Virus genome (UHGV): UHGV-0139590
Length of the DNA stretch: 33,699 nt
Direction: 5' to 3' (one strand)
Source: a virus
Made by a program: the position numbers and the translations under genes. The notes beneath the pieces are model-generated. The model made no database searches, was not told the origin of the DNA, and was given only the letters and a program-made list of their open reading frames with translations. This document shows, one piece after another, positions 1-33,699 of this stretch; the stretch's first letter is position 1, and each line of letters starts with the position of its first letter.

Positions 1-3000
1 CGTCGGCGTCTGTCCGGGCGCAATGGCCGCAGTGGGCGCAATGCGCGCAACGGGAAGGACGCCAGCCGCAACCGTGGCGCTGACAAGGGTAAGGGCGGCA
101 CCAGCTCGCGCACCGACGGCGAGAAGGGCAAACGTCCGGGTAAATCCGGCCAGACTGATGGACCACAGACCGACAAGAGCCGCTCAAAATCCAGCCCGGA
201 GAAGGCAGGAAAGCCGGGCAAAACACCGGGCAAGGCACCGACCACTAAAGCACCGGGCGGCAAGCTGAAAGCGATCCTGGGCGGCAAGGCGGTCAAGGTT
301 GCTGGTGGCGTGGCCGCGACCGGCGCACTGACGACCACTGCCGCTGCGCAACTGCCGGAAAAAGCCGCCGCCGTCGCCACTGAGAAAGCCGCAGCACAGG
401 CCGCGAAAACCGCAGCACCTGCCGCCAGGGCCACAGAGAAAGCGATCACCACCGCCGCCAAACCAGCCGCAGAAGCGACCGCAAAAACTGTCGCCACTGT
501 AGCGGGTACAGGCACTGCCGCAGCCGGAACCACCGCCGCCGCGAAAGCGGTCAGCGCATCCGGGGCAAAGGCCGCAGAAACCACCGCCACCAAAACCGCC
601 GAGACGGCAAGCAAAACCGCCGTGAAAACGGCAGAAACAACCACAACCAAAGTCGCAGAAACCACGGCGACCAAAACTGCGGAAACGACGGCCACCAAAA
701 CGGCAGAAACCACCGCCACAAAGACCGCCACAAAAACCGCTGAAACCACCGCGACCAAAACCGCTACCGAGGCCGGGGAAGCCGCAACCAAAAAAGGGGC
801 GCTCAGTGTCGGTTCCAAGCTGGGCGCGAAAACAGCGTTAAAAGCGATCCCGCTTATTGGTACGGCGATCGGCGTCGGTCTGGATGCCTACGAAGGCGCA
901 ACAGACGAAGAGGGCCAGCGCGAGGCATTTAAGGTCGAGGAAGGGAAGCAGGTCAGCACGCAGCAGAAGTCCGCATTTACGATGGCTAACGTCATAAACA
1001 TGGGTGGGCTGGTATCTGGTGCAGCGGGGCTCCTTGCGTCCGGTGCCAGCGCCGTAGGGATGGATAAAGTCGCCGACGCGCTGACGTTCGACACGGCCAG
1101 CATCGCGAAGGGGCTGGATAGCGGCATGACATCCGTGCGTGACGCTGTAACGAAAGTGACTGAATCCTCAGACGGGCAGAGTAAAGCCGTCACCAAAGCG
1201 CTGTCAGATCAAACCCTGGCTATCAACGCCGGCACAGATAAAACAGTGGGCGCAATTAACCGTCTGGGCACCCAGATGCAGGGCGGGGAATGGGGTCAGG
1301 ATAACGTCGGCGTCGAAGGTAAAAAGGTTTCGGATTATGCGGCTGTCGCCGTCGATAACATTTCACCGGATCTGAATATCGGCGGTAAAAACGCGAAGGG
1401 CCGGTCGTTTCGTAATAATAACATTGGGAATCTCAATTACGTCGGCCAGGAAGGGGCGCGACTGGAAGATCCAAACGGCAAGGGTGAGGCGCGTTTCGCT
1501 AAATTCAACACGCCGGAAGAGGGGTTCCGTGGGCTGGCAAACCAGCTGACGCTTTACGCTAACGGCAAATCAAAAGCCACAGGCGGGCGCAAGCTCGAAA
1601 CCGTTGAGGACATTATCGGCGTATACGCGCCGAGTAATGAGAACAACACCCAGCAGTATATTTCCTCGCTTTCCACCAAGCTGGGCGTTAAATCCAATCA
1701 GCAGCTGGATATGACCAACCCGGAAGTGATGACGCAGCTGATGCGCGGCATTGCCACCATCGAGGGCGGTAATCCGCAGGTAACGGATCAGTTTATCCGT
1801 GACTCTATCGGCCAGCATGAAAACGGGAAATGGGTAGGCGGTAAATTCAGTGAACAGTCACTGAAAGTCGTGAACGAAGAGCGCGCAAAAAAAGGGCTGG
1901 CACCGGTTGCGGCCAACTCGCTCTACAGCAGCGGTTCAAAGGTGATCACCACGCAGGGCGGCGCAGAGCCTGTCCGGCCTGCCGTATCTGACAATGCGCC
2001 GGTTGCCACTGCCGCCGTTGTACCACCGCCAGCAGCGCCGGCACAACCCGTTACGCCACCGGCACCACCAGCGCCGGTTGTAGTGCCAGCGCCTGCCGCA
2101 GCTGCCGCACCGGTCAAAACGTCGGTATCGCCGATATCGTCCGCCGCAGCTGCCACGCACCCGCTGACTATAGCCGCACCAGCCGCAACCGCGAACGCTG
2201 CCAGCAGCACTGCCACTCAGACGCTGAGTGCTGCCGTCCCGGTTTCCACTGCCGCTGGTGGAGAAGCCGCACAACCGCTATCCGCAAAACAGCACGAAGC
2301 CCAGAAGGAGAAGCAGGAAAAAGCGAAAGAGGTCAAAGGCGCTGCCGGGGAAGACTCCATAACATCCCGTTTTAAGTCGATGTTTGACAAAGGAATGGCC
2401 GCAGTCTCGGGCGCTGTCGGACAGGGTGATGCCTGGGTGCAGGAAGTGATGCAGGAAAAAGGCATTGAAGGGATGAGCAAGAATCGCCCGGACGCCGGTT
2501 TAACGCTGCCAGCCGGGGTGAAACTGCCTGCCGCGTTAGCCGATGCAGCCCGCACACCGGCAGAGATCGCCAAGCAAACCCGCGCCACCAGCGCACAGCA
2601 GATCTCCGCCTGGGAATCCGCAGCACCGGCCAGCAGCAGTCCGACCAGTACCGCTGCCGGAAAAGTAATGCCAGTCGGTCCCGTCAGCGAGGCCGAAGCT
2701 GCGATTTCGAAAGCCAGTGCAGGCACGACCATTGTTCCCGGGGCAAGCGCCACGCAGCAGGAGCCAGGCATCTTTGACAGGGCAATGAGCGGCGCAGTGG
2801 ACGGGTTAAAAGCCGTCGGCGCGTCAATCATGCCCGCCATTGGCGACACGCTAAACCAGACCGTTAGCGGCTTTAGCGGTACGCAGGTTATCAGCGATCT
2901 GATGGGCCAGGCAGGCATGGCCGATCCGTCAGTGCAACGCGCGATCGCCCCTATTACCGATAAGGCCGGAAACTGGCTGGAAGGGGGCGTGGATACGCTA

Positions 3001-3399
3001 AAGGGAGCCTCCACCACATTATTCTCTGGTCAACTTTCCGAGGGGCGCGAGGGCCGCGAAGGGAAAGAAGGAGTGATGCAGAGTGCGCAGGCAATGACAC
3101 AACCACAAATCAGGGAGCAGCCCTCATCCCTTGCGATCCCCGCCGCCATGCAATCCGTTCAGGACCTGGCTCGAAGTGGTGTCCGTACACCGTTAAGCAG
3201 CGACAACACTGCAAATTACGATGTCGATATGCTCAAGGAACTGAGAGCAATGAGCGGAACGCTGGAGCAACTTCTGGGCGTATCAAAACAGAAAGACGAC
3301 GCACCAGCGAAAGTGGTGAACACCGCACAACCGGCACCGCGCAAAGATGCGGCGCTGTCCATCAAAGACGAAGCGCTTAGCGAGTTACTGAGGGATTAA
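1..3399 (+). CDS. Large virion structural protein, 5'-truncated at window edge (tape-measure / injection-protein-like)
   Basis: Frame 1 is stop-free from nt 1 to the stop at 3397-3399. First start-like codon in the window is GTG 310, but the 103 upstream codons are open and Lys/Gly-rich, so the gene probably starts upstream of the window. Contains 8-aa T/A/K/E tandem repeats, a conserved block RNNNIGNLNYVGQEG...FAKFNTPEEGFRGLANQLTLYANG, and a Pro/Ala-rich linker. Stop lies 2 nt before the next start. Confidence 0.6.
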   Translation, partial: RRRLSGRNGRSGRNARNGKDASRNRGADKGKGGTSSRTDGEKGKRPGKSGQTDGPQTDKSRSKSSPEKAGKPGKTPGKAPTTKAPGGKLKAILGGKAVKVAGGVAATGALTTTAAAQLPEKAAAVATEKAAAQAAKTAAPAARATEKAITTAAKPAAEATAKTVATVAGTGTAAAGTTAAAKAVSASGAKAAETTATKTAETASKTAVKTAETTTTKVAETTATKTAETTATKTAETTATKTATKTAETTATKTATEAGEAATKKGALSVGSKLGAKTALKAIPLIGTAIGVGLDAYEGATDEEGQREAFKVEEGKQVSTQQKSAFTMANVINMGGLVSGAAGLLASGASAVGMDKVADALTFDTASIAKGLDSGMTSVRDAVTKVTESSDGQSKAVTKALSDQTLAINAGTDKTVGAINRLGTQMQGGEWGQDNVGVEGKKVSDYAAVAVDNISPDLNIGGKNAKGRSFRNNNIGNLNYVGQEGARLEDPNGKGEARFAKFNTPEEGFRGLANQLTLYANGKSKATGGRKLETVEDIIGVYAPSNENNTQQYISSLSTKLGVKSNQQLDMTNPEVMTQLMRGIATIEGGNPQVTDQFIRDSIGQHENGKWVGGKFSEQSLKVVNEERAKKGLAPVAANSLYSSGSKVITTQGGAEPVRPAVSDNAPVATAAVVPPPAAPAQPVTPPAPPAPVVVPAPAAAAAPVKTSVSPISSAAAATHPLTIAAPAATANAASSTATQTLSAAVPVSTAAGGEAAQPLSAKQHEAQKEKQEKAKEVKGAAGEDSITSRFKSMFDKGMAAVSGAVGQGDAWVQEVMQEKGIEGMSKNRPDAGLTLPAGVKLPAALADAARTPAEIAKQTRATSAQQISAWESAAPASSSPTSTAAGKVMPVGPVSEAEAAISKASAGTTIVPGASATQQEPGIFDRAMSGAVDGLKAVGASIMPAIGDTLNQTVSGFSGTQVISDLMGQAGMADPSVQRAIAPITDKAGNWLEGGVDTLKGASTTLFSGQLSEGREGREGKEGVMQSAQAMTQPQIREQPSSLAIPAAMQSVQDLARSGVRTPLSSDNTANYDVDMLKELRAMSGTLEQLLGVSKQKDDAPAKVVNTAQPAPRKDAALSIKDEALSELLRD
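571..768 (+). repeat. In-frame tandem repeats (~24 nt / 8 aa, consensus TKTAETTA) inside the large virion protein
   Basis: Protein reads AETTATKTAETASKTAVKTAETTTTKVAETTATKTAETTATKTAETTATKTATKTAETTATKTATEAGE. DNA units use different synonymous codons (acc/acg/aca, gcc/gcg/gca, aaa/aag). Confidence 0.7.
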
Positions 3400-3401
3400 C
3401 C

Positions 3402-3764
3402 ATGTTAAACGAGATTGATGCGCTTTTGCGCGTGGATGCTGGCGGCGTAACCGTTAAAGAGGGGGCCGCAGATACCAGCTTTATGCGCCTCGAAGAGTGG
3501 TTGCGTACTCCGCTGGGCAGCGTTTACGGCCTGCCCAGCTGGGGCAATCCCATGCAGCGTTATAAGCACGAACCTATAGGCACCGAAAGCAGCCACATGG
3601 TCGAGGTCGCCATTGAAAACGATCTGGTGATGAAGTTACGCCAGGACCTGCCCAGCATTCAGCTTCAACAGGTGCGGTGTGAAGCGATATCAGAAGACAC
3701 GCTGAATATTCGTTTTGTGATGCCTGCGGGCGAAATGAACTTCCAAATGCAGATGACCAAATAG
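3402..3764 (+). CDS. Baseplate wedge protein, gp25/W-like (120 aa)
   Basis: ATG 3402 with GAGGGA about 7 nt upstream. Size and the motif LRTPLGSVYGLPSWGNP fit gp25/GPW-type small baseplate proteins. Sits immediately upstream of a J-like gene. Confidence 0.5.
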   Translation: MLNEIDALLRVDAGGVTVKEGAADTSFMRLEEWLRTPLGSVYGLPSWGNPMQRYKHEPIGTESSHMVEVAIENDLVMKLRQDLPSIQLQQVRCEAISEDTLNIRFVMPAGEMNFQMQMTK

Positions 3765-3772
3765 GCGACACC

Positions 3773-5221
3773 ATGAGCATTAACGAGTTACTCGAAAAAT
3801 TTAACGGACTACTGGAAAAAAACACCTGGTGGGCGCGCTATGCCAACAGTCAGTTCATCCAGATGATGAGCATCTTCGGTTCGCAAATTATCTACGCAGC
3901 CCAGTCACACGCGCGCCGCGCGTTGGGGGAAGGCTTTATTTCCACCGCCACGCGACGCTCAAGTATTCTCGCTGCCGCCGAGGATCGGGGCTATGTGGGA
4001 CGACTGATTATCCCGTCGTGGGGTCGCGTCAAAATCCGCAACAAATCCGATCGGGAGATCCAGCTGCCCGCCAATGCGGAGTTATTGTCGTCGCTGGACC
4101 TGCCTTACGTGACCGCTGACGCCGTAACAATCCCTCCCGGCCAGACCGTAATTATTGATAATGTCCGCCAGATGGACAAGGTGCTGATCAGCAGCGTGAT
4201 CGACATTGCACGCCCGTTCTATACGTTGCTCCTGCCGCGTGATATCACCGCTGAAACCGCCTCAATTGACGTGTTTGTGGTGATGGACGGCGAGAAGCGG
4301 GAATGGACCTATAACCCTATGTTTCGTCTGTCACGCGCCACCAGCGAGCATTACGTGCTTGTGTACCGGCCAACTGAACAATTAGGGGTCCGCTTCGGGG
4401 ATAACTCATCCGGGGTAATGCCACCAGCCGGAAGCCGGGTAGATATTGAGGTCTGGTGCAGCAATGGCGACACCACGCTGGCGCAGGGCCAGAAACTAAC
4501 GCCTGCCGGGAATATCGCTGACATGGTGGAAATGCTGGAAGTGATCACGGAAACGCCAATCACCGGGGGAAGTGGTTTTGAAACCACGGAAGAGACACGC
4601 CATCGTGCGCAGTATCACGCCGCATATGACGAGCAGGTTGTCTGGGGCGGCGATTACCGCTATTTCCTTCATCGCCAGGTGCAGGGGATGTCATGGCTGA
4701 ATGTCTGGGGTGAGCAGCAGCAGGAAGCCTTTACCGGCCTGCGCGACCTGCGCAATATCAACACCATTTTCATTTGCGGCCACAAGCCCGGCGTGGCGCA
4801 GGATCAGCTCGAAAGCCAGCTGCGTGCCAGCCTGGCTGCAATCCCTAACGCACTGAATAAGAACTTCCGTTACATGCCGCTGGTGGCGAAACCGTTCACC
4901 ATCGTTGTGACCGGCACGGCCAATAAAAACGTGGTTATCAACGACGCGAAGAAAACCATCACGGAGACGCTGGAAGCACGCTTCGGGTATGACGCTGACA
5001 GCTTCGGGGATGAGCTGGAACGCGGCACGGACGGCGACGGCCAGAACGCTCAGGTGAAGATTAAAGATATCTGGACATGCATTGACGAGCTGGCCCTGCT
5101 GAACCGGTATGAGATTGAGGTTGTCGGCATGCGCAAACCCGAAACGCTGAGCGATTTTATCTATCTCGACACCGTAAATTCTGTGTTTGATATCAAGCAG
5201 GCAGGGGAGACAACGCGGTGA
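3773..5221 (+). CDS. Baseplate protein, J-like (482 aa)
   Basis: Long ORF following the gp25-like gene; stop overlaps the next start (GTGA). Function assigned by gene order only. Confidence 0.5.
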   Translation: MSINELLEKFNGLLEKNTWWARYANSQFIQMMSIFGSQIIYAAQSHARRALGEGFISTATRRSSILAAAEDRGYVGRLIIPSWGRVKIRNKSDREIQLPANAELLSSLDLPYVTADAVTIPPGQTVIIDNVRQMDKVLISSVIDIARPFYTLLLPRDITAETASIDVFVVMDGEKREWTYNPMFRLSRATSEHYVLVYRPTEQLGVRFGDNSSGVMPPAGSRVDIEVWCSNGDTTLAQGQKLTPAGNIADMVEMLEVITETPITGGSGFETTEETRHRAQYHAAYDEQVVWGGDYRYFLHRQVQGMSWLNVWGEQQQEAFTGLRDLRNINTIFICGHKPGVAQDQLESQLRASLAAIPNALNKNFRYMPLVAKPFTIVVTGTANKNVVINDAKKTITETLEARFGYDADSFGDELERGTDGDGQNAQVKIKDIWTCIDELALLNRYEIEVVGMRKPETLSDFIYLDTVNSVFDIKQAGETTR

Positions 5222-7404
5222 TCAAAGACTGGATTAAAAACCACCTGATCCCTGAGAAACGTGACGCCGGGTTATGGCCCGGTTTTACCGACGCACTCCA
5301 GGAAACCTACGAAGATCAGATAGAGCCACTGCTTGAGCGCCTAAGCGCGCGTAAATCGTTCTTCACCATGCACCCGGACGATCTGGATAAGCGCATCAAA
5401 GAGTACGGGCAGTTTTTCGTTATTGGTCAAAACGGCACGGCCAGCAGGCCCATTCTGCTGACCCAGCGCCTTGATGAGGTTCATTTTAAAGGGACGGATC
5501 AGCCCATCATTGCAACTTTCTGGCGCGAATTCGGTAATCTACCGGTTACGTGGGAACCGCTTTATGCGCCGGTTGACCAAGATTTATGCCCCTACGGCAT
5601 GTTTTTCACCACCGCTGCTGGAATGGAGGTAGCCGCCGCCTCATTCGGTGAGTTTTTCCTCACGTCGCGCGGCACCATCAGCGTGGATCTCAACCGGCTT
5701 TATGAGATATACGGCTTTGATGAACAGGACAAGCTGGTTAAGCGCCTTATCAGCGATTTTGACCGTATCGTTGCCCCATTGCTGCCGCTGGAAACCGTCT
5801 TTGACGGGATCTCGCTGCGTCTCGACTTCTGGCTTGAAGAGGCTCGCGACGAGATCGAAATCCTCAGCATCACCACCGGTTCGAAAGAGCCTAATTTTGT
5901 ATTCCGGCCAGCCCGGGAGCTGATGCAGTTAACGCGCACGACTATCAAGCATCCTACCGCCGCATTTGCCCCGGATCGGCGATCGCTGGATACATTTATG
6001 CTGACGCTGGACGGCATGCCGTCCGATGCCTGGCGACTTGATATGCCTGTGATTATCCCGCCTTTGCTTCCGGGAGGCCCTGAAAACGATCCGCGTCTGC
6101 GCTCGGATAATGCGCGCTTGCTACTGGATACCCTCGGCCAGTGGGGCTGCGTGATGGAACTGACTACCGGCGACGTTCGCCGCCTGGCCTTCCCGGGTTG
6201 GGCGCTTGCCGTGGTGCTGCCGGTTGCCGTCAGTGACCGGGCGCTGATCCGCAAAATCACATGGTGTAGTGAACACGACTCACAGCAGGTAATGATGTCC
6301 GCGCAGGATAACGGCCAGCAAATGACTGTTAAGGGGCAAAACGTTACCGCTTCGGCGACATTGCAGATCCCCGCGCCGATTATGGTGCTGGAAGGTGCTG
6401 TTACCCATACGCAAACCATCGTCAGTAGCTTGCTTGCCGATACTGAGAGCCAGCATATCGCCTTTGATGAAACCCCCGCTGATGCCTGGCCGCTGGATAT
6501 GCAGACCATCGCCGCGCCTATTCTTGGATCGCGCCCGGACCCGCGCTTAACCAGCCAGGGCGACACGACTTTGCTGGATACACTCGGGATGTGGGGTTGC
6601 GTCATTGAGCTGGCCGGGGGAGAGGTTCGCCGTTATGCCTTCCCGGGTTGGGCTGACCGGGTGACGTTACCCATGCCGCTGGCCGTGATCGTGAAAATAA
6701 CCTACAGCGCAGAGCATGAGATCGTGAATGCAAGTGCATCCGTTCAGGACCAGGAGCAGGGCGTGAGCCTCAAGCGGAAATCCGTTGTCACCCCGCAAAC
6801 CGTGGCGCAGGAAGAGGACGCGGCCAGTCTGAGTAAGGTCAGTACCGCCACCACGCCGGATGTGCAAGGGCAAACCGCCAGCACTGACTCGCTGCCGGTA
6901 GCCTTTGATGAAACGCCAGCCGATGCGTGGCGGCTTGATGTGCAGACTATCCCTGCGCCGGTAGTGCCGGGATCGCGCCCGGACACCCGCCTGAGCAGTG
7001 ACGGCACAAAGGTCACGCTGGAGACACTCGGCATGTGGGGCTGCGTCATTGAGCTGACCACTGGCGATGTATTCCGCTTCGCCTTCCCTGGATGGGCTGA
7101 CCGCGCCATTCTGCCGTTTGAAATAGCGCAGATCCGCAAAATCACCTACAGCAACGAGCAGGATATCAATTCCCTGAGCGCCAACGTGCAGGAGAAGTCC
7201 GACCAGACCAGCACGGCAACTACCCGCGCCACGTTAAATCAGTCCGTGACGGAAACCACAACGGAAATGACAGGCGGACAGACCACAGACCAATGGAGTG
7301 CCACGGCAGAAGTGAATAAACCGAACGTACAGCCAGACCCGGCAACCATTGACAGTATGCCGCTTGACGCGTGGCCGCTGGACCAGGAGATCCCGCGAGA
7401 GTAA
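5218..7404 (+). CDS. Tail/baseplate protein with three tandem ~145-aa domain repeats (728 aa)
   Basis: GTG start overlapping the upstream stop, GGGGAG 9 nt upstream. Three repeats share DAWxLDxxxIxxPxxxGxRPxxRLxSxxxxxLLDTLGxWGCVxELxxGxVRRxAFPGWA, plus a partial fourth copy at the C-terminus (DSMPLDAWPLDQEIPRE). Confidence 0.65.
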   Translation: MIKDWIKNHLIPEKRDAGLWPGFTDALQETYEDQIEPLLERLSARKSFFTMHPDDLDKRIKEYGQFFVIGQNGTASRPILLTQRLDEVHFKGTDQPIIATFWREFGNLPVTWEPLYAPVDQDLCPYGMFFTTAAGMEVAAASFGEFFLTSRGTISVDLNRLYEIYGFDEQDKLVKRLISDFDRIVAPLLPLETVFDGISLRLDFWLEEARDEIEILSITTGSKEPNFVFRPARELMQLTRTTIKHPTAAFAPDRRSLDTFMLTLDGMPSDAWRLDMPVIIPPLLPGGPENDPRLRSDNARLLLDTLGQWGCVMELTTGDVRRLAFPGWALAVVLPVAVSDRALIRKITWCSEHDSQQVMMSAQDNGQQMTVKGQNVTASATLQIPAPIMVLEGAVTHTQTIVSSLLADTESQHIAFDETPADAWPLDMQTIAAPILGSRPDPRLTSQGDTTLLDTLGMWGCVIELAGGEVRRYAFPGWADRVTLPMPLAVIVKITYSAEHEIVNASASVQDQEQGVSLKRKSVVTPQTVAQEEDAASLSKVSTATTPDVQGQTASTDSLPVAFDETPADAWRLDVQTIPAPVVPGSRPDTRLSSDGTKVTLETLGMWGCVIELTTGDVFRFAFPGWADRAILPFEIAQIRKITYSNEQDINSLSANVQEKSDQTSTATTRATLNQSVTETTTEMTGGQTTDQWSATAEVNKPNVQPDPATIDSMPLDAWPLDQEIPRE
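5990..7404 (+). repeat. Three tandem coding repeats (~440-480 nt period) plus a partial fourth
   Basis: Repeat units begin near 6010, 6456 and 6898; partial copy 7346-7404. Similarity is visible at both protein and DNA level. Confidence 0.7.
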
Positions 7405-7416
7405 TGCAGTTATAGT

Positions 7417-7457
7417 GTGTGACTGTCATATTGTAATACAGTCACACGCACCTTTTT
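7417..7457 (+). terminator. Perfect 10-bp inverted repeat (GTGTGACTGT-N11-ACAGTCACAC) followed 5 nt later by TTTTT; terminator or operator
   Basis: Lies 13 nt after the stop of the 728-aa gene. The T-run is separated from the stem by GCACC, so an operator is equally possible. Confidence 0.4.
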
Positions 7458-7490
7458 CTTGCCTTCCCGGGCAGGAAACCCCTCAACGTC

Positions 7491-7510
7491 CAAAGTACAG
7501 ACTCAATAAC
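7491..7510 (+). promoter_or_regulatory. Conserved promoter-like box, copy 1 (CAAAGTACAGACTCAATAAC)
   Basis: Matches boxes at 12045, 12443, 20413 and partly 25250. Located about 35 nt upstream of the tail-fibre operon start. Confidence 0.4.
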
Positions 7511-7544
7511 ATCCGATCGATGAATCAATCAACAGGAGTTGAAA

Positions 7545-8003
7545 ATGTCGGAAGTTATTTCTTATGCGTCAGCCACTGGCGCGCTCTATAAAGCACAACT
7601 GCTGGATTACTACTACACACGCCGCGCGGATTCAGCCATCGGTCTGGGTAAACGCTTCCAGATGATGAAAGCCTATTGGGGTAAGTCGAATCTGGTTAAG
7701 CAAAATCCGACTGGTGGCTGGACCATTGACGATATCCCTACCAACTTCACAAACGCCAATTTGCTGGGCAAGTTTGCCGAGTGCGATCTGATCTGTACCC
7801 GCCAGGGCGCAACCATCACCGTTAACGTAGTGCTGCCGGAAAGTAAGCTGCCTGCTAACGCCGTGTATGACTTCAATACCCTGACGCTGGTTGATGCTGA
7901 TGGCGTCGCTTTTGCGGTTCTCTGCGCGCAGCAGGACAGCATCTACAAAGGCAAGATTTACAGCATCCTTCTGACCATCGAACAGAAAGGTAGCGGCGCA
8001 TGA
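7545..8003 (+). CDS. Small tail-fibre-operon protein (152 aa), function unknown
   Basis: ATG 7545 with AGGAG 6 nt upstream (an in-frame TTG at 7539 is less likely). Stop overlaps the next start (ATGA). Confidence 0.6.
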   Translation: MSEVISYASATGALYKAQLLDYYYTRRADSAIGLGKRFQMMKAYWGKSNLVKQNPTGGWTIDDIPTNFTNANLLGKFAECDLICTRQGATITVNVVLPESKLPANAVYDFNTLTLVDADGVAFAVLCAQQDSIYKGKIYSILLTIEQKGSGA

Positions 8004-10096
8004 GTGAGACAATTAGCGGGGTATCCATCCTGAGCGCGGAAACCAAGCGCGCGCTGGTGGCCGACGTTCAGTTTTTTGAAACCTATACGTCCGCCGCCTT
8101 TAACCGCAAGATGCGCGGCATTGTTAAACCTGGTTTTTACGCCGGATTTGATGCCGTGCTGGCTGGCGGGCTTAAAATCAACATCACGTCGGCAAACGAA
8201 TCAGGAAAGCGCGGCGTAGCCTCCGTGGACGTGGGCGAATATCAGATTTCCGTCCAGCAGGTTGAAGATGTCGGCTTTACACTGCCAGCGGGCGCAACCA
8301 CGCGCGTGGTGCTGGAAGCCAACTATCAGAATGGCGTGAAAACAAACCAGGTTGATTCGAACTCCGGCATTCAGGCGGCGCGACTCTTCCTGGCAGATGT
8401 AAGCGTGGCGCTGGCCGGTAATCAGCTGGAGCTATGCCGCTTTACCGTGCCTGCCGGTACGGTAAATTTAACCCAGGCTATGCTGAGCAAGCAAAATCGC
8501 CCGGATAAATCCATCGGCATTGAGCTGAGCAACGACGCTGAAGGCAGTACCACCGAGGGCGATGCTTACAAAGCCGCCACCATCGCAGCACTTAAACGCG
8601 CACTGGCTCTTTCGGTACAGGCGCGGGGTGAGTTGCCCGATACTGCCAATCTTAACAAATACGGCCCTACGCCAGATCGTGTCGGTCAGTGGAGCAAGTC
8701 AACGGCAACCGGCGCGACCATCGTCAATGGCTACCCGGAAAATGACGCTATCGGGGTTGTTGAGGTGTCTAAAGCCGGTGCCTCGAATGGGACCCAGCGA
8801 TTCACTCTGGTAAATGGCAATGTTTATACCCGCTCACTGACCGCCGCATGGAATGGCGTGGATGGGCCGTGGGGTGCTTGGAATGCGCCGTATGAAGAAG
8901 CCCCATTCCCTGATGTATGGATTCCATTAAATGACAGCCTGACTATGCTTGCCGGTTTCGGCCCATATGACCGCATTACTTTTGGAGATCAATATGCCGA
9001 GCTGCCAACCCGTAGTGTAAAACTGACCCGCGCAACGACGGCAACGTATATCGACAAATCCGGTGTGCTACAGGTTGCAGACATCAACGAGCCGCGTTTC
9101 GAGAAAGAGGGGTTGCTGATTGAAGGGCAGAGCACCAATTTGCTCAGATGGTCATCACCAGTACAGACTTCAGGCACATTTCGAAATAGTCCAAATGTAG
9201 GAATTTCTTTCTTACCCGCTGGCGGTGTTGAGTTAACAAAAGAGGCGAGCACTGGATTTTGGTTCGAACAAAACACAGGGGCTACAGACTATGATCCTGC
9301 TAATTCTGCGGCATTATCTGTCAACCTGAAATTTAAGGACGGTTTGGACGTAAGGCTGCAACTTCTTCGTTATTCAAGCGAAGGCGATGTCGGCGTTGCG
9401 TCTATCTCCGCAGTCAACGGTCGTAATACATTATCTATACCGGTGGTCGGCGGCACAGTTTTGCAGCGTTTAGGTCTGCGCATCACAGTGGGTGATACTG
9501 TTCCAATTGGGGAGGTGGTGATTGTTGATCGTATGCAAATTGAGCCTCAGGCGATCGCTACTTCGTACATCCCAACAAACGGATCACCAGTAACCCGCGC
9601 GGCTGACAATTGCACCCTACCACGCTCAGGAAATGACAACTATTACGGTGAGTTTTCCTATAGCGTTGAGGTGCATGCTAACGGTTTAACTCAAACAAGT
9701 TCAGACGCAAATGACCGTAGACATATTCTCTCTATATTCCCTTCATCTACTGAATGGGTCATGAGCTACATGGAGCCATCAGCAGGCTCAACGGGTAAAG
9801 TGCGCCAGACCTATGGCCCCGCGACTTATATCCAAAGCTCAAAAGCAATAGATGATGGGAAAACGCATCTTGTGGCGTTCACAACGAACTTGATTAAAAA
9901 TGCCCTTACAGTGGATGGCAGCGAGGTCGCTATTGGGACACAAGTCAGACCGGTTCCAGGCTCAGTTTCTGCTATTAACCAACTTATTGTTTTGGGTGCA
10001 ACTTCCTCACCCACGCGCATGTTAAACGGCCACCTTCGCAATCTTCGCATCTGGCACAAAACGTTAACTCCTAATCAAATCAAAGGGCTCCGCTAA
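8000..10096 (+). CDS. Tail fibre protein with C-terminal LamG-like (concanavalin-type lectin) domain (698 aa)
   Basis: C-terminus LNGHLRNLRIWHKTLTPNQIKGLR fits the Laminin_G_3 pattern common in phage fibres. The central block (PFPDVWIPLNDSL...TATYIDKSGVLQVADINEPRFEKEGLLIEGQSTNLL) is shared with the downstream paralogue. Confidence 0.75.
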   Translation: MSETISGVSILSAETKRALVADVQFFETYTSAAFNRKMRGIVKPGFYAGFDAVLAGGLKINITSANESGKRGVASVDVGEYQISVQQVEDVGFTLPAGATTRVVLEANYQNGVKTNQVDSNSGIQAARLFLADVSVALAGNQLELCRFTVPAGTVNLTQAMLSKQNRPDKSIGIELSNDAEGSTTEGDAYKAATIAALKRALALSVQARGELPDTANLNKYGPTPDRVGQWSKSTATGATIVNGYPENDAIGVVEVSKAGASNGTQRFTLVNGNVYTRSLTAAWNGVDGPWGAWNAPYEEAPFPDVWIPLNDSLTMLAGFGPYDRITFGDQYAELPTRSVKLTRATTATYIDKSGVLQVADINEPRFEKEGLLIEGQSTNLLRWSSPVQTSGTFRNSPNVGISFLPAGGVELTKEASTGFWFEQNTGATDYDPANSAALSVNLKFKDGLDVRLQLLRYSSEGDVGVASISAVNGRNTLSIPVVGGTVLQRLGLRITVGDTVPIGEVVIVDRMQIEPQAIATSYIPTNGSPVTRAADNCTLPRSGNDNYYGEFSYSVEVHANGLTQTSSDANDRRHILSIFPSSTEWVMSYMEPSAGSTGKVRQTYGPATYIQSSKAIDDGKTHLVAFTTNLIKNALTVDGSEVAIGTQVRPVPGSVSAINQLIVLGATSSPTRMLNGHLRNLRIWHKTLTPNQIKGLR

Positions 10097-10380
10097 TGAG
10101 AGATCTGTATTTGCGTTTTGCTGATGCCGAAGAAATGCACCAGCAATTGACCGATTTTGGCTTCCAGGCGGATGAAGATCAGGGCGTTATTTATCACCCT
10201 GAGATCTGCCTTGATGTCGTTGGCGTTATCAGCACGGTGACAGGTGAAGACGAAGCGGCTGTATATGCCACCGAACCCGGTTTTCACGTAAACATTCGTG
10301 TGATTAATGATCAGTTGGATTTGTCGGGCTTAAGTGAATTCGCCGTTTACCCGAAGACCCCAGCTCGCGTGTGGGCGTAA
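10096..10380 (+). CDS. Small fibre-associated protein (94 aa), paralogue of 11703..11990
   Basis: ATG overlaps the fibre stop (TAATG). MRDLYLRFADAEEM...YHPEICLDVVGV...PARVWA closely parallels the second copy. Confidence 0.6.
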   Translation: MRDLYLRFADAEEMHQQLTDFGFQADEDQGVIYHPEICLDVVGVISTVTGEDEAAVYATEPGFHVNIRVINDQLDLSGLSEFAVYPKTPARVWA

Positions 10381-10389
10381 GGAAATATC

Positions 10390-11703
10390 ATGGCATTAAG
10401 AAAAGACTTTATTGAAATGAAAGAAGATGCTCCGTTCCCAGATGTCTGGGTGCCGCTGAGCGACAGTCTACGCTTGCTGGCGGGGTTGGCTCCCTTCGAT
10501 AAACAGATGGCCCACGACCCAGCATTGGAATTGACTTCAAAATCGGTGACGCTTACCCGCGCTTCTACGGCAACTTATATTGATAAAGCTGGTGTACTGA
10601 AAACAGCGGCGATAAACGAGCCTCGCTTTGAAAAAGAGGGTTTATTGATTGAGGGGCAGAGCACTAACCTCTTAATCAATAGCGAAGATCCAACAAAGTG
10701 GGGGACGTTTACTCTTTTAGACATTTCAACCCTTAGGGATGGCACGACACAGGCAGCGACGGTTAAAGGCACGGTAAATGCGACCAATGACACCAATAAT
10801 ATTTGGTTATGTGGTAGCCCCAGCCTTCCTGCCGTGGTGGGTGATGTATGGACCTTATCCGCACGTTTCAAGGCCTCCTCACATAGAGTTCGCCTCCGGT
10901 TTACCATCGACGGCGTGCAATTAGGTGACGTATTTTTCGACGGTGTTACAGGTGAGCAAGTCAGGGGTTTGTCCGGCGGCGTTACATACACTACAAAGCG
11001 GGGAAGCGACGGGTATATTTACGTTAGCGCCACAATCACAACGTCAATAGCGGGGTTGTTAGTCGGACAATTTTGGTTTAATGATGACGCACCAATTCCC
11101 GCTGGTTCGTTTGTCTGCCTGCAAACCATCCAGTTGGAAAAAAACGCAGTAGCAACCAGTTATATTCCAACGGGATCAGCCGCTGTTACGCGAGCTACTG
11201 ATGTCTGCACGCTTCAACGTTACGGTAACGACAACTACTTCGGACCCGTCACTTTTTCCGCAGAGATTCACCTTAACGGGAAAACTAACGCAGACGGTGC
11301 AATGACTTCTCGTCGAGGGATCATATCGGCTAAACCGTCATCAACAGAGTCTTACACGCTGATGTTGGCTACATCCGGCGCAAATGCAGGGAAACCGTGC
11401 TTTGGATACGGCAATAGTGATTTCGTCTACGGCTCTACGGGTCTTGATGATGGGAAAGGTCATGTTGTAGTCGCCAGATTTGACGGCTCTGACAAGTATC
11501 TGTGTTCAGATGGGGTAATGTCAGTAGGTCGCGCAGCAACTAAACCGGCATCAGGAAATGTGGATGCCACGAACCAAAATATCCAGATCGGTTACGGTGC
11601 TGCTTATGTTACGCCGGGGCACTCAGTGCTAAACGGCCACATTAGAAACATTCGTATCTGGCATCGCGCGCTTAATGATCGCCAAGTTAAAGGAATTCGC
11701 TGA
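10390..11703 (+). CDS. Second tail-fibre cassette with LamG-like C-terminus (437 aa), lacks the N-terminal ~290 aa of the first fibre
   Basis: ATG 10390 with AAGGAAAT upstream. Begins at the conserved block shared with the 698-aa fibre. C-terminus LNGHIRNIRIWHRALNDRQVKGIR. Confidence 0.7.
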   Translation: MALRKDFIEMKEDAPFPDVWVPLSDSLRLLAGLAPFDKQMAHDPALELTSKSVTLTRASTATYIDKAGVLKTAAINEPRFEKEGLLIEGQSTNLLINSEDPTKWGTFTLLDISTLRDGTTQAATVKGTVNATNDTNNIWLCGSPSLPAVVGDVWTLSARFKASSHRVRLRFTIDGVQLGDVFFDGVTGEQVRGLSGGVTYTTKRGSDGYIYVSATITTSIAGLLVGQFWFNDDAPIPAGSFVCLQTIQLEKNAVATSYIPTGSAAVTRATDVCTLQRYGNDNYFGPVTFSAEIHLNGKTNADGAMTSRRGIISAKPSSTESYTLMLATSGANAGKPCFGYGNSDFVYGSTGLDDGKGHVVVARFDGSDKYLCSDGVMSVGRAATKPASGNVDATNQNIQIGYGAAYVTPGHSVLNGHIRNIRIWHRALNDRQVKGIR

Positions 11704-11990
11704 TGAGAGATTTATATTTACGCTTCGCAGATGCGGACGAAATGCAGATGGTATTACTGGCCTTGGGTTTTCAGAAAGAAGAAGAGCAAGCCGGTCTTTA
11801 TCACCCTGATATCTGCCTCGATGTGGTGGGCGTTATGACCGAGCCTCAAAACCCGGAAGAAGAGAACCCTGATCTGATTGAGTTACCTGGCTATCATGCT
11901 AATGTGCGTGTCATTGACGATCAGCTGGATATTTCAGCGCTGGATGACTTCACCATCCACCCGGAAACACCGTCGCGCGTCTGGGCGTGA
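11703..11990 (+). CDS. Small fibre-associated protein (95 aa), paralogue of 10096..10380
   Basis: ATG overlaps the upstream stop (TGATG). Same sequence pattern as the first copy. Confidence 0.6.
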   Translation: MRDLYLRFADADEMQMVLLALGFQKEEEQAGLYHPDICLDVVGVMTEPQNPEEENPDLIELPGYHANVRVIDDQLDISALDDFTIHPETPSRVWA

Positions 11991-12015
11991 TGCACAGTTC
12001 TCCCCACATTAACAA

Positions 12016-12037
12016 AGCGCCTCCGGGCGCTTTTTTT
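12016..12037 (+). terminator. Rho-independent terminator (AGCGCC-TCCG-GGCGCT + T7)
   Basis: Perfect 6-bp stem, 4-nt loop, 7 T. An identical copy lies at 12414-12435. Confidence 0.65.
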
Positions 12038-12044
12038 GTACCCA

Positions 12045-12064
12045 CAAAACACAGACGCAATACC
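12045..12064 (+). promoter_or_regulatory. Conserved promoter-like box, copy 2 (CAAAACACAGACGCAATACC)
   Basis: Directly follows the terminator; about 25-40 nt upstream of the small membrane-protein gene. Confidence 0.4.
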
Positions 12065-12087
12065 TTCGGAGCGGGAAATTAAACACA

Positions 12088-12390
12088 ATGATGGGAGTAG
12101 CCATGAAGGATTTAACGCCGATTTATCACGCGATAGTCGCGGTTTTTGTGCAGTGCCTGATCGGTTTTATAACCGGCGCGTGGGGATTTGGTGGGGCGAT
12201 AGGCTGCGTGTGGTTTATTGCCCGCGAACATACCCAGGCGGAGTATCGCTGGATAGCTCGCTTCGGGAACGGTAAGCGCGCCAACATGCCGTGGTGGGGT
12301 GGTTTTGATTACAGGGTATGGAATATCGCCAGTGCCTTTGATTTTCAGGTGCCGGTGCTGGCCTGCATTATCGTTTACACCCTCACCTGA
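12088..12390 (+). CDS. Small membrane protein, possible holin/antiholin (95-100 aa)
   Basis: Three in-frame ATGs (12088, 12091, 12103). GGGAG sits 5 nt before ATG 12103 (MKDLTPIY...). Hydrophobic segments IVAVFVQCLIGFITGAWGFGGAIG and VLACIIVYTL. Bracketed by identical terminators. Confidence 0.5.
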   Translation: MMGVAMKDLTPIYHAIVAVFVQCLIGFITGAWGFGGAIGCVWFIAREHTQAEYRWIARFGNGKRANMPWWGGFDYRVWNIASAFDFQVPVLACIIVYTLT

Positions 12391-12413
12391 TCCCTTTATT
12401 CATATTTTATGTA

Positions 12414-12435
12414 AGCGCCTCCGGGCGCTTTTTTT
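12414..12435 (+). terminator. Rho-independent terminator, identical to 12016-12037
   Basis: AGCGCCTCCGGGCGCT + T7. Confidence 0.65.
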
Positions 12436-12442
12436 ATGCCCT

Positions 12443-12462
12443 CAAAACACAGACTCCATACC
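12443..12462 (+). promoter_or_regulatory. Conserved promoter-like box, copy 3 (CAAAACACAGACTCCATACC)
   Basis: About 38 nt upstream of the GTG start of the holin-like gene. Confidence 0.4.
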
Positions 12463-12499
12463 ATCCAGGCTCGAAGGGAAATTGAGAAAAGGTGGGAAT

Positions 12500-12814
12500 G
12501 TGTTCGAGTTGGAAACAAGTTTGATCCATGTCCTCGCCCTATCCCTTCTCAGTGGCTCCGGCGTGTTCCTGCATGGGGTGCGTGACGGAAGGATTAAGGG
12601 AAATTTCCTGAATTTTATCACTGAGTGGGTCCTGGCAGTGCTGGCTGGGCTGACAGCGTATTACGTCGCCCAGCATAAAGAATGGGAGCAAAGCCTGATG
12701 TATCTGGCGGTGCTGGTGGCGAGTAATAACGGGCGAGAAGTAACAAGTGCGCTTAAGGACCGATTTATTGCTGCAATGCAGTTTATGTTCGGTCCGAAAG
12801 GAGGTGAAAAATGA
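12500..12814 (+). CDS. Holin, lambda S-like class I (104 aa)
   Basis: GTG 12500 with AAGGTG 6 nt upstream. The longer ORF-track version (12299) runs across the terminator and promoter box, so is not used. Three hydrophobic segments and a KDRF...AAMQ C-terminus parallel lambda S. Confidence 0.55.
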   Translation: MFELETSLIHVLALSLLSGSGVFLHGVRDGRIKGNFLNFITEWVLAVLAGLTAYYVAQHKEWEQSLMYLAVLVASNNGREVTSALKDRFIAAMQFMFGPKGGEK

Positions 12815-13266
12815 TGAGTAATTTGCAGGAGTATTGCTTTTACGGAATGGCCGCGCTGGCCGTCTTTGATCGCTTCATCCTGAAACGTAAAAAAATCAGA
12901 CTGGTGGAGTGTGGTGATGCCGTGGTGCGGGGGCAGGCGCTGGCATTCCCGCTGCGGTTTAACGTCTCTTGCTCCCGCCTGACTGGCGCAATGGTCGAGT
13001 ACAGCCTGCGTGACTCCAAAAACCCGACGGCGGTTATCACCGGTAAGACGCGGACGCTGGATTTATCAGTAAAAGGGATGAACGAAGAGTATTTGCTGAT
13101 TGACCAACGCTACCTGGAGGCCGGGACGTGGTTTCTATCGGTCCGTGTCACTCATGGCAACAGCCGCATGAATCCGTTATACCGAATTTTCCCGGTTCAG
13201 GAATCAATTACGCACAATTACAGCGTCACAAAAGATGAGCAGGGGGTTTTCAGTGTCAGCAACTAA
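12811..13266 (+). CDS. Hypothetical protein (151 aa) with N-terminal hydrophobic segment
   Basis: ATG 12811 with strong SD AGGAGGTG; overlaps the holin stop. Confidence 0.55.
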   Translation: MMSNLQEYCFYGMAALAVFDRFILKRKKIRLVECGDAVVRGQALAFPLRFNVSCSRLTGAMVEYSLRDSKNPTAVITGKTRTLDLSVKGMNEEYLLIDQRYLEAGTWFLSVRVTHGNSRMNPLYRIFPVQESITHNYSVTKDEQGVFSVSN

Positions 13267-13879
13267 CGGCTATGTAACCCTTAACTTTGACGAACTCAAT
13301 GTTAAAGGACTGGAAAAGCTTAAAAAAGCAGTCAGTAAGGCCGGTTATGAAGTCGTGAAGGTCACACCAGCAGGCCAGGCACGGCGCAAAGACGGTATTC
13401 CAACAAAAACCTTTGAGCTGAAAGGTATCGACGAGCAGGTAATGGTTGTTCAGGTCAATAACACTGGCGACATTTCCGGCATAAAGCTCAACGGCAAAAA
13501 CTCACCGTACACGCCTGTTAAGACTATGGCCGAGCTGGGAAAAGCACTGGCCGATTTGTTTAAGAAAGGCTCGACGGCGTTCCAAAAGGCCCTGGCGCGA
13601 AAGCTGGCCCGCGCGGCTAAAAAGGACCTCGATAAGGACAAGCCAAACACCAGCAAGGGTGTGAAATCCGGCGTCCAGATGCTCAGTGATGCCCGCGCTC
13701 GCCGTGATGCGCAGAAAGAGGCGATTGAGGCCGTTAATGAAAAACTCACCGCCCTGAAAACAGAGCAGGATATGACGCAGAAGGAGCACGGCAACCTGCA
13801 AAACGAGCTAAATCTGGAAGTGGCGAAAACAACTCAACTCCAGGACCTTATTGCTAAAGCGAAAGGCGGCAACGAATGA
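13235..13879 (+). CDS. Hypothetical coiled-coil protein (214 aa; start may be GTG 13253)
   Basis: Overlaps the upstream gene by 32 nt at ATG 13235. Alternative GTG 13253 has AGGGGG 7 nt upstream. Stop overlaps the next start (ATGA). Size is similar to P1 Hdf as recalled from memory (not verified). Confidence 0.5.
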   Translation: MSRGFSVSATNGYVTLNFDELNVKGLEKLKKAVSKAGYEVVKVTPAGQARRKDGIPTKTFELKGIDEQVMVVQVNNTGDISGIKLNGKNSPYTPVKTMAELGKALADLFKKGSTAFQKALARKLARAAKKDLDKDKPNTSKGVKSGVQMLSDARARRDAQKEAIEAVNEKLTALKTEQDMTQKEHGNLQNELNLEVAKTTQLQDLIAKAKGGNE

Positions 13880-16560
13880 TTGATTTAACGAAAGAGATTG
13901 AGTTAACTGACAAGCCAAACTTTGTGGCTCCGCCTCTTACTGATTCGGTTTACGCGGAGTTAATGACGGGCAGCAGCGCCGATATGATGCTGGAAAGTGT
14001 CACTATTGACGATGTGGATCATGCCTACCTGGGCGATGAAATGCTTTACGTCAGTATCGCCACTGGCAAAGCCATGTTCGAGGCCGTCACCAGTGAGCGC
14101 CTGCGCTTGTCACAGACTATGCGCGCGTTCGCGCGCTCGCTAAACCGTGGCCTGAACGGCACCGGCATCAAAGCGGGAACCGATGACGCCGGTATTGATG
14201 AAGAGGGGCGCAAAACCATTGGCGGCGCGATCATTGGCAAGGTTCGTCGGGTGAACAACATCCCGATCATGACCGCGCTAATTCCGCTCTCTGACGGGCA
14301 GTCTATCTCACTGATTTTCCATTCCCCGACAGCGGATAACGGACGCATCAAAAATAGCGATCTGCTGGTGGCGTTTCGCTTCCTGCTGAATAAGCGCGAC
14401 GTGACGCATATCGTTGCCCCGATTGGTGGTCGTGACGTGTCGTTGCAGCAAGTAAGCCAAGCGCTGGCGAACCTTGCCGAGCGTAACAGCGCGAAATTCA
14501 CCAAACAGCAATCCGCACAGGTGAAGCTGCGCGCTGATATTGAGGGGTTGAACGCGGAAGCGGACCAACTGAGCGAGCAGCAGTCCTCCCTCCTGGAACA
14601 GGTCGAGACACACCAGCAATCCCTGATGAATAGCCAGAGTGACGCGCAACAGCTGCGAGGCAAACTCGCCACACAGCGACAGATTAACGCCGAACTGGAA
14701 GCGCAGCTGGCCGCACTGAAAACGAACGCCGGCAGTGATGTAATTACGCTTCCGGGAGAGACTGGCCGCACCTTCTCTGACACTACGCGTAAGGTGAAAG
14801 AAGGGCTTTCCATGAGCGGCACCACCACGCTCAGCAATGGTGCGGAAGTGGCCTACAAAACAGCTGACGACAACGGCGATCTGGTGGGCTGGGTACAGAT
14901 TACCGATCCTTCCGGGCAGGTTTACAAAATGCCGTCATCGTCACCCCAGGGCGCAAAGATGGGCGAAACGGCAACCAAACTGCTGAAAGCCTACCGCGAG
15001 AACAAAGCGGATAAGTTTGCCGTGGCAGCACCGGTAGAACCGACCCCGGGAAGCGATGACACACAGCAGGGAGCAGGCGCTGATTTGCAGCAGTTGGTGG
15101 CCGTCATCGGTAATGGTCTGACAGACGCGGCAGCGGCTGACTGGGCGGCGAATAAAAAAGCCACGCCTGATTTTATTCGCTTCCTGATCCGCCAGTACGG
15201 CACCGCTGATGATAAAGCCAAACAGCGATTCGTTGAAGGGATCGAGAAGAGCTGGAAAATCAAGTTGCCGGGTACGGGCAGCGACAATCGGCTGGTGGCG
15301 AAACTGGCGCGCGATTACGTTGATAGCATGAAGCGGCCAACCGGCACTGATTTCCTCAACACCTATTTCATGGGCGAAGCGCCGAAAGCCAGCCAGAACC
15401 CGGTTTACGTTCCGCACGTTGAAGGCGGTGATTTCTTTGCAGCACCAATAAATACGGCCATAGATCGCTACCGCGAAGCGCTGCCAAACCCGAAATTGAA
15501 CAGTACCCTGAAAGAGCAGGCTAATTTCCTGATCCGTCTGGTCAAGGCCGAGAAAGATTTCGAAGGCCTGGCAGAGAGCGTGGAAGATGGTTTTGCACGT
15601 CTTGCTGACGGCTCAATATTGACGCTTGAAGACGGCAAGCTGTTATTGTCCACAACCGATGACGAAACGCACAATGCGAAATACTCCGTTGACGTTGGCG
15701 ATCGCGCCCTGGAGGAAGCCATTGAAGATCTGGTGAGTTCGTATCGTCTGGGTAACGTGGAATACATGACGCCGGAAAGCCGCGAGAAAAACAATCCTGA
15801 GCCGCCAAAACCCGTTAGCCAGCCATCACCCGGCAATTACCGCTATGCGCTGGTTAACCGCCCGGCAGGCCCGGCGACTATCCCGGAAGGCAATACGGCC
15901 ATCCTGCCGCCTATATCGCAAAACGAGCCGTATGGCCGCATCGCACGCCACGGTTTCGTAACGTATGACGCGCCGCTGTCAGACGCTGATATGGCCGCGT
16001 TTGAGCTGAAACTTATCCCTACGCATGCTGATCTTGATGCGCTGGCAACGACGATCGCTCAGGGCCGCATGAACAGTTACGCCGCTGAGTATCTGGAAAT
16101 GGCGACGGATGATGCCGATACGTTCCGCTCGCAGGTCAGTATCTTTGCCCGTAAAGACGCGCCTAACGTGGCATTCCCGCAGGGCGATGATCTGGCGTAC
16201 TTCCTCCAGGCGATGAAGGTTGCGCTGGCCGAGGCGGCGAAAACCCCGCCAGCAAAAGATACAGGCCCTGCCGAAGGAGAAGAAATTGTGAAAAAAGAGG
16301 CTTCCGAAGCCGCAGGAAGCGAAGAGCCATCCGAGGCCGATAAGGCAGCGAATGATGCGCTGGCATACCTGCAAAGCATCCTGTCATTGCAGTCAAAAGA
16401 TATGGGCGTTATCCGTGAAGCACGAACCAAAGTCCGTGGCGCGATTGGTACGCTCCAGGCAGCTGGCCGTGACGTGGATAATGAACCTCTGGTAAACGAT
16501 GCTGCGCAGCACCTTTCCGATCTGCTGGTGGCAATTCAGCGTGAAGGAGCAACCGCATGA
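13876..16560 (+). CDS. Large putative virion-internal protein (894 aa), DarA-like by position
   Basis: Long ORF with good codon structure and a central coiled-coil (EQQSSLLEQVETHQQSLMNSQSDAQQLRGKLATQRQINAELEAQLAALK). Function inferred only by analogy to the P1 darA operon, which follows lydA-lydB. Confidence 0.65.
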   Translation: MIDLTKEIELTDKPNFVAPPLTDSVYAELMTGSSADMMLESVTIDDVDHAYLGDEMLYVSIATGKAMFEAVTSERLRLSQTMRAFARSLNRGLNGTGIKAGTDDAGIDEEGRKTIGGAIIGKVRRVNNIPIMTALIPLSDGQSISLIFHSPTADNGRIKNSDLLVAFRFLLNKRDVTHIVAPIGGRDVSLQQVSQALANLAERNSAKFTKQQSAQVKLRADIEGLNAEADQLSEQQSSLLEQVETHQQSLMNSQSDAQQLRGKLATQRQINAELEAQLAALKTNAGSDVITLPGETGRTFSDTTRKVKEGLSMSGTTTLSNGAEVAYKTADDNGDLVGWVQITDPSGQVYKMPSSSPQGAKMGETATKLLKAYRENKADKFAVAAPVEPTPGSDDTQQGAGADLQQLVAVIGNGLTDAAAADWAANKKATPDFIRFLIRQYGTADDKAKQRFVEGIEKSWKIKLPGTGSDNRLVAKLARDYVDSMKRPTGTDFLNTYFMGEAPKASQNPVYVPHVEGGDFFAAPINTAIDRYREALPNPKLNSTLKEQANFLIRLVKAEKDFEGLAESVEDGFARLADGSILTLEDGKLLLSTTDDETHNAKYSVDVGDRALEEAIEDLVSSYRLGNVEYMTPESREKNNPEPPKPVSQPSPGNYRYALVNRPAGPATIPEGNTAILPPISQNEPYGRIARHGFVTYDAPLSDADMAAFELKLIPTHADLDALATTIAQGRMNSYAAEYLEMATDDADTFRSQVSIFARKDAPNVAFPQGDDLAYFLQAMKVALAEAAKTPPAKDTGPAEGEEIVKKEASEAAGSEEPSEADKAANDALAYLQSILSLQSKDMGVIREARTKVRGAIGTLQAAGRDVDNEPLVNDAAQHLSDLLVAIQREGATA

Positions 16561-16895
16561 CGTTAACCGCACTGGAACGGCTGGACCTGAATGACCAGCT
16601 CGATGAGCTGATGATTCAGGCCCAAACGGCCAAGGGGCTGGACCTTCTCGATCTGAATGACCAGATTGAAGAGGTTATGTTAAAGCTGGGGTTCGGCAGC
16701 ACCCGCGCCGCGCCTACGGATACGATCCCGTCCGTTGTCACGGAGTTTTTGGCCGGGAAGTTCGTCAACCAGCCGCAGATGGATTTTGTGGATACTTTGC
16801 GCGAGGTAGGCGCGTATCTGGACCAGTTCTTGTCGCTGGACGATATGCGGCAGCAGGTGCGAACCTGGATCGCCAAAAACAATTACGCCATGTGA
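16557..16895 (+). CDS. Small acidic protein (112 aa)
   Basis: ATG 16557 with GAAGGAG upstream; overlaps the upstream stop. Followed by a strong terminator. Confidence 0.6.
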   Translation: MTLTALERLDLNDQLDELMIQAQTAKGLDLLDLNDQIEEVMLKLGFGSTRAAPTDTIPSVVTEFLAGKFVNQPQMDFVDTLREVGAYLDQFLSLDDMRQQVRTWIAKNNYAM

Positions 16896-16901
16896 AACAA
16901 G

Positions 16902-16924
16902 GCCCCGGAAACGGGGCTTTTTTT
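16902..16924 (+). terminator. Rho-independent terminator (GCCCCG-GAAA-CGGGGC + T7)
   Basis: Seven nt after the stop of the 112-aa gene; perfect stem and T-run. Confidence 0.7.
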
Positions 16925-16925
16925 G

Positions 16926-18135
16926 GTTCGCCGGTCGAAATCACAGCGTTTTATCCGTAATAGATTCAACGTTTATAAGGATGAACGGTTATTGACATCT
17001 TCCCGCCCTAAAGGATGGGGATTCCTACAGCCAGACGGCGATGCCCCGCCGCGAGAATGTTCTTTGCGGCGTTTACGTCGCGGTCGTGAGCGGTTCCGCA
17101 CTCACAACAAGTCCAGTCTCTTATTCGCAAGCCTGCTCTACCTTTCGGACTGTTAGCGGAGATAGCCCCGCAACACGAACAAGCCTGGGTGGAATATTTT
17201 TCGTTAACGACTTCGAACACTACCGACCGCGCAATCGCTTTGTATTTCAGTTGTGTTTTGAGCATGAACCAGCCAGCGTCCAGAACGCTTTTAGCCATTT
17301 TGGTTTTAACCAGTTTCTTACTGCTCACGTCGCCTACGAATATTGCCGCATGGCTGTTTACCAGTGCCGTGCTGTACTTATGCAGTGCATCTTTGCGGCG
17401 GTTCTTAATTTTGGCGTGAATGGCGCGTACGCGGGCTTTTTTGTTCGCCCTCTGCGCCTTGCCTAATGCGGGTTGCAGGTCACGATAAAACCTACCTGCA
17501 ACCAGTGGATCACCCTCTGACGGGGTGGCGTAGTCCTTTAATCCCAGATCTATGCCGATAGCTGTTATTCCCGTTGTCGGGGTGGTTTCGACTTCTACGC
17601 AGACATTGAAATACCAGCGCCCCCGACTATCTTCTGAAAAGCTACCGGCGCGGAATTTATAACCCGCCAGTCCGTAGCTATCCCACACCTTAAAATAGTG
17701 GCCTGCGAACTTGACGCAGCCATTTTGCCATTGCGCCTGCTTCGATTTAAACGGCACCCAGCCCAGAGAACGGCGAGCTCCGCCACTGACACGCCAGCGC
17801 AGACGCGAGCGTTTAAACTGCTTCCGCGCTTTGCCGTGGTCTGCGATCACTTCCTGCACCGTGGCGCTGCCGATGATATAGCCGCGCTCTTTCTGAATAC
17901 CTGCCGTCATCTTCTGAACGTCGAACGCCGACAGCCAGCGGGGAATTTGCGCACCAAAAGCGCCAGCGTTGCTGTATGCCTCGCTGGTTATCTCGTTTGC
18001 CAGATTAAAGACCTGATTGACCTCAAAGGCCATCTGCCGCAAAACGGCGGCGTGGCGGTCTTTAACCCGGACGGATAATGTTTTGATGCGCGTATTCATG
18101 CTCATTACTCCCGCCCGCAGGCGGGAGCCTCCGGG
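16926..18135 (-). mobile_element. IS200/IS605-family insertion element carrying only tnpB (IS1341-like); boundaries approximate
   Basis: Single TnpB ORF, with a perfect 8-bp stem / 4-nt loop hairpin (18108-18127) immediately upstream of its start, as in subterminal left-end hairpins of this family. No tnpA and no terminal inverted repeats, as expected. Confidence 0.6.
17008..18105 (-). CDS. tnpB: TnpB (IS605 OrfB-family RuvC-like, RNA-guided nuclease family), 365 aa
   Basis: RuvC-like motifs GIDLGLKDYATPSEG and HDRDVNAAKNIL; zinc-finger cysteines CSCCG...CCECG near the C-terminus. ATG 18105 with GGGAG upstream. Confidence 0.8.
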   Translation of the reverse strand: MSMNTRIKTLSVRVKDRHAAVLRQMAFEVNQVFNLANEITSEAYSNAGAFGAQIPRWLSAFDVQKMTAGIQKERGYIIGSATVQEVIADHGKARKQFKRSRLRWRVSGGARRSLGWVPFKSKQAQWQNGCVKFAGHYFKVWDSYGLAGYKFRAGSFSEDSRGRWYFNVCVEVETTPTTGITAIGIDLGLKDYATPSEGDPLVAGRFYRDLQPALGKAQRANKKARVRAIHAKIKNRRKDALHKYSTALVNSHAAIFVGDVSSKKLVKTKMAKSVLDAGWFMLKTQLKYKAIARSVVFEVVNEKYSTQACSCCGAISANSPKGRAGLRIRDWTCCECGTAHDRDVNAAKNILAAGHRRLAVGIPIL

Positions 18136-18666
18136 TTAGATCACAAACCAGTCTTCGGCCTGCTCGTCATTCAGCGAAGGGAAAAATTCCACCTCACCTC
18201 CATTAGAATCGAGCAAAAATAAATCATCATTTTCAATGAGAACGTAGCTCGCCGGAACCCAGCTAAGACGCCCTATGAATCGACCAGTACGCGCTGAAAA
18301 ACGCAGTGCTAATTCATACTTCACGTTGCGCCCCCGAAATATTCCAGTAGTTAATCTGAGGGCGATTTGTCGCAGTAAACCGGGCAGAAAAGATACAAGG
18401 TGCGTCGGGTAGTTGAGAACGGGCTTCGGATTCGCTTGCAGCAATAACCGTGTGATAGCGGCGTTTCTGGCAGGAATAGAAGCGCCATATAAATTCAGAG
18501 TGAATCTGGGTAGGGATTGCCAGCATGAGCTGATCTCCGATAACAGTTTAAAACTATCACCACCTGGAGTTTCCACGCTCTGATTGGTGGTGACGCTGAC
18601 GGGGGTGGAAATACCGGCGTTATCGGGAACCGGCCAGCCCGAGAGCTGCCCCGCCAGCGCCACCAT
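18136..18666 (-). CDS. Hypothetical protein (176 aa), weak call
   Basis: Longest ORF in a region with several overlapping ORFs on both strands. No clear SD. Ends exactly at the IS left boundary. No HUH motif, so not TnpA. Confidence 0.3.
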   Translation of the reverse strand: MVALAGQLSGWPVPDNAGISTPVSVTTNQSVETPGGDSFKLLSEISSCWQSLPRFTLNLYGASIPARNAAITRLLLQANPKPVLNYPTHLVSFLPGLLRQIALRLTTGIFRGRNVKYELALRFSARTGRFIGRLSWVPASYVLIENDDLFLLDSNGGEVEFFPSLNDEQAEDWFVI

Positions 18667-18718
18667 AATTTTGTGCGGATCTGTGCCGCTGAATATGGGG
18701 GTACTGACTTACGACAAT

Positions 18719-18741
18719 AAAAAAAGACGCCTGGCGCGTCT
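18719..18741 (-). terminator. Hairpin (AGACGC-CTGGC-GCGTCT) with T7 on the minus strand
   Basis: On the minus strand the stem is followed by TTTTTTT; on the plus strand it is preceded by A7. Confidence 0.4.
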
Positions 18742-18994
18742 GTTGTCGCCGATAACAATTTGCCGGGTTTCCACGCCCGTGCAGACCTTTTTCGTCTGCG
18801 AGAGCAAATGTAACCACCCGGAATGCAGTTTGCAACCACTTTGATTACATATCGGATGACAACAACATTGCCATACTGTCATACAATCGCACTGTAATAC
18901 AATAACAATTAGATTTACTGTTATTTTTCTTCGGTCAGTTGATTGCACATAGTTCATATCATCCCGTTACCGAAAACAGTTAGAGGGCAGGGCA

Positions 18995-20374
18995 TTGAAT
19001 GAATTAACGAATGCCATTGATAACACCGCTGGCGTGGATAGCCTGGTGGCACTGGTAGCATCACTGCATTTCAGCCAGACCGGGTTAGGCCGGACATCTT
19101 TTGTCGTGACCAGCAAAGGAGATGAGGTCAAAACCAGTTTTAAGGTGATCGATGCCCGAAGCCTGGTTATCTCCAACAATCTGGACGGCACCATTAACCC
19201 CAAATTCCCCGCCGAGTTGCAACCGCGCGACCGCACCCGCATGGCGAGCAAAATTCAGGTGAGCAAAATAGCGGGCAACCTGCGACCGGCCCAGCTGAGC
19301 GACTCCGGGCTTAGTAGTCACGGCGCGCCGATTGTCGGCCTGGATAACGTTGTCGAATCCGGTAACGGGCGCTCAATGGGTATTTTGCGCGCCTACGAAC
19401 AGGGGCAGGCGGACAGCTACCGGCTGTACCTGATTGAGCATGCTGTCGACTACGGGCTGAAAGCGTCGGACATTGAGAAGATGGATATGCCGGTGCTAGT
19501 GCGCGAGCGCATAACTGACGTTGACCGCGCGAAGTTTGCCCGCGATTCTAACCAGTCAGATTTACAGGAAATGGCCGCGAGTGAAAAAGCGTTTGTAGAC
19601 GCTGAAATGCTCGACGAGCGGCTCATGGCGATGTTTGCGCCATCAGATGAAGGCAATCTGTTAGCCCGCACCAACGACGCGTTTATTCGGGCATTCATGA
19701 AGGAAATTGGCGACACGGCCTCAGCTGGCCTTGTAACCACTGACGGGCGACCAACCAAGCAGCTGATTGACCGAATCCAGAATGCTATTTTTGCCAAAGC
19801 TTACAAAGATGAGCGTTTAGTAAAGCTGGTGGCAGAGGAGCCGGACCCGGATATGCGTAATATCCTGACCGCACTCAATACCGCAGCGAGCGATTTTGCC
19901 AAGATGCAGATGCTATCCGGCGACGTTCACAAGCAGGCGGTTGACGGGCTGGTGAGCGGCGTGGAGGAGGTGAGCGGGCTGGATAAACAGGCCATCGCCG
20001 CGCTACAGGATGCAATAAACCTCGTCCGCCAGGCGAAGGACAGCGGTCAGGCAATCGAAGAGGCGATCGCCCAGCAGGGATTGTTTGAGGAGACGAGCAA
20101 AGAGGCCGAGGCGCTGGCGCTCTTTATCGTGGCGAACAACCGTAGCGCAAAACGTATCGGCGCAGCATTCAAGAAGCTGGCGCAGAAAATTAACGCAGAG
20201 CTAACCCACCAGCAGCAGGCGTTGGGGGATATGTTTGGCGGGGGTGATTTATTGCTGGTGGACGTGCTTAGTGCGGTTTCACGCGAGATTGAAGAGGAGT
20301 TCGGCGAAGGGAAAGGGCTGAATTTTGCGATGTTTGAATCCGCAGCGGGTGCGGGGGATGTAGCCGTAAACTAA
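18995..20374 (+). CDS. ParB/Srx-like N-terminal domain protein (459 aa), TTG start
   Basis: TTG 18995 is the first start-like codon after an in-frame TAG at 18950, with GAGGG 7 nt upstream. Motif PIVGLDNVVESGNGRSMGILRAYEQG parallels the ParB box (for example P1 ParB ...ILDGSRRRASAIL). No adjacent parA. Confidence 0.6.
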   Translation: MNELTNAIDNTAGVDSLVALVASLHFSQTGLGRTSFVVTSKGDEVKTSFKVIDARSLVISNNLDGTINPKFPAELQPRDRTRMASKIQVSKIAGNLRPAQLSDSGLSSHGAPIVGLDNVVESGNGRSMGILRAYEQGQADSYRLYLIEHAVDYGLKASDIEKMDMPVLVRERITDVDRAKFARDSNQSDLQEMAASEKAFVDAEMLDERLMAMFAPSDEGNLLARTNDAFIRAFMKEIGDTASAGLVTTDGRPTKQLIDRIQNAIFAKAYKDERLVKLVAEEPDPDMRNILTALNTAASDFAKMQMLSGDVHKQAVDGLVSGVEEVSGLDKQAIAALQDAINLVRQAKDSGQAIEEAIAQQGLFEETSKEAEALALFIVANNRSAKRIGAAFKKLAQKINAELTHQQQALGDMFGGGDLLLVDVLSAVSREIEEEFGEGKGLNFAMFESAAGAGDVAVN

Positions 20375-20380
20375 TTGAAA

Positions 20381-20402
20381 GCCCGCTTAATGCGGGCTTT
20401 TT
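20381..20402 (+). terminator. Rho-independent terminator (GCCCGC-TTAAT-GCGGGC + T5)
   Basis: Seven nt after the stop of the ParB-like gene. Confidence 0.65.
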
Positions 20403-20412
20403 CTGGTCTGTG

Positions 20413-20432
20413 CTAAAACACAAACTGATTAC
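20413..20432 (+). promoter_or_regulatory. Conserved promoter-like box, copy 4 (CTAAAACACAAACTGATTAC)
   Basis: Follows a terminator and precedes the hydrolase gene by about 33 nt, the same arrangement as copies 2 and 3. Confidence 0.35.
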
Positions 20433-20464
20433 GGTGAATTCTTCTTTCAACTGAGGAATTCACT

Positions 20465-20956
20465 ATGAGTCAAACCGCAGAACAGCGCTGGGTAACAGAA
20501 GCGCGTAAAAATCTCCACGTCCGCGAAATCAAAGGTCCGCAGCATTGCCCGGAAATTCTGCAATACTGGCGCGACATCAAACGTGGCGGCATCAAAGACG
20601 ATGAAACACCCTGGTGCGCCGCTTTCGTCGGTGCCATGCTGGAGCGCGTCGGTATCCAGTCAACCCGCTTTGAATCGGCCCGTAGCTACCTGAACTGGGG
20701 AACCGAGCTTCGCGAGCCAGTGCCAGGATGTATCGTTGTATTCACCCGCGATGGCGGCGGTCATGTCGGCTTTGTTGTCGGCCAGAACGAGAATCGCGAT
20801 CTGCTGGTGCTGGGCGGCAATCAGTCCGATGCCGTCAATGTCCGCGCCTTCCCACGCGCCCGCGTTACCGGCTATCGCTGGCCTGCCGGTGAAGCACTCC
20901 CGGGTGATGTTCGCCTGCCTGTTACCACTGCGCAGAAGTCCACCAGCGAAGCGTGA
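20465..20956 (+). CDS. CHAP / NlpC-P60-like peptidoglycan hydrolase (163 aa), candidate endolysin
   Basis: ATG 20465 with GAGGAA upstream. Putative catalytic Cys in DDETPWCAAFVGA and His in DGGGHVGFVVG, typical of CHAP-type amidase/peptidases. Confidence 0.7.
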   Translation: MSQTAEQRWVTEARKNLHVREIKGPQHCPEILQYWRDIKRGGIKDDETPWCAAFVGAMLERVGIQSTRFESARSYLNWGTELREPVPGCIVVFTRDGGGHVGFVVGQNENRDLLVLGGNQSDAVNVRAFPRARVTGYRWPAGEALPGDVRLPVTTAQKSTSEA

Positions 20957-20987
20957 TCCACATGCCCTGGCGTCTGCCGGGGCCTTA

Positions 20988-21911
20988 CTACTGATATCCA
21001 CGAAAACCTTTCGGGATCTTGCCGTAATCAACACCTGCGAAGGATTCCCGGAAAACGGTGTCATTCTTGCCATTCCCGGTAGTTTTAAACGCGCTCAGCA
21101 CTTTGAGCATCATGCTCTTGAGCTGGTTAATCTCATTGCCCTGGCGCTGGTTGTAGCGTTCCTCTGCGGCATTGAGCTGGCCCTGAATACGCGTTGCCGT
21201 GATAAGCGCATTCCACTCGGCAAGTGTTTTCCCCTGATAAGCCTGATCCGGTTTATCCACAACCTGCGACGGCTCAGGCGCACTATTTGGATTTTTTTCT
21301 CTTTCAGAAGAAGCAGTAACTATCTCCTTTTGTGCCTCATCTTGCGCCCCGGCTCCCCGCTTCGTTTTGCGCCCCCCTTCTTTAATGACAATCAGAGCTG
21401 ACGCGGCTTTCAGAGCAAACACCATTACTTTTTGTTTCAGGCGGCTGACGGTCTTGCGATAGAGGAAAATGGCGAGGCAAAACAGCATGGCTGGACGGGT
21501 GAGGGTGCGGCGGGCGGTTTCCGTTCCAATTGTGCCTTGGGGAATTTCGGAATTAAAAATCGCGCGTCCGGCATTGCTGGTGGTGAAGCGATCGAGGGTA
21601 GCAATGGACACTTCCGCTTCCTGGGCGATGGTCTTGCGGCTGGCGTAGCAAACGCCGGTATGTGACGGGTTAACTTTGTTGGCAATGCACCCGGCAATAA
21701 TTTTTCCGGTACGGCTGACGAGTGATGCAGGAAGGTAGGCGAGGGCGTTGCTTAATTTGTAGCCTGTAGGGAAAGCGCGTTGCAGTTCGAGCCATAGCGC
21801 GGCGTTGTCCATTTCAAGATAAGCGGAAAACTCAGGCAGGCCGGGGAATAGTGTGGGTTTTATTGCACTATCTGGTAAAGAATTAGGCTGGATTTGGTCA
21901 CAGTTTTGCAT
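20988..21911 (-). CDS. HTH-domain protein (307 aa), possible regulator or replication-associated protein
   Basis: ATG 21911 with AGGAAAT upstream. N-terminal region ...TGVCYASRKTIAQEAEVSIATLDRF... resembles winged-helix HTH modules. Convergent with the hydrolase gene. Confidence 0.5.
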   Translation of the reverse strand: MQNCDQIQPNSLPDSAIKPTLFPGLPEFSAYLEMDNAALWLELQRAFPTGYKLSNALAYLPASLVSRTGKIIAGCIANKVNPSHTGVCYASRKTIAQEAEVSIATLDRFTTSNAGRAIFNSEIPQGTIGTETARRTLTRPAMLFCLAIFLYRKTVSRLKQKVMVFALKAASALIVIKEGGRKTKRGAGAQDEAQKEIVTASSEREKNPNSAPEPSQVVDKPDQAYQGKTLAEWNALITATRIQGQLNAAEERYNQRQGNEINQLKSMMLKVLSAFKTTGNGKNDTVFRESFAGVDYGKIPKGFRGYQ

Positions 21912-22210
21912 TATTATTTCCTAAGTTGTTTGGGGCCTTTATGGATGAGCTGCCCCGCCTGCGCCCGCCAAGGCGCTGGTTGTTGGTTGAGAGTGGTATC
22001 TCGAAGTTCTTTGCCAGGTCGCCAAACCAATGGGCATCGAACAAAATCTTTAGAAAGCTGGTGGATCGCCATCCTCCGGCTTTTTTCTTTTTTATCCTGT
22101 CATAGCGTCATTCCTTGTTGTTTTTCAGGCACGACAAAACCGCACCGATAATTCGGCGCTGAGTGATTTTTACTCAGGGGACTGACACACGAAAACGCGC
22201 ATGAAAAAAC

Positions 22211-22239
22211 TTGAGTGCGGGGAATAGTGCTTGTAAACT
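22211..22239 (+). promoter_or_regulatory. Candidate sigma70 promoter (TTGAGT-17-TAAACT)
   Basis: Good -35 and 17-nt spacer, acceptable -10. No protein-coding ORF with an SD downstream before the terminator at 22333. Confidence 0.3.
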
Positions 22240-22246
22240 GACCTTA

Positions 22247-22356
22247 CAGCACTTTTCCAGTCTATTGCGTGTTGTCAGCATTGAGTGAGTGCGAATCACG
22301 TCAGCGCATAAGGGCTTAAAGGCCCGGCAAAAGCCACCTGCCAGGGTGGTTTTTTG
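22247..22356 (+). ncRNA. Candidate small RNA (~110 nt) between promoter-like hexamers and an intrinsic terminator
   Basis: Promoter-like element at 22211-22239 and terminator at 22333-22356 (CCACC-TGCCA-GGTGG + T6). Intervening sequence has no ATG-initiated ORF. Confidence 0.2.
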
Positions 22357-22408
22357 CTTTCTGGCGTTTAACATACGCCAAAAATTGTTACCCAGGAAGA
22401 TCCAGGCC

Positions 22409-22449
22409 AAAAAAAGGATCACGATCCAAGCTGGTGGCAATCGCGATCC
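22409..22449 (-). terminator. Minus-strand hairpin (GGATCACGA ... TCGCGATCC) followed by T7, downstream of the protease/scaffold gene
   Basis: Imperfect 9-bp stem with a long loop; the A7 on the plus strand becomes a T-run on the minus strand. Lies 60 nt after the gene end at 22509. Confidence 0.35.
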
Positions 22450-22508
22450 TAACCACGTCATGACCCTATAGCAATACTGTTTTTATGAACAGCACCTTAG
22501 AATCACTA

Positions 22509-23534
22509 TCACTTTCGATGTGGCCTGAGCCACAGCGCGGGCGTGTCATCGTCGGCGTGGCGTACTTTCGTGCCTACTGGCGCGGGCTTATGAGCCGATC
22601 TCCCGCCGTCCAGCGGCAGCGTTGCGCCTGCCGAGCCGACAGCAGATTCCAGCATGGCCGCAAGCACCATTGCGTCGTCTTCGGTTTCCATTCGGATCAG
22701 CGCCTGCTTCTGCTCCTTACTCAGGAACACCGGCAGCTCCGACACGGCATTGCGCAGGATTTTTCGACGTTTCGCCGCAGAATCCCCCTGGCTTTCCAGC
22801 ATCATGTTAACGTCGCGCAGGCGCTGCTCCACTTCCATTAAGCGCCCCTGGCTGGCCCATAGCTGGCTTTCCAGCTGGCCGGTACGCTCCACGGACTCCA
22901 GCATTGCCTGGTTGGTTCGCATTTTTTCGAAGTGGTGGCACAGGTCCGTCGCGGCGTTATCGCTGTAACCGGCGTTGCGCAGCGCGTTGTGCATTTGCTC
23001 GCCCCGGGTGTCGGCAGACTCCAGCATCATGCTGCTTTTATCCAGGCTGACATAGTTCGGAATGGTCACGTAGTCCATGCCGTGATAATTGTTCACCAGC
23101 GAGCGGATCGCCCCGTCTTTGCCACCCGTAACCCATGACCAGCCGCCCGCGTTAGAGGCGATCATGCCTTTCACAATCTGGCCCGGGTCGGTATCCAGTA
23201 TTTCCTGGGTGTGAGTGACAATGCCGTTATCGTCCACGTCGATTGCGACGGTGCGGTTAGACGGTACATTGGTCAGCGTTACCGGCTTGCCGTCCACCAG
23301 CACCACACTGACCTCCGGCAGGGTGAGCTTGCCGTCCTTCTCATACTGCAAGGCGCGGCGTCCGTGGCCGTAGTAGCCAAACATTTCACCCAGTTTTATA
23401 TGCTCGCGCACTTCTGGATCGTTGAACGTGGCGCGCACGGTCTGAATGATGTAGTTGCGGTCATTCTGCGGCGTGTGGCGTCGAATTTTGTCGATAAGGG
23501 AAAAGCGATCGGTAACGGTTTGAAGTGTTTTCAT
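22509..23534 (-). CDS. Putative head maturation protease / scaffold (341 aa)
   Basis: ATG 23534 with AAGAGAG upstream. Immediately downstream of the portal gene on the same strand. C-terminal half is coiled-coil-like, as in scaffolds. Protease assignment is by position only. Confidence 0.5.
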   Translation of the reverse strand: MKTLQTVTDRFSLIDKIRRHTPQNDRNYIIQTVRATFNDPEVREHIKLGEMFGYYGHGRRALQYEKDGKLTLPEVSVVLVDGKPVTLTNVPSNRTVAIDVDDNGIVTHTQEILDTDPGQIVKGMIASNAGGWSWVTGGKDGAIRSLVNNYHGMDYVTIPNYVSLDKSSMMLESADTRGEQMHNALRNAGYSDNAATDLCHHFEKMRTNQAMLESVERTGQLESQLWASQGRLMEVEQRLRDVNMMLESQGDSAAKRRKILRNAVSELPVFLSKEQKQALIRMETEDDAMVLAAMLESAVGSAGATLPLDGGRSAHKPAPVGTKVRHADDDTPALWLRPHRK

Positions 23535-23544
23535 GATGACTCTC

Positions 23545-25230
23545 TTAATTTTGGCTCATGACAAATTTGGCGAAGTTGAGTAGCTGGGTACGGCTCCAGT
23601 GCTCAGGGTTTTCATGACGATCTGGCGCGGATTCATGCATCATGTCCTCGTCGTCAAATTCGTGCTCAGCGGATACGGCTTTAAACTCGGTCAGCATCTT
23701 TTCCAGCATCTGCGGGTCCATCTTGAGCTGGTCACAGAACAGGTAGCGCATGAAGGTATCGCTGCCCGCCAGCTTCGGACTCTGCTGTATCTGGTCGAGG
23801 ATCTGGGTGATGATGGAAATGAAGTTGGCGCGGGCGTCCTGATCGCGGGCCTCTTCTGCCATCAGTGCGGTATTCATGGAGTTGAATTGCACGGTGAAAG
23901 GGCGCTGGTTCGGCAGGTAAATCTTGCCGTGCTTATACGCCAGGTGGATATCCACAAAGCGATAGATAGCGTCTGCCACGGCTTGTCGCAGCCACTGCGC
24001 GCGCTGCGCCGCATGAATGGCAGTTTGCGCCCAGCCGCCTTCCCCCAGACCGCCAGACATTTGATCTGCCCACCCCAACATCGTTGAATCAATGCCCAGG
24101 CTTGAGCACAGCTGGCGCAGGTGAAACATCACATCTTCAATGCCGGTGATATCTGCCGGGATGTACTGCGTATCCACGGTGACGCCGTTCTTGCCGTCGC
24201 CCATCAGCGGGATCAGGTGGTTCAGTACGGTCGGCATGGTGCTGGCCTGGACGGACCGGCGCGCCAGCGTCTCTGCGTTGCGTTTCAGTGATTGCGCTAC
24301 GCTGCGCGTGTAGTTGGCGGCGTTAACCGGGTCCAGTGTGCCGGTGGTCAGTGCGATCAGGCGGTCGATTTTGGCGGCGTTATAGCGCGTGGCTTTCAGG
24401 GCATTCAGCGCCCCGCACAGGTTCATAAATGGCTCGTAGGAGTGCTCCAGGAAGCTGGTGCCGTAATTCTGCGTCTCCATCAGATTCTGATCCTGAACGT
24501 CATTCATCAGGGTGTAGCCGCGCGTGCCGGTGGTCATCGGGATCAGGTTACGGCTCGGGGTCCAGTACGGGTTTTTGACCGGCACGATAAACCACGGCTC
24601 CGCCAGGGTCCGTTGCAGGTTGTCCGGGGTCAGCAGGTAATCGCCGGTATAGCCCGCCAGCTGCCCGCCCCGGTGGAATTCCTGGATGAAGTGGGGAAGG
24701 GTGTAATAGCTGGACTCGATGTTAACGATCCCCCGCCCGGGCTCGCCGTATGGCCGGGTAAAGCCCACGCCGAAAATCGACATAAGCAACCCCCATCCGG
24801 GCATCCCGTTATTAATCATTTCCCCCAGGTCTTCCATCAGCTCATTGCAGCGGGTGACGGCCTCTTTGTCTGCCGGGTTCTTTGCCACCAGCGAGAACGC
24901 CAGCCCGCTTCTTTTGCTGGGTGACAGGGCGTGTGCAATGTGGATATTGAGCGCGCTGGATACCGTGGCGCTTTTAGACATTTCCTCCAGGATCGGATAT
25001 TTGGCGAGGCGGTCCAGGGGCAGCGTCAGCCCAATGCCGAGGCTGTCCGCTTCCGTCGTCAGTTCACCCGGCGCATCGCCAGGCTTACCGACCAGCGTAG
25101 CCAGCCCGGACCGTGACACGACGTTATGCCCACTACTCAAAGGCAGATGGGAAACGGGCGTTTTGGGCGCGCTGGTGAACAGCTTTTTCAGGGCCGTGAT
25201 CGCCCCGTTAGTCGAGTTTCTGTTTGCCAT
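23545..25230 (-). CDS. Portal protein (about 561 aa)
   Basis: Large ORF directly upstream of the protease/scaffold gene and divergent from the DarB-like gene, matching P1-like prt-pro gene order. ATG 25230 is preferred over the ORF-track GTG 25263. Identification by size and context, not by a verified motif. Confidence 0.6.
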   Translation of the reverse strand: MANRNSTNGAITALKKLFTSAPKTPVSHLPLSSGHNVVSRSGLATLVGKPGDAPGELTTEADSLGIGLTLPLDRLAKYPILEEMSKSATVSSALNIHIAHALSPSKRSGLAFSLVAKNPADKEAVTRCNELMEDLGEMINNGMPGWGLLMSIFGVGFTRPYGEPGRGIVNIESSYYTLPHFIQEFHRGGQLAGYTGDYLLTPDNLQRTLAEPWFIVPVKNPYWTPSRNLIPMTTGTRGYTLMNDVQDQNLMETQNYGTSFLEHSYEPFMNLCGALNALKATRYNAAKIDRLIALTTGTLDPVNAANYTRSVAQSLKRNAETLARRSVQASTMPTVLNHLIPLMGDGKNGVTVDTQYIPADITGIEDVMFHLRQLCSSLGIDSTMLGWADQMSGGLGEGGWAQTAIHAAQRAQWLRQAVADAIYRFVDIHLAYKHGKIYLPNQRPFTVQFNSMNTALMAEEARDQDARANFISIITQILDQIQQSPKLAGSDTFMRYLFCDQLKMDPQMLEKMLTEFKAVSAEHEFDDEDMMHESAPDRHENPEHWSRTQLLNFAKFVMSQN

Positions 25231-25249
25231 TTTCTGCAAATACCTTTGG

Positions 25250-25269
25250 AAAATACAGACCACTTAGAA
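25250..25269 (+). promoter_or_regulatory. Partial copy of the conserved promoter-like box (AAAATACAGACCACTTAGAA)
   Basis: Core AAAA-N-ACAGAC matches the other four copies; the downstream half is divergent. About 50 nt upstream of the DarB-like start. Confidence 0.25.
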
Positions 25270-25317
25270 TTGCGCTGATTTTATCGGGTCTATGTTTTGC
25301 AGACACAAGGTTAAAAA

Positions 25318-28300
25318 ATGGCAAACACTGTATTGGATCATCTGAACAGTGCCGGATCGCTGGATGAGATTGTTACCCTCATTCTTCGGCTGCGAAAATC
25401 GCGCGCCGTGGCACAGTTCGGCATTGTCAAAGAGGACGGCGTGAGTATTCAGCGCGCGCGGCGAGCTGCAAATAACGCTGCAATGCGCCTGCTGCAAGAG
25501 CTGCCGGAGAACATGGACGGCAATAAGCTGACTGACGAACAGCGGCAGGTGCTGGCCGGTTATACCGGGGAAGGGGGCCTGACAGACGGAGGCAGTCAAT
25601 ACGAGTATTACACTCCACAGTTTATGGCAGAGGGTATCTGGGATCTGATGGCCGATTATGGCGTTACATCAGGCCACGTCCTGGAACCGTCCGCCGCAAC
25701 CGGCATCTTCCAGGAAACCAAGCCGCAGGGGGCGATCATGACCGCCGCCGAAATTTCGCCGGTTTCTGGCCGCATCAACCAGCTGCTGCACCCGGAAGAC
25801 GATGTGCGCATGGGGGCATTTGAGGACCTGGCCGCGAACGTGGGCGATGACACCTACGATCACGCCGTCGGCAATATCCCGTTCGGTGAAAGCCGTACCG
25901 GATATGCTGAGCGCGATCCGGCGTACAAAGGGGAAACGAACGTCGGGCATTACTTTGTCCTGCGTACCATCGACAAGGTGAAGCCGGGCGGGCTGGTGGT
26001 GCTGGTGGTGCCAAACGGCATGACCGACGGCGGCGGAACCAACAAAAAGCTGCGTGATAAAGTGGCGCGCCGCGCGGAGTTTCTGGGGGCGCACCGTATG
26101 CCGTCCGGCACTTTCGCCGAAAGCGGCACCGCGACAGTGGTTGACGTGTGGGTACTGCGTAAACACACCCGCGCGCTGGCAGAGATCGTCAGCAATGCCG
26201 ACGATAAAACCCTGACCGCCGCCCACGTACTCTGGCCGACGTTCCTCAAGGGCAAATGGTTTGCGACTGAGGGCAAGCGGTTTGTCCACGGCGAAACAGA
26301 GCGATCCAGCTTCAACAACATTCTGACGGTCAAAAAAGACGGCCGCGTAACCAATGAAGGCATGAAACAGGCGTTATCGCGCCGGTTTGACAGCCGTATC
26401 GCCTGGGAAATGCTGGACGTGAACCAGGATGCATACAAAGGCGCGAATGAAGGTGATAAGCGGCTGGTGGGCGGTATCTGGCATGTTTATGACGGCGAAA
26501 CGTGGGTCCGTGACAGTACGACCGATCGCAGCGGCATTGACGCGGAACGCTTCGGGGCGCAGACCTTCGGGGATCTCCAGACAAAATGCCGGTCGCTGCA
26601 TGGCCTGCTGTCTCTCAGCGCCAGCCAGCTCGCCGCCATTGCTGATGTCTATCCGGCGCTGCTGACCGATCGCCAGCACAACGTGATGACGTTTGCTCGC
26701 CAGCAAAAGCCATCCCAGCGCGAGCGCGCGCTGCGTGGGGCGCTGATTGGCCTCACCATCAACGATGCGCAGGACCTGATCGCCCAGGGCAATGATGCAG
26801 GCCCGCTGCTGGCCGACGCCGCGCGTATGGTTGAACAGGAAATTGCGGTCTATGGCTCACCAAACGGCCTGCGCCTGGCCGGGCTTTCCGATCCCGCGGC
26901 TAAAGGCTGGCTGACCTTCCAGGGCAACGTTACCCGCGACAGTAAGCTCTCTGATTTGTTGACCGGTCGCCTTAATACCGAGTCTGTTTCTCCGGTCGAT
27001 ACCGGCAACCCTGAGCAGGTTGTGGCACACCTTTTCAGCCAGATTGACCTGGTGCCGGTGTCGCTTGAGCAATTCCGTGACTATTGCACCGCGCAGCTGC
27101 CGTCCTCAGATGACGCGCTTCTGGACTACCTGGCGAACTTCCCGGAAATCGCGCTCGATGGCTACGGCAACATTCTGCCGATGTCGCGCGCCACCAGCGG
27201 CAACGTGCGCGGGAAAATGACCACGCTGGCCGCGCAGATAGCCGGACTCCAGGACGGCCCGCAAAAGCAAAATCTGGTACGCCAGATGATGCTGATTGAC
27301 GAAAAGCGTAACCCGGTCCCGATCGACAAAATCACGGTAAACCTTAACGCCCGCTGGCTTGATCGTCGTTTGATTAAAGAGTTTCTGGCCGAGCAGGGTT
27401 ATGACGCTTTTAAATACACCCAGGACATTCAGGTGGAAGACGGTTTCCTTGTCTCCCCGGATGATTACGCGGGCAAGGACGGCGTTTTCAGTGGCTATAA
27501 GCTGCGCACCGTTACCAGCAAGGGTGTCACTGAATTTAAGCAGGCCAACAACAGCGACGGCTTTTTAAACCAGCTGGAAAACTACCTTAACGGCGTCAAG
27601 CCGCGCGGGGTGAATGCTGCCCAGTACCTGGATCGCATCGGCAAGCTGGAAGCCTCTTTCAACGACTGGCTGAAATCGCACCCGGACGTTACCGGCGTTG
27701 AGAATGATTACAACGACGCGTTTAACAACTACGTCCCGTTCGAGCATTCCAGCGAATCTCTGAGTCTCGAAGGCATTTCCGGCAAACGTATCCCGCTGAG
27801 TTACCAGAACTCCGAGGTTCGCCGTCTTTCAGAGGACGGGCGCGGCATTATGGGATTCGGCACCGGTCTGGGTAAAACCACGACCGCGCTGGCGCTGGAG
27901 GCGTTTAACTTCCAGCATGGCCGCTCAAAACGGACCGCGATTGTCGTACCGAAGGCCGTTTATCAGAACTGGTATCACGAAGCGCGCGACTTCTACGGTG
28001 ACGCGGCATTCAGTCAGATGCTTTTTATCGGACTGGATGAAGTGATGGGCGATAACGGTATTCAGCAATCGCAGGTACGCAACGAGAACAACGAACCGGT
28101 TACGGATAGCGACGGCAACCCGGTAATGCGTAATGTCCTCAAGGATGCCGATACCGCCACCATTCTGGAGCGTCTGAACCGTATCCCTGCGTCGAATTAT
28201 CGCTCAGTCATCATGACAAAAGAGCAATTCGGCATGATCCCGATGCGCCCGGAAACGATTGAAGAGAACTCCGCGCAGGCGCTGTATAACGCCGTCGATA

Positions 28301-31300
28301 TGGGCCGCACTGACCTGATGAAATCGACGCACCGCGCAGAGCTGGCGAAGAACAAACTCAAAGACAAGGCCGCAGACACCGGCACCGAGAAGAAACAGCA
28401 GGTTCCGTACTTTGAGGACATGAACTTTGACAACGTGATCGCAGATGAAGGCCACAACTACAGGAACTCGCTTTCTGCTGGCCGTGAAACCGCGCAGCTG
28501 GCGTACCTGCCTAACCCGGCTGTATCGCAGATCGCGCGTGATATGTCGGTCAAGTCAGCCTGGTTGATGAAGAAATACAACGGGCGCGGCGTCACGCTGC
28601 TGACGGCCACACCGCTCGTTAACTCGCCGCTCGATGCCTTCAACATGTTGAGCCACGTCGTGCCGGTTGAAGACTGGAAGGCAATGGGCATCCTGACACC
28701 GGACGACTTTGTGCGCGTGTTCGGCGAAACCGCAAACGTGGTGGTGCAGAAGATATCCGGCGAACTGATGGATAAGCAGGGGCTGGTGGGCTTTAAAAAC
28801 CTGGACGGGTTGCGCGGTATCTTCCATCGCTGGACCACGTTAAAGACCGCTGCTGACGTGAAAGAAAGCGTCAAAATCCCGGACCTGAACGAGAAAAACG
28901 TAGAGGTTCCGCTGACCGATGAGCAGAAAGAGCTGTACGAAGCGTTGCGTAAGCGCGCCAGCCTGATCGGGCAGAAAGAGATCATCACCAAAAATGAAGA
29001 CGGCACGGTAACAGTCGAGCAAAACAAAGACGATGATTTTATCTTTTCCGTTATCCGCGACATGGACAAGATGGTTATCGACCCGGACTTATACCGATCG
29101 TCGCTGACCTTCCGTTTCCTGCCTGCCGATCTGGAAAAGGTCAAAGTTATTGCGGCCAGTCTGCCAGCCCATGCGGGTGGCAAAGAGGCCGATGATGATG
29201 ACGAGGTGGAAGAAAACGAGGCCGGGCTGGTGGACACTCGCACCAGTAAGGTTGTGGCAACGACCGTGACCGAAAAGGCCGACGCTACAGAGCTGATGGT
29301 CAGCGTGGATCTGGAAGCTGAGGTGATGAAAGCGATCGCCGCTGCCGGTATCAGTATGAAAACCGTCACGCACCCTATCCCGCCAAAATATGCGGCCATG
29401 ATTGAGAACCTGAAAGCCGGGATGCAGAACGGCAAGCAGATCATCTTTATGGACGAAAAGACGCAGCACAACAAACTACGCCGCATCATCGCCAGCGCGC
29501 TGGGGCTGGATGAAGGCCAGATAGGGATCATTAACGCCACGACTGTCAGCAAGGCAACCGGGCCGAAACTCAAGAAGGTTAAAAAGCCGGTTGAGCCTGC
29601 CGAGCGCGCCGACGGCAATTACAAAGAGGGTGCGTGGGAAAAATATTACGCCGACCTGGCACGATATGAAGATTACCAGTCTGCGCTCAATGACGTGTCG
29701 CTCTCCGGCATGGAGGGGATCGCCGCCGACTACAACGAAGGCCGGACCCCGATTGTTATCTGCAACAAAAAGGCAGAGGTCGGCATTAATTTGCACAAAG
29801 GCACTACGGATATTCACCATTTAACCTTCCCCTGGACGCCAGCGAGTATTTCGCAGCGTAACGGGCGCGGGGCGCGTGTTGGTTCCAGCCAGGACTCGGT
29901 GAATGTGCATTACTACTGCGGCCAGGGATCGTTTGATGAATTCCGTCTCCAGACGCTACAGCGCAAAAAGGACTGGATTAATCAGATCATGACATCCGAC
30001 ATGTCCACCTACAAAAACGGTGACGTGGATGAGAAAGATGAAATTAATCTGATGCTGGCCGCGAACCCGGAAGAGCGACAGGCGCGCATTAATGCCCAGC
30101 TGGCCGCACGTCGTGAAGTTGAACGACTCCGTGCTGAGAAGGAAGCCGAAACCGCGCTCGATGTGTACCTGCGCGCGTCCGTGGCAGCGAAAGAAGATCC
30201 GGTGGTGCTCGCCAGCCGCCTGGAGAGTGCCGAGCAAAAACTCACAGCGCACGAAGCGAAGGTGGAAGAATACCGCGCTTGGGTGAACAAAGAGGAAAGC
30301 GACTACAACAGCTGGATGGAAAGTCACGGCAAGCGCAGCGCAGATATTTACCACGCTGAACCGCGCCGCCGTGCTCGCTCAACCCTGAAAACAGCAGTTG
30401 AAACTCTGGTGGAGCTGAAAACGGATGTGAAGAAAGCACGTAACGTGCTCAGTCGGTCGAAAAGCGCCTCAACGATGGTGAAGCGGGCGCGCGGCGATCT
30501 GGAGCGTAGCATTAAAGCAGGCATCATTGACGTTGATCCCGATGTGCTGCTTAACCCGTCGCAGTACGTGAAAACGGCAACTGGCACCCTGCTGAAAGCT
30601 GGGGCGTATTACTGGATCGTTGGTGATTATCGCTACGTTGGTCGAATCACCCGCCTGATGCCTGATCAGGGTGCGGTGGAAGTGGATGTGATGTATGCCC
30701 CCATTAACGCGAATAGCTACAGGACACCGGGCGGAGGCGTGAGAGAAGTGCTGATGTCGAAGGTACGCGATCAGGTTGACGTAACCGAAAGCCAGGCCGT
30801 CGCCCGTCGCCGCGCTAACGCTGGTTTGTGGCCTTCCGAAGTCGCATCCACGCTCAGCCGTGCGGAGTTTATCGACGCCGTAGCGGGTAATTACCTGCGC
30901 GTGAAAGGCGATACATGGATGCAATATTCCGACGCCGGCACACTGGAAATGTTTTACGTTGCGGGTGGACTCAGCAGCGATAACCCGGAGCGCCTGGTTT
31001 ACCCGGACAGCAACGACGAAGGTTTAAAGCGCGCTATGTATCAATTCTCCGTGAACAACGGCATCTATTCCGTGCGCACCATGTATTCGGCGGTATTCGG
31101 TGAGAACTACAGCGAAGTGCTGGAAGGGTACGGCGAACAGGCAACGATGGCCGATGCGCTGGACATCTTCGAAACCGCTCGCCGGGAAGCCGAGAAGGAC
31201 AGTGGTGCGATCCTTGCCGGTGCATCAGAAGAAGAGGTGAATTCTGCCTTCTTCAATGGCGTGGATAGTGCCGTGCGCTTCTGGCAAGGCAGTCTGTCAG

Positions 31301-32160
31301 TGCGCAAGGTGATGACACACAGCAAGCGGTTCAGCAACCAGACGGAGATCCGCCAGTTTATCAGCACCATTCTGGACGATCGCATTGCCGTCAAGATTGA
31401 TGAGATTAACGAGGCCGTAGGGCGCGCCGCGAAAGAGCTGTACGCACAGTGCGAACGCCTGGAAGGGCGAACGGCGCTGGAGGAAGTGCGCCAGCTGGAT
31501 GACATGGACATTTCCGGCTTTATGAATCGCGCGCAGCAGTCGCGTAACCTGATGGCGCTCAACCTGCCCGAGCTGGTGATGGCCGGTGTGCTGGTGGGCG
31601 CATATTCACGTCAGATGGTCAATGCTGGTGTGTTCACGTCAGGAAGCCGGGTGCGTCAGCTGCTGGACTCTGGCCGCTACAAGTTGAAAGAGGTTAAAAA
31701 CGGGGGCTACAAGCCGCTTGCAGCCTCTTTTGATGAGTGGCTTGGCCTGATGGCCGGTGATCTCTCCGATACCGAGCTGGCCGCGCTGCGCGAGGCAGAA
31801 GAGGCCCGCAAGGCCAGCGAGGCAGAAGTCTTTGCCGGTCAGCAGGCGGCGGCAGGCGAATACGGTTATGTTGCCAGCACCAACCAGCAGGAGCTGGCAG
31901 GCCAGCGCAAATGGAAAAACCGCACGTTCAGAATGAGTTTCCCGGCTGGTGGTGCGCATGTGCTGAGTGACAGCAACGGTCGCGCCACGCTCAAAGCGAA
32001 GGCTGTACGTACCATGCTGAAAGAGAAGTACGGCGCGCAATTCTGGAACTTTGAAGACGATCCGGTGGCGGGTAATGAGTTTACCCAGCCAGCATGGATT
32101 GTGCCGTCACGATTCCCTATTGAACAAATTCACAGTGATATTCAGGCACTGGTCAGCTAA
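25318..32160 (+). CDS. darB: Giant N6-adenine methyltransferase / SF2 helicase fusion (2280 aa), DarB-like anti-restriction virion protein
   Basis: MTase motif I VLEPSAATGIF (about 25678-25710) and motif IV GNIPFGE (about 25866-25889). Helicase motifs GFGTGLGKTT, DEGH, LLTATP and QRNGRGARVG between about 27850 and 29880. Size and architecture match P1 DarB (about 2255 aa), next to portal/protease as in P1. Confidence 0.75.
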   Translation: MANTVLDHLNSAGSLDEIVTLILRLRKSRAVAQFGIVKEDGVSIQRARRAANNAAMRLLQELPENMDGNKLTDEQRQVLAGYTGEGGLTDGGSQYEYYTPQFMAEGIWDLMADYGVTSGHVLEPSAATGIFQETKPQGAIMTAAEISPVSGRINQLLHPEDDVRMGAFEDLAANVGDDTYDHAVGNIPFGESRTGYAERDPAYKGETNVGHYFVLRTIDKVKPGGLVVLVVPNGMTDGGGTNKKLRDKVARRAEFLGAHRMPSGTFAESGTATVVDVWVLRKHTRALAEIVSNADDKTLTAAHVLWPTFLKGKWFATEGKRFVHGETERSSFNNILTVKKDGRVTNEGMKQALSRRFDSRIAWEMLDVNQDAYKGANEGDKRLVGGIWHVYDGETWVRDSTTDRSGIDAERFGAQTFGDLQTKCRSLHGLLSLSASQLAAIADVYPALLTDRQHNVMTFARQQKPSQRERALRGALIGLTINDAQDLIAQGNDAGPLLADAARMVEQEIAVYGSPNGLRLAGLSDPAAKGWLTFQGNVTRDSKLSDLLTGRLNTESVSPVDTGNPEQVVAHLFSQIDLVPVSLEQFRDYCTAQLPSSDDALLDYLANFPEIALDGYGNILPMSRATSGNVRGKMTTLAAQIAGLQDGPQKQNLVRQMMLIDEKRNPVPIDKITVNLNARWLDRRLIKEFLAEQGYDAFKYTQDIQVEDGFLVSPDDYAGKDGVFSGYKLRTVTSKGVTEFKQANNSDGFLNQLENYLNGVKPRGVNAAQYLDRIGKLEASFNDWLKSHPDVTGVENDYNDAFNNYVPFEHSSESLSLEGISGKRIPLSYQNSEVRRLSEDGRGIMGFGTGLGKTTTALALEAFNFQHGRSKRTAIVVPKAVYQNWYHEARDFYGDAAFSQMLFIGLDEVMGDNGIQQSQVRNENNEPVTDSDGNPVMRNVLKDADTATILERLNRIPASNYRSVIMTKEQFGMIPMRPETIEENSAQALYNAVDMGRTDLMKSTHRAELAKNKLKDKAADTGTEKKQQVPYFEDMNFDNVIADEGHNYRNSLSAGRETAQLAYLPNPAVSQIARDMSVKSAWLMKKYNGRGVTLLTATPLVNSPLDAFNMLSHVVPVEDWKAMGILTPDDFVRVFGETANVVVQKISGELMDKQGLVGFKNLDGLRGIFHRWTTLKTAADVKESVKIPDLNEKNVEVPLTDEQKELYEALRKRASLIGQKEIITKNEDGTVTVEQNKDDDFIFSVIRDMDKMVIDPDLYRSSLTFRFLPADLEKVKVIAASLPAHAGGKEADDDDEVEENEAGLVDTRTSKVVATTVTEKADATELMVSVDLEAEVMKAIAAAGISMKTVTHPIPPKYAAMIENLKAGMQNGKQIIFMDEKTQHNKLRRIIASALGLDEGQIGIINATTVSKATGPKLKKVKKPVEPAERADGNYKEGAWEKYYADLARYEDYQSALNDVSLSGMEGIAADYNEGRTPIVICNKKAEVGINLHKGTTDIHHLTFPWTPASISQRNGRGARVGSSQDSVNVHYYCGQGSFDEFRLQTLQRKKDWINQIMTSDMSTYKNGDVDEKDEINLMLAANPEERQARINAQLAARREVERLRAEKEAETALDVYLRASVAAKEDPVVLASRLESAEQKLTAHEAKVEEYRAWVNKEESDYNSWMESHGKRSADIYHAEPRRRARSTLKTAVETLVELKTDVKKARNVLSRSKSASTMVKRARGDLERSIKAGIIDVDPDVLLNPSQYVKTATGTLLKAGAYYWIVGDYRYVGRITRLMPDQGAVEVDVMYAPINANSYRTPGGGVREVLMSKVRDQVDVTESQAVARRRANAGLWPSEVASTLSRAEFIDAVAGNYLRVKGDTWMQYSDAGTLEMFYVAGGLSSDNPERLVYPDSNDEGLKRAMYQFSVNNGIYSVRTMYSAVFGENYSEVLEGYGEQATMADALDIFETARREAEKDSGAILAGASEEEVNSAFFNGVDSAVRFWQGSLSVRKVMTHSKRFSNQTEIRQFISTILDDRIAVKIDEINEAVGRAAKELYAQCERLEGRTALEEVRQLDDMDISGFMNRAQQSRNLMALNLPELVMAGVLVGAYSRQMVNAGVFTSGSRVRQLLDSGRYKLKEVKNGGYKPLAASFDEWLGLMAGDLSDTELAALREAEEARKASEAEVFAGQQAAAGEYGYVASTNQQELAGQRKWKNRTFRMSFPAGGAHVLSDSNGRATLKAKAVRTMLKEKYGAQFWNFEDDPVAGNEFTQPAWIVPSRFPIEQIHSDIQALVS

Positions 32161-32194
32161 CACAGGAGCGCCCGGGAAACCGGGCGAAAGACTT

Positions 32195-32629
32195 ATGACA
32201 ACGTTAATCGACACCGTTTTACCGACCGAAGAGCATCTGGAAGGGATTTTAATCGCGCATGCGCTGGAGGGGCGGGAAGAGGGCGAGTTTGTGGAGGCTT
32301 ACCTGCGCGGGCTGGAGCAACGGCTTGCGGCCAACTCTCTTTCGTACCGGGCATTTGGTCCGTGGTGGCCTGCACTGAAAACCATGCTCCTGGAGCGCGG
32401 CATCACAACCTGGGGGCAGATCGTTGATAGTGACGTGGCCGAGATTTACAGCATGCGCAGACCTGCATTGACGCTGGTAGCAGCACATCTTTATGCTGAT
32501 GAAGTCGCGGATACTGGTAATATGTTCAGTGCTGATCATCTGCTCAGCGTTATGCCGTCCGCTGACGACACGGAGCCGTATCATTATGTGAGCTACGATG
32601 AGTCTGTGGAGAAGTACAAACTGAAATAA
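32195..32629 (+). CDS. Hypothetical protein (144 aa)
   Basis: ATG 32195 chosen; the ORF-track start at 32051 would overlap the 3' end of the DarB-like gene. Weak SD. Confidence 0.45.
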   Translation: MTTLIDTVLPTEEHLEGILIAHALEGREEGEFVEAYLRGLEQRLAANSLSYRAFGPWWPALKTMLLERGITTWGQIVDSDVAEIYSMRRPALTLVAAHLYADEVADTGNMFSADHLLSVMPSADDTEPYHYVSYDESVEKYKLK

Positions 32630-32639
32630 GAGGCCGACA

Positions 32640-32894
32640 ATGACAAACCGCCCCAGGAAATTTTATACCATCAGTGAGCTGACCGAACTGGCCCGCGCCC
32701 ACGGCTGCGAGCTGCGCTACAAACGCACTCAGGCGGTGTTTTCGCTGCATCTGGCAGGCAAGCCGGAACAGTGGAGCTGGATTATAAACCCGGCGAGCGG
32801 TGAGCGGGTGAGGCTGGTGCGCGAGTTAGACAGGCACGAATGGGGCGTGTTGCTGGCGCGATCGCGCGATGAACTGGCCCGCAGGCATGGATAA
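32640..32894 (+). CDS. Hypothetical protein (84 aa)
   Basis: ATG 32640 with AAGAGG upstream. Confidence 0.5.
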   Translation: MTNRPRKFYTISELTELARAHGCELRYKRTQAVFSLHLAGKPEQWSWIINPASGERVRLVRELDRHEWGVLLARSRDELARRHG

Positions 32895-32973
32895 AGAACA
32901 AACATAGCAACAAATGAAAATTAAACTTGCTCAAAATACATAAAAGCCTTAGATTCAATATGCATTAAGAAAA

Positions 32974-32993
32974 AGCCCGGCATAAGCCGGGCT
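32974..32993. terminator. Hairpin AGCCCGGC-ATAA-GCCGGGCT, flanked by an A-run 5' and TCCCATT 3'
   Basis: Perfect 8-bp stem. The T-run is better on the minus strand, so direction is ambiguous. Confidence 0.4.
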
Positions 32994-33055
32994 TCCCATT
33001 CAAAGCGGGTCAGAGTTTGGCGACCTAAACCCGCCTGAACAAAAGGAACTATACC

Positions 33056-33232
33056 ATGAAAGCATTCGCTCAGCGTGATTTTGTGCAACCCGTCAAACAC
33101 ACCCAGCAGCCTTCTGATGCCCGCGCATTCCAGGTTTTCGAAAACATCCTGCGCGTCTGGGTCCCTCTCTGCCTGTCCATCTTTGGTAGCGTCTGGCTCC
33201 TGAGCCTCGTCTACAAGCTCGCCACACTTTAA
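33056..33232 (+). CDS. Small membrane protein (58 aa), not in the supplied ORF track
   Basis: ATG 33056 with AAAAGGAAC upstream. Translation MKAFAQRDFVQPVKHTQQPSDARAFQVFENILRVWVPLCLSIFGSVWLLSLVYKLATL has a hydrophilic N-terminus and a C-terminal transmembrane helix. Confidence 0.4.
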   Translation: MKAFAQRDFVQPVKHTQQPSDARAFQVFENILRVWVPLCLSIFGSVWLLSLVYKLATL

Positions 33233-33273
33233 AAATAACCCTAAAAAACAAACCGGAATCTGCCGATTTGGTT

Positions 33274-33390
33274 GTGACTTTTAATGCGATTTTGGTTACG
33301 GGAAGTTGATTTGCGCCAATCAAAATTGCATTAAAGCGCAGTAACTAAGTCGATTGATTTTAATCGGTGTTAATGTGAGGCGCTCTCACA
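33274..33390. promoter_or_regulatory. Operator-like cluster of inverted repeats upstream of the 79-aa gene
   Basis: TTAATGCGATTTTGGTT (33281-33297) against AATCAAAATTGCATTAA (33318-33334), 15/17 inverted; CGATT-N6-AATCG (33351-33366); perfect TGTGAG-N5-CTCACA (33374-33390). TTAATG occurs three times. Confidence 0.35.
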
Positions 33391-33437
33391 CACAGCGAGC
33401 TCCTCTGGGTATTTCTTATTCCAATAAAGGCTAAAAA

Positions 33438-33677
33438 ATGACGTGTCCAAAGTATGTGATTTCTCCCGCTGGTGAAAAATGGATTGCAGCAAAAATTAAA
33501 GCATTTCGTGCGGAGCACATGCGTGAACCCAATCGTGACGAGGCTTTCAGCATCAAGCAGGCGTGGCGAGCGTTACAGATTGACGTTCAACTGAGAAAGC
33601 AAACCCGCCGCCTGCACAAAAAAATCTGCGATTCCGAAAATTTCCAGTGGCAACCCTCCGTCGCCCCCCGACGTTAG
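33438..33677 (+). CDS. Hypothetical basic protein (79 aa)
   Basis: ATG 33438 with AAAGG upstream. Preceded by the operator-like repeat cluster. Confidence 0.45.
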   Translation: MTCPKYVISPAGEKWIAAKIKAFRAEHMREPNRDEAFSIKQAWRALQIDVQLRKQTRRLHKKICDSENFQWQPSVAPRR

Positions 33678-33699
33678 CCCTGTATGACCCCCATTACTT

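Follow-up and report, generated by a model that had tools for sequence, protein, structure and literature searches.

Within a stretch of 33,699 nucleotides of the virus genome UHGV-0139590 (the window in the following, always at its full length), a reading frame of 459 codons with a TTG start and a TAA stop encodes a protein with a ParB-like domain. The protein is labeled "hypothetical" in public records, and an earlier note on this DNA called it an orphan ParB protein that may belong to a partition or an anti-defence module. This raises the question of which system the gene is part of and what the function of its ParB-like domain might be.

The TTG codon is the earliest start-like codon downstream of an in-frame stop, TAG 18950-18952, and is preceded by a Shine-Dalgarno sequence (Table 1), as had been proposed in the earlier note. 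GGAG or GGAGG is likewise found ahead of the TTG starts in D6 and Citrobacter. At the aligned position, TTG is also present in L008 and ET210, GTG in Leclercia L001 (in-frame at 12030 of that element) and ATG in P1 and Pantoea. The window gene contains an ATG at codon 83, which had been mentioned as a possible true start. This codon cannot be the start, since the Pfam domain comprises residues 41-172 and the conservation among homologs begins at residue 4. Judged from the sequence, TTG 18995 is the correct start, and the product has 459 aa, a mass of 49.4 kDa and a pI of 4.84.

The surrounding genes reveal that the window represents a P1/D6-like phage-plasmid, in which the full set of six Dar genes is present (hdf, darA, ddrA, ddrB, darB and ulx). 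The protein is 61% identical to DdrB of P1 (residues 4-452) and 76% identical to DdrB of D6. Furthermore, 449 of its 459 residues are identical to an ORF called by PGAP in the E. coli ET210 plasmid NZ_CP100991. It matches PHROG 2299 with an E-value of 1e-225, the match being confined to positions 22-446 of 995; in NCBIfam, no model for DdrB or DdrA is present. Querying the phage collection by megablast with this region yielded no match, and the relatives were found among plasmids and by searches on protein level. The gene order hdf-darA-ddrA-ddrB is common to the window and the elements of P1, D6, Leclercia, Citrobacter and Pantoea. Here, ddrB is surrounded by lysis, Dar, portal and prohead protease genes, which is a phage late or virion context. 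The gene lies next to the tnpB gene and upstream of a CHAP/TIGR02594 hydrolase gene (20465-20956), as described before. The label orphan has to be withdrawn: the gene is the ddrB of a Dar antirestriction locus of the P1 type, which is complete, and its product is a regular member of a family already known. This corrects both annotations, and the protein should be counted neither as a partition gene nor as a novel defence gene.

Table 1. Features of the ddrB region and of the Dar locus in the window.
Feature	Position	Strand	Evidence or remark
hdf	13235..13879	+	Pfam DarA_N; phrog_1620 Hdf-like
darA (894 aa)	13876..16560	+	Pfam DarA_N, DarA_C
ddrA	16557..16895	+	phrog_1855 DdrA-like, E 5.9e-39
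Intrinsic terminator	16899..16920	+	3' of ddrA; backbone feature, in Leclercia too
Left copy of ddrB late-promoter box	16938..16958	+	AAATCACAGCG; insert parts box from -10 element
~2-kb insert	16957..18941	-	between ddrA and ddrB; found in ET210 but not in L001 and L008
tnpB	17008-18105	-	inside insert, upstream of ddrB; Pfam OrfB_IS605 and Cas12f1-like TNB
icd-like ORF	18314-18526		inside insert
C4 antisense RNA	18583-18670		inside insert; Rfam C4, 80.7 bits
Diverged late-promoter-like copy	18942..18962	+	ATTGCACATAG-TTCA-TATCAT, directly 5' of ddrB
Shine-Dalgarno GAGGG	18983..18987	+	7 nt 5' of TTG
Short-form ddrB	18995..20374	+	Pfam ddrB-ParB, E 2.9e-38; identity to P1 and D6 DdrB
N-terminal ~30 residues	18995..19084	+	outside module shared with polyvalent proteins
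DdrB-like ParB/Srx-fold domain	19115..19510	+	residues 41-172; invariant L75-Q-P-R-D-R80, R82, V120-E-S-G-N-G-R126
Acidic all-helical domain	19511..20353	+	residues ~173-453; AlphaFold model secondary structure; pI 4.6
Deletion junction and tail	20354..20374	+	GGGGATGTAGCCGTAAACTAA; ddrB codon ~456 in frame with last 3 hxr codons and stop
Stem-loop terminator	20378..20400	+	3' of ddrB; 3' of hxr in long-form relatives
darB (2280 aa, methyltransferase and SNF2 helicase)	25318..32160	+	Pfam N6_Mtase, SNF2-rel_dom, Helicase_C
ulx	32195..32629	+	phrog_1629 Ulx-like, E 2.6e-44

For P1, DdrB has been identified as a head protein with 39 peptides and helps to add DarB to the capsid (PMC9024508). It is known from P1 alone that DdrB is packaged into the capsid and leaves it together with the DNA (PMC9024508; PMC5512222), as part of the Dar (defence against restriction) system that shields injected phage DNA. 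The packaging order has been reported to be Hdf/DarA, followed by DdrA, DdrB, DarB and Ulx (PMC12810830), and ddrB is non-essential (PMC10695390). The window gene very probably encodes a short form of DdrB, which belongs to the six internal head proteins of a P1-type Dar system. DdrB would be produced late in infection and would be taken up into the procapsid once Hdf, DarA and DdrA have been loaded, possibly via its N-terminal ~30 residues. Within the procapsid, it would aid the loading of DarB and finally be ejected along with the DNA, allowing the incoming genome to escape type I restriction (EcoK/EcoB type). The ParB/sulfiredoxin-fold domain with its predicted arginine pocket (GNGR126 and QPRDR80), which is invariant in the superfamily, would be expected to act on a nucleotide by binding or hydrolysis, to touch DNA, or both.

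The Pfam family ddrB-ParB (PF18763) is the only domain reported by Pfam for the protein (131.2 bits, with the cutoff at 27.6) and is covered over profile positions 2-120/121. The DdrB-ParB family, including solo forms and a predicted C-terminal metallopeptidase, has been described by Iyer et al. (2017; PMC5512222). The ParB-like motif noticed earlier, VESGNGRSMGILRAYEQG, is located at residues 120-137. Within this motif, E121-S-G-N-G-R126 is identical in 43 of 43 aligned homologs, and besides R126 also R78 and R80 are invariant, which suggests that R126 is the highly conserved arginine of the predicted active-site pocket. Y134 and Y142 are invariant as well, the latter being placed by the model in a helix (140-148) that is flanked by helix 124-135 and strand 166-172. 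Further invariant residues are N68, D79 and D117, one of which may correspond to the lineage-specific Asp/Asn at the end of strand 2 in the paper. Sequence searches of the PDB, using either the protein or a profile of the 43 sequences, revealed no ParB relative and the fold was therefore tested with predicted models. The only matches in these searches were chance hits to saposins and a portal match, which is due to the InPase appendage that Vibrio homologs carry. The models display a ParB/Srx alpha/beta fold, for which the best structural matches are KorB and ParB-N domains at an identity of only 8-13%, in line with the fold previously proposed.

The remainder of the protein (residues 176-459) is acidic and helical, as had also been recognized, and no specific structural or fold match was found for it; the ParB-like part has a pI of 8.2 versus 4.6 for this helical part. 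Both domains are co-conserved in proteins of 450-4500 aa, and residues ~30-450 align as a single unit of ~420 aa with thousands of phage polyvalent proteins. Thus, the helical region is part of a conserved module and not a loose tail. The polyvalent-protein homologs match from about residue 30 only, and the residues ahead of it form two helices in the model (2-9 and 14-27). In P1, residues 1-30 of DarB direct a reporter to the capsid (PMC9024508). The N-termini of DdrB and DarB display a weak similarity in shuffle tests and hhalign, and no match in BLASTP. By analogy, the N-terminal ~30 residues of DdrB are a possible capsid-targeting peptide.

An extra feature of the window allele, absent from the earlier note, is a C-terminal deletion from a protein of ~1000 aa. 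The long forms (995 aa in P1, ~1014 aa in Leclercia, and a long form in Citrobacter as well) contain ~540 further C-terminal residues, and the 1014-aa form is 94% identical to the window protein over residues 1-456. In the alignment, the proteins of the window, D6 and Pantoea stop a few residues past FESxxG, whereas the long forms run on to an HExxH motif, HE(L/A)GHH, near residue ~900. The window protein ends at residue 459 and therefore lacks this predicted metallopeptidase region. The deletion endpoints at 20359/20365 of the window correspond to 13394/15348 of L001, which carries a short direct repeat containing GATATC at the junction sites. As read from this junction, a deletion of ~1.95 kb across the repeat has removed the C-terminal HExxH half together with nearly all of hxr, the small lost ORF being an Hxr homolog. 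The present allele originated from a long form of ~1000 aa in this way, with the remaining module being kept by selection. A second, different ddrB deletion allele exists in Leclercia, and the right ends of these two alleles on one Leclercia-type backbone lie within 4 bp of each other.

The ddrB genes of the window and the ET210 plasmid share the same junction and insert and differ by 85 synonymous and 12 non-synonymous substitutions, corresponding to a dN/dS of 0.035 at a dS of 0.33. Such a ratio indicates that the short allele is kept under purifying selection. Short forms are also found in D6, Pantoea and Vibrio, and stand-alone forms of ~450 aa occur in many Vibrio and Photobacterium elements. 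One could speculate that the metallopeptidase half and hxr form a detachable cassette, which is repeatedly lost by P1-like phage-plasmids, the window capturing a single loss in which the microhomology junction is preserved; at present this appears rather unlikely. If true, the ParB-plus-helical module of ~450 aa would be the self-sufficient functional core of DdrB, and in some hosts the peptidase half would be either unnecessary or selected against, for example if it is sensed by a host defence.

Upstream of ddrB, what had been noted as an IS is a composite insert (Table 1). Uninterrupted Leclercia backbones contain the intact box AAATCACAGAG-CTTT-TACCAT ahead of ddrB, and from this comparison the insert splits the predicted late promoter of ddrB itself. 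The copy of the box remaining ahead of the window gene matches at 7 of 11 positions only, so that expression of ddrB is not assured; transcription may start from this diverged late promoter. P1-type late promoters (AAGTGACTT-N4-TAnnnT) were not found in the window, and a lineage-specific box was found instead. A CTGTCA-16-TACAAT site at 18876-18903 was set aside and not relied on, because sites in the sigma-70 scan were no more numerous than in shuffled sequences. In the ET210 relative, Tn3 cuts the portal gene, and this lineage may therefore be defective.

Alternatively, the C-terminal deletion and the insertion into the promoter could have inactivated ddrB, with the reading frame surviving only by chance. 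The loss of ~540 residues, the separation of the late-promoter box from its -10 element, the dispensability of ddrB in P1 (PMC10695390) and the Tn3 in the portal gene of ET210 would all fit such a decaying remnant. It is nevertheless improbable, since the reading frame runs uninterrupted to a clean in-frame stop, the dN/dS of 0.035 was obtained between plasmids with the same junction and insert, stand-alone forms of ~450 aa exist in the viable phage D6 as well as in Pantoea, Vibrio and Photobacterium elements, and the truncation coincides precisely with the boundary of the module in polyvalent proteins. A centromere-binding CTPase clamp of the phage-plasmid, as implied by the partition half of the earlier proposal, would agree with the ParB/Srx fold, its best structural matches and the nature of the element as a plasmid prophage. 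Clamps of the ParB/KorB/Noc type and ParB-like nucleases or kinases (PadC, SbnI, sulfiredoxin, Osa) share the N-terminal alpha/beta fold and a conserved arginine-containing GxxR-type loop with the window DdrB, but at an identity of only 8-13%, and the latter lacks an HTH, parS, a ParA partner and a dimerization domain. Neither adjacent to ddrB nor anywhere in the 33.7-kb window is a parA present; no parS lies nearby, and repeats between 16500 and 21000 are short and two-copy only, without any array near ddrB, as stated before. An HTH or dimerization domain was not detected by Pfam or in the helical part, and ddrB occupies a conserved Dar operon slot among late head and lysis genes. P1 itself has a separate parA/parB elsewhere. 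As far as the sequence goes, a partition role is excluded, with hardly any probability left to it, and the anti-defence half of the earlier proposal stands, in the form of the Dar antirestriction locus.

More weight has to be given to an injected enzyme acting outside a scaffold role in the Dar system, which might sense or degrade nucleotides or nick DNA and be directed against host or rival DNA or a nucleotide defence signal. The GNGR and QPRDR pocket residues are invariant in the 43 aligned homologs of a family with 5,699 cluster representatives, the domain adjoins methylases, helicases, InPase and other effector domains in polyvalent proteins, and an NTP-sensing, NTP-degrading or DNase activity has been argued by Iyer et al. 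(PMC5512222). On the other hand, biochemical data on DdrB-like ParB domains were not present in the papers retrieved, and a search from 2018 on for "DdrB-like" plus ParB retrieved no paper. The sole role found for the P1 protein, as given in secondary sources, is DarB loading and protection against EcoB and EcoK (PMC12810830; PMC9024508). An independent enzyme is possible but falls short of being probable, and it would be compatible with a short-form DdrB of the Dar system rather than exclude it.

As a short-form DdrB, the window protein resembles P1 DdrB in its slot after hdf-darA-ddrA, its ddrB-ParB domain, its helical module and the co-occurrence of darB and ulx. P1 differs in its ATG start, the retained C-terminal part of ~540 aa with HExxH and the overlapping hxr; its ddrA-ddrB gap comprises 13 nt, whereas a terminator and the 2-kb insert separate the two genes in the window. 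Closer in length are D6 gp102 (454 aa, "similar to P1 gene ddrB"), which also has a TTG start, and the 458-aa homolog of Pantoea pEuc3. These natural short forms are 76-80% identical to the window protein and end within a few residues of it. They have other downstream genes and other C-terminal tails and, since no trace of the hxr-tail fusion is present, are probably of independent origin. Internal segments of polyvalent proteins of 450-4500 aa (PF18763; Iyer et al., 2017) are 40-56% identical and have the late or virion context in common. Here, the module of the window stands alone with a P1-specific N-terminal extension of ~30 residues, whereas other lineages have it fused with domains of the InPase, LPD3, methylase, helicase or peptidase type.

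Natural short alleles under strong purifying selection would delimit the minimal functional DdrB unit to the ParB-like and the helical domain, about 450 aa. This represents a compact construct for probing the role of DdrB-type ParB domains and the need for the peptidase half in packaging. P1 DdrB is reportedly processed to ~76 kDa ahead of packaging (PMC5512222), and a 49-kDa DdrB without the predicted peptidase may behave differently.

By its profile matches and gene context, the ParB-domain protein of the window is the DdrB of a P1/D6-like phage-plasmid. Pfam returned a single strong match, ddrB-ParB (PF18763, E 2.9e-38, residues 41-172), which bears out the ParB domain proposed in the earlier note. 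In PHROG 2299, residues 27-453 align with positions 22-446 of a 995-position profile, and this was a first sign that the protein represents about half of something longer. Its sequence shares 61% identity with DdrB of phage P1 (residues 4-452) and 76% with the homolog in phage D6. The surrounding DNA has counterparts in plasmids of 88-95 kb from Leclercia, Citrobacter and Pantoea, where the gene order is holin, lysis protein, hdf-like gene, darA-like "head protein", ddrA and ddrB homolog, followed by a TIGR02594 hydrolase, prohead protease, portal and a large SNF2 protein. The operon lydA-lydB-hdf-darA-ddrA-ddrB is common to P1 and D6, as in these relatives. All six genes of Dar, the antirestriction system of P1, are present in the window (Table), next to tail, baseplate, tail-fibre, lysis, portal and protease genes. 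Since the Dar gene set is complete, the protein is not the orphan it had been taken for. It agrees with the DdrB-like ParB family in the defining features tested and occupies the ddrB position of a complete Dar locus; the full architecture of P1 DdrB is not reached, its C-terminal half being absent. A partition ParB was rejected, as every tested feature failed and parA, HTH and parS were lacking; the earlier note had likewise seen neither parA nor parS.

Table. Coordinates of the Dar genes and associated features in the window
Feature	Position	Strand	Remark
hdf	13235-13879		
darA	13876-16560		
darA segment without counterpart in Leclercia pE1_003	15031-15830		about 800 bp
ddrA	16557-16895		
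Insert between ddrA and ddrB	about 16957-18941		
tnpB	17008-18105	-	OrfB_IS605 and Cas12f1-like TNB domains (Pfam)
icd-like ORF	18314-18526	-	named after ET210 annotation
'Ash family' match (Pfam/PGAP)	about 18505-18666		overlaps C4 RNA gene
C4 antisense RNA	18583-18670	-	Rfam RF01695, 80.7 bits
Diverged promoter copy	18942-18962		insert right end
ddrB	18995-20374	+	Pfam ddrB-ParB
Antisense ORF within ddrB	19450-19797	-	115 aa
darB	25318-32160		
ulx	32195-32629		
Late-promoter-like motif	12046-12066	+	before 12088 ORF
Late-promoter-like motif	12444-12464	+	before holin operon
Late-promoter-like motif	20415-20435	+	before CHAP gene
Late-promoter-like motif	25250-25270	+	before darB
Late-promoter-like motif	25278-25298	-	before prt

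Neither the family nor the system is new, and even stand-alone forms of short length have been described before (D6; the "solo form" of Iyer et al.). In this respect the finding is ordinary, a gene of known kind left as "hypothetical" by public pipelines. The new points are small, namely the deletion junction, a second independent deletion allele, strong selection on the minimal module, a promoter-splitting insert and a candidate late-promoter motif.

The ORF starts with TTG and encodes 459 residues (49.4 kDa, pI 4.84). A TAG at 18950-18952 precedes the open frame, which makes TTG 18995 the earliest possible start; GAGGG lies 7 nt 5' of it, and the next candidates are the GTG codons 14 and 18. 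The ParB-box-like motif covers residues 120-137. Residues 31-175 have a pI of 8.2, whereas residues 176-459 (pI 4.6) are all-helical in the predicted model. Thus, the TTG, the Shine-Dalgarno sequence, the motif and the acidic helical remainder had been described accurately. The TTG is further supported by the aligned position, which is TTG in D6, Citrobacter, a second Leclercia genome (GCA_037149475.1, L008) and the E. coli ET210 plasmid, GTG in Leclercia pE1_003 (L001) and ATG in P1 and Pantoea. The internal ATG (codon 83), earlier named as a possible true start, would cost one third of the Pfam domain as well as 80 conserved residues and is therefore dismissed. For the same reason, the PGAP/RefSeq start of the long pE1_003 DdrB (GTG 12201, WP_327062146.1) is probably too far downstream, since it drops 57 conserved residues and the beginning of the Pfam domain; here, the in-frame GTG 12030 aligns with the TTG/ATG starts of other homologs. 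An antisense ORF inside ddrB occupies roughly the position of iddB, which the P1 annotation places on the strand opposite to ddrB ('internal to ddrB'); the ORF is probably not a real gene. P1 iddB is non-essential (PMC10695390).

Searching the PDB with the sequence and with a profile revealed no detectable relative of the protein. Invariant in 43 homologs are L75-Q-P-R-D-R80, R82, V120-E-S-G-N-G-R126, Y134 and Y142. They fit the DdrB-like ParB family as described by Iyer et al. (2017, PMC5512222), in which a pocket arginine is conserved and an additional helix carries a conserved tyrosine. They also appear akin to the NPxQPR and GERR boxes known from canonical ParB. An exhaustive search yielded 5,699 cluster representatives at E <= 0.001, 1,842 of them at E <= 1e-30. 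In most, query residues ~30-450 align in one piece to internal positions of proteins of 450 to ~4,500 aa. The helical "tail" therefore belongs integrally to a module of ~420 aa that occurs in phage polyvalent proteins.

Close relatives differ in what is appended at the C-terminus. Forms of ~440-480 aa (Leclercia, Pantoea, Vibrio and Photobacterium) have no appendage, Vibrio forms of ~615 aa carry an InPase domain and one other form an LPD3 domain, and in P1, Leclercia and Citrobacter ~540 further residues are present, with HE(L/A)GHH at their end. For this C-terminal part an autoprocessing metallopeptidase has been predicted (Iyer et al., PMC5512222) and the database record of P1 DdrB carries the remark "possible metallopeptidase"; a Pfam search of P1 DdrB detected no peptidase domain. 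The InPase domain of the Vibrio homologs (residues 471-603 of one of them, P0056) matches the C-terminal end of the solved phage portal protein gp19 (PDB 9b41 chain L, E 4.7e-22), which places the same domain inside the virion of another phage.

The window is collinear with pE1_003 but for two differences. Window 18946-20359 corresponds to L001 11978-13394 and the window from 20365 to L001 from 15348, and 1,953 bp of L001 are missing. A similar short sequence is found at both endpoints of the missing segment, GGGGATATCGATCCGTA (G-D-I-D-P-Y) inside ddrB and GGCGATATCATCGTAAACTAA (G-D-I-I-V-N-stop) at the end of a 96-aa downstream ORF, while the window junction reads GGGGATGTAGCCGTAAACTAA (G-D-V-A-V-N-stop). 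This ORF is homologous to P1 Hxr (41% identity, E 2e-13) and to a 97-aa ORF of Citrobacter. In P1, Citrobacter and Leclercia alike, hxr overlaps the end of the long ddrB, so that long ddrB plus hxr is their shared state. The most likely origin of the window allele is a deletion between the copies of a short direct repeat, by which ddrB codon ~456 was joined in frame to the final three codons of hxr and the hxr terminator was retained. Judged by the junction alone, the opposite event would also be possible, in which a cassette was inserted and the repeat duplicated. Over residues 1-456, a 1014-aa long form is 94% identical to the window protein.

The ddrB of L008 (5001-6425, 474 aa) lies on the same Leclercia-type backbone and lacks L001 13448-15351, again the C-terminal half together with hxr. 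Its left endpoint (L001 13447) differs and its right endpoint (15352) lies within 4 bp of that of the window; as aligned, it is a second, independent deletion of the same kind. In D6 (454 aa) and Pantoea (458 aa) the protein stops at nearly the same point as the window DdrB, a few residues away at most, but the neighbour genes differ.

The ET210 plasmid (NZ_CP100991), the nearest relative with this short ddrB allele, shares the junction, the TTG and the upstream insert, with 92.7% identity over 13 kb and 449 of 459 DdrB residues identical. The two ddrB genes differ by 85 synonymous and 12 non-synonymous changes (dS 0.33, dN/dS 0.035); against the N-terminal half of the Leclercia long form, dN/dS is 0.042. 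Since both plasmids share the junction, strong purifying selection acted on ddrB after the truncation. As a caveat for this comparison, the ET210 portal gene (12674-14173) is truncated beside a Tn3-family transposase, and the element is probably a defective phage-plasmid.

No late promoter boxes of the P1 type occur in the window. AAAWYAYARAS-N4-TAnnnT occurs five times (0.02 expected), always correctly oriented toward a late gene or operon. Its layout, box-N4-TAnnnT, is that of the annotated P1 promoters LPdar, LPlyz and LPpro (late, Lpa-dependent), although the box sequence differs; we infer a candidate late promoter of this lineage. Uninterrupted Leclercia backbones carry an intact box, AAATCACAGAG-CTTT-TACCAT, between the ddrA terminator and ddrB, which in the window is separated from its -10 element by the insert. 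The right end of the insert holds a diverged copy of ~45 bp of this region, including ATTGCACATAG-TTCA-TATCAT, and the late promoter of ddrB may therefore persist.

The insert, ~2 kb in length, is missing in L001 and L008. It had been called an IS; tnpB is indeed present, but no tnpA was seen, and the insert also holds a C4 RNA and an icd-like ORF. Matches to other enterobacterial copies (84-86% identity) are confined to the tnpB ORF. With the C4 RNA upstream of the icd-like ORF and of a tnpB that stands alone, each on the minus strand, this is an immI-like c4-icd module in an unusual location. Of the overlapping 'Ash family' and C4 annotations, one may be an artefact of the other.

Identity, architecture and selection are shown here; everything beyond them is carried over from P1 or inferred. 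In the P1 head, DdrB is represented by 39 unique peptides (59.5% coverage), and its listed role is to help add DarB to the capsid (PMC9024508); it is processed to ~76 kDa prior to packaging (PMC5512222). Hdf/DarA are loaded before DdrA, DdrB, DarB and Ulx, the proteins are ejected with the DNA, and protection against EcoB/EcoK relates to DdrB, DarB and Ulx (PMC12810830). Dar works only in cis, on packaged DNA (PMC12707154), and P1 ddrB is non-essential (PMC10695390). For the ParB-like domain, two activities have been put forward, that of an NTP-regulated DNase or that of a sensor/degrader of NTPs (PMC5512222). On this basis, the window DdrB would be expressed late, loaded into the capsid, where it would help to load DarB, and co-injected as a Dar component, its ParB-like pocket binding nucleotide or DNA.

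The N-terminal ~30 residues of DdrB (18995-19084) and DarB (25318-25407) look alike, with a patch of small residues and then an amphipathic helix (e.g. NTAGVDSLVALVASL vs NSAGSLDEIVTLILRL). In shuffle tests, p was 0.007 for the window, 0.014 for Leclercia and 0.10 for P1; hhalign returned a P of 0.0016 at a probability of only 16%. Because residues 1-30 of P1 DarB are a capsid-targeting signal (PMC9024508), this weak likeness may reflect a shared targeting helix.

In darA, the blocks flanking the segment without counterpart are only ~85 bp apart in pE1_003. DarA comprises 894 aa in the window, 639 aa in P1 and 1021 aa in L008; its middle region is therefore highly variable in length.

Follow-up and report, generated by a model that had tools for sequence, protein, structure and literature searches.

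A darB orthologue with a complete set of Dar genes in a P1/D6-like plasmid-prophage fragment

Here, we present an analysis of a 6.8-kb gene in UHGV virus genome UHGV-0139590, of which the whole stretch of 33,699 nucleotides is referred to as the window. The window is a fragment of a P1/D6-like plasmid prophage, and it is highly probable that the product of the gene is the DarB orthologue of such a prophage from Enterobacter/Leclercia-type hosts and acts by a P1-like mechanism. We establish the orthology of the gene, its domain content and context, the conservation of its catalytic residues and purifying selection; the layout of the protein is LPD36, N6-adenine methylase, SNF2 ATPase and a DarB-specific C-terminal region (Table 1). 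The analysis (i) adds a well-supported DarB orthologue with its full Dar cassette from a third P1-like plasmid-prophage lineage, that of the Enterobacter/Leclercia type; (ii) provides a first domain map for the C-terminal third of DarB; and (iii) corrects the idea of a C-terminal packaging signal. It leaves the knowledge of how DarB acts unchanged.

Table 1. Features of darB, its product and the neighbouring genes in the window
Feature	Position	Strand	Basis
hdf, darA (894 aa), ddrA	13235..16895	+	tblastn; Pfam DarA_N, DarA_C; PHROG 1855 DdrA-like
ddrB, short D6-like form, 459 aa	18995..20374	+	tblastn; Pfam ddrB-ParB
pro (prohead protease)	22509-23534	-	tblastn to P1 and D6; gene call
prt (portal)	23545-25230	-	tblastn to P1 and D6; gene call
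Late-promoter-like element into darB, AAAATACAGAC-CACT-TAGAAT	25250..25270	+	motif match
Divergent late-promoter-like element into prt/pro	25278..25298	-	motif match
darB orthologue, 2280 aa	25318..32160	+	ORF call, ATG start
N-terminal 30 residues, putative capsid-targeting sequence	25318..25407	+	analogy to P1
LPD36 helical module and gamma-class N6-adenine methylase core, aa 41-300	25438..26217	+	Pfam N6_Mtase, Eco57I
Middle region, aa 301-830	26218..27807	+	no recognised family
SNF2-type SF2 ATPase/translocase, aa 831-1560	27808..29997	+	Pfam SNF2-rel_dom, ResIII, Helicase_C
Three long helices, predicted coiled-coil stalk, aa 1584-1733	30067..30516	+	AlphaFold model 1
SH3/Tudor/BAH-like small beta-barrel, aa ~1750-1819	30565..30774	+	model
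All-helical domain, aa ~1901-2181	31018..31860	+	model 2, helices 157-437
Small C-terminal alpha/beta domain, aa ~2184-2280	31867..32157	+	model 2, strands 440-519, helix 524-535
ulx orthologue, 144 aa	32195..32629	+	tblastn; PHROG 1629 'Ulx-like anti-restriction', E = 2.6e-44

Homology and genomic context of the gene

The initial annotation described a 2280-aa methyltransferase-helicase fusion next to portal and protease genes that resembles P1 DarB. The reading frame and its length are as described, and all six motifs that it quoted are in place (VLEPSAATGIF at residues 121-131, GNIPFGE at 185-191, GLGKT at 850-854, DEGH at 1043-1046, TATP at 1096-1099 and QRNGRGAR at 1513-1520). An unbroken reading frame of 6.8 kb with methylase and helicase motifs rules out a chance feature. 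The likeness to DarB was borne out: homology to P1 DarB and D6 gp15 is colinear and extends well past generic methyltransferase and helicase motifs. In the BLAST comparison with P1 DarB (YP_006479.1, 2255 aa) that the annotation had proposed as a check, residues 12-1979 align with P1 residues 11-1966 at 43% identity (E = 0), and the extreme C-terminus aligns weakly. Escherichia phage D6 gp15 (ASR76325.1), which carries the annotation 'similar to P1 gene darB', is 53% identical across all 2280 aa, including the C-terminal third. The protein also matches PHROG 1685 along its full length and PHROG 10089 'DarB-like antirestriction'.

Based on a threshold of E <= 1e-10, the family has 1136 relatives; the best 120 of these are mostly ~2200-2300 aa long, and many come from 80-100-kb contigs. 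Near-identical proteins are already present in RefSeq from plasmid prophages of Leclercia and Enterobacter, with full-length identities of 97.5% for WP_139565507.1 (Leclercia adecarboxylata pZ96-1_2) and 99% for a 'SNF2-related protein' of Enterobacter hormaechei (P0002). The 2280-aa protein is an ordinary further member of the known family of P1-type DarB proteins (PHROG 1685/11801).

darB is surrounded by head, lysis, tail and Dar genes. Consistent with the initial annotation, prt and pro lie immediately upstream and are divergently oriented. Moreover, tblastn, Pfam and PHROG searches showed that the Dar set of the window is complete, with hdf, darA, ddrA, ddrB, darB and ulx in the P1 order; the hdf-darA-ddrA-ddrB operon lies at a distance of 5-12 kb upstream of darB. 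The ddrB product shares 76% identity with D6 DdrB and 59% with P1 DdrB in the N-terminal half of the latter. A TnpB-containing 2-kb insertion lies between ddrA and ddrB and, together with the short ddrB, makes the accessory set unlike that of P1. ulx is located directly 3' of darB, and its product is 47% identical to P1 Ulx and 58% identical to that of D6. In P1, Ulx is the packaging partner of DarB.

A late-promoter-like element is located 47 nt upstream of the darB ATG, and its divergent twin points towards prt. The motif AAARYAYARAC-N4-TANNNT, which was derived after seeing these sequences, has six sites in the window, compared with zero expected. All six are intergenic and aimed at late genes, lying in the leaders of darB and of five other late operons. 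The elements have the layout of P1 late promoters and are kept in the Leclercia plasmid. We infer that darB is transcribed late from this putative phage promoter.

Because methylase and helicase are combined as in type ISP/III-like, DISARM DrmD-like or BREX-like systems, the protein might be a prophage defence or restriction-modification enzyme guarding the lysogen from other phages. Weak NCBIfam matches to DISARM DrmD, an anti-phage PLD protein and MADS MAD2 point in this direction; however, they span only generic helicase or methylase segments and score far below the cut-offs (30 vs 610, 32 vs 1100 and 14.8 vs 720 bits, respectively). Pfam, NCBIfam and fold searches identified no nuclease, PLD or specificity-subunit domain in the protein, and there are no nuclease or specificity partner genes among its neighbours in the window. 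Rather, the gene sits among head genes behind a late-promoter-like site and is orthologous to P1 darB, the loss of which sensitises the phage to EcoB and EcoK (PMC11109961). Altogether, these observations make a defence role scarcely credible.

The catalytic cores and the proposed function

The methylase core is supported by a Pfam N6_Mtase match at residues 176-286 (27.4 bits vs a cut-off of 20.4). Among PDB sequences, it matches type I HsdM proteins best, including the EcoKI M protein, in agreement with the EcoKI/TaqI-like assignment of this methylase (PMC5512222). The motifs YTGEGG (82-87) and YYTP (97-100) correspond to the GxGU motif of the N-terminal LPD36 module and to a TP motif that caps the methylase, as these features were defined before (PMC5512222). 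In 119 relatives, GxGG at 84-87 (G84, G86 and G87) and TP at 99-100 are invariant, as are E123, G129 and F131 of methylase motif I (EPSAATGIF, 123-131) and N186, P188 and F189 of motif IV (GNIPFG, 185-190). Motif IV reads N-[V/I]-P-F in 119 of 119 relatives, P1 included. The textbook form of this motif is NPP(Y/F), and the departure from it is a point against our preferred explanation.

The SNF2 region matches Pfam SNF2-rel_dom at residues 843-1054 (45.6 bits vs a cut-off of 24.9) and Helicase_C at 1466-1522 slightly below the cut-off (22.6 vs 23.5 bits); its PDB matches to SMARCAD1 and SNF2L2 are weak. Helicase motifs I, II, III and VI (GLGKT, DEGH, TATP and QRNGRGAR) are invariant in the 119 relatives. 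The middle region between the two cores matched no family in Pfam, NCBIfam or PDB-sequence searches and is moderately conserved (37% identity to P1, 59% to D6). Compared with the Leclercia orthologue, dN/dS is 0.054 for the whole gene, 0.047 for the middle region and 0.023-0.025 for the methylase and SNF2 domains. Thus, the invariant parts of the protein are both catalytic cores, and the free-running parts are the N-terminal ~40 residues and residues ~1640-2200.

P1 DarB was detected in virions by LC-MS/MS at ~40 copies (PMC9024508), and deletion of P1 darB makes the phage susceptible to EcoB and EcoK (PMC11109961). Protection by Dar proteins works only in cis (PMC12707154), and one proposal is that the methylase-SNF2 dyad works as a translocating methylase (PMC5512222). 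By orthology, the 2280-aa protein would likewise be packaged into virions and protect against type I restriction. According to the model that we favour, for which late expression, packaging, ejection, anti-restriction activity and chemistry are all extrapolated from P1, a late phage promoter would drive darB transcription; the N-terminal ~30 residues would take the 250-kDa protein into the procapsid, a step that would require Hdf/DarA, DdrA/DdrB and Ulx; and tens of copies would exit the head along with the DNA. In the new host, DarB would protect the incoming DNA in cis from cutting by type I restriction enzymes. The likeliest chemistry is that the SNF2 motor travels along the entering duplex as the HsdM/TaqI-like N6-adenine methylase modifies the DNA, and/or that translocating type I complexes are halted or pushed aside by this motor.

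A further proposal for Dar is plain physical shielding that involves no catalysis (PMC12707154). In this scenario, DarB would do no more than coat or cap the DNA as it comes in, with its methylase and ATPase motifs serving DNA binding or ejection instead of methyl transfer. Such occlusion agrees with the cis-only protection and the physical-obstruction model in the literature (PMC12707154), with the ~40 copies per virion and with a C-terminal third that would form a large non-catalytic scaffold, and the P1 DarB literature surveyed holds no report of methylation by DarB. However, all catalytic residues of both enzymes are invariant in the 119 relatives, down to ~37% overall identity, and this invariance and the low dN/dS of the catalytic domains are hard to account for without catalysis. 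Moreover, ~40 copies are too few to coat ~90 kb of DNA. We therefore consider occlusion alone unlikely.

It could also be argued that the protein is a general motor for establishing infection that, for example, pulls in the DNA or remodels it so that it can circularise or replicate, anti-restriction being a by-product. This would fit its SNF2 translocase, its presumed arrival together with the DNA and its place in the 'polyvalent protein' class, whose members are deployed at an early stage of invasion (PMC5512222). However, P1 lacking darB has been produced and used on non-restricting hosts (PMC9024508), arguing that DarB is dispensable for DNA entry and making this explanation quite improbable.

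The N-terminus and the C-terminal third

In P1, the first 30 aa of DarB suffice for packaging (PMC9024508). The first 30 residues of the 2280-aa protein keep the amphipathic pattern of the family (A12, S14, E17, L/I18 and R29) and have the highest dN/dS within the gene (0.47). Because they are only 26% identical to those of P1, the transfer of the packaging signal is one that we infer; by analogy, these residues may be the capsid-targeting sequence.

As the initial annotation noted, the C-terminal ~750 aa have no recognisable motif: Pfam, NCBIfam and PDB-sequence matches all end by residue ~1600. The annotation suggested that this third could hold the packaging signal or a further activity. 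The former is probably wrong, given that the P1 signal is at the other end of DarB (PMC9024508), and the latter finds no support in fold searches of the C-terminal third, in which no catalytic fold was recognised. Confident models of the C-terminal third show a three-helix stalk and an SH3/Tudor-like barrel, then a helical domain and lastly a small alpha/beta domain. The stalk helices (45-86, 89-131 and 133-194 in the numbering of AlphaFold model 1) gave only coiled-coil look-alikes in Foldseek, and this region has many indels across the family. The helical domain, for which structure searches gave no match, is the fastest-diverging part (identity over residues 1981-2200 is 15% with P1 and 19% with D6; dN/dS 0.064). 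The alpha/beta domain that follows is better conserved, can be weakly aligned with the C-terminus of P1 DarB and contains two residues, K2235 and W2260, that do not vary in the alignments.

Among 1.84 billion representatives, the C-terminal third is confined to ~48 clusters of P1-type DarB proteins. It evolves fastest yet is under purifying selection, with dN/dS of 0.06-0.12 in its regions and not a single replacement in the last 80 residues. Based on the models, we propose that it is a non-catalytic, DarB-specific scaffold that probably mediates protein or DNA contacts. More tentatively, it is possible, if doubtful, that this third is a specificity module in which the helical domain (aa ~1900-2180) and the SH3-like barrel recognise particular restriction or BREX complexes of the host, or the end of the DNA at ejection. 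If so, the fast, lineage-tracking divergence of the helical domain would be the record of an arms race with host defences, and domain swaps between P1, D6 and UHGV-0139590 would alter which restriction systems are evaded.

Comparison with known systems

Among solved structures, HsdM (e.g. EcoKI M, PDB 2ar0/2y7c; 7eew) is nearest to the methylase core, with very weak matches (E = 7e-4 to 0.03). Unlike HsdM, the 2280-aa protein has no HsdS/HsdR partner, combines its methylase with an SNF2 motor in one chain and is encoded in a phage late operon. Bcep22-like, Thermus and other phages have giant virion proteins of the 'DarB-like' type (PHROG 10089). These and the methylase-SNF2 dyad of polyvalent proteins share the LPD36-methylase-SNF2 core (PMC5512222), at 26-32% identity over parts of aa 65-1593; they have neither the middle region nor the C-terminal third of P1-type proteins and carry other effector domains.

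D6 resembles the window in having homologues of ulx and orf13 directly downstream of darB and a short form of DdrB. In D6, however, repL, icd, ant and other genes intervene between darB and prt/pro, and all of them lie on one strand, whereas darB and prt are divergent neighbours in the window, as in P1; in addition, the late-promoter-like motif of the window was not found at the D6 locus. P1/P7 DarB has the same architecture as the 2280-aa protein, i.e. LPD36, a gamma-class N6-adenine methylase, a middle region of ~500 aa, an SNF2 ATPase and a long C-terminal region, and P1 shares with the window the N-[V/I]-P-F motif IV, the divergent darB-prt arrangement, the downstream ulx and the hdf-darA-ddrA-ddrB operon. 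The two differ in that residues 1980-2200 have no BLAST match in P1 DarB (~15% identity in the alignment), the -22 box of the late promoters is AAAAYACAGAC in the window and AAGTGACTT in P1, and P1 DdrB, at 995 aa, includes a peptidase-like C-terminal half that DdrB of the window lacks (PMC5512222).

Unlike the window, the Leclercia plasmid has neither the TnpB insertion nor the extra darA segment, and it carries ~1.95 kb of additional DNA immediately 3' of the stretch that matches the short ddrB of the window. In RefSeq, the Leclercia and Enterobacter relatives are labelled 'N-6 DNA methylase' or 'SNF2-related protein', never DarB; their genes reside on plasmid-prophage replicons of ~85-90 kb with the same gene order as in the window.

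DarB orthology and gene context

The darB gene is an unbroken reading frame with an ATG start, and, judged from sequence, the relation of its product to P1 DarB (YP_006479.1; 2255 aa) is one of orthology beyond generic motif resemblance. In a tblastn search of 50,697 phage records, the protein matched D6 gp15, which is annotated as similar to P1 darB, with 53% identity across residues 3-2275 and DarB of P1, P7, and other punaviruses with 43% identity across residues 12-1979 (E = 0); moreover, PHROG 1685 covers residues 9-2276 of 2280. The orthology is colinear and, therefore, the possibility considered in the initial annotation, i.e., that similarity is limited to generic methyltransferase and helicase motifs, does not apply. 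The reading frame and all motifs quoted there are present, and prt (portal) and pro (prohead protease) are next to darB as proposed, directly upstream on the opposite strand. The 2280-aa protein agrees with P1-type DarB in every feature that sequence can test. A family search gave 1136 matches at E <= 1e-10; the best 120 of these are mostly ~2200-2300 aa long, and many are on 80-100-kb contigs, with contigs from Enterobacterales, Aeromonas, and Pseudoalteromonas. The gene is already in RefSeq under generic names; identity to the DarB described here is 97.5% for WP_139565507.1 from Leclercia and 99% for a "SNF2-related protein" from Enterobacter hormaechei.

Features of the dar locus and of DarB. 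Positions are nucleotides of the window for genes and sites, and residues (aa) for parts of DarB; percentages are identities to P1 DarB and D6 gp15.
Feature	Position	Strand	Remark
hdf	13235-13879		DarA_N (Pfam/PHROG)
darA	13876-16560		DarA_N + DarA_C (Pfam/PHROG)
ddrA	16557-16895		DdrA-like family (Pfam/PHROG)
ddrB	18995-20374		ddrB-ParB (Pfam/PHROG)
pro	22509-23534	-	prohead protease
prt	23545-25230	-	portal
darB	25318-32160	+	2280 aa
ulx	32195-32629		Ulx-like family (Pfam/PHROG)
Late-promoter-like site	7492-7512	+	R/S
Late-promoter-like site	12046-12066	+	lysis-dar operon
Late-promoter-like site	12444-12464	+	lysis-dar operon
Late-promoter-like site	20415-20435	+	CHAP gene
Late-promoter-like site	25250-25270	+	darB
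Late-promoter-like site	25298-25278	-	prt
N-terminus	aa 1-30		P1 26%, D6 34%
Methylase	aa 41-300		P1 55%, D6 77%
Middle	aa 301-830		P1 37%, D6 59%
SNF2 core	aa 831-1560		P1 57%, D6 69%
Stalk	aa 1561-1745		P1 27%, D6 39%
C1	aa 1746-1980		P1 21%, D6 26%
C2	aa 1981-2200		P1 15%, D6 19%
C3	aa 2201-2280		P1 21%, D6 32%
VLEPSAATGIF	aa 121-131
GNIPFGE	aa 185-191
GLGKT	aa 850-854
DEGH	aa 1043-1046
TATP	aa 1096-1099
QRNGRGAR	aa 1513-1520
Three long helices	aa ~1584-1733		AlphaFold
Small beta-barrel	aa ~1750-1819		AlphaFold
Short alpha/beta segment	aa ~1824-1880		AlphaFold
All-helical domain	aa ~1901-2181		AlphaFold
Small alpha/beta domain	aa ~2184-2280		AlphaFold

The window is an entire metagenomic contig (ENA ERZ1744290, NODE_392; 33,699 bp); an 87,280-bp scaffold encodes an identical DarB protein, and ~90-kb non-mobilizable Leclercia adecarboxylata plasmids match 85% of the window's length with 89% DNA identity. 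Gene by gene, the window is syntenic with P1 and D6, in the order sit, pmgA, bplA, gene 16, R, S-type tail fibres, lydA, lydB, hdf, darA, ddrA, ddrB, a CHAP-domain gene, pro and prt (both on the minus strand), darB, ulx, and an orf13 homologue. Because Pfam and PHROG confirm the Dar families and synteny is maintained, darB belongs to a P1/D6-like plasmid prophage with all six known Dar genes. The alternative that DarB is a lysogen-defence enzyme fails on comparison with curated defence-enzyme families and on this gene context.

Several other features of the window were observed. The Sit-like transglycosylase/tape-measure protein (310-3399), which P1 Sit matches in a short stretch only (P1 residues 400-504), has 24-nt (8-codon) Lys/Thr/Ala/Glu-rich tandem repeats near its start (~520-770), and these repeats account for the AT skew of 0.56 and the 63% GC of the first kilobase. 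The homologue of gene 16 (baseplate/tail-tube; 5218-7404) has 728 aa versus 278 in P1, the extension comprising three tandem repeats of ~444-450 bp each (6123-7103). Two tandem tail-fibre modules (8000-10380 and 10390-11990), each followed by a ~95-aa ORF, have 73-81% identical segments in common (10020-10229/11627-11836 and 9023-9138/10552-10667); no cin-type invertase or invertible segment was found within the window. Compared with Leclercia pZ96-1_2, the window carries an additional ~2 kb (16954-18967) inserted between ddrA and ddrB, with a TnpB (IS605 OrfB/Cas12f-like) gene (17008-18105, minus strand; DNA 86% identical to Klebsiella plasmid copies) and an Ash-family/icd-like ORF (18136-18666, minus strand). 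This insertion may separate ddrB from the dar operon promoter.

Catalytic centres and proposed mechanism of DarB

Two domains score above curated Pfam cut-offs, N6_Mtase (176-286) and SNF2-rel_dom (843-1054), while Helicase_C (1466-1522), ResIII, and Eco57I are slightly under them. Based on an alignment of 119 sequences, the following residues are invariant (119/119): G84, G86, and G87 of the LPD36 motif; T99-P100; E123, G129, and F131 of methylase motif I; N186, P188, and F189 of methylase motif IV; and, in the helicase, G850, G852, K853, D1043, E1044, H1046, A1097, T1098, P1099, Q1513, R1514, G1516-G1518, and R1520. At position 127, this protein and 16 of the 119 aligned sequences have Ala where all others have Gly, and motif IV reads N-[V/I]-P-F across the DarB clade including P1, as opposed to NPP(Y/F). 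We follow Iyer et al. (PMC5512222) in naming the LPD36 module and the TP cap and in assigning the methylase to the EcoKI/TaqI-like type; in agreement with this assignment, type I HsdM subunits, including the EcoKI M protein, are the only relatives of the methylase core with a solved structure. In the comparison with the orthologue from Leclercia, dN/dS amounts to 0.054 for the whole gene and to 0.023-0.025 for the two enzymatic cores.

According to published work on P1, Dar incorporation is stepwise, with Hdf and DarA first and then DdrA, DdrB, DarB, and Ulx; the Dar proteins are ejected together with the DNA; and DarB with Ulx and DdrB is linked to protection against EcoB/EcoK (PMC12810830, PMC9024508). 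Protection acts in cis only (PMC12707154), and the chemical mechanism of P1 DarB is undefined (PMC11109961). Pure occlusion of the DNA by DarB would be a less likely explanation, and a function as a general DNA-entry motor another unlikely one. The invariant catalytic centres of both enzymes favour an active enzyme and, because both are invariant, we prefer the translocating-methylase/motor model of Iyer et al. According to this model, the SNF2 motor would move along the duplex DNA as it enters, with the HsdM-like methylase modifying this DNA, and/or would displace type I complexes; a C-terminal scaffold would mediate contacts with partners or DNA.

The N-terminus and the C-terminal third

In LC-MS/MS of virions, Gonzales et al. 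2022 (PMC9024508) detected P1 DarB with 37 unique peptides; about 40 copies are packaged, N-terminal truncations abolish packaging, and the first 30 residues target a reporter to the capsid, while the first 9 are insufficient (PMC9024508). Because these 30 residues suffice in P1, the suggestion that the C-terminal third holds the packaging signal is unlikely to be correct. The N-terminus of DarB here retains the amphipathic pattern of the family (hydrophobic 9, A12, S14, E17, L/I18, I22, L25, R29) and evolves fast outside this pattern; dN/dS in the first 40 residues is 0.47 versus the Leclercia orthologue, based on small counts. We speculate that this fast evolution would fit co-evolution with capsid partners.

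The initial annotation recognised no motif in the C-terminal ~750 aa, and our searches bear this out: past residue ~1600, there are no Pfam, NCBIfam, or PDB-sequence matches, and matches of the DarB profile to PDB sequences are confined to the methylase and SNF2 cores. An exhaustive HMMER search with residues 1540-2280 against 1.84 billion cluster representatives returned no more than 48 clusters (E <= 0.001). Each of these consists of DarB-length proteins or fragments thereof and, therefore, the C-terminal third is confined to P1-type DarB proteins. Two AlphaFold models, each from a 35-row alignment, were confident (mean pLDDT 85.2 for residues 1540-2280 and 88.7 for 1745-2280). In Foldseek searches with these models against PDB and BFVD, no match reached E <= 0.001, the hits being limited to small barrels and coiled-coil look-alikes, and no catalytic fold was recognised; based on these negative results, we infer that the C-terminal third may be a non-catalytic scaffold or adaptor. 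Although most divergent over longer distances, this third is evidently constrained and functional because dN/dS is low relative to the Leclercia orthologue (0.064-0.117 in the stalk, C1, and C2; 0 in C3, the last 80 residues, with no replacements). Shuffling or swapping of a C-terminal module was rejected: divergence of residues 1981-2200 follows that of the helicase core (r = 0.84), and in no pair of the alignment comparison was the C-terminus conserved where the core had diverged, which points to rapid divergence.

Candidate late promoters and comparison with P1

The P1 late-promoter -22 box, AAGTGACTT-N4-TANNNT as taken from the P1 record, is absent from the intergenic regions of the window, and a AAGTGACT-type box has one intragenic match, at chance level; thus, use of the P1 Lpa box here was rejected. 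Another, lineage-specific element, AAA(A/G)(C/T)A(C/T)A(G/A)AC-N4-TANNNT, has the box-spacer-minus-10 layout of P1, such that the Lpa-type box is replaced with the spacing unchanged. It was first spotted by eye and then searched for formally (as AAARYAYARAC-N4-TANNNT), giving six sites versus 0 expected, all intergenic and facing late genes; four of the six are kept in the Leclercia plasmid, and the D6 locus has none. Because the pattern was derived from the same sequences, it is only supportive of these sites as candidate late promoters. The pattern points to late transcription of darB, divergent from that of prt/pro, which is what a protein packaged in the head would need. The change of box would imply that a late activator of altered specificity is encoded elsewhere than in the window.

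Other DNA signals were also noted. A 53-nt cassette consisting of a GC hairpin, a T-run terminator, and the late-promoter-like motif occurs twice, at 12015-12067 and 12413-12465, with 89% identity between the copies and a distance of 398 nt; between them, upstream of the lysis-dar operon, lies a 100-aa ORF (12088-12390; PHROG 1443). Between the darB stop and the ulx start, there is a GC hairpin with a perfect 7-bp stem, a GAAA loop, and no T-run (CGCCCGG-GAAA-CCGGGCG; 32169-32186). The AT-rich palindrome GTGTGACTGTCATATTGTAATACAGTCACAC (7410-7450) upstream of the R/S site and the repeated ACTGT(C/A)ATACAAT units (18865-18935) upstream of ddrB may be regulator binding sites; neither matches LexA spacing. 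P1 is known to be Chi-enriched. In the window, Chi (GCTGGTGG) occurs 29 times versus 1.25 expected (20 on the plus and 9 on the minus strand), with eight inside darB (within 25992-31952). This count matters experimentally because Chi and EcoKI sites on plasmids mimic anti-restriction, and plasmid DarB assays are confounded by Chi/EcoKI-triggered restriction alleviation (PMC11109961).

At 894 aa, DarA is longer than in P1 (639 aa), D6 (645 aa), and Leclercia (646 aa); these three lack a counterpart of a ~800-bp segment inside darA (~15031-15830). DdrB has 459 aa and only the ddrB-ParB domain, which makes it a short, D6-like form; it lacks the C-terminal half of the 995-aa P1 protein, a predicted metallopeptidase (Iyer et al., PMC5512222). 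In Leclercia, an additional ~1.95 kb lies directly downstream of the part matching the short ddrB. Altogether, compared with P1, darB differs in a diverged C-terminal helical domain and N-terminus, and the locus in its late-promoter box, short DdrB, longer DarA, and TnpB insertion between ddrA and ddrB.

Follow-up and report, generated by a model that had tools for sequence, protein, structure and literature searches.

The hallmark combination of type I toxin-antitoxin loci is known from hok/sok, ldr/rdl, symE/symR and timP/timR, and type I toxins mostly consist of only a hydrophobic helix. In the enterobacterial loci ldr/rdl, timP/timR and symE/symR a small protein gene with a long structured 5' leader is paired with a fully complementary small RNA (sRNA) of ~60-80 nt, which is cis-encoded on the opposite strand, within the leader and start region, and ends in a rho-independent terminator; in symE/symR the start of the protein gene also houses the promoter of the sRNA. 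The hok/sok locus of plasmid R1 is plasmid-borne and combines a membrane protein of ~50 aa, having an N-terminal transmembrane helix and a periplasmic C-terminus, with a structured mRNA and an antisense RNA directed at its leader. A further RNA of antisense type, C4 of the icd-ant immunity region (P1, P7; Rfam RF01695), controls translation of a small ORF in P1-like phage-plasmids, is processed from the transcript of its own target and acts on complementary sites there. Phage-plasmids of the P1/D6 type are low-copy elements whose stability modules and accessory genes affect their persistence and spread, including those of variants with resistance genes. One passage in the literature describes type I loci as hard to detect by homology and their distributions as thought to be narrow (PMC5367252).

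We analysed the right edge of a 33,699-nt stretch of viral DNA (UHGV-0139590, hereafter the window), which is part of a P1/D6-like phage-plasmid. Judged from sequence comparison, its layout of a small membrane protein and a predicted sRNA overlapping the leader is type I toxin-antitoxin-like, and we assign a probability of roughly 0.55 to the reading that the core of the cassette is such a pair and that the spacer downstream of it is no operator cluster. As in ldr/rdl, timP/timR and symE/symR, the protein gene is small, its 5' leader is long and structured, and it is opposed by a complementary sRNA with a rho-independent terminator, here predicted; as in symE/symR, the sRNA promoter would lie where the protein gene starts. 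The locus differs from these systems in having no sequence or covariance-model likeness to Rdl, SymR or other Rfam families and no Pfam toxin family, and its protein is longer than LdrD or TimP (53-59 aa), tail-anchored and provided with a conserved soluble N-terminal motif. With hok/sok it shares the plasmid-borne location, the size class of the membrane protein, the structured mRNA and the (predicted) leader antisense RNA, and for both a part in plasmid addiction or in the exclusion of phages is plausible; unlike in Hok, the transmembrane helix is C-terminal, no overlapping mok-like frame was seen, and neither the Hok_Gef family of Pfam nor Sok of Rfam was matched. A whole-window Rfam gathering scan returned only C4, a bona fide copy at 18583-18670. 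The predicted sRNA resembles C4 in being an antisense-type RNA aimed at a small ORF of a P1-like phage-plasmid, but it would be a convergent cis-antisense gene, its sequence (32966-33040) gives no C4 match, and it differs from C4 in position, in structure and in the protein that it targets.

Genomic setting of the cassette

The segment is probably an accessory cassette of a D6/P1-like phage-plasmid, inserted so that the darB-ulx operon lies on one side of it and the VRR-NUC (pmgM-like) gene on the other. Homologues of its 58-aa ORF are found in phage-plasmids of 80-95 kb from E. coli, Leclercia, Citrobacter and Pantoea, where the position is fixed within the order DarB, Ulx/OlxA, 84-aa gene, small gene and VRR-NUC gene; the cassette has anti-restriction and head-morphogenesis genes as neighbours. 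Because phage D6 has the order DarB-Ulx-orf13-pmgM without the sRNA-protein cassette, we regard the cassette as accessory. A blastn search of the region against phages gave no match; plasmid unnamed4 of the cultured E. coli strain ET210 (NZ_CP100991.1) carries DNA that is 99.4% identical. The sRNA-protein core spans ~330 bp (32927-33270), or ~750 bp when the gene for a 79-aa protein is included (32927-33677). The initial annotation had described this edge as AT-rich, which holds for the segment as a whole (GC content of 0.46 at 32895-33699 versus 0.55 in the whole window) and for its two spacers (0.39-0.40), the two ORFs still having values of 0.50-0.54.

The 58-aa membrane protein

The first element of the cassette core is the following gene.

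33056-33232, plus strand: gene for a 58-aa tail-anchored membrane protein, product MKAFAQRDFVQPVKHTQQPSDARAFQVFENILRVWVPLCLSIFGSVWLLSLVYKLATL

The ORF has a good Shine-Dalgarno (SD) sequence, AAGGA (33043-33047), 8 nt before the ATG, and its product is built from an invariant N-terminal M-K-x-[FY]-AQRDF-V, a variable linker, a transmembrane helix at residues 34-52 (Kyte-Doolittle 19-residue mean of 2.07 at its maximum) and a short C-terminal tail; ORF, SD and C-terminal helix had each been proposed in the initial annotation and are confirmed here. About 30 distinct homologues occupy the same syntenic position, with protein lengths of 53-59 aa and a transmembrane helix found by hydropathy in every family member, so the failing that had been named as fatal to the ORF, a lack of conservation, is not seen. 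The 22 homologous protein clusters all come from 80-95 kb phage-plasmid contigs, and a profile search of 1.84 billion representatives retrieved only seven clusters (50% identity), all of the same narrow family. The pN/pS ratio of ~0.2 (unsaturated pairs) indicates purifying selection and, because the codons of the invariant AQRDF vary synonymously, this selection acts at the protein level. By these comparative measures the ORF is a real gene that is conserved at a fixed position. It had been called unannotated, and it is indeed missing from the ORF track then used, but RefSeq annotates the identical gene of E. coli ET210 as a hypothetical protein and also annotates the small gene in Leclercia, Citrobacter and Pantoea plasmids.

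Neither this protein nor the 79-aa protein matches a described family in Pfam (0 families at E<=1), PHROGs (0), PADLOC (0) or NCBIfam, in which a sub-threshold match to MamI was the only one seen. No significant profile match was obtained to the toxin families Hok/Gef, Ldr, TisB, Ibs, ShoB and Fst, and tblastn against 50,697 phage records returned noise only (E>=2). With 58 aa and a transmembrane helix, the gene is nevertheless of the small (<~60 aa) membrane protein kind expected in a type I locus, and the earlier suggestion of a real, toxin-like small membrane protein is supported by its conservation, the purifying selection and the helix, together with the predicted antisense sRNA over its leader.

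Conservation within the protein is highest in the soluble N-terminal decapeptide and not in the transmembrane helix. This would suit an explanation that we hold to be possible, if rather improbable, in which the sRNA is real and the protein is no toxin; it would instead be tail-anchored in the membrane for a particular task, for example to exclude superinfecting phages, to time lysis or to recruit a partner through the AQRDF N-terminus, and the sRNA would tune its level. The limitation of the family to one phage-plasmid lineage and the anti-restriction and head-morphogenesis genes around the cassette would also be in keeping with such a task, yet the small size (<60 aa), single transmembrane helix, long structured leader and fully complementary, terminator-bearing sRNA are otherwise typical of type I toxin-antitoxin loci. 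Moreover, searches of Pfam, PHROG and NCBIfam revealed no homology of the 58-aa protein to a Sie or holin family, and the copy of the gene in one C. freundii plasmid (P0023) is frameshifted, as is often observed for toxins.

Predicted promoters, leader and predicted antisense RNA

Upstream of the 58-aa gene, elements can be assigned to both strands.

32927-32955, plus strand: predicted sigma-70 promoter of the small-protein mRNA (-35 TTGCTC at 32927-32932, 17-nt spacer, -10 TAGATT at 32950-32955)
32962-33055, plus strand: 5' leader of the small-protein mRNA, ~94 nt, with the SD and the stretches complementary to the two sRNA hairpins
33048-33056, minus strand: predicted sRNA promoter (-10 TATAGT running from 33053 to 33048, extended -10 TGg at 33056-33054)
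32966-33040, minus strand: predicted cis-antisense sRNA of ~75 nt, two hairpins and a U-tailed terminator

The mRNA is expected to start at ~32962. The TTG of the -35 box and the TTAGATT around the -10 box are invariant in 28 distinct relatives; the promoter of the window, with 7/12 matches, lies under the threshold of the promoter scan, which called the Pantoea promoter TTGACG-17-TAGATT independently. Conservation of the 95 nt upstream of the ATG exceeds that of the ORF itself, and the leader folds as plus-strand RNA with -34.5 kcal/mol (z -2.6); this conserved structured region (32962-33055) had been overlooked in the initial annotation. Both sRNA hairpins are thus also able to form in the plus-strand leader, an observation that speaks against the sRNA reading. 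A coding explanation of the upstream block was considered and rejected, since the Citrobacter and Pantoea lineages keep the minus-strand ORF at 32921-33100 neither open nor in frame.

The spacer between SD and ATG is usually free to vary; here its A[CA]TATA is invariant in 28/28 relatives. The extended -10 TGg of the predicted sRNA promoter is the complement of the ORF start codon, and most relatives have a TGn extension, which is absent in four lineages; a -35 box conserved among the relatives was not found. Transcription from this promoter would start at ~33040 and give an RNA with a hairpin at its 5' end (33040-32998, loop GUCGCCAAAC). A linker rich in U and A would then lead to the terminator hairpin GCCCGGC-UUAU-GCCGGGC (32992-32975), behind which comes UUUUUCUU; the minus-strand DNA reads GCCCGGC-TTAT-GCCGGGC-TTTTTCTT. 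The 3' end therefore has the GC-rich stem-loop and U-run of a rho-independent terminator, and the A-run preceding hairpin 1, which is the U-tail of the minus strand, is invariant in the 28 relatives. A scan tool called this terminator at the Pantoea homologue and did not list that of the window, where the stem drawn by the tool runs into the T-run via G.T pairs.

The predicted sRNA folds with -39.1 kcal/mol (z -4.7), and across the relatives 94.4% of the cells in its hairpin pairs are paired, with compensatory changes in 8 of the 17 pairs; this value was not attained in any of 500 shuffles, and in slid controls 26-60% of the cells were paired. Complementarity to the mRNA is perfect over the whole leader and reaches to within 2-3 nt of the SD, the predicted start at ~33040 leaving the SD itself outside the sRNA-mRNA duplex. 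Taken together, the conserved -10, the covarying hairpins and the terminator predict a minus-strand antisense sRNA of ~75 nt, and an antisense RNA complementary to the toxin mRNA, as type I loci have, is present here as a prediction.

Should there be no antisense RNA, both conserved hairpins would have to work in the plus strand only, hairpin 1 as a bidirectional terminator of the darB-ulx operon and hairpin 2 as a cis-regulatory structure of the leader. Both can fold in that strand, lineages L008 and L023 also have a plus-strand T-run after hairpin 1, and the window has no other terminator 3' of the 84-aa gene; we nevertheless judge this explanation unlikely. A conserved plus-strand promoter lies upstream of hairpin 1, and therefore the mRNA must read through it; the U-tail of the minus strand is kept by all relatives whereas that of the plus strand is missing in most lineages; and the invariant TATA[GT]T of the SD-ATG spacer would be left unexplained. 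The strand bias of the hairpins also favours the minus strand, with 28 G.U cells versus eight A.C cells, and the minimum free energy is lower on the minus than on the plus strand in 26 of the 28 sequences.

The best-scoring family in a permissive cmscan of 32600-33699 against Rfam was rnk_pseudo, with 23.5 bits where the threshold is 55, and the scan listed none of the antitoxin and antisense families Sok, RdlD, SymR, IstR, Sib, OhsC, OrzO and C4. When viral contigs were scanned with a DNA pattern and then a covariance model, the RNA was recovered only in the same phage-plasmid family. The 5' part of a 307-aa gene was considered as a trans target of the sRNA loop, since 12 nt there (22016-22027, minus strand) are identical to the leader; this identity is kept in Leclercia and absent from the Pantoea and Citrobacter homologues, and the candidate was set aside.

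The downstream spacer and the 79-aa protein

Between the 58-aa gene and the next gene lies a spacer of 205 nt (33233-33437), in which, and beyond which, the following were located.

33249-33270, plus strand: degenerate terminator hairpin after the small gene, CAAACCGG-AATCTG-CCGATTTG, with a C.A mismatch and a weak U tail
33264-33352, plus strand: long imperfect RNA hairpin of 37 pairs, seven of them G.U
33368-33376, plus strand: candidate extended -10 promoter of the 79-aa gene, TGtTAATGT, a weak match to the -10 consensus
33374-33390, plus strand: inverted repeat TGTGAG-N5-CTCACA, overlapping a larger GC-rich hairpin
33377-33405, plus strand: GC-rich hairpin GAGG-CGCT...AGCG-CCTC, which would lie at the 5' end of the 79-aa mRNA
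33438-33677, plus strand: gene for a 79-aa basic protein (pI 10.3), predicted two-helix hairpin

We lean toward the view that the spacer contains a terminator that has decayed, a long hairpin formed by plus-strand RNA and the probable extended -10 promoter of the 79-aa gene with its 5' hairpin. At the position equivalent to the first hairpin, lineages L001, L010, L029 and L030 have strong plus-strand terminators; in the window the terminator scan reports this hairpin on the minus strand only. The core of the long hairpin is an inverted repeat with 18-nt arms (33280-33297 and 33318-33335, 16/18 complementary), which was reached in 0 of 1000 dinucleotide shuffles of the spacer, and the RNA fold is far more stable on the plus strand (-36.6 kcal/mol, z -5.7) than on the minus strand (-16.2 kcal/mol, z -1.3). 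Close relatives keep it, with 32/37 pairs and two compensatory changes in L009 and 33/37 pairs in L028; in more distant relatives it is not in register, and RNAalifold across all lineages gives no consensus.

The gene that follows has the same length in L009, L010, L029, L030, L001 and L031 (39-87% identity, 21 invariant residues) and is absent from the Citrobacter and Pantoea lineages; its protein falls into only eight clusters in a collection of 5.8 billion proteins. The AF2 model (mean pLDDT 85) places helices at residues 10-27 and 33-65, and a fold search of the PDB with this model gave no significant match, a two-helix hairpin being an uninformative fold. We describe the product as a lineage-specific basic protein, putatively helical. 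Of the 8 lineages having the gene, 6 show a single TGnTAnnnT at 54-61 nt before the ATG; in Leclercia this motif is deleted. The -10-like motif is followed in 5 of 6 lineages by a hairpin (-10.7 to -18.9 kcal/mol), the sequence of which differs between lineages.

The initial annotation had read 33233-33437 as a repressor-controlled promoter with TGTGAG-N5-CTCACA and TTAATG repeats as its operators, a reading that we consider very improbable: the perfect repeat does exist, but an inverted repeat with 6-bp arms and a spacer of <=12 nt arises in 565/1000 shuffles and is thus at chance level, and it is interrupted in L009, the closest relative, and others have hairpins of unrelated sequence in its place. 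For the 79-aa gene, the repeat coincides in part with the candidate -10 and with the transcription start predicted near 33383, a typical operator position, and the neighbouring 79-aa protein is very basic; however, no DNA-binding family or fold was found for that protein, and the repeat is neither beyond chance nor conserved at the promoter, as a generic palindromic operator would be. GTGAG-N(1-12)-CTCAC does occur three times in the window against 0.2 expected, the other two sites (5648 and 17086) lying inside long listed ORFs and not in intergenic DNA. The three TTAATG copies (plus strand at 33281 and 33370, minus strand at 33329) are enriched (2/1000 shuffles), but two of them are the arms of the one 18-nt-arm inverted repeat, which is stable only as plus-strand RNA. 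For a comparison with known repressor operators we used the P1 C1 operator, which has the 17-bp asymmetric consensus ATTGCTCTAATAAATTT; it has 0 matches with <=3 mismatches in the whole window, although the site of the phage's own repressor may differ.

Discussion

In the type I toxin-antitoxin-like reading, the sigma-70 promoter TTGCTC-17-TAGATT would drive an mRNA with a leader of ~94 nt, encoding a 58-aa protein tail-anchored in the inner membrane, while a promoter on the opposite strand, with its -10 TATAGT between the SD and the start codon, would produce the two-hairpin sRNA of ~75 nt. Pairing of sRNA and leader, initiated at a loop, may block ribosome loading, lead to cleavage of the duplex, or both, such that the protein would stay off so long as the plasmid and the sRNA are there. 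Were the sRNA to decay faster than the mRNA, for instance after loss of the plasmid or when transcription is shut off during infection, the protein would be made, would insert into the membrane via its C-terminal helix and would arrest or kill the cell. The outcome could be plasmid addiction or abortive infection.

Two observations sit less easily with this scheme. A conserved cytosolic N-terminal motif is unusual for a type I toxin and could point to a specific, non-lethal function, and neither the protein nor the RNA fits any described type I family. It is conceivable, though we regard it as doubtful, that the locus is a lineage-restricted addiction or abortive-infection system with more than two parts, consisting of the sRNA, an AQRDF effector with a specific target, and modulators in the form of RNA and the 79-aa protein. 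Through its invariant cytosolic AQRDF motif the effector would then act on a specific cellular target and not just by making holes in the membrane; in the E. coli/Leclercia branch the long structured plus-strand RNA and the basic helical-hairpin protein would modulate the system at the RNA level.

The downstream spacer illustrates that a cluster of operator-like repeats can prove to be RNA structure. If the type I toxin-antitoxin-like reading is true, the cassette, which is compact, experimentally tractable and present in a cultured E. coli strain, would define two new families, one of toxins and one of antisense RNAs, and would give P1-like elements a second RNA-based control element besides C4.

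The Small Membrane Protein and Its Gene

The 58-aa ORF at 33056–33232 (+), its SD (AAGGA, 8 nt before the ATG), and its C-terminal hydrophobic helix (residues 34–52, KD 2.07) are all as the initial annotation described them. The AT-rich right edge reported there is also seen: GC content drops from 0.55 to 0.46, mostly within the two spacers (0.39–0.40) and not in the ORFs. RefSeq records of 85–95-kb plasmids from Leclercia, Citrobacter, Pantoea, and E. coli have a hypothetical protein of 54–59 aa annotated at the equivalent position. There, DarB is followed by OlxA, an 84–94-aa gene, the small gene, and a VRR-NUC gene, with an RpoA-CTD-like gene farther along. When 5.8 billion proteins were searched with a profile, 22 homologous clusters were recovered, virtually all of them on phage-plasmid-sized contigs; an HMM run exhaustively against 1.84 billion representatives gave only 7 clusters at 50% identity, with no member outside the protein's own family. 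Pfam, PHROG, NCBIfam, and PADLOC contain no family match.

All family members share the N terminus M-[KN]-x-[FYL]-AQRDF-[VA], a polar linker of variable sequence, and a C-terminal TM helix whose core reads LS-x-[FIL]-G, followed by a tail of 2–9 residues. The pN/pS of the gene is ∼0.2 (unsaturated pairs), and synonymous variation is seen in the codons of the invariant N-terminal residues (GCT/GCC/GCG/GCA, CAG/CAA, CGT/CGC, GAT/GAC); the constraint therefore acts on the peptide. We conclude that the 58-aa ORF is a genuine gene with a narrow distribution. One homologue, the C. freundii plasmid protein ABQH03_27155 (P0023), is a frameshifted copy with the first 19 residues intact and the remainder out of frame, reflecting either toxin-like decay or a sequencing error.

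A Conserved Leader and a Predicted Antisense sRNA

In every comparison, the ∼95 nt 5′ of the small-gene ATG are more conserved than the coding sequence. This leader was compared in 28 distinct versions drawn from plasmid records, GTDB genomes, IMG/VR contigs, and metagenome assemblies, and contains two hairpins.

32975–32992, hairpin 1, GCCCGGC-ATAA-GCCGGGC, always with an A-run 5′ of it on the plus strand
32998–33040, hairpin 2, stem sequence replaced between lineages with pairing kept

The plus-strand promoter is invariant in the 28 versions (−35 TTG and TTAGATT, 17-nt spacer), its Pantoea form, TTGACG-17-TAGATT, being picked up by a promoter scan, and the small-gene mRNA is predicted to start near 32962. 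Read on the minus strand, hairpin 1 is a canonical rho-independent terminator, GCCCGGC-UUAU-GCCGGGC-UUUUUCUU. The SD–ATG interval holds the motif A[CA]TATA, likewise invariant in the 28 versions, which on the minus strand gives TATA[GT]T, a −10 hexamer, preceded in most lineages by a TGn that is supplied by the complement of the start codon. The stem of hairpin 2 occurs as GCGGGT/ACCCGC, GTAGG/CCTAC, GCAGGGG/CCCCTGC, GCAGAGA/TCTCTGC, and GCGAGC/GCTCGC.

When all 28 sequences were realigned with R1, a covariance model of the leader structure, 94.4% of cells were paired, in an alignment that is fitted to the model and so favors the structure. Changes on both sides were found in 8 of 17 pairs, including 6 of the 7 pairs of hairpin 2. 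The observed covariation was reached by none of 500 shuffles, pairing fell to 26–60% when partners were slid out of place, and the compensatory stems are obvious in the raw MAFFT alignment too. The sRNA is placed on the minus strand because G·U pairs of that strand occupy 28 cells versus 8 A·C cells (the would-be plus-strand G·U pairs), the minus-strand RNA is more stable than its complement in 26 of the 28 sequences (−39.1 kcal/mol, z −4.7, in the window), and the U-tail is conserved on the minus strand only, except in two loci, L008 and L023. A minus-strand ORF (32921–33100) overlaps the leader block, but in the Citrobacter and Pantoea lineages it does not stay open or in frame. Given the conserved promoter and terminator elements, the covarying structure, and the lack of a maintained minus-strand ORF, we predict a cis-antisense sRNA of ∼75 nt, running from ∼33040 to ∼32966 and complementary to the entire mRNA leader. 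It has no family match in Rfam.

In the Pantoea-type loci L008 and L023, hairpin 1 is flanked by both the A-run and a run of 8–9 T, and would end transcription of the sRNA as well as of the plus strand, making it a bidirectional terminator or a possible attenuator of the small-protein mRNA. In Citrobacter-type loci (L003, L006, L012, and L032–L036) the plus-strand loop of hairpin 2, CGCCGTCAAAC, looks much like the window-type loop GTTTGGCGAC in reverse complement, as though the tip of the hairpin had flipped from one lineage to another. A 12-nt word, GTTTGGCGACCT, at 22016–22027 (−) is identical to the hairpin 2 loop region (33015–33026) and therefore complementary to the loop of the predicted sRNA. 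It lies ∼116 nt upstream of a 307-aa gene (20988–21911, −), with ∼0.004 chance matches expected. A role as a trans target is not supported, since Leclercia keeps the word but the corresponding regions of Pantoea and Citrobacter lack it.

The Downstream Spacer

The spacer between the small gene and the next gene (33233–33437) had been read as a repressor-controlled promoter. It contains the following elements.

33249–33270, terminator hairpin directly 3′ of the small gene, decayed in the window as in its closest relatives, strong in the related loci L001, L010, L029, and L030
33264–33352, long imperfect hairpin, 37 pairs, 7 of them G·U
33368–33376, TGtTAATGT, single copy of the motif TGnTAnnnT, found 54–61 nt 5′ of the next ATG in six of eight lineages
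33377–33405, GC-rich hairpin directly 3′ of that motif, its sequence varying by lineage, overlapping the TGTGAG/CTCACA repeat

The palindrome on which the operator reading drew, TGTGAG-N5-CTCACA, is present at 33374–33390, but a perfect 6-bp inverted repeat occurs in 56% of the spacer's dinucleotide shuffles, and the palindrome is disrupted in the closest relative, L009, and differently spaced in L028. The three TTAATG copies are enriched with both strands counted (2 of 1000 shuffles), yet two of them form the arms of a single long inverted repeat (33280–33297/33318–33335), which is itself highly non-random: it matches at 16 of 18 positions, a level reached in 0 of 1000 shuffles. No match to the P1 C1 operator consensus was found in the window. 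With the palindrome at shuffle level and not conserved, the repressor-operator interpretation is not sustained.

The hairpin at 33264–33352 folds at −36.6 kcal/mol (z −5.7) as plus-strand RNA and at −16.2 kcal/mol (z −1.3) as minus-strand RNA, and survives in two relatives: L028 keeps 33 of the 37 pairs, and L009 keeps 32, with two compensatory changes. In lineages further away the hairpins are shorter and not in register with it, and RNAalifold returned no structure common to the lineages; the long hairpin could be a 3′-UTR element or a processing site. The TGtTAATGT motif is a candidate extended −10 promoter. The lack of palindrome conservation and of a P1 C1 consensus, together with these RNA-type elements, thus makes RNA-level elements plus a constitutive-type promoter a better reading than a repressor operator.

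The gene that follows is also real.

33438–33677 (+), 79-aa protein gene, pI 10.3

Its product does not vary in length among eight lineages, has 21 invariant residues, and forms only 8 clusters in the 5.8-billion-protein collection. The gene is confined to the branch with an SIFGSVW helix in the small protein and absent from the Citrobacter and Pantoea lineages. The AlphaFold model is a two-helix hairpin (mean pLDDT 85) with no significant structural neighbor, and Pfam, PHROG, NCBIfam, and PADLOC gave no family match. In the Leclercia plasmids L001 and L002 the ORF is intact (6787–7026 in both) yet unannotated in RefSeq, and its candidate −10 motif is deleted.

Genomic Context and Distribution

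The window belongs to a P1/D6-like phage-plasmid and also encodes a T4-like portal, a CHAP lysin, and a ddrB-like gene.

18583–18670 (−), C4 antisense RNA, bona fide (Rfam RF01695, 80.7 bits), marking the P1-type immI region
25318–32160, DarB-like methylase/helicase, 2280 aa
32195–32629 (+), Ulx/OlxA-like anti-restriction gene (phrog_1629), 3′ of the DarB-like gene
32640–32894, 84-aa gene (phrog_6844), after the Ulx/OlxA-like gene

The mechanical ORF of the Ulx/OlxA-like gene, 32051–32629 (+), opens at a TTG and gives 192 aa; its homologues and RefSeq annotation use the internal ATG at 32195, giving 144 aa. The nearest complete records are two Leclercia adecarboxylata plasmids (∼90% identity across 13 kb). 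The best match overall, at 99.4% over the 805 bp under study, is E. coli ET210 plasmid unnamed4, the sole match among 5,426 complete E. coli genomes.

Among cultured phages, D6 comes closest but is only a distant relation. It carries the DarB-Ulx-orf13-pmgM backbone with a 137-nt spacer at the cassette position (L038, 4540–4677), no small gene, and no match to R1; the cassette is thus accessory, an insertion or moron in one sub-lineage. An IMG/VR pattern scan followed by the covariance model recovered the same phage-plasmid family only. In L032–L035 a 78-aa gene (4029–4277) lies 3′ of the VRR-NUC gene, to the right of where the window ends, with precomputed Pfam matches to the anti-Thoeris family Tad2-like (PF11195; weak in L032–L034, unmarked in L035), which fits a counter-defense neighborhood.

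A Proposed Type I Toxin-Antitoxin-like Cassette

Sequence and comparison together establish a real gene, a conserved plus-strand promoter, and a conserved structured region bearing terminator and promoter elements for the minus strand, the predicted sRNA being fully complementary to the leader. The observation of the initial annotation is confirmed in part: the conserved, predicted antisense sRNA gene backs and considerably strengthens its ORF reading, while its operator reading is not supported. Pairing of the sRNA with the leader would probably start from the conserved hairpin 2 loop, which reads GUCGCCAAAC in the window type and the Pantoea type and GUUUGACGGC in the Citrobacter type. The duplex would stop 2–3 nt short of the SD, where it would block 30S binding and/or form an RNase III substrate. 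Type I toxin-antitoxin loci with an antisense RNA on the mRNA leader include ldr/rdl, timP/timR, and symE/symR, which have a like architecture; the functional likeness is to hok/sok. For such a locus carried by a low-copy plasmid prophage, post-segregational killing or abortive infection would be the obvious roles. However, the conserved soluble N terminus is atypical of type I toxins and leaves room for a non-lethal, target-specific function.

The locus is best described as a new, lineage-restricted, type I toxin-antitoxin-like cassette, its architecture of antisense sRNA and small protein being itself familiar. The prediction of an antisense cassette is strong, and it is cheaply testable in the available E. 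coli strain.
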